Source: an uncultured Acidimicrobiaceae bacterium (GTDB lineage: Bacteria; Actinomycetota; Acidimicrobiia; Acidimicrobiales; RAAP-2). From it: DNA of 64,000 bases. The notes beneath the pieces were generated by a model, which was not told the origin of the DNA, ran no database searches, and saw only the letters and a program-made list of their open reading frames with translations. A program made the translations under genes and the position numbers. Shown piece by piece: positions 1 to 64,000 of this stretch (positions are counted from its first letter, which is position 1; each line of letters starts with the position of its first letter). Location: positions 1,006,030-1,070,029 of the forward strand of contig CAVZQP010000002.1 in the NCBI GenBank assembly GCA_963777485.1. The letters are read 5' to 3'.

Positions 1-220
1 TGCGCTCGTCGTCGTCCCCGAGCAGCTCGGTGCCGAGACGCAGCCCGCTCTCGGCGCGCACGGTGCCACCGGCTCTCGAGGCCAGAGTGACCCGGTACCC
101 ACCGGCACGGCGCAGGGACGAGGCGGCCCGGCCGGCGCCGGCGAAGACCTCGTGCGGGCCGACCGCATCGAGGGGCTGGACCCCGTCGTAGGCGACGATC
201 ACGACGTGGCGCTCCCTCAT
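1..220 (-). CDS. DJ-1/PfpI (GlxA-type) family protein, N-terminal part only (gene runs off the window)
   Basis: Own translation of the reverse strand from ATG at 220-218 gives MRERHVVIVAYDGVQPLDAVGPHEVFAGAGRAA..., a typical start of DJ-1/PfpI/GlxA domains. It is truncated, so it is not in the ORF track. Confidence 0.5.
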   Translation of the reverse strand, partial: MRERHVVIVAYDGVQPLDAVGPHEVFAGAGRAASSLRRAGGYRVTLASRAGGTVRAESGLRLGTELLGDDDER

Positions 221-369
221 GGGCACCACTCTGAAGGCGCCGGGTCATGGCGTCAATGACGTGGTTCCCACAAATTCGGCCAAGGGCGGGGCTCTTCCGG
301 GCCCGTGCCGGCGGAGAACTGCAGAAAGGCAGGCCGCAGACGCCCGAAGGCCGCGTGCCCCCGGGCGGT

Positions 370-756
370 TCAGCCGCCCCGAGTGCGCCTCGTGCCCCGG
401 GCCCGCACCCACGCCAGCAGGTCACCGCCACCACCCCGGCGGACCGTCCCGGTAAAGATGTCCTCGCGCTCCGTCGAGGCCTCGCGGGTCACCTCGGCCA
501 ACAGCTCGTCGCCGATGGCCGCCGGCTGCAGGTACTCCACCAGGACCGACGAGATGATCCCCGAGTGCGTCTCGTCGTTCGCCGCGGCCGCGACGGCCGC
601 TCCGCAGACCGCGTAGAACACTGCGCCGTGCACCGTGCCGTGCGGGTTGGCGTGGCGTTCGTCGGTCTGCAACGTCGCCACCGTGTGGCCCGCATCGCGC
701 CGTGCGACCTCGATGCCGAGCAGCGCGGCGAACGCGTCGGGTCCCGGTCCGGTCAT
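370..756 (-). CDS. PaaI-family hotdog-fold thioesterase
   Basis: 128-aa ORF. FAALLGIEV...GHTV..L....RHANPHGTVHGAVFYAV.D is the PaaI/4HBT class II pattern. Confidence 0.7.
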   Translation of the reverse strand: MTGPGPDAFAALLGIEVARRDAGHTVATLQTDERHANPHGTVHGAVFYAVCGAAVAAAANDETHSGIISSVLVEYLQPAAIGDELLAEVTREASTEREDIFTGTVRRGGGGDLLAWVRARGTRRTRGG

Positions 757-778
757 GCGCAGCGGCCCCCGTGACCCG

Positions 779-1912
779 TCAGGAGGCGGGTGCCGCGGCG
801 GGCAGGCGGCCCGGCATGGGCACCGCGGTGGCCGGCCAGCGCTTCCGGCTGGCCCGGCTCAGCTTGTTCAGCAGCGTCACCGCACCCGGGTCGTCCTCGA
901 TCGGCCGCGTCTCGATGACCCCCGCGGCCTCCATCTCGTTGAAGAGCTCCTCACCCTTCTCGGTCCGCAACAAGGTGAGGGTCCAGTCGCCGAACGCGCC
1001 GATGCCCCCGGTCGAGATGTCGGCGTGCTCGGCGGCGAAGTCCGGGCAGCTCTTGCAGCCCTCGCGGGTCCAGGCGTGCGCCTCCTTGAGCGGGATCTCG
1101 TGATAGCTGCCGTCGCGCATCCACACCTGGAACACGCCCTTGATGTTCATCTTGGCGATGTCGGCCCGCGCCAGCCCGTACTTCGCCTCGAAGAGCTCGG
1201 GGAAGATGGCGTCGTCGAAGGTCTTGGAGCACAACAGCCCGATCGAGAGCGTGAAGCGCCGGGCGATCTTTCCGGCCTTGCGGGCTGTCATGACCGGGGG
1301 CGCCGAGGCCTGGCACCCCATGCCGACCAGGGCGATCCGCTCGGCTCCGCCCGCGATGGCGTCGGAATAGGCCAGTGGGTTGGCCGAGTACGTGTAGCGC
1401 GACCCGGCCGTGCCGAGGACGTCCTCCTTGGTGCGGGCCACGCGGGGCACCGCCTTCCAGGTCGAGCCGTCGCCCTCGAGGCCCGAGACCAATGCGGCGT
1501 CGATGAGCTCGTGCTCGAAGGCCCAGATCAGCAACGCCGAGACCAGCCCGCCGTCCTGTCCCGTTTCCCGGATGCCCGGGTCCGTGGCCCGGGCGAGGAC
1601 GGTGCGCCGGGCGATGCCCGCCACCTCCTCGTCGGTGCGCGGCCGCCCGAAGAGGTGGGTCTCGATTTCGGGCTCCCAGGTGCGGAAGCGCGGACACGCC
1701 CGTGTGCACAGGGTGCAGCCCTTGAGACCGTGGGTGCAGTTGTCGGGGCCCCCGTCGGCGTCAACGTGGAAGGGCCTGTAATTGCCCTCGGTGTCGTCGT
1801 AACCGAGGACGTCGTAGGGGCACGCGATGACACAGGCCGAGCAACCGGTGCACAGCCCGGACGTCACGACCTCGGTGAACAGCTCCGCCCACTGTGGCTT
1901 CTCTGGTGGCAC
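779..1912 (-). CDS. Coenzyme F420 hydrogenase/dehydrogenase beta-subunit (FrhB) family iron-sulfur protein
   Basis: Two ferredoxin-type Cys clusters (CTGCSACVIACP, CTLCTRACP) are followed by an FrhB-like body. I chose the GTG start at 1912 (VPPEKPQW...) instead of the longest ORF (2011) to avoid overlapping the divergent fpg-like gene. Confidence 0.65.
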   Translation of the reverse strand: MPPEKPQWAELFTEVVTSGLCTGCSACVIACPYDVLGYDDTEGNYRPFHVDADGGPDNCTHGLKGCTLCTRACPRFRTWEPEIETHLFGRPRTDEEVAGIARRTVLARATDPGIRETGQDGGLVSALLIWAFEHELIDAALVSGLEGDGSTWKAVPRVARTKEDVLGTAGSRYTYSANPLAYSDAIAGGAERIALVGMGCQASAPPVMTARKAGKIARRFTLSIGLLCSKTFDDAIFPELFEAKYGLARADIAKMNIKGVFQVWMRDGSYHEIPLKEAHAWTREGCKSCPDFAAEHADISTGGIGAFGDWTLTLLRTEKGEELFNEMEAAGVIETRPIEDDPGAVTLLNKLSRASRKRWPATAVPMPGRLPAAAPAS

Positions 1913-1959
1913 GCGCCCACCATATTCGGCCTGCACCCGGGGTCGGATACCTTGCGCCC

Positions 1960-2754
1960 GTGCCCGAGATCCTCGAAGTCGAGCGCTACCGGGCCCTGGC
2001 CGAGAAAGCACTGCACCGCCCGGTGGCCAAGGTCTGGATGGTCGACGCCCGCTACGGACGTGGGGGGACGACGCCCACCCGGCTCCGGGCCGCGCTGAAA
2101 GGGCGCCAATTCACCTTGGCCAGGCGCCGGGGCAAGCTGATGCTGCTCGACACCGACGGCGGACCGACGCTCGGCGTGCGCTTCGGCATGACGGGCGGGC
2201 TGGTCGTCGACGGCCAACAGGCGCTCGACCGTCTGCGCTACGGGCCGGGTGTCTTCAACGACAAGTGGGTTCGGGCCCGGGTGCAGTTCATCGACGGGGG
2301 AGTGCTCCAGCTGCACGACCCGCGGCGATTCGGTTCGCTCGAGCTCGCGCCCGACGAGAACCGGCTCGGGCCGGACGCACTCACCGCCACGCTCGCCGAC
2401 GTGCGCACGGCGTTGGGAACGTCGACGCGCGGAGGCCCGGTCGCCCCGCTCAAGGCGCGGCTGATGGACCAGGAGCGCCTCGCCGGCGTGGGCAACCTGC
2501 TGGCCGACGAGATCCTGTGGCGCGCCGGGTTCGACCCGGGCCGGCGCACCCCGCTCGACGACGACGAGCTGCGTGCGTTGCACAAGGCGCTGCGCTCGAC
2601 CCTGCGTCTCCTGGACCGCCGTGGGGGGTCGCACATGGGCGACCTGATGGAGGAGCGCCAACCGGGGGGGCACTGTCCTCGTGACGGCGCGGAGCTGCGG
2701 CACGCACAGGTCGGTGGCCGCACGACCTACTGGTGCGCAGAGCACCAGCATTGA
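1960..2754 (+). CDS. Fpg/Nei-family DNA glycosylase / AP lyase
   Basis: GTG start gives the N-terminus (M)PEILEVE (catalytic Pro2/Glu3). The H2TH region is ...LMDQERLAGVGNLLADEILW... and the C-terminal zinc finger is CPRDG..(17)..CAEHQ. Confidence 0.8.
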   Translation: MPEILEVERYRALAEKALHRPVAKVWMVDARYGRGGTTPTRLRAALKGRQFTLARRRGKLMLLDTDGGPTLGVRFGMTGGLVVDGQQALDRLRYGPGVFNDKWVRARVQFIDGGVLQLHDPRRFGSLELAPDENRLGPDALTATLADVRTALGTSTRGGPVAPLKARLMDQERLAGVGNLLADEILWRAGFDPGRRTPLDDDELRALHKALRSTLRLLDRRGGSHMGDLMEERQPGGHCPRDGAELRHAQVGGRTTYWCAEHQH

Positions 2755-2768
2755 GGGAGCCTGAGCCG

Positions 2769-4580
2769 TCAGTCGTTCCCGGAGCCCCCGTTTTCGGGGC
2801 TGGTGGTGTTCCCGTTGGTGAGCGGGGTGCCGGGTGTCATGGCCACGCCTCGAACCACCTGGCCGTAGGTCGGCGGCAGCACCGTGCGGAAGGTCTCGTG
2901 GCCCACCTGGCTCGGTGAGGTGGCACCCAGCTGGTCGGTGATCTCCACCAGCTGGTTCGGGTCCGCACCCTGGTCGCCCGAGCCGCTCACCGTGGAGGTC
3001 GACGCCCACAGCGTGACGGTCCCGTCGCGGTGGACCTGACCGGTGAGGTTGCGCAGGCCGTCGGTCCCCGGCGCCCATGGCAGGCCGGTGCCGCCGTCGG
3101 TCGAGTTGAGCCCGGTGGGGTACTGGCTGCCGGCCCTGTTGGGCGACACGCCGTACGGGGTGCCGAGACCGAGGCCGCTCTGCAGCACGTAGTCGAGTTG
3201 CCACGCGCCGGTGGACGTGTTGAACGACCACTTCTGGAGGCCGGCCGTGGTCGATGCCGCGGCCGCGCTGTACGTGTTGGTCGTGGGGTCGTAGGTGTTG
3301 TCACCCGCGCCCTCGTCCGCCACGTAGAGCGTCGTCGGGTTGGCGAACCACAGACCGAACGGGTAGTCGGACGAGTCCGTCGCCTGCTTGGCGGGGGACG
3401 TCGGGAACCCCTTGAGGATGTAGCTGTTGGTCGGAACCAGCCCGGGGTTCTTCGCGGTCAGGCCCAGGGCCGGGTCGTTCGTCGAGTACGTCGGTGCAGT
3501 CCACGTGGACGCGCTCGGCAGCGTCGCGTGCGACGAGGGGAGCCCCACCCCACCCGCGTTGGTCGAGGTGCCGTTGGGGTCGGCGAAGTACACGGTGTCG
3601 ACGCCGTTGCTGCCCGATCCCTTCGTGAAATAGACGACGCCGTCGTAGACGGCCAGGCCCCGGTAGTTGTTGTCCTTCCCCGACTTGTCGGCGGTGTTGC
3701 CGAGCTCGGCGACGTTGAAGTTGCCGTAGGGCGTGGGCGTGCCCGGGTTCTGGTCCGCCTCGGGCGCGTTGGCCGGTGTGAGGATCTGCGACCCGGCCCC
3801 GTCGATGACGGCGGCCGGCTCGGGGTTGGCGCCGTTGCCGGCGTTGCCGGTGGCGAAGATCGTGCCGTCGGGCCCGTCCTCGCGGTCGAGCACCGCAGCG
3901 CGGCCGTTGTCGCCGCTGAACGCGTTGGTCTCGGTGAAGCTGAAGTTCCTCCGGGCGTCCACCTGGGCCACGGCCCGGTACACCGGATCGGCCGAGTCGG
4001 CGACGGTCGGGTCCGGTTCGCCCGGGGCGTTGGCGTTGGAGGCGTCGATCGTCCCGGGCCCGGCGACGTAACCGACGAACGTGTCGTCACGGCCGTCCGT
4101 GGACTGGCTGAGGGCAAGCTCGGACTTGGACGAGAAGCTGGTGCTCAGGTAGTCGCCGCCGGCGGGACTGTCGGGAACGGTGACCGACCTGTCGACGCGG
4201 CCGCTCCGCGGGTCGACCTCCTGGAGGACGACGGGCTGCGTGACGCCGAAGCTGCCGTCGGCCGCGTCGTTGTTGAACACGAGGGGGTACGTGCCCGGCG
4301 CGACGGCCGTCCCGCACGTGACGTAGGCGGGATTGGCGGTGGCGCAGTTCGGTGGCAACTGCGTGGTGCCGGCGGTGACGGCGGCGTCGGTCGTCCAGAC
4401 ACCGGTGCTGACCAACAAGTCGCCGGGGCTGAAGCCCTCGTGCCCGCGCCCTTGCCCTTGCCCGTCGTCGGCGTTGGCCGTCCCTGAACCGGCGAGGACC
4501 GAGACCGGGCCGGCCAACGCGGCCAGCGCGACAGTGACAATCAGGATCCGTCGTCGGATCGGAAAGCGAACGGGTTGCAT
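2769..4580 (-). CDS. Secreted hypothetical protein (603 aa), probable beta-rich/propeller fold
   Basis: Signal peptide MQPVRFPIRRRILIVTVALAALAGPVSVLAGSGTANA. The mature part is rich in G/T/N/D/S and I recognise no catalytic motif. Confidence 0.6.
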   Translation of the reverse strand: MQPVRFPIRRRILIVTVALAALAGPVSVLAGSGTANADDGQGQGRGHEGFSPGDLLVSTGVWTTDAAVTAGTTQLPPNCATANPAYVTCGTAVAPGTYPLVFNNDAADGSFGVTQPVVLQEVDPRSGRVDRSVTVPDSPAGGDYLSTSFSSKSELALSQSTDGRDDTFVGYVAGPGTIDASNANAPGEPDPTVADSADPVYRAVAQVDARRNFSFTETNAFSGDNGRAAVLDREDGPDGTIFATGNAGNGANPEPAAVIDGAGSQILTPANAPEADQNPGTPTPYGNFNVAELGNTADKSGKDNNYRGLAVYDGVVYFTKGSGSNGVDTVYFADPNGTSTNAGGVGLPSSHATLPSASTWTAPTYSTNDPALGLTAKNPGLVPTNSYILKGFPTSPAKQATDSSDYPFGLWFANPTTLYVADEGAGDNTYDPTTNTYSAAAASTTAGLQKWSFNTSTGAWQLDYVLQSGLGLGTPYGVSPNRAGSQYPTGLNSTDGGTGLPWAPGTDGLRNLTGQVHRDGTVTLWASTSTVSGSGDQGADPNQLVEITDQLGATSPSQVGHETFRTVLPPTYGQVVRGVAMTPGTPLTNGNTTSPENGGSGND

Positions 4581-4751
4581 CGTGCCTCCTGTCTGCCGGC
4601 GGAAACGGTTGGTGCACCCTCCGCCGGCCGCCGAATCGTCGGGTCCGTCGACGTTCTAAAGGGAGTCGCGCAAACGCTTCAAGTGAGAACGGGCGGCGTC
4701 GCCCTCCGGTCACCGAATGTTCCGCAATGGTTCACCGACGTCTCTTGCCGG

Positions 4752-5798
4752 TCAGTTGAGGCGCCGCACCCACCAAACGGCGAAAGCGCCGACAGCGATC
4801 GCAAGGCCGAAGAAGATGAGCGACTCGTACGCCTGGAACGGCCAGTAGCGGCTCGCCGGCTGGTACGTGACGACATTGGACAGATGCAACTGGTTGACAC
4901 AGCGCGCGACGAGGTTGCCCGCCCCCTGCAAGGTGGAGGCTTGTGCGCCTGACGGCTTGATGTTCGGGCACGAACCGACGCCGGGGATGTGCACCCCGCC
5001 GGGGCCGACCACGGAGAGCGGGTTGACTGCGAACCCCGTTGCGCCACCACGGACCGCCTGACCAGCCGGATTGACCACGGATGCGTTCATCACCCATGCG
5101 CCCGGCGGGAGGTGCGCCCCGACCTGGACGCGCCGCGGGTCGGTGATGGTGAATGGGCTGCGCAGCGTCAGTGGTGCCATCAGGTGGGGCCGCACCCACT
5201 CGACGACAGCCACCCGCACGGCAGCGAACGCCACGAGGGCGGCGCCCATGGCGGCGACCGTCCTCCGGATGAGCGCGCCCGCCGCGACGCCCACCGCGAA
5301 GGCGAACGCGGCGTAGGCAACGGGCACGATGCCGTGCGTGTCGAAGTGGGCAAAGGGCCCGGCACCGACGACGAAGTCGAACGGACTGGACCACCAGGTC
5401 ACCATGAGACTGCACAGTCCGACGACCGCCATGCCGCCGAGACCGAGCAGCAGAAGCTTGGTGAGGGTCCAACGCTCCCGCGAGATGCTCTGGGTCCAGG
5501 CCAGACGGAAGGTCCCCGACTCGAGCTCGCGCGCCACGAGAGGCACGCCCCAGAACAGGCCGATGAGGCCGGGCACGACGAGGACGAGAGCGTCGAGCCA
5601 GCTGCCCATCAGTGCGTACTTGTCGATGAAGTCGTTGGCCGCATTGCCGCAGCCCGCGCCCGTACAGGAGCTCACGTTGGTGTGGAAGTCGGCCAGCAGC
5701 TGCGAGCCCACCATCACGACCACCACAGCCAAGCCGGCGAGCCCTGCCGCCGCCACGATCGCCTGGGACCGGAACTGCCGGAAGCTCAGCCAGAGCAT
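4752..5798 (-). CDS. ABC-2-type transporter permease (paralogue 2)
   Basis: Multi-TM protein sharing the block GxPLxAxELExGTFRLAWTQSxSRxRW and a C-terminal ..TYQPAxRxWxFQ.. motif with the upstream permease. Confidence 0.7.
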   Translation of the reverse strand: MLWLSFRQFRSQAIVAAAGLAGLAVVVVMVGSQLLADFHTNVSSCTGAGCGNAANDFIDKYALMGSWLDALVLVVPGLIGLFWGVPLVARELESGTFRLAWTQSISRERWTLTKLLLLGLGGMAVVGLCSLMVTWWSSPFDFVVGAGPFAHFDTHGIVPVAYAAFAFAVGVAAGALIRRTVAAMGAALVAFAAVRVAVVEWVRPHLMAPLTLRSPFTITDPRRVQVGAHLPPGAWVMNASVVNPAGQAVRGGATGFAVNPLSVVGPGGVHIPGVGSCPNIKPSGAQASTLQGAGNLVARCVNQLHLSNVVTYQPASRYWPFQAYESLIFFGLAIAVGAFAVWWVRRLN

Positions 5799-5823
5799 GC
5801 GCCGCGGGCCCTCTCCGGTCCGC

Positions 5824-6924
5824 TCACGTGATCCGGTGGCGGACCCACCACGTGCAGACGCCGGCGAGCACCAACCCGAGCACCACGAAGAGCGCCGTCT
5901 CGATCGCCTGGAACGTCCAGAACCGGTTGGCCGGCTGGTACGTCACGGCTGCGTGGTAGTTGGCGCTCAGGGTGTTGACGCAGTGGGTGAATGCGTCCTG
6001 GATGCCGCCCGTCGCCCGGGTCGTGGAGTGCGAGCCGAGGGTTCCGGGGTCGCCCTTGTTGAAGAGACCCGGCGGGGGCACCGCCGTCCCGAGGTTGGGG
6101 CACGCCTGCTGCATGACCGCCGTCGTGGGCGACTGCCCGGCGTCGTTGACGATGCTCGCCCCGTACACCCACGCGTTGGGCAGGCGGGGTGCCTGCGCCA
6201 TGACGGACGCGGTTGCGTGCGAGCCGATGGGGCCGTTGAGCTGAAAGCCAGTGTTCGTGGCCGACAGCGTCTGCGTGAAGGTGACGGGGCTCATGTAGTG
6301 CGCCCGCACCCAGTCCGTCACGACGAAGCGGGCGGCGATGAACCCGGCCAGTGTCACCGCCATCGCCGGCAGGGTCCGTCGCAGGATCAGGCCCGCCGTC
6401 ACGCCGAGGGCGAAGGCGAACAACGCGTACCCGCCCGCCACGAAGCCGTGCACCGCGAAGTTGCCCGCGCCGAACCGATCCGGGCTCGCCGCATCGAGCG
6501 GGCTGGCCCACCAATTCACCATCAGGCTGAGCAACCCCGCCGCGAGGAAGCTGGCGAGTCCCACCAGGCCGAGCTTGACGAGCAGCCAACGCGTCCGGCT
6601 CACGCTCTGGGTCCACGCCAGGCGGAACGTGCCCGTCTCGAGCTCGTGCGCAATGAGCGGCGACCCCCAGAACATCCCGATGAGCGCCGGCGCCACCAGG
6701 ACCAGCGCAATCACGCCGTATTGGAGCCCGCGGTAGGTGATGGTGACCGGATTGGTGTTGCAGGCCGCGCTCTGACCGCCGGACTCCCGACAGGCGGCCA
6801 CCGCCGAGTCGTAGACGCTGACGAGGTGGGGCCCGGTGATCGCCAGCACGACACCGACGACGACCAGTACTGCCGCGCCGACCAGCGCCTGCCCGCGGAA
6901 CAGTCGCCAACCGAATGCGATCAT
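5824..6924 (-). CDS. ABC-2-type transporter permease (paralogue 1)
   Basis: Tandem paralogue of 4752..5798. It has a 4-nt overlap with the ATPase gene stop. Confidence 0.7.
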   Translation of the reverse strand: MIAFGWRLFRGQALVGAAVLVVVGVVLAITGPHLVSVYDSAVAACRESGGQSAACNTNPVTITYRGLQYGVIALVLVAPALIGMFWGSPLIAHELETGTFRLAWTQSVSRTRWLLVKLGLVGLASFLAAGLLSLMVNWWASPLDAASPDRFGAGNFAVHGFVAGGYALFAFALGVTAGLILRRTLPAMAVTLAGFIAARFVVTDWVRAHYMSPVTFTQTLSATNTGFQLNGPIGSHATASVMAQAPRLPNAWVYGASIVNDAGQSPTTAVMQQACPNLGTAVPPPGLFNKGDPGTLGSHSTTRATGGIQDAFTHCVNTLSANYHAAVTYQPANRFWTFQAIETALFVVLGLVLAGVCTWWVRHRIT

Positions 6925-7841
6925 CGGACGACGTCCAATTGGGACACGGCAGCCCCGTCGTCGGGGTTGCGGCGGCGCCGGGTGCCGAGTCCCGCCTGGC
7001 CCATGTAGGCCAGCACCAGATCCTCGAGGTCCACCTGCTCGACCGTCCAGGACGGGTCGAGGATCGGACCGTCGCTGCGTACGAAGAGCGTGCTCTGGCG
7101 TTCGGTATGGCTGGCTTCGATCACGTGCTGGTCGCGGGGGAGCGCATCGACGTCGTGGCGTGGACCGGTCAAGCGGTGATGCGACGCGAGGAGCTCGTCG
7201 ACCTCACCTGCGAGCTGCACGCGCGAGGACACGAGCACGACCAGGTAGTCGCAGACCCGTTCCAAGTCCGCCACCAGGTGCGACGAGAGCACCACGCTGA
7301 CGCCCTGCTCGACGACGACCTCCATGAGGCTCTGGAGGAACTCGCGCCGGGCGAGCGGGTCGAGGCTTGCCACGGGCTCGTCGAGGATCAGGAATTCGGG
7401 GCGCTTGGCCACGGCGAGCGTCAGCGCCAGTTGGGCGCGCTGGCCGCCGGACAATGTTCCCGCCTTCTGCTTCGGGTCGAGGTCGAGATCCTCGATGCGC
7501 CGACGCGCCACCTCTGTGTCCCACCCGGGGTTCATGTGCGCCCCGAGCGCGAGATGGTCGGCGACCGTGAGCCGGGCGTAGGTGGGTGTGTCCTGGGCGA
7601 CGAAGCCCACCCTTGAGAGCTGCGCAGGGCTGTCGCTCGGCTTGTTCCCGAGCACCTCGATGCTGCCCGCGCTCGGCGTGAGCAGCCCCACGGCCAGGTG
7701 GATGAGCGTCGTCTTGCCGGCGCCGTTCGGGCCGACGAGCCCGACCACATGGCCGGAGGGGACGTCGAGATCGCACTCGTTGAGTGCCCACTTCCGGCCA
7801 TAGCGCTTGCCCAACCTGCGGGCGCTCAGGACCGTGCTCAC
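6921..7841 (-). CDS. ABC transporter ATP-binding protein
   Basis: Walker A GPNGAGKTT, signature LSGGQRAQL, Walker B FLILDEP. Confidence 0.9.
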   Translation of the reverse strand: MSTVLSARRLGKRYGRKWALNECDLDVPSGHVVGLVGPNGAGKTTLIHLAVGLLTPSAGSIEVLGNKPSDSPAQLSRVGFVAQDTPTYARLTVADHLALGAHMNPGWDTEVARRRIEDLDLDPKQKAGTLSGGQRAQLALTLAVAKRPEFLILDEPVASLDPLARREFLQSLMEVVVEQGVSVVLSSHLVADLERVCDYLVVLVSSRVQLAGEVDELLASHHRLTGPRHDVDALPRDQHVIEASHTERQSTLFVRSDGPILDPSWTVEQVDLEDLVLAYMGQAGLGTRRRRNPDDGAAVSQLDVVR

Positions 7842-8230
7842 GCTATTTCCTCGTCAGCGGCGGACCGAAAGGAAGATTGGAAGAGTGCCTCGATGCTCTC
7901 GTCGTCGAGACCGGCCCGCCTCGCCTTGGCGATCCACGTCTGCAGGGCACGGCGGAGCGGGCCGTGCGCGGCGAGCGATTCGCCCGCGAGCGAGCCCGTG
8001 ATGAACGTGCCGACTCCGGGCCGCGCACTTGCGAGACCTTCATGCTCGAGCTCGCGGTAGGCCTTGAGGACGGTGTTCGGGTTGATGGCCAGCTGGGCGA
8101 CAACCTCCTTGACCGTCGGCAGCTGGTCGCCGTCGTGCAGGAGCCCGAGGCGCATGGCCTGGCGGACCTGCTGGACGATCTGGAGGTAGGGGGACACCCC
8201 GGAGCGGCTGTCGAGATGGAACTCGATCAC
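7838..8230 (-). CDS. GntR-family (YtrA-subfamily, short) transcriptional regulator
   Basis: 130 aa. PYLQIVQQVRQAMRLGLLHDGDQLPTVKEVVAQLAINPNTVLKAYRELEHEGL is the GntR wHTH. It is the first gene of the operon with the ABC ATPase. Confidence 0.85.
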   Translation of the reverse strand: MIEFHLDSRSGVSPYLQIVQQVRQAMRLGLLHDGDQLPTVKEVVAQLAINPNTVLKAYRELEHEGLASARPGVGTFITGSLAGESLAAHGPLRRALQTWIAKARRAGLDDESIEALFQSSFRSAADEEIA

Positions 8231-8239
8231 GAGGACCTC

Positions 8240-8263
8240 ATTTATCTAGATGACTAGATAAAT
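8240..8263. promoter_or_regulatory. AT-rich perfect inverted repeat ATTTATCTAG-N4-CTAGATAAAT, candidate YtrA/GntR operator
   Basis: Read directly: 10-nt arms and a 4-nt spacer, 10 nt upstream of the GntR start codon. It is an AT island in about 70% GC DNA. Confidence 0.5.
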
Positions 8264-8345
8264 AGTGTTCCTCCGGTCCCGCGATGTCAAGGCGGGCGGG
8301 CTGACCCCCGAAGTCAGCATCCGGCTGGCCCCCGGGAGACCGTGT

Positions 8346-9020
8346 TCAGGTGAGCGGCGGCAGTCCCTTCGCGATCAGGTCGACGCCGAACACGAGGAAC
8401 AGGGCGGCCATGACCGCGGCGTTGTGCGCGCCGAGCCATACCTTGGCCGAGTCGAGCGAGGCGCGTGCCCGCTCACCGCCGGCCAGCGCGTAGAGCACCG
8501 GTCCGGCGATGCTCACACTGGCGAGGAGGACGAACACCGCGATCGCGACGATCGCGTCGCTCGTCGACAGGCCGAGCTGTGCCAGACCGGCCGCCGAGCC
8601 CATCGTGAGGATCAGGTTCTTGGGGTTCACCGCCGCGAGGACGACGCCGAGGCCTGCAGCCTGTAACGGCGAGAACGAGTCGACGTGTGCCATCCATTTG
8701 GGCATCGTTGGCTCCGCACCGGGAGCCGGCCGGTTACGCCAGTTGCGGCGCGCCAGGAGCAGGAACACGACGCCGAGGACGATCTTGCCCCACGAGACCG
8801 AGTCCGCGGCCGTCGAGCTGGTGGCCACGTTGCCGTCGTGGGACACGACGTAGACGATCGTGCTGACGGCGGCCAGCGCCACGACCCAGCCGAACAGGAA
8901 GGCCGGCCCGTTCGCCCGGGCCCGCGTCGAGAACAGCATGAGGATCACTGCGATGATCGGGATTGGGCTGATCGCGACCGCGATCGCGAACGTCAGTACC
9001 TCGCTGATCCCCTGTCCCAC
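8346..9020 (-). CDS. GAP-family / LysE-like small-molecule exporter-type membrane protein
   Basis: 224 aa with about 6 TM. The N-terminus EVLTFAIAVAISPIPIIAVILMLFS is typical of the GAP (DUF2910-like) family. Confidence 0.6.
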   Translation of the reverse strand: MGQGISEVLTFAIAVAISPIPIIAVILMLFSTRARANGPAFLFGWVVALAAVSTIVYVVSHDGNVATSSTAADSVSWGKIVLGVVFLLLARRNWRNRPAPGAEPTMPKWMAHVDSFSPLQAAGLGVVLAAVNPKNLILTMGSAAGLAQLGLSTSDAIVAIAVFVLLASVSIAGPVLYALAGGERARASLDSAKVWLGAHNAAVMAALFLVFGVDLIAKGLPPLT

Positions 9021-9034
9021 GGAGCGCCGGAGAC

Positions 9035-9502
9035 CTAGCTCTCGTTGACCTCGTCGAGGACCTTGGCCGCATGCCCGTCGGCCTTGACGTGGTACCAGGC
9101 CCGCTGCACCTTTCCGTTGGGCCCGACGAGAAACGTGGAGCGAATGGTGCCGACGGTCTTCTTCCCGTACATCGTCTTCTCACCCCAGGCCCCGTACTTC
9201 TCCATCACCTTCTTGTCGGTGTCGGTCAGAAGGGGGAACTTGAGCTTGTACTTCGTGCGGAATTTCACGTGCTTCTCGGCCTTGTCAGGGGAGATGCCGA
9301 GCACCGCCACGCCCGCCTTCTCGAAGGTCTTGAGGTTGTCGTTGAATTGACACGCCTCCTTGGTGCAGCCCGGCGTGTCGTCGGCCGGATAGAAGTACAC
9401 GATGACCCGCTGACCCTTGAAATCGGAGAGCTTCACCGGCTTTCCGTCCTGGTCAGGCAGGGTGAACGCGGGGGCGGTGGCTCCCGCCTCGAGTTTGGCC
9501 AT
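9035..9502 (-). CDS. bcp: Thioredoxin-dependent peroxiredoxin Bcp
   Basis: MAKLEAGATAPAFTLPDQDGKPVKLSDFKGQRVIVYFYPADDTPGCTKEACQF contains the PGCT peroxidatic Cys motif. I used the internal ATG at 9502, not the 238-aa longest ORF. Confidence 0.85.
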   Translation of the reverse strand: MAKLEAGATAPAFTLPDQDGKPVKLSDFKGQRVIVYFYPADDTPGCTKEACQFNDNLKTFEKAGVAVLGISPDKAEKHVKFRTKYKLKFPLLTDTDKKVMEKYGAWGEKTMYGKKTVGTIRSTFLVGPNGKVQRAWYHVKADGHAAKVLDEVNES

Positions 9503-9576
9503 CGTCGGAGTCCTCCTCGGCTCGCCGGAGCGATCACTTTGGCACACCATGCCGCGGGATACCTGGTCTGGGCTGG

Positions 9577-9582
9577 TACAAT
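9577..9582 (+). promoter_or_regulatory. Candidate extended -10 (TGgTACAAT) for the helicase gene
   Basis: tggTACAAT read at 9574-9582, about 95 nt upstream of the ATG at 9678. No convincing -35. Confidence 0.25.
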
Positions 9583-9677
9583 GGGGACTGCGACCGCTGG
9601 CAGGGGCCGGCGAGTCGGGGCCGATTCTCACTCCAGTGGAAGGCGCAGGGCCCCGCCGGAGATCACAGAGAGGGTCC

Positions 9678-10961
9678 ATGACCGTCGAGGCCTTGACCGG
9701 CGCGCATGCCGGCACACCACCCGGAGACACCGCCGCTCCGGGTGACGACACCTATGAGACAGCCAGGACCTTCGAGTCCCTCGGCGTCTCCGAAGAACTG
9801 ACCAAAGCGCTGGCTGATGAGGGCATCGTCAGCGCTTTTCCAATTCAGGCACTGACCGTTGCCGACGCGCTCGCGGGGCGAGACGTGTGCGGCAAAGCGA
9901 AGACAGGGTCAGGCAAGACGCTGGCCTTCGGCGTGCCGCTGCTGCAGCGGGCCAAGGCCACGCGGGATGCCCAGGGCCCTCGACAGACCCCCCGGCCCGC
10001 CAGACCCTTGGCACTGGTGTTGCTGCCCACGCGCGAACTGGCGGTGCAGGTCTACGACGTGTTGACGCCGCTCGCCCGAAAGCTCGGGCTGCGCGCCGTC
10101 GCCGTATACGGAGGAGCGGACATCGACCGCCAGGTAGCCAAGCTGCGCAAGGGTGTCGACCTCGTGATCGCGACGCCGGGCCGGCTGATCGACCTCGGCG
10201 ACCGGGGCGAGGTGGCGGTGGACGAGCTCGAAACCCTCGTCCTCGACGAGGCGGACCGGATGGCCGACATGGGTTTCATGCCACAGGTCGAGTGGGTGTT
10301 GCGCCGTCTCGACCAGGCGCACCAGACGCTGTTGTTCTCGGCAACTCTCGACGGTGCGGTGGACCGCCTGGTCAAGCGCTACCTCACCGAGCCGGTATTC
10401 CACGAAGTGGCGTCGTCCACGCAGACCGTGACGCTCATGGAGCACCGTTTTCTCCAAGTGCACCAGATGGACAAGGTCAAGGTTGCGGCGGCCATCTGCC
10501 GCAACCAGGAGAAGTCGCTCCTCTTCGTCCGCACCAAGCGGGGCGCGGATCGTCTGGTCGAAAACCTGGGTAAAGAGGGCGTGCGCGCCGCCGCCATCCA
10601 CGGCGACCTACGGCAATCCAGCCGTGAGAAGGCACTGTCCGACTTCTCCAGCGGCAAGCTTCCGGTGCTCGTGGCGACAGACGTCGCCGCGCGTGGCCTG
10701 CACATCGAAGCTGTTGACGGCGTGATCCACTTCGACCCGCCCGAGGATCACAAGGCCTACCTTCACCGGTCGGGCCGTACGGCGCGAGCGGGCCGCGCGG
10801 GCGTCGTCGTGAGCCTCGCGCTGTGGAACCAACTCGTGGAGATGGAGGTGATCCAGCGCCGGCTCGGCCTGCGCATCCCCATCGTCGAGATGTTCTCCAA
10901 CGATCCTCGACTCGCCGACCTCGCCGCCTGGATGCCAAAGCCCGAAGAGAGCGTGCTCTGA
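9678..10961 (+). CDS. DEAD-box ATP-dependent RNA helicase
   Basis: Q-motif FPIQ, motif I AKTGSGKT, motif Ia PTRELA, motif II DEAD, motif III SAT, motif VI HRSGRTAR. Confidence 0.85.
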   Translation: MTVEALTGAHAGTPPGDTAAPGDDTYETARTFESLGVSEELTKALADEGIVSAFPIQALTVADALAGRDVCGKAKTGSGKTLAFGVPLLQRAKATRDAQGPRQTPRPARPLALVLLPTRELAVQVYDVLTPLARKLGLRAVAVYGGADIDRQVAKLRKGVDLVIATPGRLIDLGDRGEVAVDELETLVLDEADRMADMGFMPQVEWVLRRLDQAHQTLLFSATLDGAVDRLVKRYLTEPVFHEVASSTQTVTLMEHRFLQVHQMDKVKVAAAICRNQEKSLLFVRTKRGADRLVENLGKEGVRAAAIHGDLRQSSREKALSDFSSGKLPVLVATDVAARGLHIEAVDGVIHFDPPEDHKAYLHRSGRTARAGRAGVVVSLALWNQLVEMEVIQRRLGLRIPIVEMFSNDPRLADLAAWMPKPEESVL

Positions 10962-10978
10962 GCGACGCCGACGACACC

Positions 10979-11730
10979 GTGCGGGTCGCGCTGTGGTCGC
11001 CCGAGGACGGGGTGCAACGTGTGCTCGTCGTGACCGCGCATCCCGATGACGTCGATTTCGGTTCGGCCGGGTCTGTCGCCGCCTTCACCGACGCGGGGCT
11101 CGATGTCACCTATTGCATCGTCACGAACGGTGAGGCGGGTGGTTCCGATCGTGCGATGTCACGGTCCGAGATGGCGGCGCTGCGCCAGGACGAACAGCGG
11201 GCCGCTGCGGCAGTGGTGGGGGTGAGCGACGTGCGGTTCCTCGGCCACCCCGACGGCAGGGTGCAGCCGACCTTCGACCTCCGCCGCGACATCAGCCGTG
11301 TGATCCGCCAGGTCCGCCCTCAGCGCGTCGTGACCCAGTCGCCCGAGCGGGATCTGGGCTTCATCTATGCCAGTCATCCCGACCACCTGGCCGCCGGTGA
11401 GGCGGCCTTGGACGCCGTGTATCCGGACGCCCGGAACCCCTTCGCTCATCCCGAACTGCTCGAGTCGGAGCGTCTCGAACCCTGGACGGTGAACGAGCTT
11501 TGGATCATGGGCCCGGGCAGGCCGGCGCCGACGCCGACTCGATCGCCGTCGAGACGACGAACACGGTGGAACGCAAGGTCTCGGCACTCATGTGCCACAA
11601 GAGCCAGATGCCGGACCCCCCGGACGCGATGGGAGAGCGGATTCGCACCTGGGCGCAGGCGGCGGGGGAGGCGGCGGGCCTCACGGCGGGTCGCTCGGCC
11701 GAGATGTACCGGATCATCCGTATCCCCTGA
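10979..11730 (+). pseudogene. PIG-L/LmbE-family N-acetylglucosaminyl deacetylase, interrupted by a -1 frame break near 11507-11520
   Basis: The N-terminal part (frame of 10979) reads VLVVTAHPDDVDFGSAG...HPDH...ELWIMG. The C-terminal part (frame of 11500) reads ...DSIAVETTNTVERKVSALMCHKSQ...MYRIIRIP*. After ELWIMG the first frame becomes Arg-rich nonsense that overlaps the next gene. Confidence 0.6.
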
Positions 11731-11736
11731 GCGGAC

Positions 11737-12417
11737 ATGGGCTCTGACCCCTGGGTCGTGCTCCAGCACGTTCCCTACGAAGGGCCGGGGGCGCTTGCGC
11801 CCGCGATACGCGAAACGGGGTCCGACCTGCAACTCGTACGCGTCGACAACGGGGATGCGGTGCCGTCTCCCGACGACGTCGGCGCGATCGCTGGACTCGT
11901 GGTGATGGGCGGTCCGATGGCTGTGCACGACGACCTGCCGTGGCTGGAGGCAGAGCGGGTACTGCTCCGGGCTGCGGTCGACGCGGAACTTCCGGTTCTC
12001 GGGGTGTGCCTCGGCGCGCAACAGTTGGCGGCGGCGCTGGGCGCCGAGGTGGTGGCCGGGGCGGAACCCGAGTGCGGCGTGGGCGAGGTCCACCTCACCG
12101 CAGCCGCGATCGGCGACCCCGTCTTCGGCAAGGCTCCGACGCCGTTGCCCTGCGTGCACTGGCACGGGGACACCTTCTCGTTGCCTACGGGGGCCGTCCG
12201 CCTCGCCGGCAACGAGGCGTACGAGAACCAGGCATTCCGCGTCGGAGCGCGCGCCTATGGGCTGCAATTCCACGTCGAGGTCACGGGGAGCCTCGTCGCC
12301 CACTGGGGCCCCCACCTTCCGCCCCACGTGTTCATCCGCGCCTCCGACGTCGCACACGTCAGCCGTGCCGGCGAGGGCATCGTGCGGCGGTTCATCGCGT
12401 TGGCGGGATCCTCGTGA
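11737..12417 (+). CDS. Class I glutamine amidotransferase (GATase1) domain protein
   Basis: LVVMGGPM....PWL..E..LL..A....PVLGVCLGAQQLA contains the nucleophile elbow GVCLGAQ. A later FHVE motif is present. Confidence 0.8.
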   Translation: MGSDPWVVLQHVPYEGPGALAPAIRETGSDLQLVRVDNGDAVPSPDDVGAIAGLVVMGGPMAVHDDLPWLEAERVLLRAAVDAELPVLGVCLGAQQLAAALGAEVVAGAEPECGVGEVHLTAAAIGDPVFGKAPTPLPCVHWHGDTFSLPTGAVRLAGNEAYENQAFRVGARAYGLQFHVEVTGSLVAHWGPHLPPHVFIRASDVAHVSRAGEGIVRRFIALAGSS

Positions 12418-12743
12418 GTGTCTCGGCTGCCGGCGTGCGGAGGCTGGCACTCGCGTTCCCCGAGGCGACCGAGCAACCGCATCACGACATGACCTCGTTC
12501 CGCGTCCGAGGCAAGATTTTCGCCACCATGCCCCCCGAGGGCGGCCGGCTCCACGTGTTCCTGCCCGAGCCCGACGTGGCGTCCTACTGCGCCGAGTTCC
12601 CCTCGGCGGTGGCGGAGCTGTGGTGGGGCAAAAAGCTCAGCGGCTGCCGCATCCTCCTCCGCCATGCCGAGCGCGCGCTGGTGCGCGAAATGCTCGCGGA
12701 ATCCTGGCGGCGCAAGGCGCCGAAGAGCCTTCTTGCCGAGTAA
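12414..12743 (+). CDS. MmcQ/YjbR-family DNA-binding protein
   Basis: The GTG start overlaps the upstream stop (GTGA). ...LALAFPEATEQPHHDMTSFRVRGKIFATM... is typical of YjbR. Confidence 0.7.
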   Translation: MSVSAAGVRRLALAFPEATEQPHHDMTSFRVRGKIFATMPPEGGRLHVFLPEPDVASYCAEFPSAVAELWWGKKLSGCRILLRHAERALVREMLAESWRRKAPKSLLAE

Positions 12744-12770
12744 ATGATCGCAACGCGGTCTGCCCCCTTG

Positions 12771-12812
12771 ACTTTCCCACAAGGAAAGTAATAGACTTTC
12801 CAACTAGGAAAG
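12771..12812. promoter_or_regulatory. Two tandem palindromes ACTTTCC-N5-GGAAAGT and ACTTTCC-N5-GGAAAG, candidate operator pair
   Basis: Read directly at 12771-12789 and 12795-12812, centres 24 nt apart. A TTGACT hexamer sits at 12768-12773. The pair lies just upstream of the SD (GAAGG) and ATG at 12829. Confidence 0.5.
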
Positions 12813-12828
12813 CGAAGGTGACTGCGAC

Positions 12829-13305
12829 ATGAGTACCCCGATCAGCGAGACCGAAGCGCGTTATGCCCTCAGCTCGATTGAGCGGCACCGGCAACAAGTT
12901 CTGGCAGAAATCAACGTGCCAGCGTGGTATTGGCTCGCCCTGGCCGGCGGATGGGTGGTGCTTGGCGTTCTGGCCGACTACGGGCCCGCGTGGGCAGTGA
13001 TCGCCGGAACTGTCCTCTTTGGTGCGGCGCATTCGACCGTGGCCCCTCGTGTTCTCTCCGGTCGTCGGGGATCGCCGCACTTGAGCATTCATGGCGATCT
13101 GGTGAGCCGTGGCATACCGCTCCTTGTGATCGGGTTTCTCATCGTCATGACGGGCGCGACTGTGGGCTTTGCTCTGCTTCTCCACGCCGACGGTTCGCGC
13201 CACCCTGCCGCCCTGGCCGGTGGTGTCGTTGCTCTGCTCGTGTTGTGCGGCGGACCAACGCTGATGGGATGGGTTCGCCGGCGCGCTGAGCGCGAGGAGG
13301 CCTGA
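12829..13305 (+). CDS. Small integral membrane protein (about 4 TM), hypothetical
   Basis: 158 aa with hydrophobic segments WYWLALAGGWVVLGVLA, AVIAGTVLFGAAH, PLLVIGFLIVMTGATVGFALLL and ALAGGVVALLVLCGG. Confidence 0.55.
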   Translation: MSTPISETEARYALSSIERHRQQVLAEINVPAWYWLALAGGWVVLGVLADYGPAWAVIAGTVLFGAAHSTVAPRVLSGRRGSPHLSIHGDLVSRGIPLLVIGFLIVMTGATVGFALLLHADGSRHPAALAGGVVALLVLCGGPTLMGWVRRRAEREEA

Positions 13306-13308
13306 TCG

Positions 13309-13614
13309 ATGGTGACGCCCGCCTTCGACGAGCTCATCCACCCGAGCACACGGTTGTCAATCGTCGCCATCCTTGCGTCGACCGATTGGGCCGATTTCTC
13401 TTTCGTGCGCGACCGGCTTGCCCTGTCGGACTCGGCTCTATCGAAGCAGTTCACGACACTGGAAGAGGCGGGGTATCTCAAAGTCGAACGTGCCTTGTCC
13501 GAACACCGGCGCCGAGTCCGCGTCGCGCTCACGGAAACCGGGCGCCGAGCTTTCGAAGGACACGTGGCAGCGCTGCAGGCGGTCATCGCGGGCGCCGAAC
13601 GTACAACTGTCTGA
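13309..13614 (+). CDS. Winged-helix (ArsR/MarR-like) transcriptional regulator
   Basis: 101 aa. HPSTRLSIVAILAS....F..VRD.L.LSDSALSKQFTTLEEAGYLKVER is the wHTH. It starts 4 nt after the membrane protein gene. Confidence 0.7.
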   Translation: MVTPAFDELIHPSTRLSIVAILASTDWADFSFVRDRLALSDSALSKQFTTLEEAGYLKVERALSEHRRRVRVALTETGRRAFEGHVAALQAVIAGAERTTV

Positions 13615-13800
13615 CTTCGACTCACTCACACCTAGCAACGGGTCCGGTGTCACTCTGCGCTTCGCTGCCGATCCTGGTACTTGATTGCGCATGCGGGCAT
13701 CACAACATGTAGTCGTCCGCCACTCGGGTGGCCACACTAGATGTCGTGACGCGGAAAAAAACTGAGACAGTGTGCAACGGGCGCGTCTATCTTCGCCCCG

Positions 13801-14854
13801 GTGACAGCCAGACATCGCGCCAGAGTTGCTCGTGATCGGACGTGGCCACGCAGCATTGTGATCATGATGACGAGTGGCTTCACCCCGGTGGAAGCGAAGC
13901 ACCGCGCCAAGGTTGTCCGGGATCGGAAGTGGCCACGCAGAGTCGTCATGACGCTGGTGCTCACAAGCGGTCTCATCCCACTGACGAGCGTTGACGCCGC
14001 CGCGAGCGCCGTGATGCCGACGACTTCGCACTACGAGACCGGCGCGTCCGCCGCTGTCCTCAGCAGCCAGGGGCAGGCGGCGGGTAGCTCCGGCACGCAG
14101 GGTCTGGTCGTCTTGGACTTCGGCCGCCCCGCTTCCGACGGGACGAGCGACGGCACCCTGGACTTCTCGCACAACGTCGTCTCGTTCGCAGACATCACCA
14201 CCGGAGTCGAGAGCTACGTCACGGCCTATTACAACGCTGCGCCCGCTGATACGAGGCTCGACGTCGTCATCGGGACGAACGACAGCTGCGGCGTGAACCA
14301 ACCGTGCGGATCGGTCGTGTGCGGATGTCCCGACGAGCCCAGCAGCTACATCACATGGGGGCAGGAGCTCGCAGACACGGTCATGCAACTCAATGCCTGG
14401 TCGGCACGGCGTCGCGTCATCGAGTCGGTTCACCGACACGGTGCACGTCTGGGCCGGCGACGACGCCGAGCCTGCGTTCGACCCGGGATTCGACAACACC
14501 AAGTACGTGATGCAGGGCTACGCGCAAACGGTGGGCGGGAGCTACCCGCCGATGGTGGACTACGGCTCCGCCGATCCCGGGATTTGGACCAACGACGAGC
14601 TCCTCCAGATCGCCAACGGCTTCTCGCCGAACGTCGCCATGCCCGAGATGTACACACCGAGCCAGGTCTCGGAGTGGGCGTCCGTCCTGTCCTACGCCAA
14701 GACGCATGACGGCGAGGACGTCACGCTCTTCGGGGTCATGACCGTGCCGGCCAGCACCGAAGCTCCGCAGAACGCAGCCGCCGACACGCTGGCGGCCCTC
14801 GCTCCCGTCACCGGCCAGAGCACCATCCGCTGGGTGTCGACGATCACACACTGA
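13801..14854 (+). pseudogene. Secreted hypothetical protein, reading frame broken (+1) near 14395-14435
   Basis: Frame 1 reads ...VVMTLVLTSGLIPLTSVDAAASA...VVCGCPDEPSSYITWGQELADTVMQLNAW and then turns into Arg-rich nonsense. Frame 2 continues with plausible protein ...FTDTVHVWAGDDAEPAFDPGFDNTKYVMQGYAQ...IRWVSTITH*. The likely true start is the GTG at 13888. Confidence 0.5.
13811..13975 (+). repeat. In-frame 87-bp imperfect tandem duplication of the signal-peptide coding 5' end
   Basis: catcgcgccagagttgctcgtgatcggacgtggccacgcag (13813-) and caccgcgccaaggttgtccgggatcggaagtggccacgcag (13900-) are 87 nt apart. The peptides are RHRARVARDRTWPRSIVIMMTSG and KHRAKVVRDRKWPRRVVMTLVLTSG. Confidence 0.6.
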
Positions 14855-14899
14855 CGGGGAGTGCATACAGGGCCGTGCACGGACCGGGAGCTGCAGTCG

Positions 14900-17611
14900 C
14901 TAACCCGCCATCTGTCGGAGCACGTACTGGAGGATCCCACCGTGGCGGTAGTACTCGGCCTCCATCGGGGTGTCGATGCGCACGATCACCCGGAATTCGG
15001 TGACCGAGTCGTCGTCCGACGTCGCGGTGACCGAGACCTCCTTGGGTAGCTCGCCCTTGTTGAGCACGTCGAGCCCGGTGATGGTGAAGCGTTCTCGTCC
15101 CGTGAGCCCCAGGCTCTGGACCGAGTCACCCTTGTAGAACTGCAGCGGCACCACGCCCATGCCGATCAGGTTGGAGCGGTGGATGCGCTCGAGGCTCTGC
15201 GCGATCACCGCGCGCACGCCAAGCAACGCCGTGCCCTTGGCGGCCCAGTCGCGACTGCTCCCTGTCCCGTACTCCCGGCCGGCCAACACCACCAACGGCA
15301 CGTCCTCTTGCCCATACTGCATTGCCGCGTCGTAGATGGAGGTCTGCGCCCCGTCGGGCAGATGCACGGTCACGCCGCCCTCGGTGCCCGGCGCGAGCTG
15401 GTTGCGCAGGCGCACGTTGGCGAACGTTCCGCGCATCATGACCTCGTGGTTGCCGCGTCGAGCGCCGTACGAGTTGAAGTCCCGCCGCTCGACGCCGTGG
15501 TCAACGAGGTACTGCCCCGCCGGCGTCGTGGGACCGATGGAGCCAGCCGGGGAGATGTGGTCCGTCGTGACGCTGTCGCCCACCATCACCAGGACACGCG
15601 CGCCCGTGATGTCGGTCACCGGTGACGGCGTCATCGTCATCGTTTCGAAGAAGGGCGGGTTCTTCACGTAGGTGGAGGCGTCCTGCCATGCGTACGTCTC
15701 ACCGCCCTCGACCTCGACCTCGCCCCAGTATTCGTCGCCGTCGAAGACAGCGCTGTAGCGCGAGCGGAACATGTCGGAGGTGAGCGACGTCCGGATCGTC
15801 TCGCTCACCTCGTCGAGTGAGGGCCACAGGTTGGCGAGCATGACCGGGGTGCCTTCGGCGTCGTGGCCGATGGGCTCGTTCTCGAGGTCGATATCCATCG
15901 TGCCCGCCAGCGCGTACGCCACGACGAGCGGCGGCGAAGCGAGGTAGTTCAGGCGCACGTCCGGGTGGATGCGTCCCTCGAAGTTTCGGTTGCCAGAGAG
16001 GACCGCGGCGACGGCGAGGTCGGCTCCGTTGACGGCATCACTGACGCCATCGAGGAGTGGGCCCGAGTTGCCGATGCACGTGGTGCAGCCGAAACCGACC
16101 AGGTAGAAGCCGAGCTCCTCGAGCGGCTCGGTCAAGCCGGCGCGCTCGAGGTAGTCGACCACCACGCGCGAGCCGGGTGCGAGCGACGTCTTCACCCACG
16201 GCTTCGAACGCAGCCCGAGCGCCACGGCCTTCTTGGCCAGCAGGCCGGCGGCGACGAGCACCTGCGGGTTCGACGTGTTGGTGCAGCTGGTGATGGCCGC
16301 GATCACGACGTCCCCGTCCGCCATCTGGTGGTGCGGGGCTGCGGCGGGCTCGCCGTCTGCCGTCACCGGGGTGCGGTCGAGCGCGGCCCGGAAGGATTCC
16401 CTCGCCGCGGCGAGCCGCACGCGGTCCTGCGGTCGCTTGGGGCCGGCGAGTGAGGGCTCGACGTCGCCCAGGTCGAGACTGAGGTGCTCGGAGTACACGG
16501 GCTCGGGCGAGCTGGCATCGTGCCAGAGCCCCTGGGCCTTGGCGTAGGCCTCGATCAGAGCGACGTGCGCCTCGTCGCGGCCGGTGAAGCGGAGGTAGTC
16601 GAGGGTGACCTGGTCGATCGGGAACATGGTGCACGTGGCCCCGTATTCGGGGCTCATGTTGCCGATGGTGGCCCGGGTCTCGAGCGTGAGGGCCGCGACG
16701 TCGGGTCCGTAGCACTCGACGAACGCGCCGACGACGCCGTGGTCGCGCAGCAACTCGGTCACGGTGAGCACGACGTCGGTGGCGGTGATGCCGGGCTTCG
16801 GCTCGCCGGAGATGCGCAGGCCGACGACCGGCGGCAGGAGCATGGACAGGGGCTGGCCCAACATGGCCGCCTCGGCCTCGATCCCGCCGACACCCCAGCC
16901 GAGCACGCCGAGCCCGTTGACCATGGTGGTGTGTGAGTCGGTGCCGACCAGCGTGTCGCAGAATGCGCGTCCGTCCTCTGTCGCGAACACGAGACGCGAC
17001 AGGTACTCGAGGTTGACCTGGTGGCAGATGCCGGTCCCGGGCGGCACGACGCGGAACCCGTCGAAGGCACCTTGCGCCCAGCGCAACAGCTGGTAACGCT
17101 CCAGGTTGCGCTCGTACTCGATGCTGACGTTGCGGTCGTAGGACTCGGCGTCGCCCGAGCGCTCGATGATGACGGAGTGGTCGATGACCAGCTCGACGGG
17201 GACGAGCGGGTTGACCCGGGAGGCCTTGCCGCCGAGCCGCGCCAGCGCGTCGCGCATGGCGGCCAGGTCGACGACGCCGGGCACGCCGGTGAAGTCCTGC
17301 ATCAGGACGCGCTCGGGGGTCAGCGCGATCTCGTAGGCGCTCTCGCCGGCGCCTTGGCCGTGGCCCTCGGGGTTCGCACCCCACCCGGCGACGGCCACGA
17401 TGTCGTCGGCCGATACGTGAGGGCCGTCCTCGTGGCGCAACAGGTTCTCGAGGATGACCTTGATCGAGTAGGGCAGCCGGTCGATGTCGTGGCGCTCGGC
17501 GAGGGAGGGGGCCTTGATGTTGAAGATCTCGTACGTGCGGTCGCCGACGGACAGGTCGGTCCGGGCGCCGAACGTGTCGGGGTGGGCGTCCGTCGTGGAT
17601 TCGGGGGTCAT
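14900..17611 (-). CDS. acnA: Aconitate hydratase A
   Basis: About 900 aa, with typical blocks ...[13 protein letters not shown]..., [29 protein letters not shown] and a C-terminal swivel domain. ATG at 17611 (MTPESTT...) chosen over the longest ORF. Confidence 0.95.
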
Positions 17612-17673
17612 ACACACATTCTGCCGTGGGTCCCACCGAATCGCCCATTGGCGGGTGTAAAGGCGGCCTTTCG

Positions 17674-17717
17674 CGTTGAACCCACGTTGAACTGGCAATT
17701 CGTAACGTCTTCGTAAC
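17674..17717. promoter_or_regulatory. Four direct-repeat boxes: CGTTGAAC-cca-CGTTGAAC ... TTCGTAAC-gtc-TTCGTAAC (11-nt phasing)
   Basis: Read directly in the 153-bp divergent intergenic region between acnA and the CHAP-domain gene. Confidence 0.35.
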
Positions 17718-17764
17718 CCCACGTACCGGTCGCGCGCGCAACGCAGCGTGCAGAATCTTGAGGC

Positions 17765-19195
17765 GTGCGCCGACGGGGTTCAAGAGGAGAGGCGAAAACA
17801 GCGAATTGGCGCCGCGGGAGGCCGCGCTCGGCCGTCTCGCTGGCGGCGATCACCGTCGCGGCGCTCGTCGCACCGGCGGTGCTCACGTTCGGTGGCGGCA
17901 GCCTCGCGCCGGCGCCGGCCGGTGCCGTCTACCACGACGCCGGAATGATCGGGTTCGGGAACGTCGACACGAGCGCGCCCGCCATGCCGCAGCCGCTCAA
18001 CTCGCCCGTGTTCTCCGGGACCGCCACGCCCGACGGGAACGGCTACATCCTCGCCAGCGCAGACGGTGGCGTCTTCGCGTTCGGCGACGCGACGTTCGAA
18101 GGCTCCGCGGGTGCCCTGCCCCTACAGGGTCCGATCGTGGCCGAGGCCACCACGCACGACGCCAAGGGGTACTGGCTCGGCGCGCTCGACGGCGGCGTCT
18201 TCGCATACGGCGACGCGCAGTTCTACGGATCGATGGGCGGGCAGCGTCTGAACCAGCCGATCGTGGGCATGGCAGCCACGCCCGACGGCAAGGGCTACTG
18301 GCTCGTGGCCGCCGACGGCGGGATCTTCTCCTATGGCGACGCGCAGTTCTACGGCAGCACGGGTGCCATCACCCTGAACTCGCCGATCGTCGGCATGGCG
18401 GCGACGCGAGACGGCAATGGCTACTGGCTGGTCGCGGCGGACGGGGGCATCTTCAACTACGGCGACGCGCTCTTCGAGGGCTCGGCCGGCAACGCGAACC
18501 TGCCCGACCCCGCCGTCGGCATGGTGGCGTCGCCCGACGGTGCGGGCTACCTGATCGCGACCCAGAACGGCGTCGTGCTGCCCTACGGCGACGCGCAGGG
18601 CCTCGGGGGCCTCAGCCTCGACCCGACGGCGACGCAGATCTCCGCCATCATCGGCAACAACCACGGCACCGGCTACTGGCTCCTCGACCCGCAAGCCTGG
18701 CAGTACAGCTTCACGACCGCGACGCCCGAACCCGCATTCCCCGGGTCGGCCACTGTCGCGGCGGCGGTGGCGAGCCAGATCGAGCCGGATCCGGACACCC
18801 AGGGGGCGTATTGCAACCCGTACGGGCCGTGTGAGGAGTGGTGCGCGCTGTTCGCCACCTGGGCCTGGGAGCAGGCCGGCATCGGCATTCCCCGCTATGC
18901 GTTCACCGGCGACATGTACGGCTGGTCCGCTGCCCACGGTGCCGTCCTGCCGCCGACCGCGATGCCCGCCGTCGGTGACGCGGTGCTCTACGGCACGGGG
19001 CCGCAGAGCACGTCCACCTCGGTGCACGTGGGCATCGTGACCCAGGTCTGGCCCGACGACGCGATCATGACCGTGGGCGGCGACTCGGGACCGGGCCGCG
19101 ACGGGTACCTGTCGGTCGCGCTCGACGGCCCCTTCCTGCCGCTGGACTCGGGCAGTTACAACGGCACGCCGATCTACGCCTTCGCCCAGCCGTAG
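17765..19195 (+). CDS. Secreted cell-wall hydrolase: six ~40-aa propeller-type repeats plus a C-terminal CHAP (amidase/peptidase) domain
   Basis: Signal peptide ...[30 protein letters not shown]. Six repeats follow the pattern [22 protein letters not shown]. The C-terminal CHAP-like region is ...[18 protein letters not shown]...VHVGIVT.... Confidence 0.75.
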
Positions 19196-19243
19196 GCGCA
19201 CCCGGCCGACGTTCCCTTAGGCTCCCCGGCGGAGGTCCCCAAC

Positions 19244-19465
19244 GTGCCCGTCTACGACTACCGCTGCTCGACCTGTCGCGCCGTCTTCGACGAGCGGCGG
19301 GCCATGGCCGACGCCGATGCGCCGGCCACCTGTCCCGACGGCCACGTCGGGGCGCGCCGCCTGCTTCCCGTGTTCGCCACCACCGGCCGCGCCACCGAGC
19401 CCGCCGCGGCGATGTGCGGTGCACCCGTCGCCGGCGGTTGCGGCGCCGGCTGCGCCTGCTGCTGA
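19244..19465 (+). CDS. FmdB-family zinc-ribbon putative regulatory protein
   Basis: (M)PVYDYRCSTCRAVFDE...CPDGH... with a Cys/Gly-rich tail GGCGAGCACC. GTG start. Confidence 0.8.
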   Translation: MPVYDYRCSTCRAVFDERRAMADADAPATCPDGHVGARRLLPVFATTGRATEPAAAMCGAPVAGGCGAGCACC

Positions 19466-19472
19466 GGCCGAC

Positions 19473-20576
19473 ATGTCACTCAGCTCGTGGGACGACTACC
19501 CGGTCCACCAGGCGTCGGAGTTCATTGCCCACCCAGCGACGAGCGATCGCAACTTCTACGACCGTTACTACTTCAACATGCACCCGTGCGACGACGACTG
19601 GTTTGCCATCTTCGGGATGGGCCAGTACCCGAACCTCGGTGTCGTCGACGCGTTCATCGACGTGCGGCTCGGAGGCTCCCAGCACATTGTGCGGTCCTCG
19701 GCGCCCCTGCGGGACCGGGGCGACATTTCCGTCGGGCCGTTCCGGATCGAGGTGCTCGAGCCGCTGCGCAAACTGCGGGTGATCGTCGAGCCGACCGAGG
19801 ACCGCGTGGCGATGGACGTCACCTGGGAGGGCCACATCCCCGCGGTCGAGGAGCCCCGCCAGTACCTGCGCTCCAAGGGCAAGGTCGTGTTCGACACCCA
19901 GCGCCTGGCCCAGACGGGCTTCTGGTCGGGGACGTTGTCGGCCGGGGGCAACGACCTGGCGGTGACGCCCGACCGCTGCTGGGGCACCCGTGACCGCTCG
20001 TGGGGGGTGCGCCCAGTCGGCGAGCCCGAGAGCGACGGCATCCGCCAGGGCGAGCACGTGCTGAGCGGGATGTGGAACTACTTCCCGATGCAATTCGACG
20101 ACCACGCCATCATGTACATCTGCCACGAGCGCGACGACGGGGAGCGCCCGCTCGTCCAGTCCGAGCGGGTGTGGGCCGACCCCTCGAAGGGCATTGAGGA
20201 CCTGGGCCGTTCGGAGCACGAACACCACCTGATCCCCGGCACCCGCATCATCGACCACTCGGTGCTGCGCTTCCCCGAAGCCGGGATCGAGATCGCCTGC
20301 CGGCCCATCCTGCCCAACTTCGTCTCCGTCGGCACCGGGTACGGCATCGACGCCGACTGGCGCCACGGGATGTACCACGGGCCCGAGACCGTCACCCAGG
20401 GCCTCGTCCTGTCGGTCGAAGAGATCAAGGGCATCGCCCAGTACGGCATCGTCGACAACGTCGCCGAGTTCTCCTACGACGGCAAGGTCGGTTACGGCCT
20501 GCTCGAGCACGCCTTCATCGGCCCGTACCGGCGCTACGGCCTGACGGACGGGGCCATGGGAGCACCCGGGGCGTAG
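19473..20576 (+). CDS. Conserved hypothetical protein (possible AttH/CrtC-like lipocalin-fold protein)
   Basis: 367 aa starting MSLSSWDDYPVHQ.... It contains WGTRDRSWG, a motif I associate with AttH/hydroxyneurosporene-synthase-like families. The function call is weak. Confidence 0.6.
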   Translation: MSLSSWDDYPVHQASEFIAHPATSDRNFYDRYYFNMHPCDDDWFAIFGMGQYPNLGVVDAFIDVRLGGSQHIVRSSAPLRDRGDISVGPFRIEVLEPLRKLRVIVEPTEDRVAMDVTWEGHIPAVEEPRQYLRSKGKVVFDTQRLAQTGFWSGTLSAGGNDLAVTPDRCWGTRDRSWGVRPVGEPESDGIRQGEHVLSGMWNYFPMQFDDHAIMYICHERDDGERPLVQSERVWADPSKGIEDLGRSEHEHHLIPGTRIIDHSVLRFPEAGIEIACRPILPNFVSVGTGYGIDADWRHGMYHGPETVTQGLVLSVEEIKGIAQYGIVDNVAEFSYDGKVGYGLLEHAFIGPYRRYGLTDGAMGAPGA

Positions 20577-20634
20577 ACGCGGACTCGCCCGCCGGCCCGG
20601 GTCGGCTGGCGCCGGGGCCATGCGAAGATGGGGG

Positions 20635-22362
20635 ATGCCCGACGCCGTCCGCGTGCTCGCCGACCGGCTCCAGGCCGCCTTCGACACCGTGTCGCCCGGC
20701 GCCGATCCCGTGCTGCGCCTGTCGGACCGCGCCGACTTCCAGGCCAACGGCGCCCTGCCCCTCGGCAAACAGCTGAGCCGGCCGCCGCGCGAGGTAGCGG
20801 AGCAGGTGGTGGCAGCAGCGGACCTCGATGGCGTTTGCTCGCTGGTGGAGGTGAGCGGGCCCGGATTCATCAACCTGAGGCTGTCCGACGATTTCATCGC
20901 GTCGAAGGCGGCCGAGGTCTCGGCCGACCCCCGCCTCGGAGCCCCGAAGGCGGAGACGCCACAGACCGTGCTGATCGACTACTCCTCGCCCAACGTGGCC
21001 AAGGAGATGCACGTCGGGCACCTGCGCGCCACGAACATCGGCGACGCGCTGGCCCGAGTGCTGACGTTCCAAGGCCATACGGTGCTGCGGGAGAACCACA
21101 TCGGCGACTGGGGGACGCCGTTCGGCATGCTGATCGAGCACCTGCTGGACGTGGACGGCGCAGCCAACGCGGAGTCCTTCAACGTGCGCGACCTGAACGA
21201 GTTCTACGCTGCGGCCCGCGTCCAGTTCGACAGCGATCCCGAGTTCGCGGAGCGGAGCCGGCGCCGTGTCGTCCTGCTCCAGAGTGGTGACCCCGAGACG
21301 ATGCGGTTGTGGCACATCTTCGTGGCCGAGAGCATGCGGCACGCCCGCGAGGTGTACGAGATGCTCGGCGTGCTCCTCACCGAGGAGGACACCGTCGGTG
21401 AGAGCTTCTACAACTCGTTGCTGCCGGTCGTGGTCGACGAACTGACCGAGAAAGGACTCCTGGTCGAGGACGACGGCGCGTTGTGCGTGTTCCCCGAAGG
21501 GTTCGCCAACCGCCAGGGGGACCCGCTGCCGCTCATCGTGCGGAAGTCCGACGGCGGGTACGGGTACCCGGCCACCGACCTGGCGGCGGTGCGTGACCGC
21601 ACCGGCCGGCTTGGCGCCGAGCGGTTGCTCTATGTCGTCGGAGCCGAGCAGTCGCTGCACCTGCGGATGGTCTTCGCGGTGTCCGTGTTGGCCGGCTACC
21701 TGCGCGAGGAGGCGGACGCCGCCCACGTCGCGTTCGGGCTCGTACTCGGCACCGACGGCAAGAAGCTTGCCAGCCGCGGTGGCGGCTCGGAGCGGCTGGT
21801 CGATCTGCTGTCGGAGGGGGTCGAACGGGCCGCGACCGCCATGAAGGACCGCGATCGCGAGAGCGACCTCTCGCCCGACCAGCAGGCGGCCGTGGCGAGG
21901 GCGCTCGGCATCGGCGCCATCAAGTACGCCGACCTGTCCACCGAGCCGATGCGCGACTACGTCTTCGACTGGGATCGCATGCTCGCATTCGAGGGCGACA
22001 CGGGCCCGTATCTCCAGTACGCGCACGCCCGCATCCGCTCGATCTTCCGGCGCGCCGAGGCGGGCCCACCGCCTGCCGGCTTCACCCCGCGGCTCGACGA
22101 GGAGCCCGAGCGCGCCCTGGCGTTCCACCTCCTACGGTTCGGCGAGGCGGTCGAGGCGACAGCCGAGAACCTCAGCCCGTCCAAGCTCTGCACCTATCTC
22201 TTCGACCTTGCCACCGTCTTCACGACGTTCTACGAGGCCTGCCGGGTGCTCGTGGACGACGAGGACGTGCGGACCTCGCGGCTCGCACTGTGCGACCTCA
22301 CGGCGCGGGTGCTCCAGCAGGGCCTCTCGCTGCTGGGCATGGAGGCCCCCGCGCAAATGTGA
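20635..22362 (+). CDS. argS: Arginine--tRNA ligase
   Basis: Class I HIGH-type motif (AKEMHVGHLR) and a C-terminal DALR anticodon-binding region (...YLQYAHARIRSI...). Confidence 0.95.
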   Translation: MPDAVRVLADRLQAAFDTVSPGADPVLRLSDRADFQANGALPLGKQLSRPPREVAEQVVAAADLDGVCSLVEVSGPGFINLRLSDDFIASKAAEVSADPRLGAPKAETPQTVLIDYSSPNVAKEMHVGHLRATNIGDALARVLTFQGHTVLRENHIGDWGTPFGMLIEHLLDVDGAANAESFNVRDLNEFYAAARVQFDSDPEFAERSRRRVVLLQSGDPETMRLWHIFVAESMRHAREVYEMLGVLLTEEDTVGESFYNSLLPVVVDELTEKGLLVEDDGALCVFPEGFANRQGDPLPLIVRKSDGGYGYPATDLAAVRDRTGRLGAERLLYVVGAEQSLHLRMVFAVSVLAGYLREEADAAHVAFGLVLGTDGKKLASRGGGSERLVDLLSEGVERAATAMKDRDRESDLSPDQQAAVARALGIGAIKYADLSTEPMRDYVFDWDRMLAFEGDTGPYLQYAHARIRSIFRRAEAGPPPAGFTPRLDEEPERALAFHLLRFGEAVEATAENLSPSKLCTYLFDLATVFTTFYEACRVLVDDEDVRTSRLALCDLTARVLQQGLSLLGMEAPAQM

Positions 22363-22426
22363 CCGGGGCGGGTGCGGACCCTATCCTCTGGCCCGCACAA
22401 CACGACCCTCAAGGAGCGGCAGAGAG

Positions 22427-23203
22427 ATGGATCTGAACGGCACGTCGGCAATCGTCACGGGAGGCGCCTCGGGGCTCGGTGAGGCCACGGCACGCCTGCT
22501 GGCCGAGCGGGGCGTCCACGTCGTCGTCGCCGACCTCCAGGCGGACAAGGGAGAGCCGCTGGCGAAGGAGCTCGGTGGGTTGTTCGTCCAGACCGACGTC
22601 ACCAACACCGAGCAGGTCATCGCCGCGGTCGAGGCGGCCATCGAGATGGCGCCGTTGAAGTCGCTCGTCAACTGTGCCGGCATCGGCTGGGCCACCCGCA
22701 CCATCGGCCGGGACGGGGACTACGCATCGGCCCACGACCTCGACCTCTACCGCCGGGTGATCGAGATCAACCTCATCGGCACGTTCAACTGCGTCCGCTT
22801 GGCGGCGACCAAGATGAGCTTGAACGAGCCCGACGCCGACGGCGCCCGCGGCGCCATCGTCAACACCTCGTCAGTGGCTGGGGAAGACGGCCAGATCGGC
22901 CAGGCCGCCTACTCGTCGTCGAAGGGTGGCGTGATCGGGATGACCCTGCCCGTAGCCCGCGACCTCGCGGTCGTCGGCATCCGGGTCAACACGATCCTCC
23001 CCGGGCTCATCGACACACCGATCTACGGCGCGGGCGAGGGCTCCGATGCGTTCAAGAGCAAACTGGCGCAGGACGTCCTGTTCCCGCACCGCCTGGGCAA
23101 CTCGAGCGAGTTCGCCACGCTCGCGGTCGAGCTCCTGAGCAACTCGTACATGAACGCGGAATCGATCCGGCTCGACGCCGGCATCCGGATGCAGCCGAAG
23201 TAA
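22427..23203 (+). CDS. SDR-family NAD(P)-dependent oxidoreductase (3-hydroxyacyl-CoA dehydrogenase type-2-like)
   Basis: TGGASGLG cofactor motif, NCAG, catalytic YSSSK. Confidence 0.85.
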   Translation: MDLNGTSAIVTGGASGLGEATARLLAERGVHVVVADLQADKGEPLAKELGGLFVQTDVTNTEQVIAAVEAAIEMAPLKSLVNCAGIGWATRTIGRDGDYASAHDLDLYRRVIEINLIGTFNCVRLAATKMSLNEPDADGARGAIVNTSSVAGEDGQIGQAAYSSSKGGVIGMTLPVARDLAVVGIRVNTILPGLIDTPIYGAGEGSDAFKSKLAQDVLFPHRLGNSSEFATLAVELLSNSYMNAESIRLDAGIRMQPK

Positions 23204-23231
23204 CACCGAGCGAGCGGGGGAGGGCAGGACC

Positions 23232-24188
23232 ATGATTGATCCGGAGCTGGAGGCGGTCCTCGAGTTCATGCCGGTCATCGACCTCGACGACCCGGTAGTG
23301 GCGCGACGCGAGTTCGAGAAGCTGATCGTCGCGATGCGGACGCCGATGCCCGAAGAGGAGCGGCTCGACATCGAGGACCGCTTGATCCCCGGCTGGGAGG
23401 GCGACTCCGAGGTCTCCGTGCGGGTCTACCGCCCGAAAGCGGTCGCCGCGGAGCCGGGCACGACGGTGCCAGGGATCCTCCAGATCCATGGCGGGGGCTT
23501 CATCGTCGGCAGCGTGGAGTCCGAGCATGCGGGCGCGGTGCTCACGGCGGCGAACCTCGGTGCGGTGCTCGTGTCGGTCGAGTACCGCCTGGCACCCGAG
23601 CACCCGTACCCCGCCGGATTGCACGACTGCTACGCGGCGCTGTCCTTCCTCCATGCAGAGGCGGGTGCGCTCGGCGTGGACCCGGAGCGGATCGCGCTGA
23701 TGGGTGCGAGTGCGGGCGGCGGTCTGGCTGCCGCCACCGCCCTGCTGGCCCGCGACCGGGGCGGACCACCGGTCTGCTTCCAGATGCTGCACATCCCCGA
23801 GCTCGACGACCGGCTCGCGACGGCGTCGATGCTGAAGTTCGTGGACTCTCCGCTCTGGAACCGGCCATTGGCGGTGAAGAGCTGGCAGTTCTATCTCGGG
23901 GATCTCTCCGGGACGGGCGACGTGCCCATCTACGCGGCACCGGCGCGGGCGACGGACCTGGCAGGGCTACCGCCGGCCTACGTCTCCACCGCGGAGAACG
24001 ACCCGCTGCGCGACGAGGGCATCGCGTATGCGTTGGCGATGCTGCAGGCCGGCGTGTCGGTCGAGCTGCACCAGTTCCCTGGCACGTTCCATGGCTCGGC
24101 CCTCGTGACAGAGGCGGCGGTGTCGCGCCGTGCGGCGCAGGAGGCGTCGGTCGTCTTGCGTCGGGCGCTGGGAGTGGCCGAGACGTAA
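23232..24188 (+). CDS. Alpha/beta hydrolase, hormone-sensitive-lipase-type esterase
   Basis: Oxyanion HGGGF, nucleophile elbow GASAGG, and a late DPLRDEG plus H motif. Confidence 0.85.
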   Translation: MIDPELEAVLEFMPVIDLDDPVVARREFEKLIVAMRTPMPEEERLDIEDRLIPGWEGDSEVSVRVYRPKAVAAEPGTTVPGILQIHGGGFIVGSVESEHAGAVLTAANLGAVLVSVEYRLAPEHPYPAGLHDCYAALSFLHAEAGALGVDPERIALMGASAGGGLAAATALLARDRGGPPVCFQMLHIPELDDRLATASMLKFVDSPLWNRPLAVKSWQFYLGDLSGTGDVPIYAAPARATDLAGLPPAYVSTAENDPLRDEGIAYALAMLQAGVSVELHQFPGTFHGSALVTEAAVSRRAAQEASVVLRRALGVAET

Positions 24189-24216
24189 GGGAACCGGAAC
24201 GCCGGGCCCCCAGGCG

Positions 24217-27200
24217 TTACCAGCCCGTAGCGGCGATGATCGAACCGTTGAGCGCGGTACCGAGCATGGAGCCGTCGTTCGGCGCGTTGCCATAGTTGAC
24301 GACGGCACCGTCGGCCGAGGCCACCCAGTACCCGCCTCCGTCGGCCGTCGTGAAGATCGCGGTGGCGGGGTTGAAACCGCCCATCTGACCGGCCGGGCTC
24401 CCGAAGTTGGCGGCATCGCCGTAGTCGTCGATGGCCCCGTTGGCGAAGAGGACCCAGTACCCGTTTCCGTCAGGGGTGCGCACTGCGGACGTGACCGGCG
24501 AGCCTTGAGGTCCGGGGGCCCCGTAGTACGGGGCGTCACCGAACGTGTAGACGTGGCCGCTCTGGGTCACGAGCCAGTAGCCGTTGCCGCTGGCGTCAGG
24601 CATCACCGCCACGGCCGCACCGGTGCAGCCGCCGATCCCCGGGCAGCTGCCGGCGAAGCGGGCATCGCCGAAGGCGAAGACGCCGCCGTCGGAGGCGACC
24701 ATGAAGTACCCGCGGCCGTCCGCGGACGGCACCATGCCCACAATGGGTGCGTTGAGCGAATTGGGCAACCCCGAGCCGGCTGGGTGGAGCCCGAGCCCGG
24801 GGATCGATCCGTAGAAGCCCGCGTCACCGAAGGCGAAGATCCCTCCGTCCGACGCGTCGAGCCAGTACCCGCCGCGGTCGGCGGTCGGCACGATGCCCAC
24901 GACAGGCCGCTGCAGTCGCAACGAGCCCGTCGAGCCGTAGAACTGGGCCGAGCCGAACGTGAAGATCCCGCCGTCGGAGCCGACCAGCCAGTAGCCGTGG
25001 GTCGGTTGCGGAGGCGGCGGTGGCGGATCGTTGACCACGAGGGTCGTCGTCCCAGACGAGCCTGAGAACAACGGTGTTGCCGGCATACGTTCCGGTGATC
25101 GTGTCGGTGCCGACCGGCGCCGCCGAGGATGTGCAGGAAACGGTGCCGTTCGAGAACGTCACTGTGCAGAGTGGTGTCGATCCTGCCGAGAACGTGAACG
25201 AGCCGCTCGGAGTGGGCACTCCCGGTGGCGGTTGTGGACACCGTTGCCGAGTAGGTGACCGTGGCACCTTGTGTCACGGAAGCGGGGGTCGCGCCGATCG
25301 ACGTCTGTGACGGTGCTTTGTTGACGACGAGTGGCGTCATCCCGGTCGAACCGACGAACACGGAGTCGCCTGTGTACGTCGCCGAGATCGTGTCGGTCCC
25401 GACCGGAGCGAGCGAGGAAGTGCAGGAACCGGAAGCACCGGTTCCCGCACTTGACAACTGCGCGGTGCAGAGTGTCGATCCCGTGGAGAACGTGACCGAC
25501 CCCGTGGGGTTAGATAATCCCGTGACACTCGTCGTCACCGTCGCCGAGTAGGTGACCGAGGTTCCAATGGTCACCGGGCTGGGGCTCGTCGATCGTCGTC
25601 TGTGACGGCTCTTCGACGACGAGGCTCGTCGTCCCGGTCGACCCCGTGAAATTGGTGTCACCGGAATAGGCGCCCGAAATCGTGTCGGTCCCGACCGGGG
25701 CGGCAGCAGTGGAGCTGCACGAACCGCTGCCGTTTGACACAATGTCGGCAGTGCAAAGCGACGTCGATCCTGCCGTGAACGTGACCGACCCAGTCGGAGT
25801 GGGCAATCCCTGGAACGCTCGTCGTCACCGTCGTCGAGTAGGTGACCGAGGATCCCAGCGCCACCGGGCTCGGGGTCGCGCCGATCGAGGTCTGTGTCGA
25901 TGCGGGGTTCACGATGAGGCCCGTCGTCATGTTGGACCCCGAGAACAGGCTGTCGCCGGAGTAGGCACCCGAAATCGTGTCGGTTCCGGCCGGGGCGCAG
26001 CGGTGGAACTGCACGAACCACTGCCGTTCGAGATCAACGTCGCCGTGCACAGCGAGGTTGATCCCGTGGTGAACGTAACCGTCCCAGTCGGGGTGGGAAA
26101 CCCTGAGACGCTGGTCGTGACGGTCGTCGAGTAGGTGACCGAGGATCCCAGCGTCACCGTGCTCGGGCTCACGTCGATCGAGGTCTGCGATGGTGCTTTG
26201 TTGACGACAAGTGGCGCGGTCCCTGTCGAGTGCCCGAAGACGGAGTCGCTCGAGTACGTTCCCGTAATCGTGTCCATACCGGCCGGAGCGGCAGAAGTAC
26301 TACAACTACCGGTGCCGTTCGTCAGCGGCGCCGTGCAGAGCGTGGTCGCACCTGTCGTGAACGTGACCGAGCCGGTCGGGGTGGGCAAACCTGTGACGAC
26401 GCTCGTCACAGTCGCCGCGTAGGTGACCGAGGAACCGAACGTCACCGGGCTGGGGCTCGCGCTAACCGCTGTCTGTGACGCTTCTTCGACGACCAGCGTG
26501 GTCGTGCCGGTTGAAGCCGACAACCCGCTCCGCCCGAATATGTGCCGAAAACAAGGTCGGTGCCGAACGGGGCGGCGGAGGAGCTGCACGAACCGTTGCC
26601 GCTCGACAGTGTCGCGGTACACAGCGGCGTCGACCCCGTCGAGAACGTGACCGAACCGCTCGGGGTTCCACCGGTCACCGTTGCCGAGTAGGTGACCGAC
26701 GATACCCAAGGTCCGACCGGGTTCTGGGCGCTCGCAGTGACCATGGTCCCTGTCGAAGGTTGGCCGTACGTCACGTTGAGGTCGGAAGCGCCCGGGATCG
26801 TCGGAAAGGCAAAGTGGTTGTCTGTGACCCATTCACCATTCGGATGAGCGTCGGCGTGTTACCCGTCGGATTGGATGTCGTGTAGTCGAGATTGGTGAAG
26901 TTCGCGGTGCCGAAGTTCGCGAGTGGCGGCTGACTCGGCTTCTCCGAAGTCATCTCCTCGATCCATTCGGCCGAGTTCGCGGGTTGGCCGTCTGTACCGC
27001 GTCCGCCGTACGGGAAGGAGTTGGTGAAGCTATGGCCCAATGTGTGGTCGGTGATAGAGATGGTCCAAGTTCCCTGCGTCGTAGACGTAGGTGGCGAGAC
27101 CTGGAAGATGTCGGCGGTCATGTGATCGCCGGGATTGACGCCGAAAATATCGGGACTCTCGGCATTCGGGAGGATCTCCCACCAGGCGTCGTAGCTCGCA

Positions 27201-27709
27201 ACCCCCCCTGAAAGGTCCTGTTCGGTGCCGGCCTGAATGAGGTCATGGTTGCTGAACCCGTCGATGCCGATCCACGACGACGACACCGCCGGGACGGAGG
27301 CGACTGGATCGTAGGCACAGTCCACGAGGCGCTGACGCCTGTGTAGGTCGCACCGATCTGCGCCAGCCCGGCCCAGTTGCCGGACGAGCACGTTGGCGGC
27401 TTGCTCGCCCGACAGGTATGGGTTCTGGGCCATCAGCCCGGGGACCCGATGGTCGTAGGTGGGCTGGAGCCCAGTGGTAGTGGGGTGACCCGATACCGAC
27501 CGGGACGTCGGCGCGGCTTGTTCTGCCGGTTGGGCGTGCGACGGCACCGGGACGCTCTGGGCGGCCTGTACTGCTCGTTGGCCGTGCGCCGACGTCGGGA
27601 TGCCCTCGCCAGCCCCGACCGCGGTCGTCCCCCCCAGGAGCACCCCACCCGTGACCAGGACCGCGACCACGAGTTGGCGCGCTGCCTGCCTAACTCTGAT
27701 CAAGTGCAA
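24217..27709 (-). pseudogene. Mosaic surface protein (signal peptide, G1/eqolisin glutamic peptidase, 6 Ig-like repeats, poly-Pro, 6-blade GYWL propeller), readable only across about 9 frame breaks
   Basis: Minus-strand ORFs 26771..27709, 26442..26774, 25927..26832, 25658..26050, 25510..25806, 24603..26021, 24824..25267 and 24217..25086 each carry consecutive pieces of one repeat protein in different frames. See findings for break coordinates. Confidence 0.6.
25035..26775 (-). repeat. Six tandem ~290-bp coding repeats (Ig-like, Big_3_5-type: ..VTYSATVT...PTGSVTFxxGSTxLCTAxL..GSGSCSS.AAPxGTDTIxGxYSGDSxF.GSTG..LVV)
   Basis: The repeat units are read from the translated minus-strand ORF fragments. 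Confidence 0.7.
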
Positions 27710-27826
27710 TCTCCCCCAGATCCCACCGCCTCACCGCCAAATCGTAACCAGCGCCCCCTCAGTTATCGGCGCGTCGGGCGGCCGACCCTTAATCTCCTGT
27801 TCGGACAAAGGATCGGGTCGCAAATT

Positions 27827-28471
27827 ATGGCGTTCAAGGGCTGGCCGGACACCGCACTGGCCTTCTACGAGGGGCTCGAGGCGGACAACTCGAAGGCCTA
27901 CTGGCTCGACCACAAGGAGGTCTACGAGCGCGACGTCAAGGCGCCGATGGACGCCCTGCTCGCCGAGCTCACCGCCGAGTTCGGCGAGACCAAGCTCTTC
28001 CGCCCGTACCGCGACACCCGCTTCAGCCGGGACAAGTCGCCCTACAAAACGGCGATTGCAGCCACGATCGGATCGGGCTATGTCCAACTGTCGGCCGACG
28101 GCCTGTTCGCCGGCGGCGGGACGTACCACATGATGCCGGACCAGCTCGCCCGCTTCCGGAAGGCGATCGACGCCGACAAGTCCGGCAAGGACCTCGAGAA
28201 GGTCATCGCCACCGTGACGAAGTCCGGCCTCGACGTGCACGCGCCCGAGGAGCTCAAGACGGCGCCGAAGGGCTACCCCAAGGACCACCGGCGCATCGCA
28301 TTGTTGCGGATGAAGGGCCTCGTAGCCGCGCGCTCGTGGGAGCCGGCTACGTGGCTCCGAACCGCCGGCGCCAAGAAGCGCGTCGTCGAAACACTGCGCG
28401 CCACCAATCCGCTCCTCACGTGGCTCGAGGCCAACGTCGGCCCCTCGACCGAGATCGAGGGGCCGCGCTAA
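27827..28471 (+). CDS. DUF2461 (TIGR02453) family protein
   Basis: MAFKGWPDTALAFYEGLEADNSKAYW...FRPYRDTRFSRDKSPYKT... is the family hallmark. Internal ATG at 27827 chosen. Confidence 0.75.
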   Translation: MAFKGWPDTALAFYEGLEADNSKAYWLDHKEVYERDVKAPMDALLAELTAEFGETKLFRPYRDTRFSRDKSPYKTAIAATIGSGYVQLSADGLFAGGGTYHMMPDQLARFRKAIDADKSGKDLEKVIATVTKSGLDVHAPEELKTAPKGYPKDHRRIALLRMKGLVAARSWEPATWLRTAGAKKRVVETLRATNPLLTWLEANVGPSTEIEGPR

Positions 28472-28486
28472 CCGGAGCCGGCCGGG

Positions 28487-29281
28487 CTACGCCGCCCGGA
28501 ACGAGGTCATCGAGAGCGAACCGTAGGCGTATCCGTCGACCACCACCTCCGGCCGCACGCCCGACGCCGCCGCCAGCCCGGCGAAGTACACGAACGGGAT
28601 GAAGTGATCGGGCGTCGGCACAGCGTGTTGGTAGTCGGCATGCCGGGTGAGCTTCAACACGTCGGCCGGCGTGTCGAGCACCATGGCGCGCGCCGACTCG
28701 TCGAAGCGCTCCGCCCAGTCGTACGCCCCGTCAGGCTGGCTCCAGTCGATCACGCGCAGGTTGTGGACCACGTTGCCGCTCGCCAGAATCAGCACGCCGC
28801 GCGTGCGCAGCGGTGCGAGGCGCCGGGCCAGGTCCAGATGCGAGTCGAGCGGTTCGAGCGAGTTGATCGCCAACTGGACGACCGGCACGTCCGCCTTCGG
28901 GTACATGTGGGTCAGCACGGACCAGGCACCGTGGTCGATGCCCCAGCTGTCGGAGTCGAGGCCGACCCAGCGCGGCTTGACCACCTCGGCCACCTCCGCC
29001 GCGACCTCCGGCGAGCCCGGGCACGGGTACTGCACCTCGAAGAGCTCGTCGGGAAAGCCGAAGAAGTCGTGGATGGTCCGGGGCTCGGACATCGCCGTGA
29101 CCGCCGTCGCGTTGGTGTACCAGTGCGCCGAGATGCACAGCACCGCCCGTGGCGGCTCCGGCAGCGCCGCCGTCACATCCGCCCACGCCTCGGTGAAGCG
29201 GTTGTGCTGCAGGGCGTTCATCGGGTTCCCGTGGCCGACGAACACCACGGGCATTGCAGTGGCCTCGGCGCGGGGCTTCAT
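28487..29281 (-). CDS. Class III extradiol dioxygenase, 4,5-DOPA-dioxygenase (YgiD)-like
   Basis: [15 protein letters not shown]...ISAHW...[13 protein letters not shown]. An alternative start at 29254 has the better SD. Confidence 0.8.
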
Positions 29282-29310
29282 GCAAGCACCCTACGGCCGT
29301 ACGCTGCGCC

Positions 29311-30294
29311 TTAGGCCGCGGCCGCCTTCACCTCGGTTGCTTCGTCCGCGCTCGACAGCGCCTTCCACAACGCGAAGTAGCTGGGGTACGTGATGGCGCC
29401 GGTCACGTAGCCGGCGCGCTCGAGCTCGGCGTGGAAGGCCGGCAGGTTCCGCCACGGCACGCCCATGTCGACATGGTGGGCCAGGTGCCAGCCGGTGTTG
29501 TACGGCACGATCCAGAACCGTGCCGCCCACGACTGCCGCACGTTGTGCGTCGTCGCCCGCCGGTCAGGGCTGCGCTCCATGCCGCCGTGCTCTGCGATGG
29601 AGCGCAGGCGGTTGATGACGCGCCACTCGGTCATCCAAGGAAGGAACCACAAGAGCGGATAGACCCACCAGCGACCTGTCGCCGCCCACATCGCCGCCCA
29701 CAGCAGGACCTGCACGGCGAAGATCGAGAGACCGATGGGGCGGAACGGGCCCTTGCGCGCCGTGTTCTTCACGAGCGGTACGAAATTCTTCCAGCCGCTG
29801 ATGCCGACGGCGTCGCGGAACAGGCGGCGGTACAGCGCCCGCTGCGTGCAGGGGTAGGGCCCGTAGAACGCGATGTCCGGCTCGTCCGGCCCGAACTCGT
29901 CTTTGTGGTGCGCGAAGTGGACCCGCCGGTACAACTGCACCGGCGTGAAGACCGGGTAGGCCACGACCCATTTGCCGATGAAGTCGTTCCACCGTTTGTT
30001 GGTGAACAGCAGCTTGTGCGCCGCCTCGTGCATCAAAATGGCGAAGCGGGCGTACATCGGGCCCATGAGCACGAACGCCAGCAGGTAGCTCCACCACTGA
30101 CCGAGCCAGACGGCGCCGCCGATGATGACGGCCACCCAGAACCAGACCATGAAGACGGAGAGGGCGTTGCGCGCGTTGGGGATGCGCCGCAGGTCGCCCC
30201 GCAGCGCCGGGATCGCCATGCCGTTCGCCAGCAGGCGCTCGCTCGGCAGGACCTCGGGCCGGTCGACGACGGGAGGCACCATGGTGCTCGCCAT
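29311..30294 (-). CDS. Membrane fatty-acid desaturase family protein
   Basis: Three His boxes (HEAAHK, HFAHHK, HLAHHVD) and hydrophobic N-terminal TM segments. Confidence 0.85.
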   Translation of the reverse strand: MASTMVPPVVDRPEVLPSERLLANGMAIPALRGDLRRIPNARNALSVFMVWFWVAVIIGGAVWLGQWWSYLLAFVLMGPMYARFAILMHEAAHKLLFTNKRWNDFIGKWVVAYPVFTPVQLYRRVHFAHHKDEFGPDEPDIAFYGPYPCTQRALYRRLFRDAVGISGWKNFVPLVKNTARKGPFRPIGLSIFAVQVLLWAAMWAATGRWWVYPLLWFLPWMTEWRVINRLRSIAEHGGMERSPDRRATTHNVRQSWAARFWIVPYNTGWHLAHHVDMGVPWRNLPAFHAELERAGYVTGAITYPSYFALWKALSSADEATEVKAAAA

Positions 30295-30323
30295 GTCTCT
30301 ATATTACGATATTCAGTCAACTG

Positions 30324-31097
30324 ATGCAACCTCGTAATAGCCCTCGCACCGCGCCAGGTCCTGGGCGTCCCCTCACCGCCCGGTCGGTGATGGCCAGCGC
30401 CCTCCTCGGCATGGATCCACCCGAGCTCCCCGTCGCCCAGCTAGTCCGCCTCACCGGCCTCTTCGGTATCAGCGAGAACCGCGCCCGGGTTGCCCTCAGC
30501 CGCATGGTCGGCGCCGGCGAGGCCACGTCCGACGGCGCCGGCCGCTACCGCCTGACCGGTCACCTGGCCGCCCGCCAGACGCGCCAGTCGGCGAGCCGCG
30601 CCGGCCTCACGACCGACTACGAAGGCTCGTGGTGGCTGGCCGTCGTGACGACGACCGGCAGCACAGCCGAGGTCCGCGGCGCCCGGCGTCGCGCTCTCAC
30701 CTATGCCCGGCTCGCCGAGTTCAGGGAAGGCGTGTGGATGCGGCCGGCCAACGTCGCCGTATCGCTCCCGGACTCCCTGCACGGCGACATCGAACTGATG
30801 ACCGCGGTCCCACCCGACGCGGGCCTGCTCGCCGGACGTCTGTGGGACCTCTCCGGTTGGGCGCGGCACGCCAACAAGCTCCAGGCCGCACTCGATGTGC
30901 TCCCGCCCGACGGCCCCGAGGCGCTGGCGCCGGGGTTCGAGCTCTCGGCCGCCGTGCTCCGGCATCTGCAGGCCGACCCGTTGCTCCCCGTGCAGCTGCA
31001 GCCGTCGCACTGGCCCGGTTCCCTTCTGCGACAGTCCTATGACGAGTGGGACGCGCGTTACCGCGCCACGCTCCGTTCCTGGAGCCGCGACAGCTGA
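30324..31097 (+). CDS. PaaX-family transcriptional regulator
   Basis: N-terminal wHTH ...LVRLTGLFGISENRARVALSRMVGAGE.., middle/C-terminal PaaX-like ..EGVWMRP..L.. region. Divergent from the desaturase with only a 29-bp AT-rich spacer. Confidence 0.75.
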   Translation: MQPRNSPRTAPGPGRPLTARSVMASALLGMDPPELPVAQLVRLTGLFGISENRARVALSRMVGAGEATSDGAGRYRLTGHLAARQTRQSASRAGLTTDYEGSWWLAVVTTTGSTAEVRGARRRALTYARLAEFREGVWMRPANVAVSLPDSLHGDIELMTAVPPDAGLLAGRLWDLSGWARHANKLQAALDVLPPDGPEALAPGFELSAAVLRHLQADPLLPVQLQPSHWPGSLLRQSYDEWDARYRATLRSWSRDS

Positions 31098-31159
31098 CCG
31101 TGCGGCGGCGTCGGAGGCCCGGGGTAGGGGATGGCCCCCGGCCTCCGAACCGTCGCCAC

Positions 31160-32338
31160 CTAGTGGAGGATGTCGAGCGTGTTGGCGCCGCCGTTGTCGT
31201 CGACGAACAGCAGGCCGTGGCCGCCGGGCGCGATGGCCAGGCCGAAGAGATCGCCACCGCTGTTGAAGGGGTCGATCGTCTTCGTGTCCACCTGCATCCC
31301 GAACGGCGAGACCTCGACGGCGTTGCCGTCGTCCGCGTTCACCGTGATGAGGTCACCGTTGGGCGCAGCCACCAGGCCGAGCGGGCCGTTGAGGCTGCCA
31401 CCCGTGCTCAGCGGGATGCCGCCGCCGATGACCGGGAAGAACCGGCTCGTCGCGAACGGGACCGCGGTGATCCGGCTCTTGACGGTATCGGCGACGTAGA
31501 GGGTGCCGTTCCTTCCGAGTGCCACACCGGTCGGGCCGATGACGAGGGCATTCGGGTCGAGCTTCTCGGCGAACCCCGTCGCGATCACATTGCTCGCGAA
31601 GAACACCGGCGGCCGGCCCGGCGGGTCGAACACACTGAGGCGGACCACCGAGCCGTGGTCGACCTCGCTGCCACTCGCCGCCACCGTGTCGTTCAGCACG
31701 TTGGTGACGAACAGCTCGGAGAAGGGCCCGAACACCTGCAGCGCGGTCATGTCCCATGGCCCGTTTATGCCGGCCCCGGCGAAGGTCTCGACCGGCACGC
31801 CGTCGCTGTTCAGCACGATGAGACACCCGGCCTCGGGCGTGCCGCTGCCGTCCTGGGTGACGGGAAGGCTGCCCACCACCACATAGCCGTCGCCCAGCAC
31901 GCTCAGCGCGGTCGTTAGACCCACGCCGCCGGGGCACGAGCCCGGCAGCGTGCTCGCGTCGATCTGGGCGAATACGCCCACCTGGCCGTTCGGCGCGACC
32001 TGCATGATGGTCGTGCCGGTGCCCTGCGTGTTGTTGCTCGAGTTGAAATTGCTCACGAGAGTGTCGCCCCGCACGAGGTTGCCGGTGCTGAACGGGACAT
32101 TGGCCACGCCGTAGGGGTTCTGGTCTCCGGTGCCCGGTCCGGTGGTCGGCACCGTCGACGCCACGACGTCGACGTTGTTGAAGTGCGACAGGAACGGCGT
32201 CGGTGCCGCTGACGCCGGTGTCACCGCCACCGCCGCCACCGAGGCGACGACCGCCGCCAGTGCGGCTGCCCCGCTTGCGAGGAGCCGTATGCCGCGGGCG
32301 CGGCCCTCGACTCGGGGGGTCGTTTCGAAGCTCGTCAT
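31160..32338 (-). CDS. Secreted NHL/beta-propeller-like hypothetical protein
   Basis: N-terminus MTSFETTPRVEGRARGIRLLASGAAALAAVVASVAAVAVTPASA, with NHL-like strands (GTLYVADTVKSRI, GDLITVNADDGN). The start is uncertain (32338 or 32377). Confidence 0.6.
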   Translation of the reverse strand: MTSFETTPRVEGRARGIRLLASGAAALAAVVASVAAVAVTPASAAPTPFLSHFNNVDVVASTVPTTGPGTGDQNPYGVANVPFSTGNLVRGDTLVSNFNSSNNTQGTGTTIMQVAPNGQVGVFAQIDASTLPGSCPGGVGLTTALSVLGDGYVVVGSLPVTQDGSGTPEAGCLIVLNSDGVPVETFAGAGINGPWDMTALQVFGPFSELFVTNVLNDTVAASGSEVDHGSVVRLSVFDPPGRPPVFFASNVIATGFAEKLDPNALVIGPTGVALGRNGTLYVADTVKSRITAVPFATSRFFPVIGGGIPLSTGGSLNGPLGLVAAPNGDLITVNADDGNAVEVSPFGMQVDTKTIDPFNSGGDLFGLAIAPGGHGLLFVDDNGGANTLDILH

Positions 32339-32449
32339 GACGAATGCTCCCTTCCGTCTGGTCCGCACGTCGCACACGCGACGAGCCGTCCCCTCTCCCA
32401 GTGCGGTACGGACAGCGGGCCGATTCGGATTGGCGATAGCGTCGAATGC

Positions 32450-32797
32450 GTGAGGATCGAAGTCGCCTTCACCGGCGTTCCGGTCTCGGACCTGAGCCGT
32501 GGCCAGGATTTCTTCGAGCGCGTCCTCGGAAAACCGCCCGACGTGCTCGTGAACGAGAGCGAGGTGATGTGGCAGGTCGCCGAGGCGGCCTGGCTCTACG
32601 TGGTGGTCGACCCGGCTCGCGCAGGCCGTGCGCTAACCGCCGTCTCGGTGCCGGATCTCGACGGCGCGCTCGAAGAGTTGGCGTCCAGAGGCATAGAGCC
32701 CTCGGTGATCGAGCAGCCCGGTCCGTCGGCGCGCAAGGCCACGGTCTTCGACGCCGATGGGAATTCGGTCGCGATCATCGAGGTGCGCGAAACCTAG
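32450..32797 (+). CDS. VOC (glyoxalase/bleomycin-resistance) family protein
   Basis: 115 aa with single betaalphabetabetabeta-pair architecture: ...VPVSDLSRGQDFFERVLG... and ...VFDADGNSVAIIE. Confidence 0.75.
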   Translation: MRIEVAFTGVPVSDLSRGQDFFERVLGKPPDVLVNESEVMWQVAEAAWLYVVVDPARAGRALTAVSVPDLDGALEELASRGIEPSVIEQPGPSARKATVFDADGNSVAIIEVRET

Positions 32798-33546
32798 GGC
32801 ACGGTCTCCGCCGTCTTTTCCCACACCGAGATGTGCATTCTGCTGTCGCCCGTGAAGGCGGACCGGTCCCAGTCGCTCCATCGCTCGCGCAGCACCATGC
32901 CGGCCAGGCGGCCCATGAGATCGAGCTCGGCCGGCCAGACGTAGCGGAAGGGCGGGGACCACATCTCGATGTGACCGTCCCGCTCGAAGATGTGATGCGA
33001 CACCGAACGTTGCGTCGCCACGTCGTACTCCTCGAACCCGAGGTGCGAGGGTTCGCTCACGAAGGGCCGCACGGTCGTTCCGGGCGGGAGGCGACGCAGC
33101 TCGGGCACCATGACCTCGATCACGAAGCACCCTCCCATCTCGAGGTGCCAGGCGACGTTCCGGAAGCACTCGACCTGTGCCTCCTGCGTCGTGAGGTTCA
33201 TGATCGTGTTGCGCACGAGGTACGCCAGTGAGAAGGACCCGTCCCGGTCCTCGACCTTCGTCGTGGCGAAGTCACCGAGGGTGATCCCCACCGCCCCCGC
33301 TCCCTGTTGAAGCCGGAGCTGCTCCACCATGTCGGGCGACAACTCGATCCCGTGCATGCGCACACCCCTGGCGCTCAGGGGTAGTGCGAGCCGGCCGGTA
33401 CCGACGCCGAGCTCGAGCGCCGGCCCGCCGCGCGCAAGCCCGGCGAGAAACTCGACCGCCGGGTCCACCATGCCGGGCTCGTAGAGGTGTGGCCAGAGCG
33501 ACTTGTACTCCCGCGCGAACGCACCGGTGAAGAAGTTCTCGGCCAC
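32794..33546 (-). CDS. Class I SAM-dependent methyltransferase
   Basis: Motif I ALELGVGTGRLALPL and post-I HGIELSPDM. Confidence 0.8.
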   Translation of the reverse strand: MAENFFTGAFAREYKSLWPHLYEPGMVDPAVEFLAGLARGGPALELGVGTGRLALPLSARGVRMHGIELSPDMVEQLRLQQGAGAVGITLGDFATTKVEDRDGSFSLAYLVRNTIMNLTTQEAQVECFRNVAWHLEMGGCFVIEVMVPELRRLPPGTTVRPFVSEPSHLGFEEYDVATQRSVSHHIFERDGHIEMWSPPFRYVWPAELDLMGRLAGMVLRERWSDWDRSAFTGDSRMHISVWEKTAETVP

Positions 33547-33618
33547 GTCCCCATGTTGCCAGCCGGGTGCACCGCCGGCGTTAGCCTCTTCCGAGCATCA
33601 GTCCGGACAGGAGCCGAC

Positions 33619-33945
33619 ATGCCAACAGGTGCGATCGTGGCCCTCGTCATTGCCTTTGCGGTGATCTTCGTGTACGTGATCGCCCGCATGGGAGCCGCGG
33701 CCGGGCAGAAGAGGGGTTACTCGGGCATGGGCGGCGACACGATCGTCCGCTGCAGCCAGGGCCATCTCTTCACCACGACGTGGATCGTGGGCTCGTCCGT
33801 CAAGGCCGTCCGGCTGGGCTACAAGCGCTATCAGCGCTGCCCGGTCTGCAAGAAGTGGCGCATCGTGGTTCCCGTCCGCGACGACGAGCTCACCGACGAG
33901 GACCGGCGGGTCGCCGCCACGCACCACGACACGAAATTGCCCTGA
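33619..33945 (+). CDS. Small membrane-anchored protein with zinc-ribbon-like Cys pairs, hypothetical
   Basis: 108 aa with an N-terminal TM segment GAIVALVIAFAVIFVYVIA, followed by RCSQGH...(27)...RCPVCKKW. Confidence 0.5.
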   Translation: MPTGAIVALVIAFAVIFVYVIARMGAAAGQKRGYSGMGGDTIVRCSQGHLFTTTWIVGSSVKAVRLGYKRYQRCPVCKKWRIVVPVRDDELTDEDRRVAATHHDTKLP

Positions 33946-33990
33946 AGCCCCCACGTCACTCAGGCGTCCAGGGGGCCGCCCGACCGCGGC

Positions 33991-35097
33991 TCAGGCGTAC
34001 TTCTTGTTCTTCTCGGCGTACATGGCGTGGTCCGCCCGCCGCATCAAGGAGTCACTGGTGTCGCCCGCCTGGGACCGGGCGGTGCCGATGGTCACCTCGA
34101 TAGAGAAGGAGGCTCCCGACGCCTCGTCCTCGACCTGGAGGGCCCGGCGGCAGGCGCCGATCACGCGGTCGATGGCGGCCGCGTCGGCGCGGGTGAGGAG
34201 GGCCACGAACTCGTCGCCGCCCATCCGGCCGACCACGTCCGTCTCGCGCACTGCGTTTTGCAGCGCTCCGGCGACCACCTGAAGTGCCATGTCGCCGGTG
34301 TGGTGCCCGTAGGTGTCGTTGATCTGCTTGAAGGCGTCGACGTCGAGCAACATCAAGGTCATCGGGTCACCGAAGCGCCGGGATGCGGTCAGGTGCTTCT
34401 CGACCTCCTCCTGGAAGCGCCGGCGGTTGTAGATCCCGGTCAGCTCGTCGATGTCGGCCAGCGCGCGCAGGTCGGTCTCCAGGCGCTTGCGGTCCGACAC
34501 GTCGCGCAGGATCGTCAGCACGTAACGGTCCCCGATGATCTGCTGGGAGTACTCCACCCACAGGCGACGCCCGTCCTTCCTGCGCAGCTGTGCCTCGTAC
34601 GTCCCCTCGATACCCGCATGCGCCTGCTCCGACGATCTGGTGCGTACTTCGTCCCTGTCGACCAGCCCCAGCTCGAGCGAGGTGCGGCCGATGAGCTCGT
34701 TCCGCCCGTAGCCGGTCAGCGCCTCGAAGGAGTCGCTGACCTCGAGGATCCATTCGGTTTCGCGATCATTGAGGATGATCGAGTCGAGGGAGCCGCGGAG
34801 CACGACACCGAAGAGGCCGAGCCCTTCCGTGTCGTCCACGTCGTCCACCGGCAACGTGACGCCCGCAGTCATCGTGCCATCGCAACGGTGTTGGCTCGCC
34901 CGCTCCTTCAACCAGGCCAGAGCGCTGGGCGCGGGCACGAACACCGGAGCGTCCTTGTTTCCTTCCCCCTCCCCCACGTCGTCCATTATCGATTGCACGA
35001 GCCGATCAAGAAAGGTGGTGGAGAGATCGGGTCTCTTCCACGAGGTTCTGGCATATGAACGTGACAACATCGCAATTGGGGTGCACTTTCGATGCAA
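33991..35097 (-). CDS. PAS-domain diguanylate cyclase (GGDEF)
   Basis: PAS S-box (...ILEVSDSFEALTGYGRNELIGR...) followed by GGDEF (DELTGIYNRRRF..., RMGGDEFVALL). The true start is uncertain. Confidence 0.85.
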   Translation of the reverse strand: MHRKCTPIAMLSRSYARTSWKRPDLSTTFLDRLVQSIMDDVGEGEGNKDAPVFVPAPSALAWLKERASQHRCDGTMTAGVTLPVDDVDDTEGLGLFGVVLRGSLDSIILNDRETEWILEVSDSFEALTGYGRNELIGRTSLELGLVDRDEVRTRSSEQAHAGIEGTYEAQLRRKDGRRLWVEYSQQIIGDRYVLTILRDVSDRKRLETDLRALADIDELTGIYNRRRFQEEVEKHLTASRRFGDPMTLMLLDVDAFKQINDTYGHHTGDMALQVVAGALQNAVRETDVVGRMGGDEFVALLTRADAAAIDRVIGACRRALQVEDEASGASFSIEVTIGTARSQAGDTSDSLMRRADHAMYAEKNKKYA

Positions 35098-35112
35098 GAA
35101 CGCAGGCCCGGA

Positions 35113-37062
35113 TCAGGCGGCGTGCGACTGGTTGATCCAGGTCTCGTACATCTCGGCGTAGTGCCCGCCGCGCGCGACGAGCTCGTCGTGGGAGCCGACC
35201 TCGAGCAGCCGTCCGTCGCCCACGACGACGATGCGGTCCGCCCGCATGGCGGTCGAGAGCCGGTGCGCGATGAGCACAGCCGTGCGGCCCTCCAAGAGCA
35301 CGTCGAGCGCGGTCTCGACCAGCGTCTCGGACTTGAGGTCGAGGTTCGAAGTCGCCTCGTCGAGGACGAGCACGCGCGGCTCGGCCATGAAGGCCCGGCC
35401 CAGGGCGATGAGCTGGCGCTCGCCCGAAGAGAGCGACTGGCCCCGCTCGTGGACGGGCGTGTCGAGTCCGTACGGCATGCGGTGTACGAGCTCGTCCAGA
35501 CCGACCTGGTGCACGGCGTTCCAGACCTCGTCGTCGGGCGCGCCCGGGCGGGCGAACGAGATGTTGTCCCGGATCGTCCCCGCAAAGAGGAATGGCTCCT
35601 GGGGCACGACGCCCAACTGGGAACGCAGCGATTCGAGCGTCACCCGGGTCAGGTCGTACCCGTCGATTAGCACCCGGCCCTCGGTGGGGTCGTAGAAGCG
35701 CGTGACCAGCTTCGCCATCGTCGACTTGCCGGCCCCCGTGGCCCCGACGAATGCCACCGTCTCCCCGGGTGAGATCGTCAGGTCGACGTCGTGCAGGACC
35801 GGGATGGCCGGGTCGTAGCCGAACGAGACGTGGTCGAAGCGGATCTCGCCCCGGATCGGCGGGAGCTCCCCGGCATCGGGCGCTTCCTTGACCGAGGGTT
35901 CCGTCTCGAGCAGGTCCCGCAGCTTGAACACCGAGGCCCGGCCCTGCTGGAACGAGTTGTACTGCTGCGTCAAAAGTTGGATGGGCGCGAAGAACCGGTT
36001 CACGTACAAGAAGAACGCGGTGAGCTCACCCAGATTGATCTCGCTGTGCAGGAACATGTACCCGCCGAACCCGAGGATGAGTACCTGACCGAACACACTG
36101 AGTGCCTGCGAGCCGGGGCCATAGATGCTGGCGATCCGCCCCGTGTAGTTGTTGGCGTCCCGGTAGGAGCCGACGACGTCGCGGTGGGTCTCGATGTTGT
36201 AGCGCTGCCGATTGTGCGCCGTGACGATGCGCACGCCCTGCAGGCTCTCGGAGAGGTCGGCCAACACGAGCGCAATGCCGTCGCGCACCTTCTCGTAGCC
36301 GCGCTCGGACGCCCGTCGGAACCAGATCGACATCACGATGAGAATGGGGAGGACGCCAAACACGGTGATCGCCGCGAGCTCCACGTTCGTCCAGAACAAG
36401 AACCCGGTGATCACGACCATCGTCAGGCCCTGGATGGCAAACTGCGCGAGCCCGTCCTGCAGGAGCTGCTGCAGGTTCTCGATGTCGCTCGTCATCCGGC
36501 TCATCAGGACGCCCGCCTTCTCCTCGGTGAAGAAGTCGAGCGAGAGCCGCTGCAAGTGGCGGAACACCTTGATGCGGAGGTCGTTCATCACCCACGAGGC
36601 GAGCCGGCCGGTCACCCGCGCCTGACCCCACTGGCCTGAGGCCGAGACCGCGATGGTCACCAGGTACAGGATCGCCATCGCCACCACGACGCCGAAGTCG
36701 TAGTGCGCGGTGGGGTTCTGGGGGGACGGGCCTGTCAGGCCGTGGTTGATCGCGTAGGAGACCAGGCTCGGGCCGATCTGGGTTGCGACGGCGATCGTTG
36801 CCACGAGCGCGGCCGCCGCGGCGCACATGCCCGGGTACTCCATGAGCAGGCTGCTGAGTGAGAGCCGTTTCTTCTCGCTCGGCTGGGGGAGCTGGGTGAA
36901 GACGGCGTTCGACTCGCCGCGCTCAGGCTCCTCCTTCAAGAGGAGGTCGACGCCCTCCTGCAGCTCGTACGGGATGCCGCCGAACGGCAGGCCGGGCTGG
37001 GCCGCGCCCGGCGGCCCACCGCCGCCCATCGGGCCCCCGACCATGCCACCACCGCCGAACAT
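35113..37062 (-). CDS. ABC exporter, fused permease/ATPase (MdlB/MsbA type), subunit B
   Basis: Six-TM exporter domain plus GATGAGKST, LSSGERQ and VLVLDEATS. Confidence 0.9.
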   Translation of the reverse strand: MFGGGGMVGGPMGGGGPPGAAQPGLPFGGIPYELQEGVDLLLKEEPERGESNAVFTQLPQPSEKKRLSLSSLLMEYPGMCAAAAALVATIAVATQIGPSLVSYAINHGLTGPSPQNPTAHYDFGVVVAMAILYLVTIAVSASGQWGQARVTGRLASWVMNDLRIKVFRHLQRLSLDFFTEEKAGVLMSRMTSDIENLQQLLQDGLAQFAIQGLTMVVITGFLFWTNVELAAITVFGVLPILIVMSIWFRRASERGYEKVRDGIALVLADLSESLQGVRIVTAHNRQRYNIETHRDVVGSYRDANNYTGRIASIYGPGSQALSVFGQVLILGFGGYMFLHSEINLGELTAFFLYVNRFFAPIQLLTQQYNSFQQGRASVFKLRDLLETEPSVKEAPDAGELPPIRGEIRFDHVSFGYDPAIPVLHDVDLTISPGETVAFVGATGAGKSTMAKLVTRFYDPTEGRVLIDGYDLTRVTLESLRSQLGVVPQEPFLFAGTIRDNISFARPGAPDDEVWNAVHQVGLDELVHRMPYGLDTPVHERGQSLSSGERQLIALGRAFMAEPRVLVLDEATSNLDLKSETLVETALDVLLEGRTAVLIAHRLSTAMRADRIVVVGDGRLLEVGSHDELVARGGHYAEMYETWINQSHAA

Positions 37063-39092
37063 CAGACGACACCCCCCTCGGGGCTCAGCAGGTCCGCGTC
37101 GTCCTCAAGCCCGAGGTCCTCGCGACCGGCCGCCGCCTCGCCTGCTTCTTCCTCCTCGCTGGCTGCCTGCGCGAGCACCTCGGCGTACAGCGGCGCGGTG
37201 GCGAGCAGCTCCGCGTGCGTGCCGTCGGCGACGATCTGGCCGCTGTCGAGCAGGATGACCCGGTCGGCCAGGCTGATGGTGGAGAGCCGGTGGGCGATGA
37301 TCAACGTGGTGCGCCCCTCCATCAGGACGCGCAGGGCTCCGTGGATGCCCTGCTCGACCTTCACGTCGATTGCGCTCGTGGCGTCGTCGAGGATCAGGAT
37401 GGGCGGGTTCACGAGCAGCGCCCGCGCAATGGCGATGCGCTGGCGCTGGCCGCCCGAGAGCGTGTACCCCCGTTCGCCGACCACCGTGTCGTACCCCTCG
37501 GGCAGGCGGCCGATGAACCCGGCAGCGCCCGCCGCCTCGGCAGCTTCCTTGATCTGGTCCATGGTCGCGTCGGGGCGCCCGTACGCGATGTTGTCCCGGA
37601 TCGACACGGAGAAGAGGAACGGCTCGTCGAGGACCATGCCGATGTTCGCTCGCAGGCTGGTCAGCGTGAGGTCGCGCACGTCGTGACCGTCGACGCGCAC
37701 AGCGCCACCCGTCACGTCGTAGAAGCGAGGGAGGAGCCTGGACAGTGACGACTTCCCGCTGCCGGTGCGTCCCACCATGGCAACCGTCTCGCCCGGGCGG
37801 AGATGCAGGTTGAGGTGGTGCAACACGTCGCGCGGGCCACCCCCGTCATCGCCATCGGATTTGGAGAGCAGGCTGTCGTCCGCGTAGGCGAACGTCACGT
37901 CGTCGAAGAAGACGTCACCCTCGCTCTCCACCAGCTCGATCGCGCCCGGACGGTCGACGATCGTCGGCTTCTCGTCGAGGATCTCGTAGATGCGCGCCGC
38001 GGATGCGGAGGCGCGCTGGCCCATCATGATGAGCATCCCCAGCATCATGAACGGGGCCTGCATCATCACCAGCCACAGGTTGAACGAGATGATCGTCTGG
38101 ACCGGCAGGTGGTCGTGGATGATCATCCAGCCGCCTACGAGCAGCACGAAGACGAGGCCCACCTGCGACAGGTTCTGGACGAGCGGCGTGAAACGCGCCC
38201 GCAGGTCGGCATCCTTGATGTAGGCCCACTGGACTTTGTCGGCCGCCGTGCCGAGTTGGCGGAGCTGCTGCTGCTCGGCGGCGAAGGAGCGGACAACGCG
38301 GACGCCGTTGACGTTCTCGTCGACCACGGTGGCCACCTCGGCGAGCCGAGCCTGGATGATCCACGACACGGGGAAGAGCTTGCGCCGCATACGGATGCCC
38401 ACCACGTAGATGAAGGGCATGGAGATCATCGCCACCAACGCCAGCGGCACGCTGATCGAGAGCATGAAGCAGAACGCGACGATGGCGAGGGAGCACTGGA
38501 CGAGGATCATCGGGGCGAACGTCAGGTACATCTGCACGGAGCGAATGTCCGAGTTCGCACGCGAGATCAGCTGCCCCGACTGGACGCGGTCGTAGAACGG
38601 GAACGACATCCGCGAGAAGTGCTCGTAGAGCAAGTTGCGCAGATCGAACTCGATTGAGTACGCGACCTTGAAGAGGTTCGAACGCGAGATGTAGCCGAAC
38701 GCACCGGTGAACACGCCGAGAACGGCAATCAGGATGACGTAGTTGCGCAATCCCGACGTATTCTTGACGATCGCGTCGCCGATGCCGTTCTGCAACAGCA
38801 GCGGGATCCACACCTGGATCATGAGGCCGGCGAACGCGAAGAACACTGCCGCGAACCACTGCTTCTTGTGCGCCATGACGATCGGCGCGGCGCGCTTGAT
38901 CCATGACTTGGATTCGTCCGGGTCGACGGTTGCCGTCGGCTTCTCGTACCGGCTGACCGCCCCGGTGGGGATATAGGCCGCGAAGGGCAGGGTCTTTTCG
39001 GCCGTGGCCACCGCCCCGTCGGCCCCCCGGCCGTTCCCGGCGGCAGGCGTCGGCGCGCCGGACTCTTCGAGGCGGTCCTCGGTCTTGCTCAC
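37062..39092 (-). CDS. ABC exporter, fused permease/ATPase (MdlA/MsbA type), subunit A
   Basis: GRTGSGKSS, LSGGQRQR, ILILDDATS. There is a TGATG stop/start overlap with the downstream partner. Confidence 0.9.
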   Translation of the reverse strand: MSKTEDRLEESGAPTPAAGNGRGADGAVATAEKTLPFAAYIPTGAVSRYEKPTATVDPDESKSWIKRAAPIVMAHKKQWFAAVFFAFAGLMIQVWIPLLLQNGIGDAIVKNTSGLRNYVILIAVLGVFTGAFGYISRSNLFKVAYSIEFDLRNLLYEHFSRMSFPFYDRVQSGQLISRANSDIRSVQMYLTFAPMILVQCSLAIVAFCFMLSISVPLALVAMISMPFIYVVGIRMRRKLFPVSWIIQARLAEVATVVDENVNGVRVVRSFAAEQQQLRQLGTAADKVQWAYIKDADLRARFTPLVQNLSQVGLVFVLLVGGWMIIHDHLPVQTIISFNLWLVMMQAPFMMLGMLIMMGQRASASAARIYEILDEKPTIVDRPGAIELVESEGDVFFDDVTFAYADDSLLSKSDGDDGGGPRDVLHHLNLHLRPGETVAMVGRTGSGKSSLSRLLPRFYDVTGGAVRVDGHDVRDLTLTSLRANIGMVLDEPFLFSVSIRDNIAYGRPDATMDQIKEAAEAAGAAGFIGRLPEGYDTVVGERGYTLSGGQRQRIAIARALLVNPPILILDDATSAIDVKVEQGIHGALRVLMEGRTTLIIAHRLSTISLADRVILLDSGQIVADGTHAELLATAPLYAEVLAQAASEEEEAGEAAAGREDLGLEDDADLLSPEGGVV

Positions 39093-39652
39093 TTCGCCGC
39101 CTTCTCGGTGTCATCCGCCGCGTTCTCTTTGGGCGTTTCGCGCGATGCGGCCATGGCGCGCCCCCACAGTTCGAGGGAGCGCAACGCCATCGCCTCGTCC
39201 TTGCTGGGCAGATAGCCGGCGAGGGATGCGATGTACTCGTCGACCGCCCGGTCCGCCGCGTCGAGGATCCGCTCACCCTCGCTGGTCAGGCGAAGCGCGA
39301 CCTTCCGCCGGTCGTCCTCCTCCTGGCGTCGGTCGACGAGGCCCCTGGCGACGAGCCCGTCGATCAAGGCGGTGATGGACGGGCGCCGAACGGCCAGCCG
39401 GTCCGCGAGGCCGGACGCCGCCGAGGAGCCCTCGGCCAGGATGCCGAGCACCCGGAACTGGGGGAGGGTCAGATCAACAGTGCCGAGCGCCACCTCGACC
39501 CGTTTCGACAGCCAGGCGGTGACGCGGCCGTATGAGCCCAGCACCCGGGGCGTGGCAGTTGCCGCGGGGTCGGAGACCTGGTCAGCGCCCGTTTTCCGGC
39601 CCGGCGCCGCGTCGGTCGAGGGGGGAGTGGTGACGGACACTTCGACAATCAT
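39089..39652 (-). CDS. MarR-family transcriptional regulator
   Basis: ...LTLPQFRVLGILAEGSSAASGLADRLAVRRPSITALIDGLVARGLVDRR.. is the MarR wHTH. ATG at 39652 chosen. It has a 4-nt overlap with the ABC gene. Confidence 0.85.
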   Translation of the reverse strand: MIVEVSVTTPPSTDAAPGRKTGADQVSDPAATATPRVLGSYGRVTAWLSKRVEVALGTVDLTLPQFRVLGILAEGSSAASGLADRLAVRRPSITALIDGLVARGLVDRRQEEDDRRKVALRLTSEGERILDAADRAVDEYIASLAGYLPSKDEAMALRSLELWGRAMAASRETPKENAADDTEKAAK

Positions 39653-39654
39653 AC

Positions 39655-39671
39655 AGTTAGAACCTCTAACT
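39655..39671. promoter_or_regulatory. Perfect inverted repeat AGTTAGA-acc-TCTAACT, candidate MarR operator
   Basis: Read directly, 3 nt upstream of the MarR start codon. Confidence 0.45.
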
Positions 39672-39810
39672 ACGTGCGGGCTCTCTCCATCACCCCAGTC
39701 ACCAGCGGCCTCACCGCCCGTGTTGCCCCCGCCCCTTCCCTGAACTGCCATTGCACGGATTTTCCGCGAAACGGGGCTTACAGCCACCGCCGTGTGGGTA
39801 TCAGAAGGCG

Positions 39811-39850
39811 GTCTGATTCCCAGCGGAGGAGTCTGATTCCTAGCGGAGGA
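39811..39850 (+). repeat. 20-bp tandem duplication gtctgattcc(c/t)agcggagga x2, each copy carrying a GGAGGA Shine-Dalgarno-like motif
   Basis: Read directly with one mismatch. It ends 11 nt before the ATG at 39862. Confidence 0.7.
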
Positions 39851-39861
39851 GTGGTGGGTCG

Positions 39862-40650
39862 ATGAAGCGTTTTCTGTCGTTGTTCGCGCTGTTGCCGATG
39901 TTGTTCATGTTCTCTTCGGTTGCCGGTGCAGCCTCGGCGGCCGTGCCGGAGGTGTTCCACAGTCCGATCAATATCTTGGGCGTCGAGCACAACAATGTGA
40001 GCTCGACAAACTGGTCGGGCTACGCGGTCGAGTCACCGAGCCAGTTCAGCGAAGTGACGGGCACCTGGGTCGAGCCGACGGCGTCATGCACCACCAGTGG
40101 GCACACGTACGCCGCCTTCTGGGTCGGCCTCGACGGCTACAACAGCAAGTCGGTGGAGCAGCTCGGAACGGACTCCGACTGCACGAAGGCCAACTCGCCC
40201 TCCTATTACGCGTGGTACGAGATGTACCCCGCCGCGTCGGTCAGCATCTCGACCACCACGTACCCGGTCAAGCCGGGTGACACGATGACCGCCTCAGTCA
40301 CCCGTTCGGGCACCAGCTACACCTTGGCCATCACGAGCAGCGAAGGCTGGACGTTCTCCACGACCCAGACCGGCAGCGACGCCAACAGCTCGGCTGAATG
40401 GATCGCCGAGGCGCCGGACACCTGCCTGTTGGTCTTCTGCAGCAACGCCCACCTGTCGAACTTCGGCACAGTCACGTTCTCGAGCTCCGAGGCCGCCACG
40501 GGTGGCGCCCTCCAGCCGGTGTCGTCCTTCACGACCAACAGCGGTCCGCACGACATCACGATGGCGACCAGCAGCGGGGTCACGCGGGCACAGCCCAGCG
40601 CCCTCACCGCGAGCGGCACAGGGTTCAGCGATACCTGGCATCACAACTAG
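39862..40650 (+). CDS. Secreted G1-family (eqolisin, Peptidase_A4) glutamic endopeptidase homologue
   Basis: Signal peptide MKRFLSLFALLPMLFMFSSVAGAASA. Motifs NWSGYAV, GTWVEPT, FWVGLDG, VEQLGT (candidate catalytic Gln) and SAEWIAE (candidate catalytic Glu). Confidence 0.8.
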   Translation: MKRFLSLFALLPMLFMFSSVAGAASAAVPEVFHSPINILGVEHNNVSSTNWSGYAVESPSQFSEVTGTWVEPTASCTTSGHTYAAFWVGLDGYNSKSVEQLGTDSDCTKANSPSYYAWYEMYPAASVSISTTTYPVKPGDTMTASVTRSGTSYTLAITSSEGWTFSTTQTGSDANSSAEWIAEAPDTCLLVFCSNAHLSNFGTVTFSSSEAATGGALQPVSSFTTNSGPHDITMATSSGVTRAQPSALTASGTGFSDTWHHN

Positions 40651-40686
40651 CGGGCGCCAGGGACTTCCTCCGCGTAGCGAGGCATA

Positions 40687-40714
40687 GGCCCGTCCGGTTC
40701 GAGCCGGGCGGGCC
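40687..40714. terminator. GC-rich hairpin (11-bp stem including one G-U pair, loop UUCGAG) between convergent genes
   Basis: ggcccgtccgg-ttcgag-ccgggcgggcc read directly. No U-tract. Confidence 0.45.
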
Positions 40715-40721
40715 GCAGCAG

Positions 40722-41162
40722 TTATCCCTCGCGGGTTCCCCACTCGGGGTCGAGCTGGCGCAGGAACAGCGCGCAGCGCTGCTCTTCGTCCACTTCGTCG
40801 ATGGCTGCCGCCGCCAGCTGAAGGTTGTGCAGCGATCGGAGGAAGCCACGGTTGGATTCGTGGCGCCAGCGCACATAGCCCGAACCGCGCCACCCGGCGG
40901 CACGGAGGGCGTCGAGGCCGCGGTGGTAGCCGACGCGGGCATAGGCGTACTGCGCGATCGGGTCGCCCGCCAGCTCGGAAAGGTCCGCCCACGCCTGGAG
41001 GCAGCGCGGGTCGCTCGCGGCGACGGCCGCCACGGCCTCCCGACGACGGTCCGGAGGGAGGGACCGGGCCGCGTCGAGAGCGGCGGCAAGGTCCGGCGCG
41101 AGCGGGTCGAGGACGGTCTCCGGGGTGCCGGAGGTGAACTGGACTGAGTGCTCGGGAGTCAC
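40722..41162 (-). CDS. DUF3151-domain protein
   Basis: ...AQYAYARVGYHRGLDALRAAGWRGSGYVRW.H..NRGFLR.L..L...A..I.E..E..RC..FL.QLDP matches my memory of DUF3151. Confidence 0.75.
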   Translation of the reverse strand: MTPEHSVQFTSGTPETVLDPLAPDLAAALDAARSLPPDRRREAVAAVAASDPRCLQAWADLSELAGDPIAQYAYARVGYHRGLDALRAAGWRGSGYVRWRHESNRGFLRSLHNLQLAAAAIDEVDEEQRCALFLRQLDPEWGTREG

Positions 41163-41261
41163 CGGGCCATGTTATGAGCGCGCCCCGGAGAACGGTCGGT
41201 CGCCGCGGCGCATGACCGGCGGAATGTCGGAATACACGGGGCCGGCGGTACTGTTCCGCCC

Positions 41262-41969
41262 GTGCTGACGCCAGAGCCCGCGTCCTCGAATTCGTTCCAG
41301 CATCATCCAGGACTACGCGACCGTGAGCGCGAGTCCCGGCAGTTGGCCGACGTCCTGCGTCGCCTGATCCGCCTGTCGGTCAGTACGGCTCCGTCTGCCG
41401 CGGAGACGCAACGGCTGACGGCGCAGTTGGCCGCCGTGGCGGACGAACTCGAGCAACACGCGCCCGAGATCCCGATCCCGCGCTTCATGGCCCCCGAGCC
41501 CGACGGCCCGCCCAAAGAGGTGCCGCTCGGTGGGGCCATGCCCTATGACCCCATCGTCGGCCCGTTCAATCCGCTGGCGCTGCCGGTCGTCCTCGAGTTC
41601 GACCCGCCGATCGCTCGTGGCCGTGGCACGTTCGACGTCGCCTACGAGGGCGCGCCCGGCTGCGTCCACGGCGCCATCCTCGTTGCGGTGTTCGACATCA
41701 TCTTGACGGCGGCGAATGCGATCGCCGGCCACACCGGTCCCACGGTGCGCCTCGGCGTGCGCTACAAGCGTCCGACGCTGTGCAACGAGGAGGCGGTGTT
41801 CGAGGGCTGGGTCACCGACGTCGAGGGCAAACGGATCCACTCGGAGGGCCGTATCGTGCAGGGCGGGATTGTGACCGTCGAGGCCCATGGGGAGTTCGCC
41901 ATCTTCGACCACGAGGGCGTGTACCGCATGGCGAATGCGCGACGGCGGGCCTTCGACGCCGGCGATTAG
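41262..41969 (+). CDS. PaaI-like hotdog thioesterase with N-terminal extension
   Basis: ...GCVHGAILVAVFDIILTAANA...VRLGVRYKRPT..., GTG start. Confidence 0.7.
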   Translation: MLTPEPASSNSFQHHPGLRDRERESRQLADVLRRLIRLSVSTAPSAAETQRLTAQLAAVADELEQHAPEIPIPRFMAPEPDGPPKEVPLGGAMPYDPIVGPFNPLALPVVLEFDPPIARGRGTFDVAYEGAPGCVHGAILVAVFDIILTAANAIAGHTGPTVRLGVRYKRPTLCNEEAVFEGWVTDVEGKRIHSEGRIVQGGIVTVEAHGEFAIFDHEGVYRMANARRRAFDAGD

Positions 41970-41996
41970 GGCGGGCGGCCTGGGGTCTACCCGGCT

Positions 41997-42446
41997 ATGA
42001 ACCGACTCTCGCTCGAGCCCTCGCGCAACGGGGCCGACTATGCCTTCGTACACCGGCTGCGCACACGTTTTGCCGAGACCGATGCCATGGGCGTCATCCA
42101 CCATGCGGCGTACCTGCCGTATCTCGAAGAGGCGCGCGTCGAATATCTGAGATCCATCGAGCATCCCTACGGCGCGGTGCGTAGTGGACGAGGCGAGGAC
42201 AGCCGGGACTTCCCCGTGCTCGAGGTGTCAGTGCGCTACCGCAGGCCGCTGAGGTTCGACCAGGAGGTCGACGTGTCGCTGCTGATCGGGGCCGTGACGC
42301 GCACGACCTTCCAAATCGCGTATCTCCTGTCGGTCGACGGCGAAGTGATGGCGACGGCGGTCACCGTGCACGGATGTGTCGACCGCCGTGGCCGGCCGGC
42401 CCGGCTGCCGGAGTGGGTGGAGGAGAAGGTCGGACCCGGTTCATAG
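41997..42446 (+). CDS. YbgC/FadM-type acyl-CoA thioesterase (4HBT)
   Basis: HRLRTRFAETDAMGVIHHAAYLPYLEEARVEYLR is the family N-terminal signature, including the catalytic Asp. Confidence 0.8.
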   Translation: MNRLSLEPSRNGADYAFVHRLRTRFAETDAMGVIHHAAYLPYLEEARVEYLRSIEHPYGAVRSGRGEDSRDFPVLEVSVRYRRPLRFDQEVDVSLLIGAVTRTTFQIAYLLSVDGEVMATAVTVHGCVDRRGRPARLPEWVEEKVGPGS

Positions 42447-42489
42447 CCCTGCGAGTGACGAGCGTGGTGGTGGCACGACCAATCACCGG

Positions 42490-42654
42490 CAGCCTGGCCG
42501 CCTCGAGATCTATGCAGTGCCAAGCCCGGCCGTGCCGGTGGAGTGGGTGGCCGTCATGGGCGTCGCGGCCTTGGCGTTGGCGATGCTGGTAGCTCTCGTG
42601 CGGGGGCGGATTGCCGCTCGGACGCCGGCCGCCTTGTTGCTGCGAGGCGAATAG
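42490..42654 (+). pseudogene. Relic of the extreme C-terminus of an FtsX-family ABC permease
   Basis: ...IYAVPSPAVPVEWVAVMGVAALALAMLVALVRGRIAARTPAALLLRGE* is the canonical last TM helix plus the AARTxPAxxLRxE tail of actinobacterial FtsX-like permeases. Upstream sequence in that frame is non-protein-like. Confidence 0.4.
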
Positions 42655-42667
42655 CGCAGTCCGGCCG

Positions 42668-43252
42668 CTACAGCGTCGACACCAATCTTGCAAAGGATTC
42701 CGTCATCAACCGCTTCGCCGCGGCGGGGTCGTCGGCCCGCGCCACCACCATCCCTGCCTGCATGACCGCGCCGACGAGGAGGTGCGTGAGGGAATCGACC
42801 GACGCCGCGTCGATCCGGCCCGTCTCCGCCGCAATCGCCAAAACCGCCTTGATGGTGCCGAACGCATAGCGCTCATCGAGCTCGTGCCAGGTGTCCCAGC
42901 CGAGGACTGTGGGCGCGTCGAGCATCACGATGCGCTGCACCTCTGGGTTGACGCACTGCTCCAAGAACGCGTGGAAGCCGAGCTCCAAGATCCGGATCGG
43001 GTCGGTCTCGCCGCCAGCCGTCGCGGTCTCGAGGAGCTTCGCCGTCAGCTCTTCCTCCACCGCTTCGAATGTGGCCCGGAAGAGGTCCGTCTTGCTCGAG
43101 AAGTGGTGGTAGAGCGCGCCACGACTGACCTGGGCCTCGCTCAGGATCTCCTCGGTCGAGGTGGCAGCGAACCCCTCTTCCGCAAACAGTCGGCGAGCAG
43201 TCGCGATCAGCCGGCCGCGGGTCGCTTCGGTGCGTTCTGCCTGCGTGGGCAC
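42668..43252 (-). CDS. TetR/AcrR-family transcriptional regulator
   Basis: TRGRLIATARRLFAEEGFAATSTEEILSEAQVSRGALYHHFSSK is the TetR HTH. Confidence 0.9.
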   Translation of the reverse strand: MPTQAERTEATRGRLIATARRLFAEEGFAATSTEEILSEAQVSRGALYHHFSSKTDLFRATFEAVEEELTAKLLETATAGGETDPIRILELGFHAFLEQCVNPEVQRIVMLDAPTVLGWDTWHELDERYAFGTIKAVLAIAAETGRIDAASVDSLTHLLVGAVMQAGMVVARADDPAAAKRLMTESFARLVSTL

Positions 43253-43273
43253 GGTGGGATCCTATCCTCTCTT

Positions 43274-43292
43274 TACAAACAGACAGTTGGTA
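43274..43292. promoter_or_regulatory. Imperfect inverted repeat TACAAAC-agaca-GTTGGTA, candidate TetR operator
   Basis: Read in the 55-bp divergent spacer between the TetR gene and the hydrolase gene. One mismatch between arms. Confidence 0.4.
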
Positions 43293-43307
43293 TGTAGAGT
43301 GTGGGGC

Positions 43308-44222
43308 ATGACCCCCCCGACGAAAACCAAGAACCCGAATCCACCGACCGCCGTTCCGACGGTCCTGTCCCGGCAACTGGCCGAGCTCTCCGGTGGGCCC
43401 GTCGCCTACGTCGACCAGGGCGACCCGGACTCGCCGGCGGCCCTCTTCGTCCACGGCGTGCTCGTCAACGCGGACCTGTGGCGCAACGTCATCTGGGACG
43501 TGGCGGACGTGCGCCGCTGCATCGCGCCGGACCTGTCGGCCCACGGTGGGACGCCGATTCCGGAAGCGGGAGCGTCCGGCTACGACCTGACCTTGCACGG
43601 GCACGCCGCACGGCTCGACGAGTTGTGCGCGCATCTCGACCTCGACCAGGTCGACCTAATTGCCAACGACACCGGTGGCGCCGTGGCGCAGGTCTTCGCC
43701 GCCCGCTATCCGGGACGGATCCGCACGCTCACCCTCACGAACTGCGACTGTCAGGACAACTTCCCGCCGGAGCTCTTCGAGCCGTTCGTGGCCATGGCGG
43801 AAGCGGGGGAACTCGGTCCGGTGGTTGCCGCCATGGCGGGCGACTACGCGTTGGCACGGTCGGAGGCCGGGTACGGGCAGGGCTACGCGTCCGCGGGCCA
43901 GCTGAGCGACGAGCTGCTCACGAGCTACACGGGTCCCTTCGCGGCCGATGGCGGCAAGGGCCTCGAGCGTTTTCTCGTCGCGCCGAAGGCAGAGGAGCTG
44001 GTCGCGGTCGCGCCGCTCCTGGCGGAGCTGCGAGCCCCTGTCCAGCTTGCCTGGGGCACCGCCGACATCTTCTTCCCGCCCTCGTGGACTGAGCGCATGC
44101 GCGAGCTCCTGCCGTCGACCGAGCGGGTCACCCTGGTGACCGACGCCATGCTGTTCTGGCCCGACGAGCGAGCGGCGGAACTCGTCCCGCTGCTGCGTGA
44201 CTTCTGGGCGGCCCACGCCTGA
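43308..44222 (+). CDS. Alpha/beta hydrolase (haloalkane-dehalogenase/epoxide-hydrolase-like fold)
   Basis: ...ALFVHGVLVNADLW..., nucleophile region LIANDTGGAV, and C-terminal ...FFPPSW... . Confidence 0.85.
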   Translation: MTPPTKTKNPNPPTAVPTVLSRQLAELSGGPVAYVDQGDPDSPAALFVHGVLVNADLWRNVIWDVADVRRCIAPDLSAHGGTPIPEAGASGYDLTLHGHAARLDELCAHLDLDQVDLIANDTGGAVAQVFAARYPGRIRTLTLTNCDCQDNFPPELFEPFVAMAEAGELGPVVAAMAGDYALARSEAGYGQGYASAGQLSDELLTSYTGPFAADGGKGLERFLVAPKAEELVAVAPLLAELRAPVQLAWGTADIFFPPSWTERMRELLPSTERVTLVTDAMLFWPDERAAELVPLLRDFWAAHA

Positions 44223-44236
44223 CCACTCCCGTCTGC

Positions 44237-44695
44237 ATGAGCTCACGGTCGCCCCGATGCGCATCTCCCGCGCACCGGGGCGTTACCGTGCAGGCAGTGG
44301 GCAGTACGACACGGATCTCTTCGTTGCGGGGCGCCCGCGACCTGATGGACCGGCGCTACGCCGAACCGCTCGACCTGGACCAGATGGCCGCGCACGTCGG
44401 GTTTTCGAAGTTCCACTTCGCCCGCGCCTTCAAGGACGCCTACGGCGAGACGCCGGCGAACTACCTCACGCGCCGGCGGGTGGAACGGGCCAAGGACTTG
44501 TTGCGCTCCGCCAACCTGACAGTGACCGAGGTGTGCATGCTGGTCGGCTTCTCGAGCCTCGGCTCGTTCAGCTCGCGCTTCTCGGAGCTGGTCGGCATGT
44601 CGCCCAGCGCGTTCCAGCTGGCGGCCGCCGCCCGGGGGGGCCCACCTCCGATTCCGGGCTGCTTCATGATGCAGTGGTCGCGGCCACGACCCTGA
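44237..44695 (+). CDS. AraC-family (HTH-only, short) transcriptional regulator
   Basis: ...LDLDQMAAHVGFSKFHFARAFKDAYGETPANYLTRRRVERAKDLLRSANLTVTEVCMLVGFSSLGSFSSRF... . Confidence 0.8.
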   Translation: MSSRSPRCASPAHRGVTVQAVGSTTRISSLRGARDLMDRRYAEPLDLDQMAAHVGFSKFHFARAFKDAYGETPANYLTRRRVERAKDLLRSANLTVTEVCMLVGFSSLGSFSSRFSELVGMSPSAFQLAAAARGGPPPIPGCFMMQWSRPRP

Positions 44696-44815
44696 TGGTC
44701 GTCGTCCGCCGGGCGGGTTGACGCGAAAGAGCGCAAGGACGGAGAAGCCAACGGTGGGGTCGACGCCTTAGCCTGAGGTGGACGAAACAAACCGCCTGAA
44801 GGGAGCGCCGCGACC

Positions 44816-45277
44816 ATGATTCGCCAGATGTCGCACACGAACATCTTCGTCCTCGACCAGGACTCAGCGAAGGCCTTCTACACCGAGAAACTCGGCTTCG
44901 AGGCTCGCTTCGACATCTCCATGGGCGAGGAGTTCGAGGGGGCGGGACAAGGCTTCCGCTGGCTCACCGTCTCGCCCAAGGAGCAGCCCGACCTTCAAAT
45001 CGTGCTCGCCTCCTGCGACATGGGTCGCACGCACGAACAGGCCGAGCAGCTACGCGCGCTCGTCGCGAGCGGCGGCATGGGACCCGGCGTGATGACGACC
45101 GACGACTGCCAACAGACCTACAAGGAGCTCTCGGCCAAGGGCGTTACGTTCCTGTCCGAACCGACGGAGCGCCCCTACGGCGTCGAGGCGATGATGCGCG
45201 ACGACTCGGGGAACCTGATCAGCCTGACCCAGCCGTTCGCCTTCGTGTACGACCCGGAGGCCGCGTCCACCGGCTAG
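44816..45277 (+). CDS. VOC (glyoxalase) family protein
   Basis: SHTNIFVLDQDSAKAFYTEKLGFE... and ...MMRDDSGNLISLTQ. Confidence 0.8.
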   Translation: MIRQMSHTNIFVLDQDSAKAFYTEKLGFEARFDISMGEEFEGAGQGFRWLTVSPKEQPDLQIVLASCDMGRTHEQAEQLRALVASGGMGPGVMTTDDCQQTYKELSAKGVTFLSEPTERPYGVEAMMRDDSGNLISLTQPFAFVYDPEAASTG

Positions 45278-45322
45278 CCACGCCTGTTCTTCGGGACAGC
45301 TCAGGACCGCAGGGACCTCGAC

Positions 45323-45348
45323 GTACCCACCCCGGGCGGGGTGGGTAC
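45323..45348 (+). terminator. Perfect 11-bp GC-rich hairpin (gtacccacccc-gggc-ggggtgggtac)
   Basis: Read directly, 46 nt after the VOC stop codon. Confidence 0.55.
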
Positions 45349-45385
45349 GTCCGCGTTGGGGGGTTGACAGCGGAGGAGGCGATAT

Positions 45386-45401
45386 ATAACCATATGGTTA
45401 T
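45386..45401. promoter_or_regulatory. Perfect 16-bp palindrome ATAACCATATGGTTAT, candidate ArsR/SmtB operator
   Basis: Read directly. It overlaps the candidate ATG starts (45394, 45400) of the ArsR gene, with a TTGACA hexamer at 45364-45369. Confidence 0.55.
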
Positions 45402-45810
45402 GCCATCGACGGCCACCGCAGAACTGACCGAAAGCGACCTGGACAGGGCCTTCGGCGCGCTGTCGGATCCCACTCGGCGGGCGATCCTGGCCCGCCTCGC
45501 CGAGGGCGATGCGGGCGTGCTCGACGTGGCCGCACCGTTCCCGATGAGCCAGCCCGCCGTGACCAAGCACCTCAACGTCCTCGAGGAGGCGGGGCTGATC
45601 TCACGGCACCGGCGAGCGCGACAACGCCTCTGCCACCTCGAGCCGGTCCGGCTCAAGCAACTCTCGGACTGGGTGGGCACGTATCGCGAGTTCTGGGAGG
45701 AGAGCTTCGAGCGTCTCGACGAACTGCTCGAAGAACTTCAGAGCCCGCCGGAAGCAGACCAATCGAAAAGACAGACCAAGACAAAGGAGAAGCAAGGTGA
45801 CAATGACTGA
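45394..45810 (+). CDS. ArsR/SmtB-family transcriptional regulator
   Basis: ...FGALSDPTRRAILARLAEGDAGVLDVAAPFPMSQPAVTKHLNVLEEAGLI.. . The start is ambiguous (45364 TTG, 45394 or 45400 ATG). Confidence 0.85.
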   Translation: MVMPSTATAELTESDLDRAFGALSDPTRRAILARLAEGDAGVLDVAAPFPMSQPAVTKHLNVLEEAGLISRHRRARQRLCHLEPVRLKQLSDWVGTYREFWEESFERLDELLEELQSPPEADQSKRQTKTKEKQGDND

Positions 45811-46288
45811 CATCCCGACCGAGATCATCACCCCACCGGGCGAGCCCGTAATCCGCACCCGCCGGTTCTTCAAGGCGCCACCAGAACTCGTGTACCGGGC
45901 CCTGACCGAGCCCGAGTTGGTGCGCCGCTGGTTCGGACCCCGATACCTCGAGATCACCGTGAGCGAGGCCGACCTGCGCGTCGGCGGCACGTGGCGGGTC
46001 GTCCACCGCGCCCCCGACGGCACGGAATTCGGCTTCCACGGTGAGTTCGTCGAGCTGGATCCCCCTCGCAAGCGGGTCGGCACCTTTGTTTACGAGGGCG
46101 CGCCCGAGCACGTCGCCACCGAGACGATCGTCTGCGAGCCGGCGGAGGGTGGCACCATGCTGGTCTCGACGATGGTGCACGACTCCGTCGAAGCCCGCGA
46201 CCTGCACCTTGCGAGTGGCATGGAGGAGGGGATGCTCGACTCCTACAGCCGGCTCGACGAATTGGTGGCGGAAGAGCAAGCGACTTGA
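45797..46288 (+). CDS. SRPBCC (AHSA1/START-like) domain protein
   Basis: ...RRFFKAPPELVYRALTEPELVRRWFGP.... The GTG at 45797 is 7 nt after AAGGAG and overlaps the ArsR gene end. Confidence 0.85.
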   Translation: MTMTDIPTEIITPPGEPVIRTRRFFKAPPELVYRALTEPELVRRWFGPRYLEITVSEADLRVGGTWRVVHRAPDGTEFGFHGEFVELDPPRKRVGTFVYEGAPEHVATETIVCEPAEGGTMLVSTMVHDSVEARDLHLASGMEEGMLDSYSRLDELVAEEQAT

Positions 46289-46303
46289 TCGCTTGACTCG
46301 GGT

Positions 46304-46834
46304 TTAGGAGGACGCGGGATGGCCTGGGTGCAGCTGTGGGCTGGTGCGATGAGTCAGCAGCCCACGGCCGGGGCCTCCGACGGCGCGTACGGCACGGACC
46401 AGAAAGGCCTCATGGTCTCCTACCGAGAAGTGCCCGAGGATTCCTCCCTCGAGTGCCAACGAGACATCGGCCAGTAGTGGCGCCCCGGTCGTACCGATCC
46501 GCCAGTCGACGTCTGCGAATTTGTCGACCTCATCGCCCGTCTCCTCTCCGAACAGCCGGGCCATGTCCAGTTGCTCCTCACCCAGGAGGTGCAGACCCAT
46601 GGCGGATGAGCGCACCGCGACACCAAGGGTGTGGTTCAGCCGGGAGATGCATGCGATGAAGTTGGGTGGATCGATACTGCACTGCGTGACGAAGCCAGCC
46701 AGGCACCCGCTCATCTCTTCGTCGGGCGCCCGGACCGTCAACAGGTAATAGGGATAGTCGACCCGCTCGAAGAACGGAGCCAGATCACGGGCCGGGTCGG
46801 CCGCGGCAACCCGCGGCCCTTGCACCTCGGGCAT
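46304..46834 (-). CDS. Flavin reductase-like (FMN-binding split-barrel) protein
   Basis: ...MSGCLAGFVTQCSIDPPNFIACISRLNHT... and ...GDHEAFLVR... . Internal ATG at 46834 chosen. Confidence 0.7.
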   Translation of the reverse strand: MPEVQGPRVAAADPARDLAPFFERVDYPYYLLTVRAPDEEMSGCLAGFVTQCSIDPPNFIACISRLNHTLGVAVRSSAMGLHLLGEEQLDMARLFGEETGDEVDKFADVDWRIGTTGAPLLADVSLALEGGILGHFSVGDHEAFLVRAVRAVGGPGRGLLTHRTSPQLHPGHPASS

Positions 46835-46946
46835 TCGTTGCCTCCACGCCTCGCGCGCCACTAGTCCGAGGGGTGCGACGCCCACATGGAACTTGGCTGA
46901 AGACCCTTTGCCGAGCCCGCTGGGCTCCACCCCGCTAAAGGTTGCA

Positions 46947-46965
46947 GTACCCGGCCCACGGGTAC
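46947..46965. promoter_or_regulatory. Inverted repeat GTACCCG-gccca-CGGGTAC upstream of the MFS gene
   Basis: Read directly, 12 nt before the ATG at 46977. Confidence 0.3.
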
Positions 46966-46976
46966 GCAAAACTCAA

Positions 46977-48653
46977 ATGCCTATGCGAAGTGGTGCAGCG
47001 AAAACGACAGCTGGGGCGGGCGGACAGCTCGTGACGTCGACCCCGGGTGCTGGCAACGGCTCCGACGGAGCACCCGAGGGATTCGACATCAAGGCCGGCG
47101 GCCTCGGATCAGCGGCTCAGTCCATCGCGCTGGCGACGTTGTGTGCGGTCCTGTTCCTCACTTTCTTGGACAACACCATCGTCAGTGTCGGTCTGGCCAA
47201 CGTTCAGAGCGACCTGCATGCGGGAGTCACCTCGTTGCAGTGGGTCGTCAACGGCTACGCCCTGACCTTTGCAAGCTTCATGCTCGCCGCGGGGATGCTG
47301 GGTGATCTGCTCGGCCGTAAGCGGATCATGCTCGCCGGCGTCGCCGTCTTCAGCATCGGATCGGTAATCGGAGCCCTCGCGGGCAACGTCGACTGGTTGA
47401 TCGCGGCGCGGGTCATCATGGGAATCGGCGCCGCGGCCAGCGAGCCCGGAACCCTTTCGATCATCCGCCACGTCTACCCCGACCGGAAGACCCGGGCGGA
47501 TGCCCTCGGAGTCTGGGCCGCGGTCTCCGGGCTCGCCCTCGCGCTCGGTCCCGTTATCGGCGGTGCCCTCGTGGGATTCTCCAGCTGGAGAGCCATCTTC
47601 TGGTTCAACCTCGGCTTCGGCGTCATCGCGTTCGTGATGGCTGCGATAGCGGTGCCGGAGTCTTCGGACCGCCGGGGGCAGCGGTTCGACGTGCTCGGGT
47701 TCATCTTCGGGGCCGCCTTCTTGGGCTGCCTGTCGTTTGCCGTCATCCAGGGTGAGGAGTCCGGCTACGGAACCGACTGGATCGTCGCCCTCTTCGTGCT
47801 GTGCGGTGTCTCTGGCATTGCGTTCGTGGTGACCGAGCATCGCGTCAAGTCGCCAATGCTCGACCTTTCGCTGTTCCGACGGCCGCCTTTCACCGGGTCG
47901 AACTTCGTCGCGTTCGCCGCCTACTTCGGGACATTCTCAATCTTCTTCTTCACCGCGTTGTATCTGCAGGTGGTGGCCAACGCATCGGCTTATCAGACGG
48001 CGATCGACTTTCTGCCCATGGCCGCCGGGCTGATCATCGTCTCCGCGCTCACCGGCCCGCTGGTGGCCCGCATCGGTGCGCGTTGGCCCATGACGATCGG
48101 ATGTCTCCTCGGAGGTGGCGGCATCTTGATCGCCAACGTCGTGTTGGACCCGACGGTCGGATTCGCGACGTTGGGCTGGGTCCTGCCCATCGCCGGCATC
48201 GGTATTGGCATGCTGCTGGTGCCGGTCACGTCCGTCCCGTTGACGGTTGTCCCACCCGAGCGATCGGGCATGGCCGCATCGGCGACCAACACCAGCCGCG
48301 AGATGGGTGCCGTATTCGGCGTGGCCATCCTCGGCTCCATCGTCAACGCCAAGCTCACCGGCGACCTTGCGGCCCGGCTCAAGGCGATCGGGATCCCGCC
48401 CAATTTCCAGAGCTTGGTGGAGCATGCGATCCAGACCGGCGGCGCCTCCAGCGGAGGTGCCGCGAGCAGCGCGGAACACTCAAAGAACGCAACGGTGGCT
48501 GAGATCGCGAAGAAGGTCGTCAATGCCGCATACGACGCGTTCGGTTCAGGGTTGCACGAGGCGCTCCTGGTATCGGGCTGTCTCATCCTGGCGGGCGCGG
48601 TCGTCGCGTTCTTCACGATCCACCGCGTGCGCGGCGAAACCTACGAACTCTGA
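46977..48653 (+). CDS. MFS transporter, DHA2 (14-TMS, EmrB/QacA-like) drug:H+ antiporter family
   Basis: ...FLDNTIVSVGLANVQSDL..., LGDLLGRKRIMLAG (motif A-like), about 14 hydrophobic segments. Confidence 0.85.
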   Translation: MPMRSGAAKTTAGAGGQLVTSTPGAGNGSDGAPEGFDIKAGGLGSAAQSIALATLCAVLFLTFLDNTIVSVGLANVQSDLHAGVTSLQWVVNGYALTFASFMLAAGMLGDLLGRKRIMLAGVAVFSIGSVIGALAGNVDWLIAARVIMGIGAAASEPGTLSIIRHVYPDRKTRADALGVWAAVSGLALALGPVIGGALVGFSSWRAIFWFNLGFGVIAFVMAAIAVPESSDRRGQRFDVLGFIFGAAFLGCLSFAVIQGEESGYGTDWIVALFVLCGVSGIAFVVTEHRVKSPMLDLSLFRRPPFTGSNFVAFAAYFGTFSIFFFTALYLQVVANASAYQTAIDFLPMAAGLIIVSALTGPLVARIGARWPMTIGCLLGGGGILIANVVLDPTVGFATLGWVLPIAGIGIGMLLVPVTSVPLTVVPPERSGMAASATNTSREMGAVFGVAILGSIVNAKLTGDLAARLKAIGIPPNFQSLVEHAIQTGGASSGGAASSAEHSKNATVAEIAKKVVNAAYDAFGSGLHEALLVSGCLILAGAVVAFFTIHRVRGETYEL

Positions 48654-49385
48654 TCAGCCGTGCCGGGTTGTTGATGAGGTGGCGGAACGCCCCTCGACAT
48701 GGCGAGCTCCGACCGTCACCAGCTTCTCGGTTTCGTCACGGCGTTCGGGTGGCGGCCACGGCCCGACGGCTGCGGCCAGGAACGAGGAGTTGGGCACTTT
48801 GAGCTGTCCCTGTTCCGTGAGCACCGAGACGTAGGTCAAGCTCATGGACGTGACCGTCCCGTAGAACTCGCCTCCGAGAGCCCCTGAGCGCACCCGGATG
48901 TAGTTGCCGACAGAAATCGGGCGGGCCAGGAGCAGGACGAACCCGGCGAAGACGTTGCCCAAACTCTGTTGTGCAGCGATCCCGAGGACGACGCCAGCGA
49001 TCGCACCACCCAGGAGGAAATGACCGACCGGGACGGACAGCAGGGACAGCGTTCCGATCAGTGCGACGAGATACCCGAAGCCGGTCACAAGCATGTGCAC
49101 CGCGGCTGCAGCCGTCTGGCCGCCTCGCCACTTGGCGAGATCGTCGAGTTCGGACGCGATCGACCGTGCACATGCAACGACGAGGATCATGAAACCGACG
49201 GCGGGTGTGTAGAGGAGCAGGCGTCCGCCAAGCGTGTGCGCGTGATGCGATGCCAGCGATGATCCGACTACCAGTACGAGGACTGCTCCCGCCCCCGTGG
49301 CCAGGGCGCGTCGAAACCGGGGGCGACGGACGAGCTCGCGAGTCGGGTCAACCACCGAGACGCGCCCGCCGCGGCGCAGCCTCAC
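48654..49385 (-). CDS. Mechanosensitive ion channel (MscS) family protein
   Basis: ...QQSLGNVFAGFVLLLARPISVGNYIRV... is the MscS TM3/beta-domain junction. Confidence 0.8.
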   Translation of the reverse strand: MRLRRGGRVSVVDPTRELVRRPRFRRALATGAGAVLVLVVGSSLASHHAHTLGGRLLLYTPAVGFMILVVACARSIASELDDLAKWRGGQTAAAAVHMLVTGFGYLVALIGTLSLLSVPVGHFLLGGAIAGVVLGIAAQQSLGNVFAGFVLLLARPISVGNYIRVRSGALGGEFYGTVTSMSLTYVSVLTEQGQLKVPNSSFLAAAVGPWPPPERRDETEKLVTVGARHVEGRSATSSTTRHG

Positions 49386-49849
49386 TGACCTCGACGGATG
49401 CGCAGCCTGCCCTTGCTCTCCTTCTTCGAGCGCGACGAGCGGCTTGTCGAGCTCTCAGTGGCTACGAGCAAGAGGCCACCGAAAAGACCGAGGTTCTTCG
49501 CAAAGTGGGCGAGCTGCATGTTGCGCGCGTCTTCGTCCAGCTCTTCCCAAAATCGGTGTCCAGCCAGGGTCGTGGGGACGAGTGTCCCCGCGAGCACGGC
49601 CGCAGACAGACGCCGAAAGATGCCGATCGACAACATTGCGCCCGCAACAACCTGCGTGATCCCGTTCAACCGCACCAGGGTTTCGGTGTCGTCGGGCAGG
49701 GCCGTGACCCGCTCCGCGATCGGCCCAGTGACCTTCTCAGCCTTCTTGACCTTCCCCTCAGGATGCATCGCCGCGTCGAGACCGCCCCGAATGAAGATGG
49801 ACGCGATCAGCGGGCTCGCTACCCGGGTGGTGATGCTGCTCATCGGCAT
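49382..49849 (-). CDS. DoxX-family membrane protein
   Basis: ...ASIFIRGGLDA...QVVAGAMLSIG...LAGHRFWE...FAKNLGLFGGLLLV. Confidence 0.8.
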   Translation of the reverse strand: MPMSSITTRVASPLIASIFIRGGLDAAMHPEGKVKKAEKVTGPIAERVTALPDDTETLVRLNGITQVVAGAMLSIGIFRRLSAAVLAGTLVPTTLAGHRFWEELDEDARNMQLAHFAKNLGLFGGLLLVATESSTSRSSRSKKESKGRLRIRRGQ

Positions 49850-50293
49850 GGCGATTCCTTTCCTTCGGGGGCATGGCCGGCGCTGAGGCGGCGGTTGTGC
49901 CCGGTAATCACGTACCCCCGTCGGCGTCGATCAATCGGTTTTGATCTGGCTTTGAGCGAGTGAACAGGAGGCTCGGCCGTGACGCGCAGGGCTCGGGCCG
50001 ACAAACACCCTTTGCGCCGATGGTTTCCGACCATTTCCTGCGAGGTTCTTCGGATGGGATATCGCTGGCCGGTGCGCTGACGGCGCCTCCGGCGTCGAAC
50101 GGCAGCAGCGTGGTCCGTGATCGGACGGGAGGAGGCCGTACAAGGCGTTCGGGCTGGTCGCAGCAGCGAAGGCTGAGCGCCCCGGGTGCTTAAGCCAGTC
50201 GAGCCGTCACGGTCTTCGTGGTCCCCCTCAGTTGCCTGCCAATTCAGATGCCGCGGCCTGGTCGAGGTTTGTCCTTTGGCGATCCAACACAGA

Positions 50294-51367
50294 TCAGCTT
50301 CGGTGTGGCCCAGTGGCGGTCGCAACTCCGGCGAACCCGCGCGATGATCGCCTCTGGTGTTCAGCGATTGCATGCTGGTAGACGCCGACATACGCGTCGA
50401 CCATGCGGTCACTGCTGAACCTTTGCACAGCCACGTCTCGCACTGTCTGCCGGTCGAACTGACCGACTCGCATGATTGCCGCAGCCGCCGAAGCGACGTC
50501 CGACACCAGAGAGCCAGTCGTGCCGTCGACGACGAGTTCGGGCATGGAACCTCGGTCGAATGCGATCACGGGTGTGCCACACGCCATGGCCTCCACGACC
50601 GAGAGCCCGAACGGCTCGTCAAAGTCGATCAAATGAAGAAGGGCCAGGGCGCCCCCGAGGAAGGACGAGCGATCCTCGGCACGGACGGGCCCCTCGAATC
50701 GCACGCGATCGCCGTCCAGGCGTGGCACGATCTCCCGCCTGAAGTACCGATCATCTTGAACGATTCCTGCTAAACGGATCGGGATCCCCGTCTTTTCGGC
50801 GGCATCGATCGCCGCGACCACTCCCTTGTCCGGGTGGATACGTCCGAAGAAGGCCAGGTAGGAACCAGCAGTCGGGCTGAACTTGAAGTTGCCTGTCTCT
50901 ATCCCGTGATGGATCGTCGCCACATAGTCGAGGGCGGGGTGCCGGTCGGCATCGCTGATCGCGACATAGAACGTGCTCTGGTTGTACTTGGCGAACACCG
51001 GCACGATGTGTCGCGAAGAGAAGCCGTGAATTGTCGTGACGACCGGCGTTGACACCAACGCGGAGTAGGTGAGGGGCAGGAAGTCAAAGCTGTTGTGGAT
51101 GACGTCGAACTCAGACGCCCGTTCAAAGACCTGCGATATATGCAGACATTCGGCCACTTTCGGGTCGATAGTCGGGTCCTCCGACCAGCCCCGGGACACC
51201 ACGCTGCACAACCGTGCCGACGTTTCGGAGTCGCCCGCAGCGAACAAGGTGACTTCGTGCCCCCGAGCCACGAGGCCTTCGGTGAGGAGTGAGGCGAAGA
51301 GCTCCCACGGTCCGTAGTGGCGCGGCGGGACACGCCATGCAATCGGCGCGAGGACTGCAACGCGCAT
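50294..51367 (-). CDS. Glycosyltransferase family 4 (GT-B, Glycos_transf_1)
   Basis: MRVAVLAPIAWRVPPRHYGPWE... at the N-terminus and ...EPFGLSVVEAMACGTPVIA.. (E-x7-E region). Confidence 0.85.
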   Translation of the reverse strand: MRVAVLAPIAWRVPPRHYGPWELFASLLTEGLVARGHEVTLFAAGDSETSARLCSVVSRGWSEDPTIDPKVAECLHISQVFERASEFDVIHNSFDFLPLTYSALVSTPVVTTIHGFSSRHIVPVFAKYNQSTFYVAISDADRHPALDYVATIHHGIETGNFKFSPTAGSYLAFFGRIHPDKGVVAAIDAAEKTGIPIRLAGIVQDDRYFRREIVPRLDGDRVRFEGPVRAEDRSSFLGGALALLHLIDFDEPFGLSVVEAMACGTPVIAFDRGSMPELVVDGTTGSLVSDVASAAAAIMRVGQFDRQTVRDVAVQRFSSDRMVDAYVGVYQHAIAEHQRRSSRGFAGVATATGPHRS

Positions 51368-51373
51368 TAGGCC

Positions 51374-51505
51374 TCAGCGTCCCAGCCCCAGGCGATCCGC
51401 GTTCTTGTCTCGCTCGCCTCGCTTCTCTTTTTTCGCTTGCCTCTTCTCCTTGAGGGACTTTCCCGGCTTTTTTCCGGAAGGCTTCTGAGGCGATCTGTCA
51501 GGCAC
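51374..51505 (-). CDS. Possible unannotated 43-codon Lys/Arg-rich small ORF
   Basis: Own translation: (V)PDRSPQKPSGKKPGKSLKEKRQAKKEKRGERDKNADRLGLGR*. GGAG lies 6 nt upstream of the GTG. It fills the 171-nt gap between the GH130 and GT4 genes, and is too short for the ORF track. Confidence 0.3.
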   Translation of the reverse strand: MPDRSPQKPSGKKPGKSLKEKRQAKKEKRGERDKNADRLGLGR

Positions 51506-51538
51506 TGTGTTCTCCAGTCATTCCAGTTGATACACGAG

Positions 51539-53026
51539 TCATGCGGCGACGGCAGTCAGGGACGCAAGAAGCTCGTCCAGAGGCACAGTCGCCATGCCGA
51601 TGGAAGAGTCGTTAATTCCGTAAGGAATGACCAGCGTGTCCTGATGGAGGAGGGCGCCGCAGGAGTAGACGACGTTGGGCACATAGCCATCCTGCTCGTC
51701 GTGAGCCGGGCTGAGGAGGGGCTCACGCAGCTGGCCGATGATCCGCGTGGGGTCTTCGAGGTCGAGCAATATCGCCCCGATGCAGTAGGTGCGCATGGGG
51801 CCTACGCCGTGGGTGAGCACCAACCAGCCTGCTTCGGTCTCCATCGGAGAGCCGCAGTTGCCGAGTTGAATGACGTCCCAGGGCTTCGCCGGCTGTTGGC
51901 AGGGCCGGCCTTCTTCCCACCGACGAAGGTTGTCCGAGTAGGTGATGGCGTTCGACTCGCGATCACTTCGAGAGAGAGCGGCGAAACGGCCGCCGATCCG
52001 GCGAGGGAAGAGGGCGAGACCCTTGTTGGCGGCTGCCGTCCCGACTATCGGAGAGGTGGTGAAGGTCAAGAAATCTTCGGTTTCGAGGAGTTGTTGACCG
52101 ATATCGGTGCCGTTGTAGGCCGTATAGGAGGCGTAGTAGGTCACGCTGGCGTCGTCGTCAGTGAACCGGACGAACCGAGCATCTTCCATGCCGTTGGACT
52201 CAGCATTCATTGCCGGCAGCAGCACCCGCTCGCTCAACGGCGTAGTGGTGTCGAATCGGACGCCGTAGGTCCGTTCGGCGATGCGGCGCATGAGGCCGAT
52301 GATCCTCTTCGCCTGCTTTCGAGTGGCCACGTGCCTTTCCAGAAGCCTGAGCCTGGTCTCCAGCTCGGCCTTGGTGAACCGGGCTCCGAGACGACCCAGC
52401 ACGTAGTCCGCATCATCGCCGCCACTACGAAGGCGACGCAGTTCGCCTCTGAATACCTCCCCCTCGAGCGTCGCCGTCTCCTGGCAGCCTTCTGTGGCGT
52501 AATTCGGTGCAGGGTCGAGATCAACGTCTCCCGATCCGAGGATCACCCCTGTCCGAAATCCGATGGAAGATCTATGGCCCTCACCTATGGCCCGGACACT
52601 CATCACGAAGCGCAGGCTGTCGCTGCCGACGCCGGTCTGGTCGGGGTGCATCACCATGCTCGGATTGCAGAGGGCGGCGCCCTCAATCGCGTATTCACTC
52701 GTGAAGGTCGCCCCAAGGAGCAGGCGCCGGGTAGGGGACAATTCGCATTCGGGGTCGAGGCGATCGGAGAGCTCGTCTGCGTGGCTCAGGAACGTCTCGG
52801 GCAAGCGACGATGTCGGCCCAGGAACCGCTCCATGACATCGTCGATGCTCCGCTGAACCTCGTCGTCTGGCAGCTCCAAGACGCGCTGCAAGACCGTGGA
52901 TGATCGCGATTCTTGTTGGTCGAACCCCTCGTGCCCGGGTACGAATAGGCGTGTCACCACGCGCGAGCTGTCAGCTGCCATGTGCACCGGGCTGCGACGG
53001 GCGAGGCCTGAATCCCGCAAGGTCAT
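51539..53026 (-). CDS. GH130-family glycoside phosphorylase/hydrolase (beta-mannoside phosphorylase-like) with long N-terminal extension
   Basis: C-terminal about 300 aa: ...EDARFV.F....YYA.YTAY.G......LL.T.DF..F......G...NKG.ALFPR...GR......R...... and ..G.P......GWL...HGVG..R.Y..GA.LLDL.DP. The start overlaps the upstream stop (ATGA). Confidence 0.85.
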   Translation of the reverse strand: MTLRDSGLARRSPVHMAADSSRVVTRLFVPGHEGFDQQESRSSTVLQRVLELPDDEVQRSIDDVMERFLGRHRRLPETFLSHADELSDRLDPECELSPTRRLLLGATFTSEYAIEGAALCNPSMVMHPDQTGVGSDSLRFVMSVRAIGEGHRSSIGFRTGVILGSGDVDLDPAPNYATEGCQETATLEGEVFRGELRRLRSGGDDADYVLGRLGARFTKAELETRLRLLERHVATRKQAKRIIGLMRRIAERTYGVRFDTTTPLSERVLLPAMNAESNGMEDARFVRFTDDDASVTYYASYTAYNGTDIGQQLLETEDFLTFTTSPIVGTAAANKGLALFPRRIGGRFAALSRSDRESNAITYSDNLRRWEEGRPCQQPAKPWDVIQLGNCGSPMETEAGWLVLTHGVGPMRTYCIGAILLDLEDPTRIIGQLREPLLSPAHDEQDGYVPNVVYSCGALLHQDTLVIPYGINDSSIGMATVPLDELLASLTAVAA

Positions 53027-54051
53027 CGCAAGACACCCGCCGATGATCGTGCGTGCTGCAAGGTCGAAAGAAGGGCGAGCGTGGACTCTGTGCCCTGATT
53101 GAGATTGGCACCGCCGATCTCCAAGCCATCAAAGGCTCCGCCGGTTGCGGGGTCCCACATGACGACCGAACCGTCATTGTGGCCTTGAAACCAATCCGCG
53201 GATGCGGTGACACCGTCCACCCATCGCCGGTTGTTGTCCACGGTCATGGCGCGGGCACACGCATCGGCCATTGCTGCCACTTCAATGGGCTGTTGGTCGA
53301 ATCTCGGACCTTTGTCTTTGGGGCCGCGACCCCCGACGGGCGTGACCGAGAGATGCCCTTGTTGGCTCTCGCGATCGAGCAGCCACGCCAAGAGGTCCAG
53401 CCCGCGCTTCACGAGAATCGGACGATGGAGTTCTGACCCCGCGGCGATCATCGCCTCGGGAAGGGTGGCGTTGGCGTAAGTGAGGCGCCGCTCGGGCCAC
53501 GGCCAGCTGGCATTCCAGCGGACCCTCGTCATCGAATCGGCGGCATCGGACAACAGGGACCGTGCCGACGTGTCATCGGGTTGGACGCTGAGCAATTCGG
53601 CTGCACCGAGAGCCGCGAACGCAGTTGCCCTCGGCCAGGAGGAGCGCGGTCTCATTGCTTGCTCGAGCCCACGAGTAGCCCGATGTCGTATCTCGTCGTC
53701 GTCACTGTGCGATGCCGCGGTGCCCAGCCCCCAGATGCATCGGCCCCAGCAATCGTTGATGGTCGGGGGATCGTCCCAGGTGCCGTGTCGGTTCATCCGA
53801 TTCCGACATTTGCCTTGCGGTCCCAACGCTTCGAGAAGAAAACGCAGGCTGAGCACGGCCAAGTGGCGCAGAGCCGGCGTCCCAGATGGTTCCCGCGTCG
53901 CAACGACAAGCACACGGGCCATGTCGTCGGTGCAGTAGCCGTGTTCGGGTCTTGGTTCGCGATAGAGGGCGTGCTCGAACGTGCCCCGTTCGTCCGTCAT
54001 GGCGACGAGGTGGCCGAAGTTCGGTTCAGGAGGTCTCAGCCCCGGGTTCAC
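53023..54051 (-). CDS. Hypothetical protein, probably (alpha/alpha)-toroid glycosidase-like
   Basis: Helix-rich, W-rich sequence (...TDERGTFEHALY..PEHGYCTDDMAR...). The GTG start at 54051 forms a GTGA overlap with the upstream GT4 stop. The fold call is a guess. Confidence 0.55.
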   Translation of the reverse strand: MNPGLRPPEPNFGHLVAMTDERGTFEHALYREPRPEHGYCTDDMARVLVVATREPSGTPALRHLAVLSLRFLLEALGPQGKCRNRMNRHGTWDDPPTINDCWGRCIWGLGTAASHSDDDEIRHRATRGLEQAMRPRSSWPRATAFAALGAAELLSVQPDDTSARSLLSDAADSMTRVRWNASWPWPERRLTYANATLPEAMIAAGSELHRPILVKRGLDLLAWLLDRESQQGHLSVTPVGGRGPKDKGPRFDQQPIEVAAMADACARAMTVDNNRRWVDGVTASADWFQGHNDGSVVMWDPATGGAFDGLEIGGANLNQGTESTLALLSTLQHARSSAGVLR

Positions 54052-55331
54052 ACCAGCGCCAACCGATCGTTGAGCAGCCCTTGGCCCAGGTGCAGGTACT
54101 CGCCGGCCACCACCGTCCATCCAAGGCCGGGCGCCATTCGGGACGCTTCGGCAGCCATGCTGGCAGCGAGCTCTGGTCGGGTGAGGACCCGTTTCAGTGC
54201 ACGCGCCATCGCATCGGGGTCGTCGTGGTCGACCACGAGTCCGGCGCCGCTCGCCAACAACTCGACAGCATGCGGAAAAGCCGTCGCAACCACCGGCCTT
54301 CCGGCAGCAATCGCGTCAACCAGGACGCCGGATGTCACCTGGTCCTTGGAGTCGTACGGCAGGACGACCACCTTGCTCGATTGGATCAATGCGGTGAGCG
54401 CGGCCACATCGCGGTAGTCGTCGTCGAACTCGACGGACGACGAAATCCCGTGTTGTTTCGCCTGCTCAATTCTGGCGCGACGGTATGACTCACCGTGGGC
54501 TGCGAGCACTTTGGGGTGGGTACGGCCAGCGACCAGATAACGCGGCCGCATCGGGAGATCATGCAAGGTGCGCATGGCCTCAATAGCTCGCTCTATTCCC
54601 TTGCCCGGGCCAATCAGCCCCCAGGTCAAGATGACTGGTCGTTCCGTCCGGTCCGGCACCACACGTCGAGCAGGCACCGCGGCGCCGTGCGCAATGGTCG
54701 CCACTTTGGAAGCATCGACGTCGAAGCCGTCGCACAGTCGGACCCGGGCCGCCTCGGTCATGACAACCGTGCGGTCCGCCAAGGCAACCACCTCGTTGAG
54801 AACGCTCCGTTGATGTGGTGTCGGGTTCCTCAGGATTGTGTGGGCGATCACGATGGAAGGGATCCGGAGACCGCCGATGGTCTCGAGGACCTCGTCTCCG
54901 TCGGTGCCTCCGTAGAGTCCGTACTCGTGCTGGATGACGGCCACGTCGAACTGGTTCAGCGAGTCCGAACTCGCACTCAAGGAGTGCCGCGATCCGTTGA
55001 CCAGCTCGCCCACGACACGGTCGCTTTGCGGGGTCTGCGCGTACGCGTCGTCCACGACCCGTACCACGCCTACGTGAGCGTCGTTGGCGGCCAACCCGGA
55101 CGCCAGCGCTGCGGTGAACGTGGCCAGACCGCACGCCGTCGGGGGGAACGAGCTGAGAATCCCGAAAGAAGGAACGCGACGATGCAGGCCTTCGTTGGGC
55201 AAGTTCCGGACGCGCACAGGTTGCTCCTCAGGGAGGCTCGGTCGAGGCGTCGAGCCTGCACGGGGCGACGTCGGCCCAAATGGCCGTCCTGCCCAAGCGA
55301 GGCGACTCTCCCAAGGGGACGAGACACTCAT
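54048..55331 (-). CDS. Glycosyltransferase family 4 (GT-B)
   Basis: ...FGILSSFPPTACGLATFTAAL... at the N-terminus and ...VVLPYDSKDQVTSGVLVDAIAAGRPVVAT... in the C-terminal half. The true start is probably internal (GTG near 55211-55217). Confidence 0.8.
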   Translation of the reverse strand: MSVSSPWESRLAWAGRPFGPTSPRAGSTPRPSLPEEQPVRVRNLPNEGLHRRVPSFGILSSFPPTACGLATFTAALASGLAANDAHVGVVRVVDDAYAQTPQSDRVVGELVNGSRHSLSASSDSLNQFDVAVIQHEYGLYGGTDGDEVLETIGGLRIPSIVIAHTILRNPTPHQRSVLNEVVALADRTVVMTEAARVRLCDGFDVDASKVATIAHGAAVPARRVVPDRTERPVILTWGLIGPGKGIERAIEAMRTLHDLPMRPRYLVAGRTHPKVLAAHGESYRRARIEQAKQHGISSSVEFDDDYRDVAALTALIQSSKVVVLPYDSKDQVTSGVLVDAIAAGRPVVATAFPHAVELLASGAGLVVDHDDPDAMARALKRVLTRPELAASMAAEASRMAPGLGWTVVAGEYLHLGQGLLNDRLALV

Positions 55332-55550
55332 CGTACCGTGGATATGGTCAGCCGTTGCGTCGACCCAACGACAGTTCCGTGGTCACCGCGTTCCTGTTGG
55401 CCACTGCACAGCTCCGGCGGGAGGAGAGTAAGCCGATACGGCGGCGGGGCCCTGGAGTTCTGGAAGGCGGGGGAGCAGTGACCGCCGACCAATGTGCAAC
55501 TGATGTCCCCGGTAACGGTCAGTTGCCCACCGGCGCTCCGGTCAGTACAG

Positions 55551-55622
55551 CGCCCCCGGCAGGACTCGAACCTGCGCCACCGGCTCCGGAGGCCGGTGCT
55601 CTATCCGCTGAGCTACGGGGGC
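55551..55622 (-). tRNA. tRNA-Arg (anticodon CCG)
   Basis: Folded by hand: acceptor GCCCCCG/CGGGGGC, D-arm GCUC-AGCGGAUA-GAGC, anticodon arm CCGGC-CUCCGGA-GCCGG, T-arm GCAGG-UUCGAGU-CCUGC, discriminator G. No encoded CCA. Confidence 0.9.
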
Positions 55623-55705
55623 GGGGAATGTCCGCACCGCTGCAGCGTCGCTGCGCGTGCAGGTCGAAGATCGTAGCCGTCGGGCTCGGACCTGGCCCCA
55701 CCAGG

Positions 55706-55734
55706 TAGGACAAGCGCGAACGCTGCCGTATCCT
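55706..55734 (+). promoter_or_regulatory. Candidate promoter TAGGAC-N17-TATCCT, 8 nt before the lysA ATG (possible leaderless transcript)
   Basis: Hexamers and spacing read directly. Confidence 0.3.
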
Positions 55735-55742
55735 GCATCTCC

Positions 55743-57050
55743 ATGCCCGTGGACCACGACCTCGCGACGGCACCGCTGGAGCGGCATCTCCTCCCGCGCT
55801 CGGCCGAAGTGGACGACAAAGGCCACCTTCACGTCGGTGGCATCGATCTGCTCGAATTGGCCGAGGAGTTCGGCACGCCCCTGTTCGTCTACGACGAGAT
55901 ACACCTGCGTCACGCCTGCCGGGAAGCCGTCGCCGCATGGGGAGACGGTGTGGCCTACGCCACCAAGGCCTTCTTGTGCCGGGCCATGGCCCGGCTCGTT
56001 CATGAGGAGGGGTTGCAGCTCGACGTGGCGTCCGGGGGCGAATTGCATGTCGCACTTGCCGCGGGCGTGCCGGCGGAACGCCTCGTCTTGCATGGCAACA
56101 ACAAGTCGACCTATGAGCTCGCTGCCGCACTCGAACGGGGCGTGGGTCGCATCGTCGTCGATTCGTTCGACGAGGTGGCGCGACTTGGCGGACTACTCGA
56201 ATCGGCGCCTCCGGCGACAGAGCGACCCCGGGTTCTCGTCCGCGTCACGCCCGGAGTCGAGGCGCACACCCATGAATTCGTGCGCACCGGTCAAGAGGAT
56301 TCGAAGTTCGGGTTCTCGGTCTCGTCGGGCGCAGCGAACGAAGCCGTCGCGGCGCTCGAACTGCTGCCTGGCGTCGAGCTCGTGGGTGTGCATGCCCATA
56401 TCGGGAGCCAGGTCTTCGACGCATCCTCCTTCGAACAGGCGGCCGAGGTGCTCGGCACGTTCTTTGCCCCGCTCGGCTTGCCGGAACTGGTGGTGGGCGG
56501 CGGCCTCGGCGTGCCCTACGTCAACGGTGAACGCGCTCCGAGTCAGCGCGAGTGGGCCGACGCCACCCGCACCGCGTGCGCGAAGGCGGGCGTGGATTCA
56601 TCAACGCGCATCTCAGCCGAGCCCGGCCGTTCCATCGTGGCAACTGCCGGCATCACCCTCTACAGCGTCGGCACGGTCAAGCACCTGCCGGGGATCCGTA
56701 CCTATGTGAGTGTCGACGGTGGTATGAGCGACAATCCGCGGCCTGTGCTCTACGGCAGTGGCTACGAGGCATTTCTGCCCCGCGCCGCGCGCGCAGCGCG
56801 TCCGCGGCCGGTGCGGGTAGTCGGCAAGCACTGTGAGAGTGGTGACCTCGTCGTGCCGGACGCCTTCGTGCCCGACGACCTCGAGGTGGGCGACGTGTTG
56901 GCCACGCCCGTCACGGGTGCTTACGGCTACTCAATGGCTTCGAACTACAACAAGGTGCCCCGTCCCGGTGTGGTCTTCGTGGCCGATGGCACCGCCCGCG
57001 TCGTCGTGCGGCGCGAGACGTTCGACGACCTCATCCGGCTCGACTCCTGA
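55743..57050 (+). CDS. lysA: Diaminopimelate decarboxylase
   Basis: PLP-binding region ...YATKAF..., HGNNKS, ...HIGSQ..., ...EPGRSIV..., CESGD. Confidence 0.95.
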   Translation: MPVDHDLATAPLERHLLPRSAEVDDKGHLHVGGIDLLELAEEFGTPLFVYDEIHLRHACREAVAAWGDGVAYATKAFLCRAMARLVHEEGLQLDVASGGELHVALAAGVPAERLVLHGNNKSTYELAAALERGVGRIVVDSFDEVARLGGLLESAPPATERPRVLVRVTPGVEAHTHEFVRTGQEDSKFGFSVSSGAANEAVAALELLPGVELVGVHAHIGSQVFDASSFEQAAEVLGTFFAPLGLPELVVGGGLGVPYVNGERAPSQREWADATRTACAKAGVDSSTRISAEPGRSIVATAGITLYSVGTVKHLPGIRTYVSVDGGMSDNPRPVLYGSGYEAFLPRAARAARPRPVRVVGKHCESGDLVVPDAFVPDDLEVGDVLATPVTGAYGYSMASNYNKVPRPGVVFVADGTARVVVRRETFDDLIRLDS

Positions 57051-57085
57051 CGGAGCCGGCTTTGCGGTTGGCCGACCCGTCGCCA

Positions 57086-57230
57086 TTCGGACCGGAGCAG
57101 TGACGCCGGGCGTGCGTGGGCAGCGATGAGGGCGGGAACGAGAGCGAGCACGTTGGCAACCACCAGCGTCCCAACGCGACACCGGCGAGCAACGCCGCTG
57201 TCGGAGCGACTCCGGTAGTGGTCGTCATGA
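57086..57230 (-). pseudogene. Second relic of an FtsX-family permease C-terminus (itself frame-broken)
   Basis: The minus strand reads ...GTLVVANVLALVPALIAAHARPASLLRSE followed by W where the stop should be. The adjacent frame gives ...GVAPTAALLAGVALG immediately upstream. It lies in the 384-bp lysA-hom spacer. Confidence 0.35.
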
Positions 57231-57434
57231 CCTACGGGCCCCGGACCGTCTGGCCTGCCAGTGCATCGCCGAGCAACTGCTCGTTCTGCGTTTGGGATCC
57301 CGTGCTCTTGGGCGAGAGCCACAACACCTGCGCGACCGAGTCCAATGTCGCCCGGATGCGGCGCGGACAGCCTGTACCGTTTGGAGGTGACCGCAGCCCA
57401 GGCGAAGCTGCCCATCGACGTGCAGACCACCCCC

Positions 57435-58769
57435 ATGCGGGGGACCACGCACGCCCATCCGGCGCCGACCGTGCGTGTGGCGCTGCTGGGCTGCGGCAAC
57501 GTCGGCAGCGCCCTCGCCGAGATCCTCCTCACCCGGGCTGACGACGTAGCCGATCGCACCGGCATCCGGCTCGAACTCGTCGGCATCGCCGTGGCCGACG
57601 CGACCAAGCCTCGGGCTGCCGCCATCGATACGGCGCTCATCGGCACCGACGCCGCGGCGCTGGTCGCCCGCGACGACGTCGATGTCGTGGTCGAGCTCAT
57701 CGGTGGTCTGCATCCGGCCCACGAGCTGGTCGAGGCCGCCCTGCGGAACGGCAAGCCCGTTGTCACCGGGAACAAGGCTCTGCTGGCCGTCGCGGGGGCG
57801 GAGCTGGCCGAGGTGGCCGCGGCGGCCAGCGTCGACCTGCTCTACGAAGCCGCGGTGGCCGGCGCCATCCCCGTCATCCGGCCTCTCCGCGAGTCGCTGG
57901 CCGGCGAGCAGATCGTGCGCGTGATGGGCATCGTGAACGGGACGACCAACTACATCCTCACCCGCATGGAGGAGAAGGGCGACAGCTACGACGACGTCCT
58001 CCGTGAGGCGCAAGCGCTGGGGCTGGCCGAGCGCGACCCCACAGCCGACGTCGAGGGCCACGACGCCGCCGCGAAGGCGGCCATCCTCGCCGTGCTCGCC
58101 TTCGGCTCGGACGTGGTCGACGCCGACGTGTACCGCGAAGGCATCAGCGGGGTGAGCGCGGCGGACGTGGCCTACGCGGCGCAGCTCGGCTACTCGATCA
58201 AGCTCCTCGCCATCGCCGAGCTCGTCGACGGCGGCCCCGAGATCTCGGTGCGGGTGCACCCGGCGATGGTGCCGCGCACCCATCCGCTGGCCGCCGTGCG
58301 CGGCGCGTTCAACGCAGTGTTCGTCGAGGGGGCGGTGAGCGGCGAGCTCATGTTCTACGGGCGCGGCGCAGGCGGCGGCCCCACCGCCACTGCCATGCTC
58401 GGCGACCTCGTCGATGCCTCGCGCAACCTGCTGGCAGGCGCACCCGCGCCGGCGCCCAAGCGCACGAGCACCAGCATGCGCGCGCAAGACGACCTGCTTT
58501 CGGCCTTCTACCTGAGCATGGACGTGGCCGACCGCCCCGGCGTGCTGGCGGCCGTCGCCAAGATCTTCGGGGACCACAACGTCTCCATCCGGGCCATGGA
58601 ACAGGTGGGCTTGGCCGATGAGGCACGACTGATCTTCTTGACCCACGTGGCCCGCGAGGGCGACCTCCTGGCGACGATCGACGCCCTGCGCCAGTTGCAG
58701 GCAGTCGACCGGGTGAGCGGGGTGCTGCGGGTGATCGGCGAGCATGACGACGAGGAAGGGTCGTCGTGA
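57435..58769 (+). CDS. hom: Homoserine dehydrogenase
   Basis: [14 protein letters not shown] (NAD-binding), ...[11 protein letters not shown]..., and a C-terminal ACT domain. ATG at 57435 chosen. Confidence 0.9.
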
Positions 58770-59809
58770 CGGCGGGCTGGCGCGGCGTCATCACCGAATA
58801 CCGCGACTTCCTGGGTGTCACCGAGCACACACCGGTCGTGACCCTGCTCGAGGGAGGGACACCGCTCGTGCCCGCACCACGGCTTTCCGAGCGGGTGAAC
58901 GCAGAGGTGTGGTTGAAGGTCGAGGGAGCGAACCCCACCGGCAGCTTCAAGGACCGCGGCATGACCATGGCGATCTCCATGGCGGTGGAGGAGGGCGCGA
59001 AGGCCGTCGTCTGCGCGTCGACGGGGAACACGTCGGCCTCGGCCGCCGCCTACGCGTCGCGTGCCGGCATCGCCTGCGTCGTACTCATTCCTGACGGACA
59101 CATCGCGCTCGGCAAGCTCGCGCAGGCGCTGATGCACGGGGCGCGCGTCCTGCAGGTGCGGGGCAACTTCGACCAGTTGCTGACGATCGTGCGCGACCTT
59201 CCCAACCACGCGCCGATCACGGTGGTCAACTCCGTGAACCCCCATCGGATCGAAGGACAGAAGACCGGCGCCTTCGAAATCGTTGACGTCCTCGGCGACG
59301 CGCCCGATGTGCACTGCATCCCTGTCGGCAACGCGGGGAATATCTCGGCCTATTGGAAGGGTTACCTCCAATACAAGGAAGCGGGAAGGTCGACGAAGCT
59401 GCCGAAGATGTGCGGCTTCCAGGCGGCGGGTGCCGCGCCCATCGTGCTCGGCCACCCGGTCGAGCATCCCGAGACGATCGCCACGGCGATCCGCATCGGG
59501 AACCCGGCCAGTTGGTACTCGGCCACGGCCGCCGCGTCCGAGTCCGGCGGATCCATCTCGGCCGTCACCGACGACGAGATCATGGACGCCTACAAGTTCT
59601 TGGCCAAGGAGGAGTCGTTGTTCTGCGAAGCGGCCTCCTCGGCCTCCGTGGCCGGCCTGCTGAAGCAGGGCGTGCCGGCGGGGTCGAAAGTGGTGTGCGT
59701 CTTGACGGGACACGGCCTGAAGGACCCGGACCTGGCCATCCAGGCGATCTCGGTGCCGTCGGTGATCGACCTCGATCTCGACACCGTCCTGGCCGAGATC
59801 TCGCTCTGA
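58766..59809 (+). CDS. thrC: Threonine synthase
   Basis: ...[15 protein letters not shown]... (PLP Lys), ...ASTGNTSAS... . GTGA overlap with hom. Confidence 0.95.
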
Positions 59810-59895
59810 GTCGGGACAGCAGGTTTCGCCTGGTCGGAGCGGGTGTGGCGGCTAGCAAGCACGACGCCGCGCCGACGGCCTGAACCGGGGGTGTG

Positions 59896-59924
59896 TTGGC
59901 ACTGCCCGCTGGCCCCGCTAAAGT
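59896..59924 (+). promoter_or_regulatory. Candidate sigma-A-type promoter TTGGCA-N17-TAAAGT for rho (leader about 165-175 nt)
   Basis: Hexamers and the 17-nt spacer read directly. Confidence 0.4.
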
Positions 59925-60105
59925 AGGGACATCCCCACTGCGCTTCAAGGCGCTCTCCGCGGGTACAAGCGGTCTCGGGAGAGCCAGACGCAGCAGCGGT
60001 GACCCTGGGGGGAGGGCATTCACACGCGAGGCCCTTCTCCAACCTGAAATTCCCTCGCCGCGCGCGGACTCCGGGCCGGCGATAACCCTCTAGATGAGGA
60101 GCCCG

Positions 60106-61923
60106 ATGACTGCGGAACAGCAGCTCGAACGATCGGTTCTCGAAGGCAAGGAGCGCGACGAGCTCAGTGCCATCGCCCAGGCCATGTCGCTCAAGACGAA
60201 CAGCCGGACGAAGAAGGCCGACATTATTGATCAAATTCTCGACGCGACAGGCGTGACCTCAGGGTCCGCCGCTGCGTCAAACGGGGACGGCGAAGGTGGC
60301 GACGCCAACGGTGCGAAGCCATCTCGCCGGTCCCGCTCGGTTTCGGCCTCGGCGAGCGCCGGCTCGGACCAGGCTGCTGACACTGCGGCCGGAGCCGGCG
60401 CCGGCGACGCCACGCCGACCACGGCACCTGCCGCCTCCGAAGGCGGCGCGCCGGAGAGCTCTGCGGCTGGGACAGCGCCGGGCGCTACGACGGACGTGAC
60501 GGGCGCGAGCACCGACTCGGGCCCGGCGATCTTCGTGGAGCCACCCGACCTGGCGACGGGCAACGAGCCCGCGTCGCGCCAGAACGGCCAGGGCGGTGGT
60601 GGCCAGAGCGGTGGCGGCCAGAGCGGTGGCGGCCAGGGCGGTGGCAACCGGAACCGCCAGAACCAGAACCGCCAGGGCGGCGGCGACGGCGACGTCGGCA
60701 ACCGCCGCAGTCGCCGGCGTCGTGGTCGCGAGCGCGGTCAGGGCGGCGAGCTGCAGGGGGGCGGCGGTCAGGACCAGCCCTACACCGGCGAGCTGGTCGA
60801 GGTGAAGGGCATGTTGGACCTGCGCGACGAGGGCTACGGCTTCCTCCGTTGCGAGGGGTACCTGCCTTCGTCCAAGGACGTGTACGTCTCCATCAGCCAG
60901 GCACGGCGTTTCGCTCTCCGGCGTGGTGACTACATCGAGGGCGCGTGCCGGCCGGCAAGCAACAACGAGAAGTACCCCGCGCTGTTGCGCATCGACTCGG
61001 TGTCGGGCCTCGATCCCGAAGCGGCGAAGAACCGGCCCAAGTTCGAGGACCTGACGCCGCTGTTCCCCGACTCGCGGTTGAACCTCGAGATGCCGGGCGA
61101 CAAGGACAACCTGACGGCGCGCATCGTGGACCTGCTCTCGCCGATCGGCAAGGGGCAGCGCGGCATGATCGTGTCGCCGCCCAAGGCCGGCAAGACGACG
61201 GTCATGAAGCAGATCGCCCACTCCATCGAGGCGAACAACCCGGACGTGCACCTCATGGTGCTGCTGGTGGACGAGCGGCCCGAAGAGGTCACCGACATGC
61301 GCCGCACTGTCAAGGGCGAGGTCATCGCGTCAACCTTCGACCGGCCCTCGGACGAGCACACGCAGGTGGCCGAGCTCGCGATCGAGCGGGCCAAGCGTCT
61401 GGTCGAGATGGGTCGCGATGTCGTGATCATTTTGGATGGGATCACGCGCCTGGCCCGGGCCTACAACCTGGCCGCGCCGGCGACGGGGCGGATCATGTCC
61501 GGTGGTGTCGACTCCGGTGCGCTGTACCCGCCCAAGAAGTTCTTCGGCGCCGCCCGGAACATCGAGGAGGGTGGTTCGCTGACGATCCTGGCCTCCGCGC
61601 TGGTCGAGACCGGCTCCAAGATGGACGAGGTCATCTTCGAGGAGTTCAAGGGCACCGGCAACATGGAGCTGCGGCTGGACCGTCGTCTCTCGGAGCGTCG
61701 GCTCTATCCGGCGATCGACGTCAACGCTTCGTCGACCCGCCACGAGGAGCTCCTGTTCGAGCGGGGCCAGCTCCAGCAGGTGTGGAAGCTGCGCCGGGTC
61801 CTGAACGCCCTGGCCTCCGACGGCAAGGACGCCGCCGGCCTGGAGCTCCTGATGGACAAGATCAAGACGACCGGCAGCAACGACGAGTTCCTCGCCGAGA
61901 TCGCCAAGGGGCCGGGCACCTAG
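60106..61923 (+). CDS. rho: Transcription termination factor Rho with about 200-aa actinobacterial N-terminal insertion
   Basis: Rho_N (...[27 protein letters not shown]), an RNA-binding cold-shock-like domain, Walker A PPKAGKT, and ...LVDERPEEV... . An alternative ATG lies at 60094. Confidence 0.95.
60586..60645 (+). repeat. Four tandem 15-nt coding repeats ggccag(g/a)gcggtgg(t/c), giving [10 protein letters not shown], followed by [10 protein letters not shown]
   Basis: Read directly, inside the Rho insertion domain. Confidence 0.9.
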
Positions 61924-62064
61924 ATCGGGCCTGCGCTTGCGGCCGGTCGGGGGTCGGGCATCGGGCATATTCCCGGGCCGATCGGCGTTTCACCTGTTAC
62001 AGGCCGGCCAGGCGTGGCGCTTCGGCGCCGTACACTGGTGCGGCTCACGAGTCTGGAGACACCA

Positions 62065-62313
62065 ATGAAGACCGACATCCACCCCGATTACGTCGAGGCC
62101 ACCGTCAAGTGCTCGTGTGGCAACACGTTCACGACGCACTCCACCAAGGCCGACCTCCACGTCGAGCTCTGCAACGAGTGCCATCCCTTCTTCACGGGCA
62201 AGCAGAAGCTCGTCGACTCCGGTGGACGGGTCGAGCGCTTCCAGCGCCGCTACGGCGAGCGCAAAGGGCGGGCCAAGGCGAAGCCCGCCTCGCCTTCACC
62301 GGAATCGGAATAG
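62065..62313 (+). CDS. rpmE: 50S ribosomal protein L31 (Zn-binding, type A)
   Basis: MKTDIHPDY...CSCGN...[13 protein letters not shown]. Confidence 0.95.
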
Positions 62314-62318
62314 CCGTC

Positions 62319-62344
62319 GGCGCGACCGGTCCTCCGGTGGCGCC
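62319..62344 (+). terminator. Hairpin ggcgcgaccgg-tcct-ccggtggcgcc (10 bp, one mismatch) between rpmE and prfA
   Basis: Read directly. No U-tract, so it may be only partial termination or attenuation. Confidence 0.35.
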
Positions 62345-62374
62345 GATCGCCGGCCCTAGCCTTGGCTCCCAGTC

Positions 62375-63454
62375 ATGATCGACGACCGGATGGCCGCGCT
62401 CGAGGCCGAGTTCGCCTCGGTGGAGGCGGAGCTGTCCGACCCGGCCACGCTGTCCGATGCCGACAAGCTGCGCGACCTGTCGCGCCGGCACAAGGAGCTC
62501 GCCGAGGTCGTCAAGACGTGGCACGACCTGACGTCGGCCCGCTCTGACGTCGCAACCGCCCGCGAGATGTTGACGGAGGCCTCCGGCGACGACCGCGAGA
62601 TCATGCGCGAGGAGATCGAGTCGTCAGAGGCCCGGATGGGTTCGCTCGAGCAGCGCATGGAGACCCTGCTGCTGCCGAAGGACCCCAACGAGGGACGAAA
62701 CGTGATCATGGAGATCCGCGGCGCCGTCGGCGGTGACGAGGCGAACCTGTTCGCGCGGAACCTCTACGACATGTACCTGCGCTACGCGGCGGCGAACAAG
62801 TGGAAGGTCGAGGTCCTTTCCGAGGACGATTCGGACAAGGACGGGATCAACGAGGCGGTCTTCGTGGTCAAGGGGGCCGACGCCTACATCCGCCTGGAGC
62901 ACGAGGGCGGCACGCATCGAGTCCAGCGCGTCCCGGTCACCGAGGCCAAGGGCCGGGTCCACACCTCGACGGCGACCGTGACCGTCCTGCCCGAGGCGGC
63001 GGAGGTCGAGGTCGAGATCGACCCGAACGACCTCAAGGTCGACGTCTATCGCTCGAGCGGTCCCGGCGGGCAGTCGGTCAACACGACGGACTCGGCGGTG
63101 CGGATCACGCACCTCCCGACGGGCACGGTGGTGGCCATGCAGGACGAGAAGTCGCAGATCCAGAACCGCGCCAAGGCGATGGTCGTGTTACGGGCGCGCC
63201 TGTTGAAGGCCGAGCAGGACCGCCAGGCCGCCGAGATGTCGGCCGAGCGCCGCGGCCAGGTCGGCGCCGGCAGCCGCACCGACAAGATCCGCACCTACAA
63301 CTACAAGGAGAACCGGGTCACCGACCACCGGATCAACCTCACCCTCTACAAGCTCGACCAGGTGCTGGCAGGCGACCTCACCGAGCTGACCGACGCGCTC
63401 ATGGCGGACAAGCGGGCGCGTCAGCTGGCGGGGGAGGAGGCGGAGGGCGCGTGA
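62375..63454 (+). CDS. prfA: Peptide chain release factor 1
   Basis: PVT tripeptide (QRVPVTE) and SGPGGQSVN (GGQ motif). Confidence 0.95.
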   Translation: MIDDRMAALEAEFASVEAELSDPATLSDADKLRDLSRRHKELAEVVKTWHDLTSARSDVATAREMLTEASGDDREIMREEIESSEARMGSLEQRMETLLLPKDPNEGRNVIMEIRGAVGGDEANLFARNLYDMYLRYAAANKWKVEVLSEDDSDKDGINEAVFVVKGADAYIRLEHEGGTHRVQRVPVTEAKGRVHTSTATVTVLPEAAEVEVEIDPNDLKVDVYRSSGPGGQSVNTTDSAVRITHLPTGTVVAMQDEKSQIQNRAKAMVVLRARLLKAEQDRQAAEMSAERRGQVGAGSRTDKIRTYNYKENRVTDHRINLTLYKLDQVLAGDLTELTDALMADKRARQLAGEEAEGA

Positions 63455-64000
63455 CGCCCGCTGCGGGCGCCGCCGGTGGCGGTGCTGCTGCTACTGCTGC
63501 GCCCGCCCGCACGAGTGCCCCGGGTCCGACCCGCAGCGAACTCGTGGCCGAACTGGCCGCATTGGTGGGCGCACCGCACGAGGCCCGCTTCATCGTCGAC
63601 GAGGCCCTCGGGCTCGGACTGACGCTCGGGCACCCGGCCCCGCCGACCGGGCCGCTGGACTCCTCCGTGGTGTCGGCCGCGCGGGCGATGGCGTCACGGC
63701 GTGCCGCGGGGGAGCCGTTGCAGTACGTGTTCGGGCACTGGCCCTTCCGGCGCCTCGATCTCTTCGTGGATCAGCGCGTGCTGATCCCCCGGCCCGAGAC
63801 CGAGCAGGTGGTCGAGGTGGCGCTGGCCGAGGCGCGGCGGCTCTGGGAGGCCCACGGTGACGCCGGCGTGGGCGCCGGGCTCGTCATCGCCGATGCGGGC
63901 ACCGGCACGGGTGCCATCGCACTGTCCCTCGCGACCGAGCTCGGTCCTCGCGTCGTCGCCGAAGTGTGGGCGACGGACATCAGTACCGACGCGTTGGAGG
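63451..64000 (+). CDS. prmC: Release-factor glutamine N5-methyltransferase PrmC/HemK (5' part, runs off the window)
   Basis: GTGA overlap with prfA. ...GEPLQYVFGHWPFRRLDLFVDQRVLIPRPETE... is the HemK signature, and DAGTGTGAI is SAM motif I. Confidence 0.8.
   Translation, partial: MTPAAGAAGGGAAATAAPARTSAPGPTRSELVAELAALVGAPHEARFIVDEALGLGLTLGHPAPPTGPLDSSVVSAARAMASRRAAGEPLQYVFGHWPFRRLDLFVDQRVLIPRPETEQVVEVALAEARRLWEAHGDAGVGAGLVIADAGTGTGAIALSLATELGPRVVAEVWATDISTDALE

Follow-up and report, generated by a model that had tools for sequence, protein, structure and literature searches.

By structure prediction, a 42-residue repeat encoded in the window (the whole 64,000-nucleotide stretch of Acidimicrobiales DNA that we analysed) closes into a six-bladed β-propeller that precedes a CHAP peptidoglycan hydrolase. 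We propose that exported proteins of Acidimicrobiia and related Actinomycetota are kept at the cell envelope by this non-catalytic propeller, and that phages of these bacteria use the same module; we put the probability of this reading at roughly two in three. The evidence comes from the predicted fold, from the exported proteins that carry the module in cells, and from its position in phage endolysins.

Results

Organization of the two module-bearing genes

Two genes of the window carry the module (Table 1). The first, the focal gene, is single-copy and was found between aconitase and argS in seven genomes, at 70–92% identity, which is akin to that of both neighbours; given this synteny and this level of identity, we propose that it has a housekeeping role. 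Its orthologues, from Acidimicrobiales MAGs, are 59–89% identical, most of them 67–89%, and where named they are called "CHAP domain-containing protein". The product consists of a signal-like leader, the propeller (aa 58–310), a linker of ~45 residues and the C-terminal CHAP domain. The leader reached a Kyte–Doolittle maximum of 2.47 with four K/R residues upstream, and AF2 placed a helix at aa 29–39. The initial annotation had recognized a CHAP peptidoglycan-hydrolase domain after the repeats, and the Pfam scan of the focal protein agreed, with PF05257 matched at E 1.4e-7 and 32.4 bits (cut-off 26). Furthermore, the predicted catalytic residues Cys360 and His421 were invariant in 25 of 25 orthologues; the CHAP assignment is thus given by the score and the conserved Cys/His pair, with a poor AF2 model of this part. 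The matches of some orthologues to PF23795 (SH3_YKFC_2nd) were rejected as spurious, as they are partial, 20 residues long, and score 24–29 bits around the 27.4-bit cut-off.

In the second gene, the ORF at 24217..25086 (minus strand) holds six repeat units, and the module opens with strand 2 (GYWLV...) and closes with strand 1 (GSIIAATGW). This copy had been described as the C-terminus of a broken gene, fused to a G1 peptidase and Ig-like repeats, and we found the same: PF01828 and PF16640 identified both partners, and the gene is broken because its domains, as assembled, fall in four or more different reading frames. In relatives, its homologues are just 38–51% identical, and some of them (42–45%) stand in intact frames of 683–948 aa.

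Table 1. Features of the focal gene and of the second, broken gene, in window positions
Feature	Positions	Strand	Evidence
Focal gene, whole, 476 aa, GTG start: exported propeller and CHAP peptidoglycan hydrolase (export predicted)	17765..19195	+	ORF list
Basic N-terminus, hydrophobic stretch aa ~27–45, then Ala/Pro/Gly: putative signal peptide or signal anchor	17765..17929	+	Heuristic
N-terminal strand (GMIGFGNV...) completing blade 6, velcro closure	17936..17980	+	AF2 strands E61-64 (full), E6-10 (domain model)
Blade 1, aa 80–121	18002..18127	+	Repeat units, blade HMM, AF2
Blade 2, aa 122–163	18128..18253	+	Repeat units, blade HMM, AF2
Blade 3, aa 164–205	18254..18379	+	Repeat units, blade HMM, AF2
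Blade 4, aa 206–247	18380..18505	+	Repeat units, blade HMM, AF2
Blade 5, aa 248–289, more divergent	18506..18631	+	Repeat units, blade HMM, AF2
Blade 6, its C-terminal two strands	18632..18694	+	AF2 strands E294-297/E304-307 (full), E239-242/E248-252 (domain)
CHAP domain core, aa 358–438, predicted catalytic Cys360 and His421	18836..19078	+	Pfam PF05257
Second six-blade module, extreme C-terminus of frameshifted multidomain gene	24220..25005	-	Repeat units, blade HMM
Big_3_5 Ig-like repeats of broken gene, three frames	24603..26832	-	Pfam PF16640 in ORFs 25927-26832, 25658-26299, 24603-26033
Peptidase_A4 (G1 glutamic peptidase) domain of broken gene	26771..27730	-	Pfam PF01828, E 6.4e-25

Predicted fold of the module

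Modelling of the full-length protein by AF2 with 25 orthologues gave a good propeller and an unusable CHAP part, and the module was therefore folded again alone. As a result, the AF2 model of aa 56–314, for which 46 paralogues were used, was a closed six-bladed propeller (pLDDT 91.5, pTM 0.90), in which each of the six blades has three DSSP strands and the N- and C-terminal strands share one blade. The count of six consecutive repeats in the initial annotation held for the units with the GY motif, which start at aa 93, 135, 177, 219, 261 and 303 with a period of exactly 42 aa, but not for complete units: only five blades are complete, and the sixth is split between the termini, with two strands from aa 290–310 and the third from GMIGFGNV (aa 60–67), where G60, M61, F64 and G65 are invariant in the orthologue alignment. 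In Foldseek searches, propellers were matched with a probability of 1.0; the top matches were WD40 scaffolds (E ~1e-10, TM ~0.6, rmsd 5–8 Å, identity 10–15%), and neither BLIP-II nor RCC1 was among the top 50. The closed ring, predicted at high confidence, and the Foldseek result bear out the earlier suggestion of a β-propeller, and the repeat is, by prediction, the blade of a six-bladed one.

Comparison of the repeat with named families

In scans of the focal protein, no Pfam or NCBIfam family covered the repeat, and only noise was returned (LGFP 0.0075, RCC1_2 0.0086 and DUF5818); RCC1_2 (PF13540) stayed below its cut-off, with 16.3 bits versus 22 and over just 12 residues. No WD40 family of Pfam was matched at E up to 1, and the repeat has no GH/WD motif. 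Eight PDB sequences were matched by the module profile at E up to 10, none of them significantly: UTP4 (0.0033), the HERC2 RLD (0.0069) and the GyrA C-terminal domain (0.015) were marginal, RSL/AAL-type fucose lectins were absent from the eight, and no lectin was matched in Pfam. Literature searches for the motif strings of the repeat found nothing. The statement that the repeat belongs to no named family, made initially from the letters alone, was thus upheld by these searches.

For the comparison with RCC1, genuine actinobacterial RCC1 propellers were collected and aligned with the module by hhalign at the blade and domain levels. Three consecutive blades were placed in RCC1 register; the probability was 4% (blade) and 0.6% (domain), and E was 0.089 versus 0.98 for the reversed control. 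The RCC1 HMM PF00415 had 0 matches in the whole genome, versus 16 other actinobacterial genomes that score. Since the hhalign result is not significant, and the blades number six, each 42 aa long, the module was not filed under RCC1/BLIP-II, to which a very remote kinship is possible. The best reading of the repeat is a new domain family of an already known functional kind.

Expansion and fusion partners in cellular genomes

The repeat occurs far beyond chance. The module profile matched 21,370 cluster representatives (clusters at 50% identity) among 1.84 billion proteins, the module marks roughly 1% of the genes in some soil Acidimicrobiia, and Acidithrix ferrooxidans also carries it. In this 4-Mb Acidimicrobiales genome, the blade HMM detected 46 ORFs with 5–7 blades, 38 of which have a basic and hydrophobic, signal-like N-terminus as judged by the heuristic. 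Fusion of the repeat to different cell-surface enzymes, as claimed initially, extends over these paralogues to many exported partner types: wall enzymes (CHAP, NlpC/P60, PG_binding_1 with YkuD, SpoIID, Polysacc_deac_1 and three DUF459/SGNH proteins), glycan enzymes (two GH43 and a GH26) and also an arylsulfotransferase, proteases (a sedolisin prodomain and Peptidase_A4), and surface-type parts (TIG/Big arrays and a beta-helix). This list is incomplete, because in about half of the paralogues the partner part has no Pfam match. The propeller is N-terminal in the peptidoglycan-acting enzymes and lies at the extreme C-terminus in 34 of the 46 proteins. In one paralogue, PG_binding_1 adjoins the propeller, and the ligand may therefore be something other than peptidoglycan itself.

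The module in phage endolysins

Relatives of the module are encoded on 66 IMG/VR viral contigs, which may hold misbinned cellular DNA; in the loci that were sampled, however, the neighbouring genes included endolysin, tail and helicase genes. Pfam detected Amidase_2 in 37 and GH25 in three of 59 viral carrier ORFs and no other known wall-binding domain in any of them, with WD40_RLD in two of the 59 (0.0003) at noise level. The PHROGs comparison likewise identified the carriers as endolysins and found tail and helicase genes in their vicinity; the endolysin matches cover the N-terminal part only, and the blades always stand at the extreme C-terminus. As no other wall-binding domain was detected, the repeat takes the wall-binding position of an endolysin, non-catalytic and C-terminal to the catalytic domain. 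The putative wall-targeting role suspected in the initial annotation is independently supported by these endolysins, in which the repeat is the sole non-catalytic part; we infer that it binds the wall, and that the ligand is probably a cell-wall glycan, with a secondary wall polymer more likely than peptidoglycan. In literature searches, no endolysin was found for which a wall-binding domain of the propeller type had been described. The only matching INPHARED record was MK557849, with a 1304-aa protein that has two six-blade modules and adjoins a minor tail protein; its "GH25" annotation was unsupported by Pfam and PHROGs.

Proposed role of the module

We propose that the propeller would dock the focal enzyme on the wall, where the Cys-His site of the docked CHAP (amidase/endopeptidase) would cut peptidoglycan locally; with such local cutting, the focal protein would be an autolysin, conserved and housekeeping in role. 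As a general anchor, the same module would fix some 46 exoproteins encoded in this genome to the wall, and phages of these hosts would have taken it over for wall binding by their endolysins.

Two other roles deserve consideration, and we regard both as unlikely. The propeller could be a WD40-like platform for protein interaction or regulation, which recruits CHAP to a divisome or secretion partner or masks the active site until activation. The WD40 scaffolds at the top of the Foldseek list would fit such a platform, but at their TM and rmsd values these matches are generic. The position of the propeller before the catalytic domain in peptidoglycan hydrolases and the separate PG_binding_1 in one paralogue also speak for it; however, glycosidases, proteases and Ig arrays carry the same module, as do 40 of the 59 phage lysins, whose catalytic domains are unrelated, and one protein partner for all of these is unlikely. 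Endolysins, moreover, attack the wall from within and need wall recognition.

Alternatively, the module might be a lectin or CBM for foreign glycans, such as plant, fungal or competitor walls, and the focal CHAP a secreted bacteriolytic weapon or scavenging enzyme, not an autolysin. Fusions to GH43, GH26, the arylsulfotransferase and the sedolisin-type protease are in line with this role, whereas the cell's own wall is the substrate of the L,D-transpeptidase and SpoIID partners. Fucose or other sugars are bound by six-bladed lectins, which are the nearest analogues in function (PMC6631993, PMC11883740), and the big secreted repertoire is typical of soil saprophytes; endolysins, on the other hand, have to bind the wall of the host lineage that produces them, and the focal gene occurs in one copy, keeps its synteny and is as conserved as its housekeeping neighbours. 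We thus prefer anchoring of exported proteins on the own envelope.

Blade numbers and the proposed ring of six

The 62 complete viral ORFs carry one (3 ORFs), two (24), three (29), six (4) or twelve (2) blades, and none has four or five; these sequences are related to one another and the counts are not independent, and the pattern persists across 20 clusters at 50% identity. Every number in the series either divides six or is a multiple of it. One catalytic family, PHROG 12609, was found with six, three and two blades, and blade 1 of the two-blade forms is closest to blade 1 of the three-blade forms (60–62% versus 40–45%). In the best 150 of the 21,370 global representatives, six blades were scored in 138 of 164 modules, 12 in four and 18 in one, by a blade HMM that misses divergent or split blades and scores 5, 7 or 8 in some cellular proteins.

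The viral series, in which four and five are missing, suggests that the short forms oligomerise into six-rings; the ring of six would then be restored by phage domains of one blade as hexamers, of two blades as trimers and of three blades as dimers. Precedents for oligomeric propellers are the engineered WD40 and Pizza fragments, which assemble into such rings, and the RSL lectin, which is a trimer (PMC6805158, PMC7337062, PMC11883740). We give somewhat less than an even chance to the reading that the chains of 1, 2, 3, 6, 12 and 18 blades make up a natural and abundant family whose short phage wall-binding domains assemble into the cellular-type six-ring. It is very unlikely that the blades are instead independent binding repeats (choline-binding or LysM-like), with ring closure and oligomerisation irrelevant and 1/2/3/6 due to sampling or ancestry: wall-binding repeats commonly vary in number, the viral sequences amount to only about 20 clusters at 50% identity and some cellular modules scored 5, 7 or 8 blades, but AF2 closes the ring of the cellular proteins by strand exchange between the termini, exactly six blades is the count in most modules with the larger ones at 12 or 18, and the complete viral ORFs have no four- or five-blade form.

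Discussion

The domain occurs in about 21,000 clusters at 50% identity without a Pfam/NCBIfam model or a solved structure, and with a blade model, much of the exoproteome could be annotated in a soil and freshwater lineage that is major but poorly cultured. If the module is a general wall anchor, its ligand would define a new feature of the Acidimicrobiia envelope, and fluorescent propeller fusions could label or capture these cells; if it binds the wall, it would be a new fold among endolysin wall-binding domains and the first of the propeller type. If ring assembly is true, the phage forms would be evidence from nature that propellers evolve by amplification via oligomers, a route shown until now mainly with engineered fragments, and the lysins would be multivalent, each ring bearing two to six catalytic heads. 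The 1/2/3/6/12 blade series would offer a natural test bed for repeat-protein evolution via oligomeric intermediates.

Among known propellers, those of the RCC1/BLIP-II type (PF00415, PF13540; BLIP-II of Streptomyces exfoliatus) are, like the module, secreted bacterial propellers with short blades, and BLIP-II has three strands per blade, resembling the three DSSP strands found here. The motif layout is also akin to RCC1, with a hydrophobic strand, a turn, a strand ending in DG, a strand ending in (W/F)G and a Gly-rich loop (IVGMA..GYWLVASDGGVFxFGDAxFxGS in the module versus VxIAAGxxHSLALxxDGxVxAWGxNxxGQLG in RCC1), whereas RCC1 has seven blades of about 50 aa. WD40 propellers share the blade length of ~40 aa but have seven blades, and are mostly cytoplasmic scaffolds.

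With the wall-binding domains SH3b, LysM, PG_binding_1, CW_binding_1, CW_7, SLH, LGFP and CWB2, the phage blades share the position C-terminal to Amidase_2 or GH25, and the module follows the logic of SLH and CWB2, in which one non-catalytic part is common to many exoproteins of one organism. None of these models matched the repeat in Pfam scans of the focal and viral proteins, and to our knowledge none of these domains is a β-propeller.

The blade numbers of the phage forms have their counterparts in engineered WRAP/PkwA, Pizza2/Pizza3 and tachylectin-2 fragments, which are laboratory constructs, whereas the phage fragments are natural, abundant and under selection. Fragments of 2–5 blades assemble into closed propellers, and the Pizza2 trimer has the six-blade Pizza6 architecture (PMC6805158, PMC7337062), while natural propellers are "almost always" single chains (PMC6805158). 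Finally, the fucose lectins RSL (Ralstonia solanacearum), BambL and AAL/FleA form a ring of six from either one six-blade chain or a trimer of two-blade chains, and six-bladed lectins of this type bind glycans (PMC11883740, PMC6631993, PMC9764287). They are free-standing, not on wall enzymes, and no sequence similarity to them was found with the module profile among PDB sequences at E up to 10; in mechanism, they are the best analogue of the two-blade phage forms.

A predicted propeller module joined to a CHAP domain

The focal gene, which begins with GTG, was recovered as the initial annotation had described it, and the CHAP domain claimed for its product is the sole Pfam domain of the protein (32.4 bits; cut-off, 26), with Cys360 and His421 both invariant in the orthologue alignment. 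The period of the repeat is exactly 42 residues, its Gly-Tyr units beginning at residues 93, 135, 177, 219, 261 and 303. The view that no named family fits this repeat held: Pfam gave only noise beyond CHAP (DUF5818 and DUF4859; LGFP, RCC1_2 and L24e for the second protein), and neither an NCBIfam scan nor phmmer against all PDB sequences (E up to 10) returned a match.

AlphaFold2 modelling of the whole protein with 25 orthologues placed the propeller region with confidence (pLDDT about 80-93, aa 60-310), but its model of the CHAP part could not be used. A second run, restricted to the module (aa 56-314) and using an alignment of the genome's 46 paralogous modules, afforded a model with pLDDT 91.5 and pTM 0.90, in which each of the five complete blades comprises three DSSP strands, while the sixth combines the last two strands (ISAII and GYWLL) with the N-terminal strand (MIGFG) in a velcro closure. 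The proposed beta-propeller was thus predicted, and the blade count of six stood; what had been described as six consecutive repeats is, however, five plus two halves. In PDB and BFVD, Foldseek matched propellers by the hundred with probability 1.0; at the top stood generic WD40 proteins with seven blades (TM about 0.6, rmsd 5-8 Å, 10-15% identity), and no close solved relative was found in the PDB.

In seven related genomes, the focal gene is flanked by aconitase on one side and by an ORF of unknown function and argS on the other, and is about as conserved as the aconitase and argS genes, which fits a housekeeping function. Its orthologues occur in many Acidimicrobiales metagenome bins (59-89% identity, most 67-89%) and are named, if at all, only "CHAP domain-containing protein".

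Features bearing the module or adjoining it
Feature	Location	Strand	Description
Focal gene	17765-19195	+	476 aa
CHAP domain	aa 358-438		in focal protein
Downstream ORF	19317-20576	+	419 aa, unknown function; same position in 7/7 syntenic genomes, 81-96% identity
Second module	24217-25086	-	six repeat units, as claimed
Broken gene	24217-27730	-	Peptidase_A4 (G1 family), Big_3_5 Ig-like repeats, second module
Split gene	C1:784243-785827		apparently overlapping ORFs, blades 3+3
Split gene	C1:1150990-1152569		apparently overlapping ORFs, blades 2+2+3
Paralogues	C2:63227-64783; C2:1305867-1307939; C2:52564-60024		within-protein blades 83-90% identical on average; some pairs in these or the next paralogue 100%
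Paralogue	C2:909299-911389		within-protein blades 76% identical on average
Phage protein L045	MK557849.1 42901-46815		1304 aa, two six-blade modules
Divergent copy L192	1153-2496	-	six divergent blades
Divergent copy L193	783-1967	+	six divergent blades

The second gene proved to be broken, as had been noted, since its Big_3_5, Peptidase_A4 and module pieces, the first two lying upstream of the module, occupy at least four different frames. Homologues in relatives are only 38-51% identical, and some of them (42-45% identical) are intact frames of 683-948 aa; the gene may be a pseudogene or reflect indel errors of the long-read assembly. Together with the two split six-blade genes on contig C1, at least three of about 49 module genes in this assembly are therefore frameshifted.

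Expansion and distribution of the module

With a blade HMM derived from both window proteins, 46 ORFs with 5-7 detected blades emerged among the stop-to-stop ORFs of the 4.05-Mb genome. A better HMM assigned six blades to 41 of them and five to the other 5, the latter scores reflecting split-blade architectures such as that of the focal protein. The module lies at the extreme C-terminus in 34/46 and is N-terminal with the enzyme behind it in 12/46, and 38/46 carry the basic-plus-hydrophobic N-terminus typical of exported proteins, as called heuristically by a simple hydrophobicity rule. The proposed survey of fused catalytic domains, performed with Pfam on these paralogues, revealed varied exported-type enzymes. 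The partners comprise peptidoglycan enzymes (CHAP in the focal protein, NlpC/P60, PG_binding_1 with YkuD (L,D-transpeptidase), SpoIID, Polysacc_deac_1 and three DUF459/SGNH proteins), glycan enzymes (two GH43 and GH26), other enzymes (arylsulfotransferase with TIG, a sedolisin prodomain with TIG, and Peptidase_A4 in the broken gene) and surface-type arrays (TIG arrays of 5 and 14 repeats, He_PIG with BNR, NIDO, Beta_helix and Big_3_5); outside the module, roughly half of the paralogues match nothing in Pfam.

In several paralogues, mean blade identity within the protein reaches 86-90% and individual pairs are 100% identical, against a mean of 53% between proteins, which indicates recent amplification or concerted evolution, both known from other propeller families (PMC9218822). 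For the four C2 paralogues tabulated above, the identities point to blade amplification of very recent date or to gene conversion.

A scan of one genome per species gave more than 590 matching stretches, and among the best 80 every label is Acidimicrobiales, Acidimicrobiaceae, Acidimicrobiia or the looser Actinomycetota/Actinomycetes; apart from one isolate, Acidithrix ferrooxidans, these are MAGs. Of 301 genomes sampled evenly across the phylum, 14 were positive, with large expansions in a few and one or two copies per genome in one other uncultured family. In the two such copies examined (L192 and L193), the blades are preceded by a domain that, from its SxHxxGxAxD and HxDHxH motifs, reads like a LAS/M15-type metallopeptidase, a putative peptidoglycan peptidase. 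A profile search run exhaustively on 1.84 billion cluster representatives recovered 21,370 proteins with an E-value of 1e-3 or below, 11,691 of them at or below 1e-30. One relative (L206, DMST01000142.1) lies on a contig labelled Cytophagales (Bacteroidota), which could be due to transfer, a phage or a binning error.

The module in phage endolysins

The single matching INPHARED record, MK557849, encodes L045 beside a minor tail protein; L045 bears the annotation "glycoside hydrolase family 25" but has no Pfam or PHROG match at the thresholds used, and may serve receptor binding or lysis as a tail-associated protein. IMG/VR contains relatives on 66 contigs. Pfam detected Amidase_2 in 37 and GH25 in 3 of 59 viral carrier ORFs and no other wall-binding domain in any of them; the sampled carriers are endolysins by PHROGs, with a tail protein and a helicase among the neighbours, and the blades invariably form the C-terminal end. 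This layout corresponds to a Gram-positive endolysin architecture with the repeat in the wall-binding position, and is the strongest evidence in this analysis for wall targeting by the module. Most viral loci have a G+C content of 60-71%, compared with 68% for the host genome. The eleven at 41-49% (L049, L053-L059, L079, L083 and L084, most with 3-blade lysins) suggest that their hosts are not high-GC Acidimicrobiales but perhaps freshwater Actinomycetota of low GC.

Blade numbers and proposed ring closure

In most viral carriers, the protein is short and its propeller incomplete. The 62 complete viral ORFs have 1 (n=3), 2 (n=24), 3 (n=29), 6 (n=4) or 12 (n=2) blades and never 4, 5 or 7-11, all blade counts here being HMM-dependent; L110, one of the three scored with one blade, has about two by eye. 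The pattern persisted when the ORFs were grouped at 50% identity into 20 clusters (3/4/10/2/1 for 1/2/3/6/12 blades). The 12 consecutive blades of L048 and L050 (IMG/VR; 1025 and 1067 aa, no PHROG match) are probably double propellers. Among the best 150 of the 21,370 global representatives, 138 of 164 modules are six-bladed, four have 12 blades and one has 18, and the remainder score 4, 5, 7, 8 or 11, partly for detection reasons; the eight contiguous blades over about 340 aa in P0142 and P0248 may mark true eight-bladed variants or result artificially from how split blades are counted.

Every viral form begins with strand 1 and ends after the fourth blade segment, and is thus unpermuted relative to the cellular velcro forms. 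One catalytic PHROG occurs with 6, 3 and 2 blades, and one single-blade module is common to Amidase_2 and a metallopeptidase-like domain, the latter read from an HxH motif. Blade 1 of the 2-blade forms is closest to blade 1 of the 3-blade forms (60-62% versus 40-45%) and the C-terminal tails correspond, so an internal blade is what distinguishes the two forms. Read most simply, ring closure would require six blades, in which case domains of three, two and one blade would function as dimers, trimers and hexamers. Assembly of this kind is known from engineered WD40 fragments and from Pizza2 (PMC6805158, PMC7337062), and in the RSL lectin three chains make up a six-bladed propeller (PMC11883740). 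As PMC6805158 stresses, propellers in nature nearly always consist of one chain.

Proposed role and relation to known propellers

We propose that the focal protein is exported and that its propeller docks onto a wall component, whereupon CHAP, through its Cys360/His421 site, would cut nearby peptidoglycan stem peptides or the amide bond. The genome would retain or target about 46 exoproteins by the same propeller, with which phages of Acidimicrobiia would aim their amidases. Since one paralogue additionally contains PG_binding_1, the propeller may bind a secondary wall polymer and not peptidoglycan. Three alternatives each explain the phage data less well than this scheme: a platform for protein interaction or regulation, a lectin that recognises foreign glycans, and repeats that act independently and close no ring. 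Wall binding, like the oligomeric state, is put forward as a proposal.

Among named families, weak RCC1-type matches recurred (RCC1_2, 0.0086; the HERC2 RCC1-like domain, 0.0069; WD40_RLD, 0.0003 in 2 of 59 viral carriers). The RCC1 HMM found nothing in the source genome, but it detected genuine RCC1 repeats, 50 residues long, in 16 of the 121 other actinobacterial genomes scanned. Against 61 such blades, hhalign gave the blade profile a probability of 4%; the whole module against seven-blade RCC1 domains reached 0.6% (E 0.089; reversed control, E 0.98), over 140 columns in a consistent register that places DGGVFxFG on DGxVxAWG. Membership in RCC1/BLIP-II was rejected on these probabilities and on the differing blade number and length, homology not being established. 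The module thus resembles RCC1 in motif layout, but builds its propeller from six blades of 42 residues, whereas RCC1 uses seven of 50.

Follow-up and report, generated by a model that had tools for sequence, protein, structure and literature searches.

At positions 24217-27709 of the window (the whole 64,000-nt stretch of DNA that was analyzed, from a 1.48-Mb contig of an uncultured Acidimicrobiaceae bacterium), the minus strand encodes a large surface-type protein that can be read through only if the frame is changed nine times. This raises the question of whether the organism carries a broken gene or whether an intact gene was broken in the deposited sequence.

For the reading of the gene, the minus strand was translated in three frames and the in-frame segments were then stitched explicitly. 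GC3 frame plots (120-nt windows) were too noisy here, and a codon log-odds tracker was used in their place. Codon usage was atypical in the Ig region of the gene. The stitched gene starts with TTG at 27709, stops at 24217-24219 and yields a product of 1162 aa from ten in-frame segments (27706-27392, 27390-27292, 27292-26807, 26807-26523, 26523-25993, 25990-25808, 25806-25588, 25586-25221, 25219-25073, and 25071-24220). An earlier sequence-only reading of this DNA had listed nine frame changes and no in-frame stop. All nine changes were found, each within the interval proposed for it, and the stitched frames of 24217-27709 contained no stop codon. Its description of the shifts as single-nucleotide held for most of them, but not for those at 26813 (+2) and 25999 (+2 or -1). 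The gene, its breaks and its domains were as follows.

24217-27709, minus strand: the entire gene in its deposited form; nine frame changes are required for a reading of 1162 codons (three-frame translation and stitching; colinear with intact orthologues)
27600-27709, minus strand: predicted signal peptide or signal anchor at the N-terminus, MHLIRVRQAARQLVVAVLVTGGVLLGGTTAVGAG, then a low-complexity leader (from the sequence; conserved in orthologues)
26834-27378, minus strand: G1 glutamic peptidase domain (Peptidase_A4; Pfam), containing breaks 1 and 2
25030-26759, minus strand: six Ig-like repeats of ~95 aa each (Big_3_5; Pfam), containing breaks 4-9
25000-25029, minus strand: poly-proline linker DPPPPPPQPT (stitched sequence)
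24220-24999, minus strand: six GYW(L/V)...DGG(I/V)F.FGDA repeats, beta-propeller-like, with no break
27386-27392, minus strand: break 1, +1, extra G in AACGT[G]CTCG (orthologue comparison)
27288-27295, minus strand: break 2, -1, CCGTC-CCGG against CCGTCGCCGG in orthologues
26807-26816, minus strand: break 3, +2, ACCAC[TT]TGCC
26523-26530, minus strand: break 4, -1, GGAG-CGGG against GGAGCCGGG
25990-26002, minus strand: break 5, +2 or -1, within GCGCCCCGGCCGG
25804-25810, minus strand: break 6, +1, CCAGGG[A]TTGCCC
25584-25598, minus strand: break 7, +1, GAC[G]AGCCCC, or -2/-5, varying with the orthologue compared
25219-25228, minus strand: break 8, +1, ACCGG[G]AGTG
25069-25075, minus strand: break 9, +1, ACCG[T]TGTTC

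An additional compensated indel pair at 26702 and 26724 was not counted; it was seen against the orthologue L082 but not against L083, and it is therefore ambiguous.

The proposed order of domains (signal peptide, G1 peptidase, six Ig-like repeats, proline linker and six GYWL repeats) was borne out. Once breaks 1 and 2 were repaired, and only then, residues 111-292 matched Peptidase_A4, the family of the G1 (eqolisin) scytalidoglutamic and aspergilloglutamic peptidases (PDB 1S2B and 1Y43; PF01828), well above the cutoff (111.5 bits, with a Pfam cutoff of 22.3, over positions 2-185 of the 206-position profile). Both catalytic residues, the Gln in LIQAG and the Glu in AEWIEE, were kept and were invariant in the orthologues; they correspond to Q53 (ILQTG) and E136 (AEFIIE) of scytalidopepsin B. 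In alignments to 1s2b_A and 1y43_B, the LIQAG glutamine and the second glutamate of WIEE fell on the catalytic residues. The repaired domain is thus most likely a glutamic endopeptidase with both catalytic residues, as predicted from its sequence.

The Ig-like region matched Big_3_5 (PF16640) in six stretches (232.8 bits versus a cutoff of 35.5), and its DNA repeated with a period of 293 bp at about 75% matches. No Pfam model matched the C-terminal GYWL repeats, a domain that was 91-94% identical to its orthologues. Its AlphaFold2 model (pLDDT 68, pTM 0.68) was all-beta, each of its six repeats having three to four strands, and all Foldseek matches to this model were WD40-type propellers, at TM 0.5-0.62 and only 10-16% identity. 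The C-terminal domain is thus a putative six-bladed, beta-propeller-like fold. The G1 enzymes characterized so far are secreted proteins of one domain, mostly from fungi, whereas here the peptidase is joined to the six Ig-like repeats, the proline linker and the propeller-like domain. In our searches, this peptidase-Ig-propeller-like architecture was found only in Acidimicrobiaceae/Acidimicrobiales metagenome sequences. A single-domain G1 peptidase paralogue also lies within the window, at 39862-40650.

Colinearity with an intact homologue had been named beforehand as a check on the stitched reading. The stitched protein aligned colinearly with many intact syntenic orthologues from Acidimicrobiaceae metagenomes, at 68-83% identity, and the reading thereby withstood its own test. 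These orthologues, named "G1 family glutamic endopeptidase" by NCBI, were uninterrupted in L082, L083, L006 and a dozen further proteins, and the members of clusters P0002 and P0006 were likewise intact for this gene. In nucleotide alignments, the window differed from any intact orthologue by 9-11 gaps of a length that is not a multiple of 3, versus 0, rarely 2, between intact orthologues. Protein searches for a near-identical copy across the junctions returned nothing above 83% identity; this is weak evidence, since the contig of the window itself seems to be missing from the search sets.

The same gene was also broken in a second long-read assembly. The orthologue in L011, from another species, was frameshifted six times, at sites of its own; two of these shifts hit codons that are also broken in the window, namely the codon damaged in break 4 and the position equivalent to break 5. 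L011 is MFD05521.bin.2.58, a metagenome-assembled genome (MAG) obtained from Nanopore R10.4.1 reads with Flye and one round of Medaka, and the MFD MAGs nearest to the window likewise come from Nanopore data alone, with a single Medaka round (PMC12313526). Housekeeping genes of these MAGs show such breaks too: in L001, L005 and L011, frameshifts were found in the esterase or ABC genes that flank the target, genes that are intact in the window. For the target gene itself L001 is an exception, an error-prone Nanopore MAG in which it is intact. Residual indels are known to cause frameshift errors in Nanopore consensus sequences, and above about 40x coverage, polishing with Illumina reads improves the consensus only slightly (PMC9262707).

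Taken together, the nine breaks are quite probably consensus or polishing errors of a long-read MAG, in a gene that evolves fast and is rich in internal repeats. The organism itself would then most likely carry this gene unbroken, at about 1160 codons, and its product would be secreted or displayed at the cell surface, with a signal peptide, a peptidase, an Ig stalk, a proline linker and a propeller-like binding domain. The 1.48-Mb contig presumably belongs to a long-read MAG, and the small indels would have been introduced during consensus calling or polishing. Their pile-up in this gene may reflect that no other locus of the neighborhood evolves as fast or is as repetitive internally, because at such a locus divergent alleles of co-occurring strains may have been collapsed or the chosen allele thinly covered. 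Indel errors of long-read-only assemblies likewise split conserved genes into adjacent reading frames that are whole in relatives and in short-read assemblies.

Several observations speak against an artefact. The target gene is whole in the Nanopore MAG L001, and it is nearly invariant among five alleles of a related species. The indels also lie away from long homopolymers and simple motifs, the usual sites of Nanopore errors. Runs of 3 or more bases adjoined 4 of the 11 indels versus a background of 21%, which was not significant. None of seven motifs (CCGG, GGCC, GCGC, CGCG, GATC, CCWGG, and GCCGGC) was significantly associated with the 11 indels, the best being CCGG (P = 0.08). Classical Nanopore errors fall in long homopolymers across the genome, whereas those seen here were not homopolymer-linked, were biased toward insertions and were concentrated in one repetitive gene.

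Frameshifts elsewhere in the window, on the other hand, speak for an assembly artefact. The neighbors had been described as intact; this was true of the flanking genes and of the long reading frames named, but not of two other genes.

11504-11520, plus strand: PIG-L/LmbE-type deacetylase gene at about 11.5 kb, frameshifted by -1 within ATGGGCCCGGGCAGG
14406-14408, plus strand: frameshift +1 (G at 14408) with an adjacent G>A at 14406, in the gene of a conserved 301-aa protein

A Logan contig (L085, run SRR28023748) that was 99.5% identical over 1.76 kb encoded an intact 301-aa protein, and the extra G at 14408, beside a substitution, was the sole indel between it and the window. Exact look-ups of the predicted repaired PIG-L protein (five alternative starts) and of the neighboring GATase found no match. 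Two more candidate frameshifts were dismissed: the one at 45.8 kb turned out to be a normal ArsR/AHSA1 gene pair, and the one at 39.9-40.6 kb an intact stand-alone G1 peptidase. Rfam and tRNA scans of the window returned only a tRNA-Arg and no rRNA, nothing that bears on the frameshifts. The target gene thus held 9 shifts in 3.5 kb versus 2 in about 60.5 kb for the rest of the window, roughly a 75-fold enrichment. From these counts, 0.115 shifts would be expected in the gene (Poisson P of about 1e-14). The claim that the lesions are concentrated here was confirmed; the accompanying argument that sequencing noise would be uniform was weakened, because noise is also present elsewhere in the window.

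The strongest rival to consensus error is a genuine, very recent pseudogene, in which nine real small indels arose after the protease or adhesin lost its function. The breaks do stand in the deposited sequence, fragments of the gene appear among the public gene calls of the contig, the density of shifts and their unlikeness to typical homopolymer errors would fit, and surface-protein genes are often targets of inactivation. Bacterial surface-protein pseudogenes likewise combine a large repetitive gene, several frameshifts and whole flanking genes. However, selection on the gene gave a different picture. Pairwise dN/dS was determined domain by domain between the window copy and four intact orthologues, and in all three domains the values equaled those of intact-intact pairs: 0.27-0.37 for the peptidase, 0.31-0.33 for the Ig region, and 0.08-0.11 for the C-terminal domain, although every one of the nine shifts lies upstream of its 780 nt. 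Counted at positions where the remaining sequences are conserved, lineage-specific amino acid changes numbered 25 in the window copy and 29-57 in the intact orthologues. Relaxed purifying selection on the window copy was thus detected neither by dN/dS nor by lineage-specific replacements, which disfavors a recently inactivated gene. Neutral decay would also not give nine indels while leaving substitutions at their usual level.

The indel spectrum and the comparison of assemblies point the same way. Insertions outnumbered deletions by 6-7 to 2-3 in the window gene and by 4-5 to 1-2 in the L011 orthologue. Real bacterial pseudogenes show a deletion bias, as Mira, Ochman and Moran reportedly described in 2001. 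The insertion excess in both copies is the opposite of this bias. Multiply frameshifted adhesin pseudogenes show relaxed constraint, stop codons and deletion bias, and the window gene shows none of these. In addition, the six frameshifts of the second long-read MAG are independent and belong to another species, while about ten orthologues from other assemblies, some of them demonstrably short-read, are intact, and the window's own assembly has at least one frameshift that is missing from an independent near-identical contig. A genuine pseudogene is therefore unlikely. Thus, of the three explanations left open by the sequence-only reading, consensus error and collapsed heterogeneity stand, whereas recent inactivation lost ground for want of relaxed selection.

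A related and improbable reading takes both the nine indels of the window and the six of L011 as real. In soil Acidimicrobiaceae the gene would then be either a hotspot at which insertion-biased frameshifts arise rapidly or a case of very recent inactivation in parallel, too recent for relaxed selection to show.

Real heterogeneity of the locus was also considered. Many natural alleles, with shuffled repeats, length variants and possibly frameshifts, would coexist, and the consensus would be a chimera found in no single cell. This reading overlaps with consensus error in a repetitive gene; it blames biology-driven diversity rather than base-calling noise. The gene does diverge faster than its flanks (77-86% versus 85-93% nucleotide identity to relatives), the number of Ig-like repeats ranges from five to seven among orthologues, and eight of the nine broken codons vary between orthologues, compared with 57% as background (P of about 0.05). 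Logan contigs L081 and L086, from two runs and from independent, near-identical strains that differ by 0.2-0.6%, both end 140-200 nt inside the gene, at 27511 and 27570, before break 1. Strains 99.4-99.8% identical to the window occur in runs SRR28023748 and ERR11594406. The variable codons and the contig ends fit consensus error as well. In a related species, however, five alleles from different contigs were 99% identical and differed only in the length of the poly-proline linker, so the gene is not hypervariable within every species, and the proposed mechanism is itself conjectural. Real heterogeneity as the cause appears quite improbable.

Programmed recoding (ribosomal frameshifting or transcriptional slippage), by which the protein would be made despite the breaks, has a negligible chance: nothing specific favors it beyond the stop-free stitched frames, the nine sites mix +1, +2 and -1 shifts with no slippery motif or sequence context found in common, and in the orthologues a single frame suffices for the same protein.

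If the breaks are consensus or polishing errors, as we favor, they matter mainly as a caution about data quality: in public long-read MAGs, frameshifts can be dense and locally clustered despite clean-looking flanks, and repetitive, fast-evolving surface-protein genes affected in this way enter the databases as fragments or pseudogenes. If the breaks are real, they would mean that two soil species had lost a conserved surface protease in parallel and very recently. The repaired gene would extend known families only modestly, as a fusion of a G1 peptidase, Ig repeats and a propeller-like domain that is specific to Acidimicrobiaceae and still annotated as hypothetical.

In minus-strand translation of 24217-27709, recognisable protein was carried by all three frames by turns, and none was open throughout. 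When ten in-frame segments were joined, a 1162-aa product was obtained in which no stop codon was found. Each switch point in this target gene was pinned on the nucleotide sequence, and the breaks are numbered from its 5' end.

Frame switches in the target gene, with the shift relative to orthologues
~27389, minus strand: frame switch 1, +1
~27292, minus strand: frame switch 2, -1
~26813, minus strand: frame switch 3, +2
~26527, minus strand: frame switch 4, -1
~25999, minus strand: frame switch 5, +2 (or -1)
~25806, minus strand: frame switch 6, +1
~25588, minus strand: frame switch 7, +1
~25225, minus strand: frame switch 8, +1
~25071, minus strand: frame switch 9, +1

The nine breaks reported by the sequence-only reading were confirmed by stitching and orthologue alignments; all nine switch points lay within its intervals, and its reconstructed frames were free of stops. 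Pairwise nucleotide alignments of the window with each intact orthologue contained 9-11 gaps that were not multiples of three, whereas gaps between intact orthologues were solely multiples of three. Eight of the nine breaks fell in codons variable among orthologues (P ~0.05), and no link to homopolymers or simple motifs was found for the window indels tested. Fragments of the gene figure as ORFs in the public gene calls of the 1.48-Mb contig.

A protein search returned many uninterrupted full-length homologues (1017-1217 aa) whose architecture matched that of the stitched protein, which was colinear with them end to end, through all nine junctions, at 72-83% identity. A scan of species-representative genomes located the family in uncultured Acidimicrobiaceae/Acidimicrobiales. 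Five of those loci (L001, L002, L005, L006, and L011) carried the window's flanking genes, with neighbour proteins 73-97% identical to the window's, and the flanking esterase and DUF2461 genes were present in loci L082 and L083.

Neighbourhood common to the syntenic relatives, at its window coordinates
23232-24188: Abhydrolase_3 esterase gene
24217-27709, minus strand: target gene
27827-28471: DUF2461 gene, adjoining the target gene
28487-29281: LigB-type dioxygenase
29311-30294: fatty-acid desaturase
30324-31097: PaaX-like regulator

The target gene evolves faster than its flanks, and its repeat number varies between relatives. The orthologue was uninterrupted in L082, L083, L006, and several more metagenome contigs. 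In one related species (protein cluster P0002), five 99%-identical alleles on separate contigs all had an uninterrupted gene. Their poly-proline linker before the propeller-like domain ranges from 7 to 9 Pro (alignment A3), a small natural length polymorphism. In the window, the leader of the gene contains a 48-bp tandem duplication at 27499-27600 (2.1 copies, 78% matches), which doubles a ...PSHAQPAEQAAP... segment; this stretch is missing from several orthologues.

According to the codon-usage frame tracker and the ORF table, most of the window consists of long single-frame genes. The surroundings of the target gene had been described as intact. This holds for the long ORFs, including one of 940 aa at 14900-17722 (read as acnA) and four of 419-676 aa, among them the ABC exporters, but two other genes were frameshifted.

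Frameshifted genes elsewhere in the window
10979-11730, plus strand: PIG-L/LmbE-type deacetylase gene, -1 frameshift in ATGGGCCCGGGCAGG, break at ~11,504-11,520
13948-14854, plus strand: gene for a conserved 301-aa protein, extra G at 14408, frame change at about 14,406-14,430, break placed at 14406-14408

The repaired deacetylase aligned to PDB homologues (5bmo and 8bgn) across the junction to the conserved HKSQ motif. The 301-aa protein matched no Pfam family; both halves of its gene, in two frames, were matched by homologues of 300-330 aa, and hundreds of intact relatives, up to 90% identical, were found. Short Logan contigs from runs SRR28023748 and ERR11594406, located by exact look-ups, were 99.4-99.8% identical to the window, with no indels over flanking genes. 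One of them (L085, from SRR28023748; 99.5% identical) spans the gene at 14.4 kb and encodes the 301-aa protein intact; a single indel separates it from the window, namely the window's additional G at 14408, and a substitution lies two positions from that G. Therefore, at least one frameshift of the window assembly is missing from a near-identical genome. The reported concentration of lesions is real (9 in 3.5 kb versus at least 2 in the other ~60.5 kb), yet the assembly carries frameshifts elsewhere too.

Two further frameshift suspects were normal genes. One was an intact stand-alone G1 glutamic peptidase paralogue (39862-40650, plus strand; 262 aa, own signal peptide, Peptidase_A4 109 bits), where the codon model flips strands because of unusual codon composition (GC1 0.45, GC3 0.88). 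GC content is high throughout the window (62-73%). A stretch at ~48600-57200 with lower GC (62-65%) and weakly host-like codon usage, around the window's only tRNA gene (tRNA-Arg(CCG), 55550-55622, minus strand), may be an acquired island.

A similar pattern was seen in a Nanopore MAG of a different species with ~85% DNA identity (MFD05521.bin.2.58), whose orthologue (L011:10001-13469) had six frameshifts, with few in its flanks; two of the six share codons with window breaks 4 and 5. The MFD MAGs were built from Nanopore R10.4.1 reads by Flye assembly and one Medaka round (PMC12313526), and residual indels causing frameshift errors are documented in Nanopore consensus (PMC9262707). In the MFD MAG locus L001, the esterase and ABC-transporter genes beside the orthologue (~13390-14350 and 15200-17000) were split over two or three frames, as was the ABC gene in L005 and L011, whereas both genes were whole in the window and L006. 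Most likely, the target gene is intact in the cell and its breaks are consensus errors of a long-read metagenome assembly. We infer the window's sequencing platform from its closest relatives.

A real, very recent pseudogene is unlikely. The repaired CDS was compared with four intact orthologues, domain by domain (Nei-Gojobori). The dN/dS was 0.27-0.37 for the peptidase, 0.31-0.33 for the Ig repeats, and 0.08-0.11 for the C-terminal propeller-like domain, equal in every domain to that among intact orthologues; the last domain is strongly constrained, though it would be untranslated were the shifts real. In bacterial pseudogene decay, nine neutral indels are expected alongside tens of substitutions. 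Such an excess was not visible in the window copy, which had 25 unique replacements at positions conserved among the four orthologues, versus 29-57 in intact orthologues. Insertions outnumbered deletions in both broken copies (window and L011), unlike natural decay.

Still less probable is real population heterogeneity with broken alleles included. Two Logan contigs entering the target gene ended 140-200 nt inside it, at 27570 and 27511, at or beside the leader duplication, before any junction; this is compatible with local heterogeneity and proves nothing. Programmed recoding is not credible.

For consensus errors, clustering in this gene could arise if co-occurring strain alleles were collapsed or the assembled allele was thinly covered, because the gene is fast-evolving, variable in repeat number, and internally repetitive. 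Against consensus errors stand the indel contexts, which are atypical for Nanopore, the whole orthologue in the Nanopore MAG L001, and the near lack of allelic diversity in the P0002 species.

The domain anatomy proposed earlier was correct, since the Pfam, repeat, peptidase-alignment, and C-terminal model results agreed. The stitched protein contained one Peptidase_A4 (G1 glutamic peptidase) domain, in which both catalytic residues, Gln and Glu, were matched on alignment with aspergillopepsin II and scytalidopepsin B, and six Big_3_5 Ig-like repeats with a 293-bp period (Tandem Repeats Finder). The C-terminal 260 residues form six GYW(L/V)...DGG.F.FGDA units, for which no Pfam family was found; AlphaFold2 modelled them at moderate confidence (pLDDT 68) as a sixfold repeat with three to four strands per unit, and all PDB neighbours of the model were WD40-type propellers. 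Judging from these features, the protein is probably Sec-exported or membrane-anchored, with a predicted acid-type glutamic endopeptidase at the N-terminus on an Ig-like stalk and a C-terminal propeller-like module for putative binding. Most probably, the "broken gene" is not a real feature of the organism. The finding is useful as a warning that frameshifts can cluster in long-read MAGs, and it also points to an uncharacterised G1-peptidase/Ig/propeller architecture.
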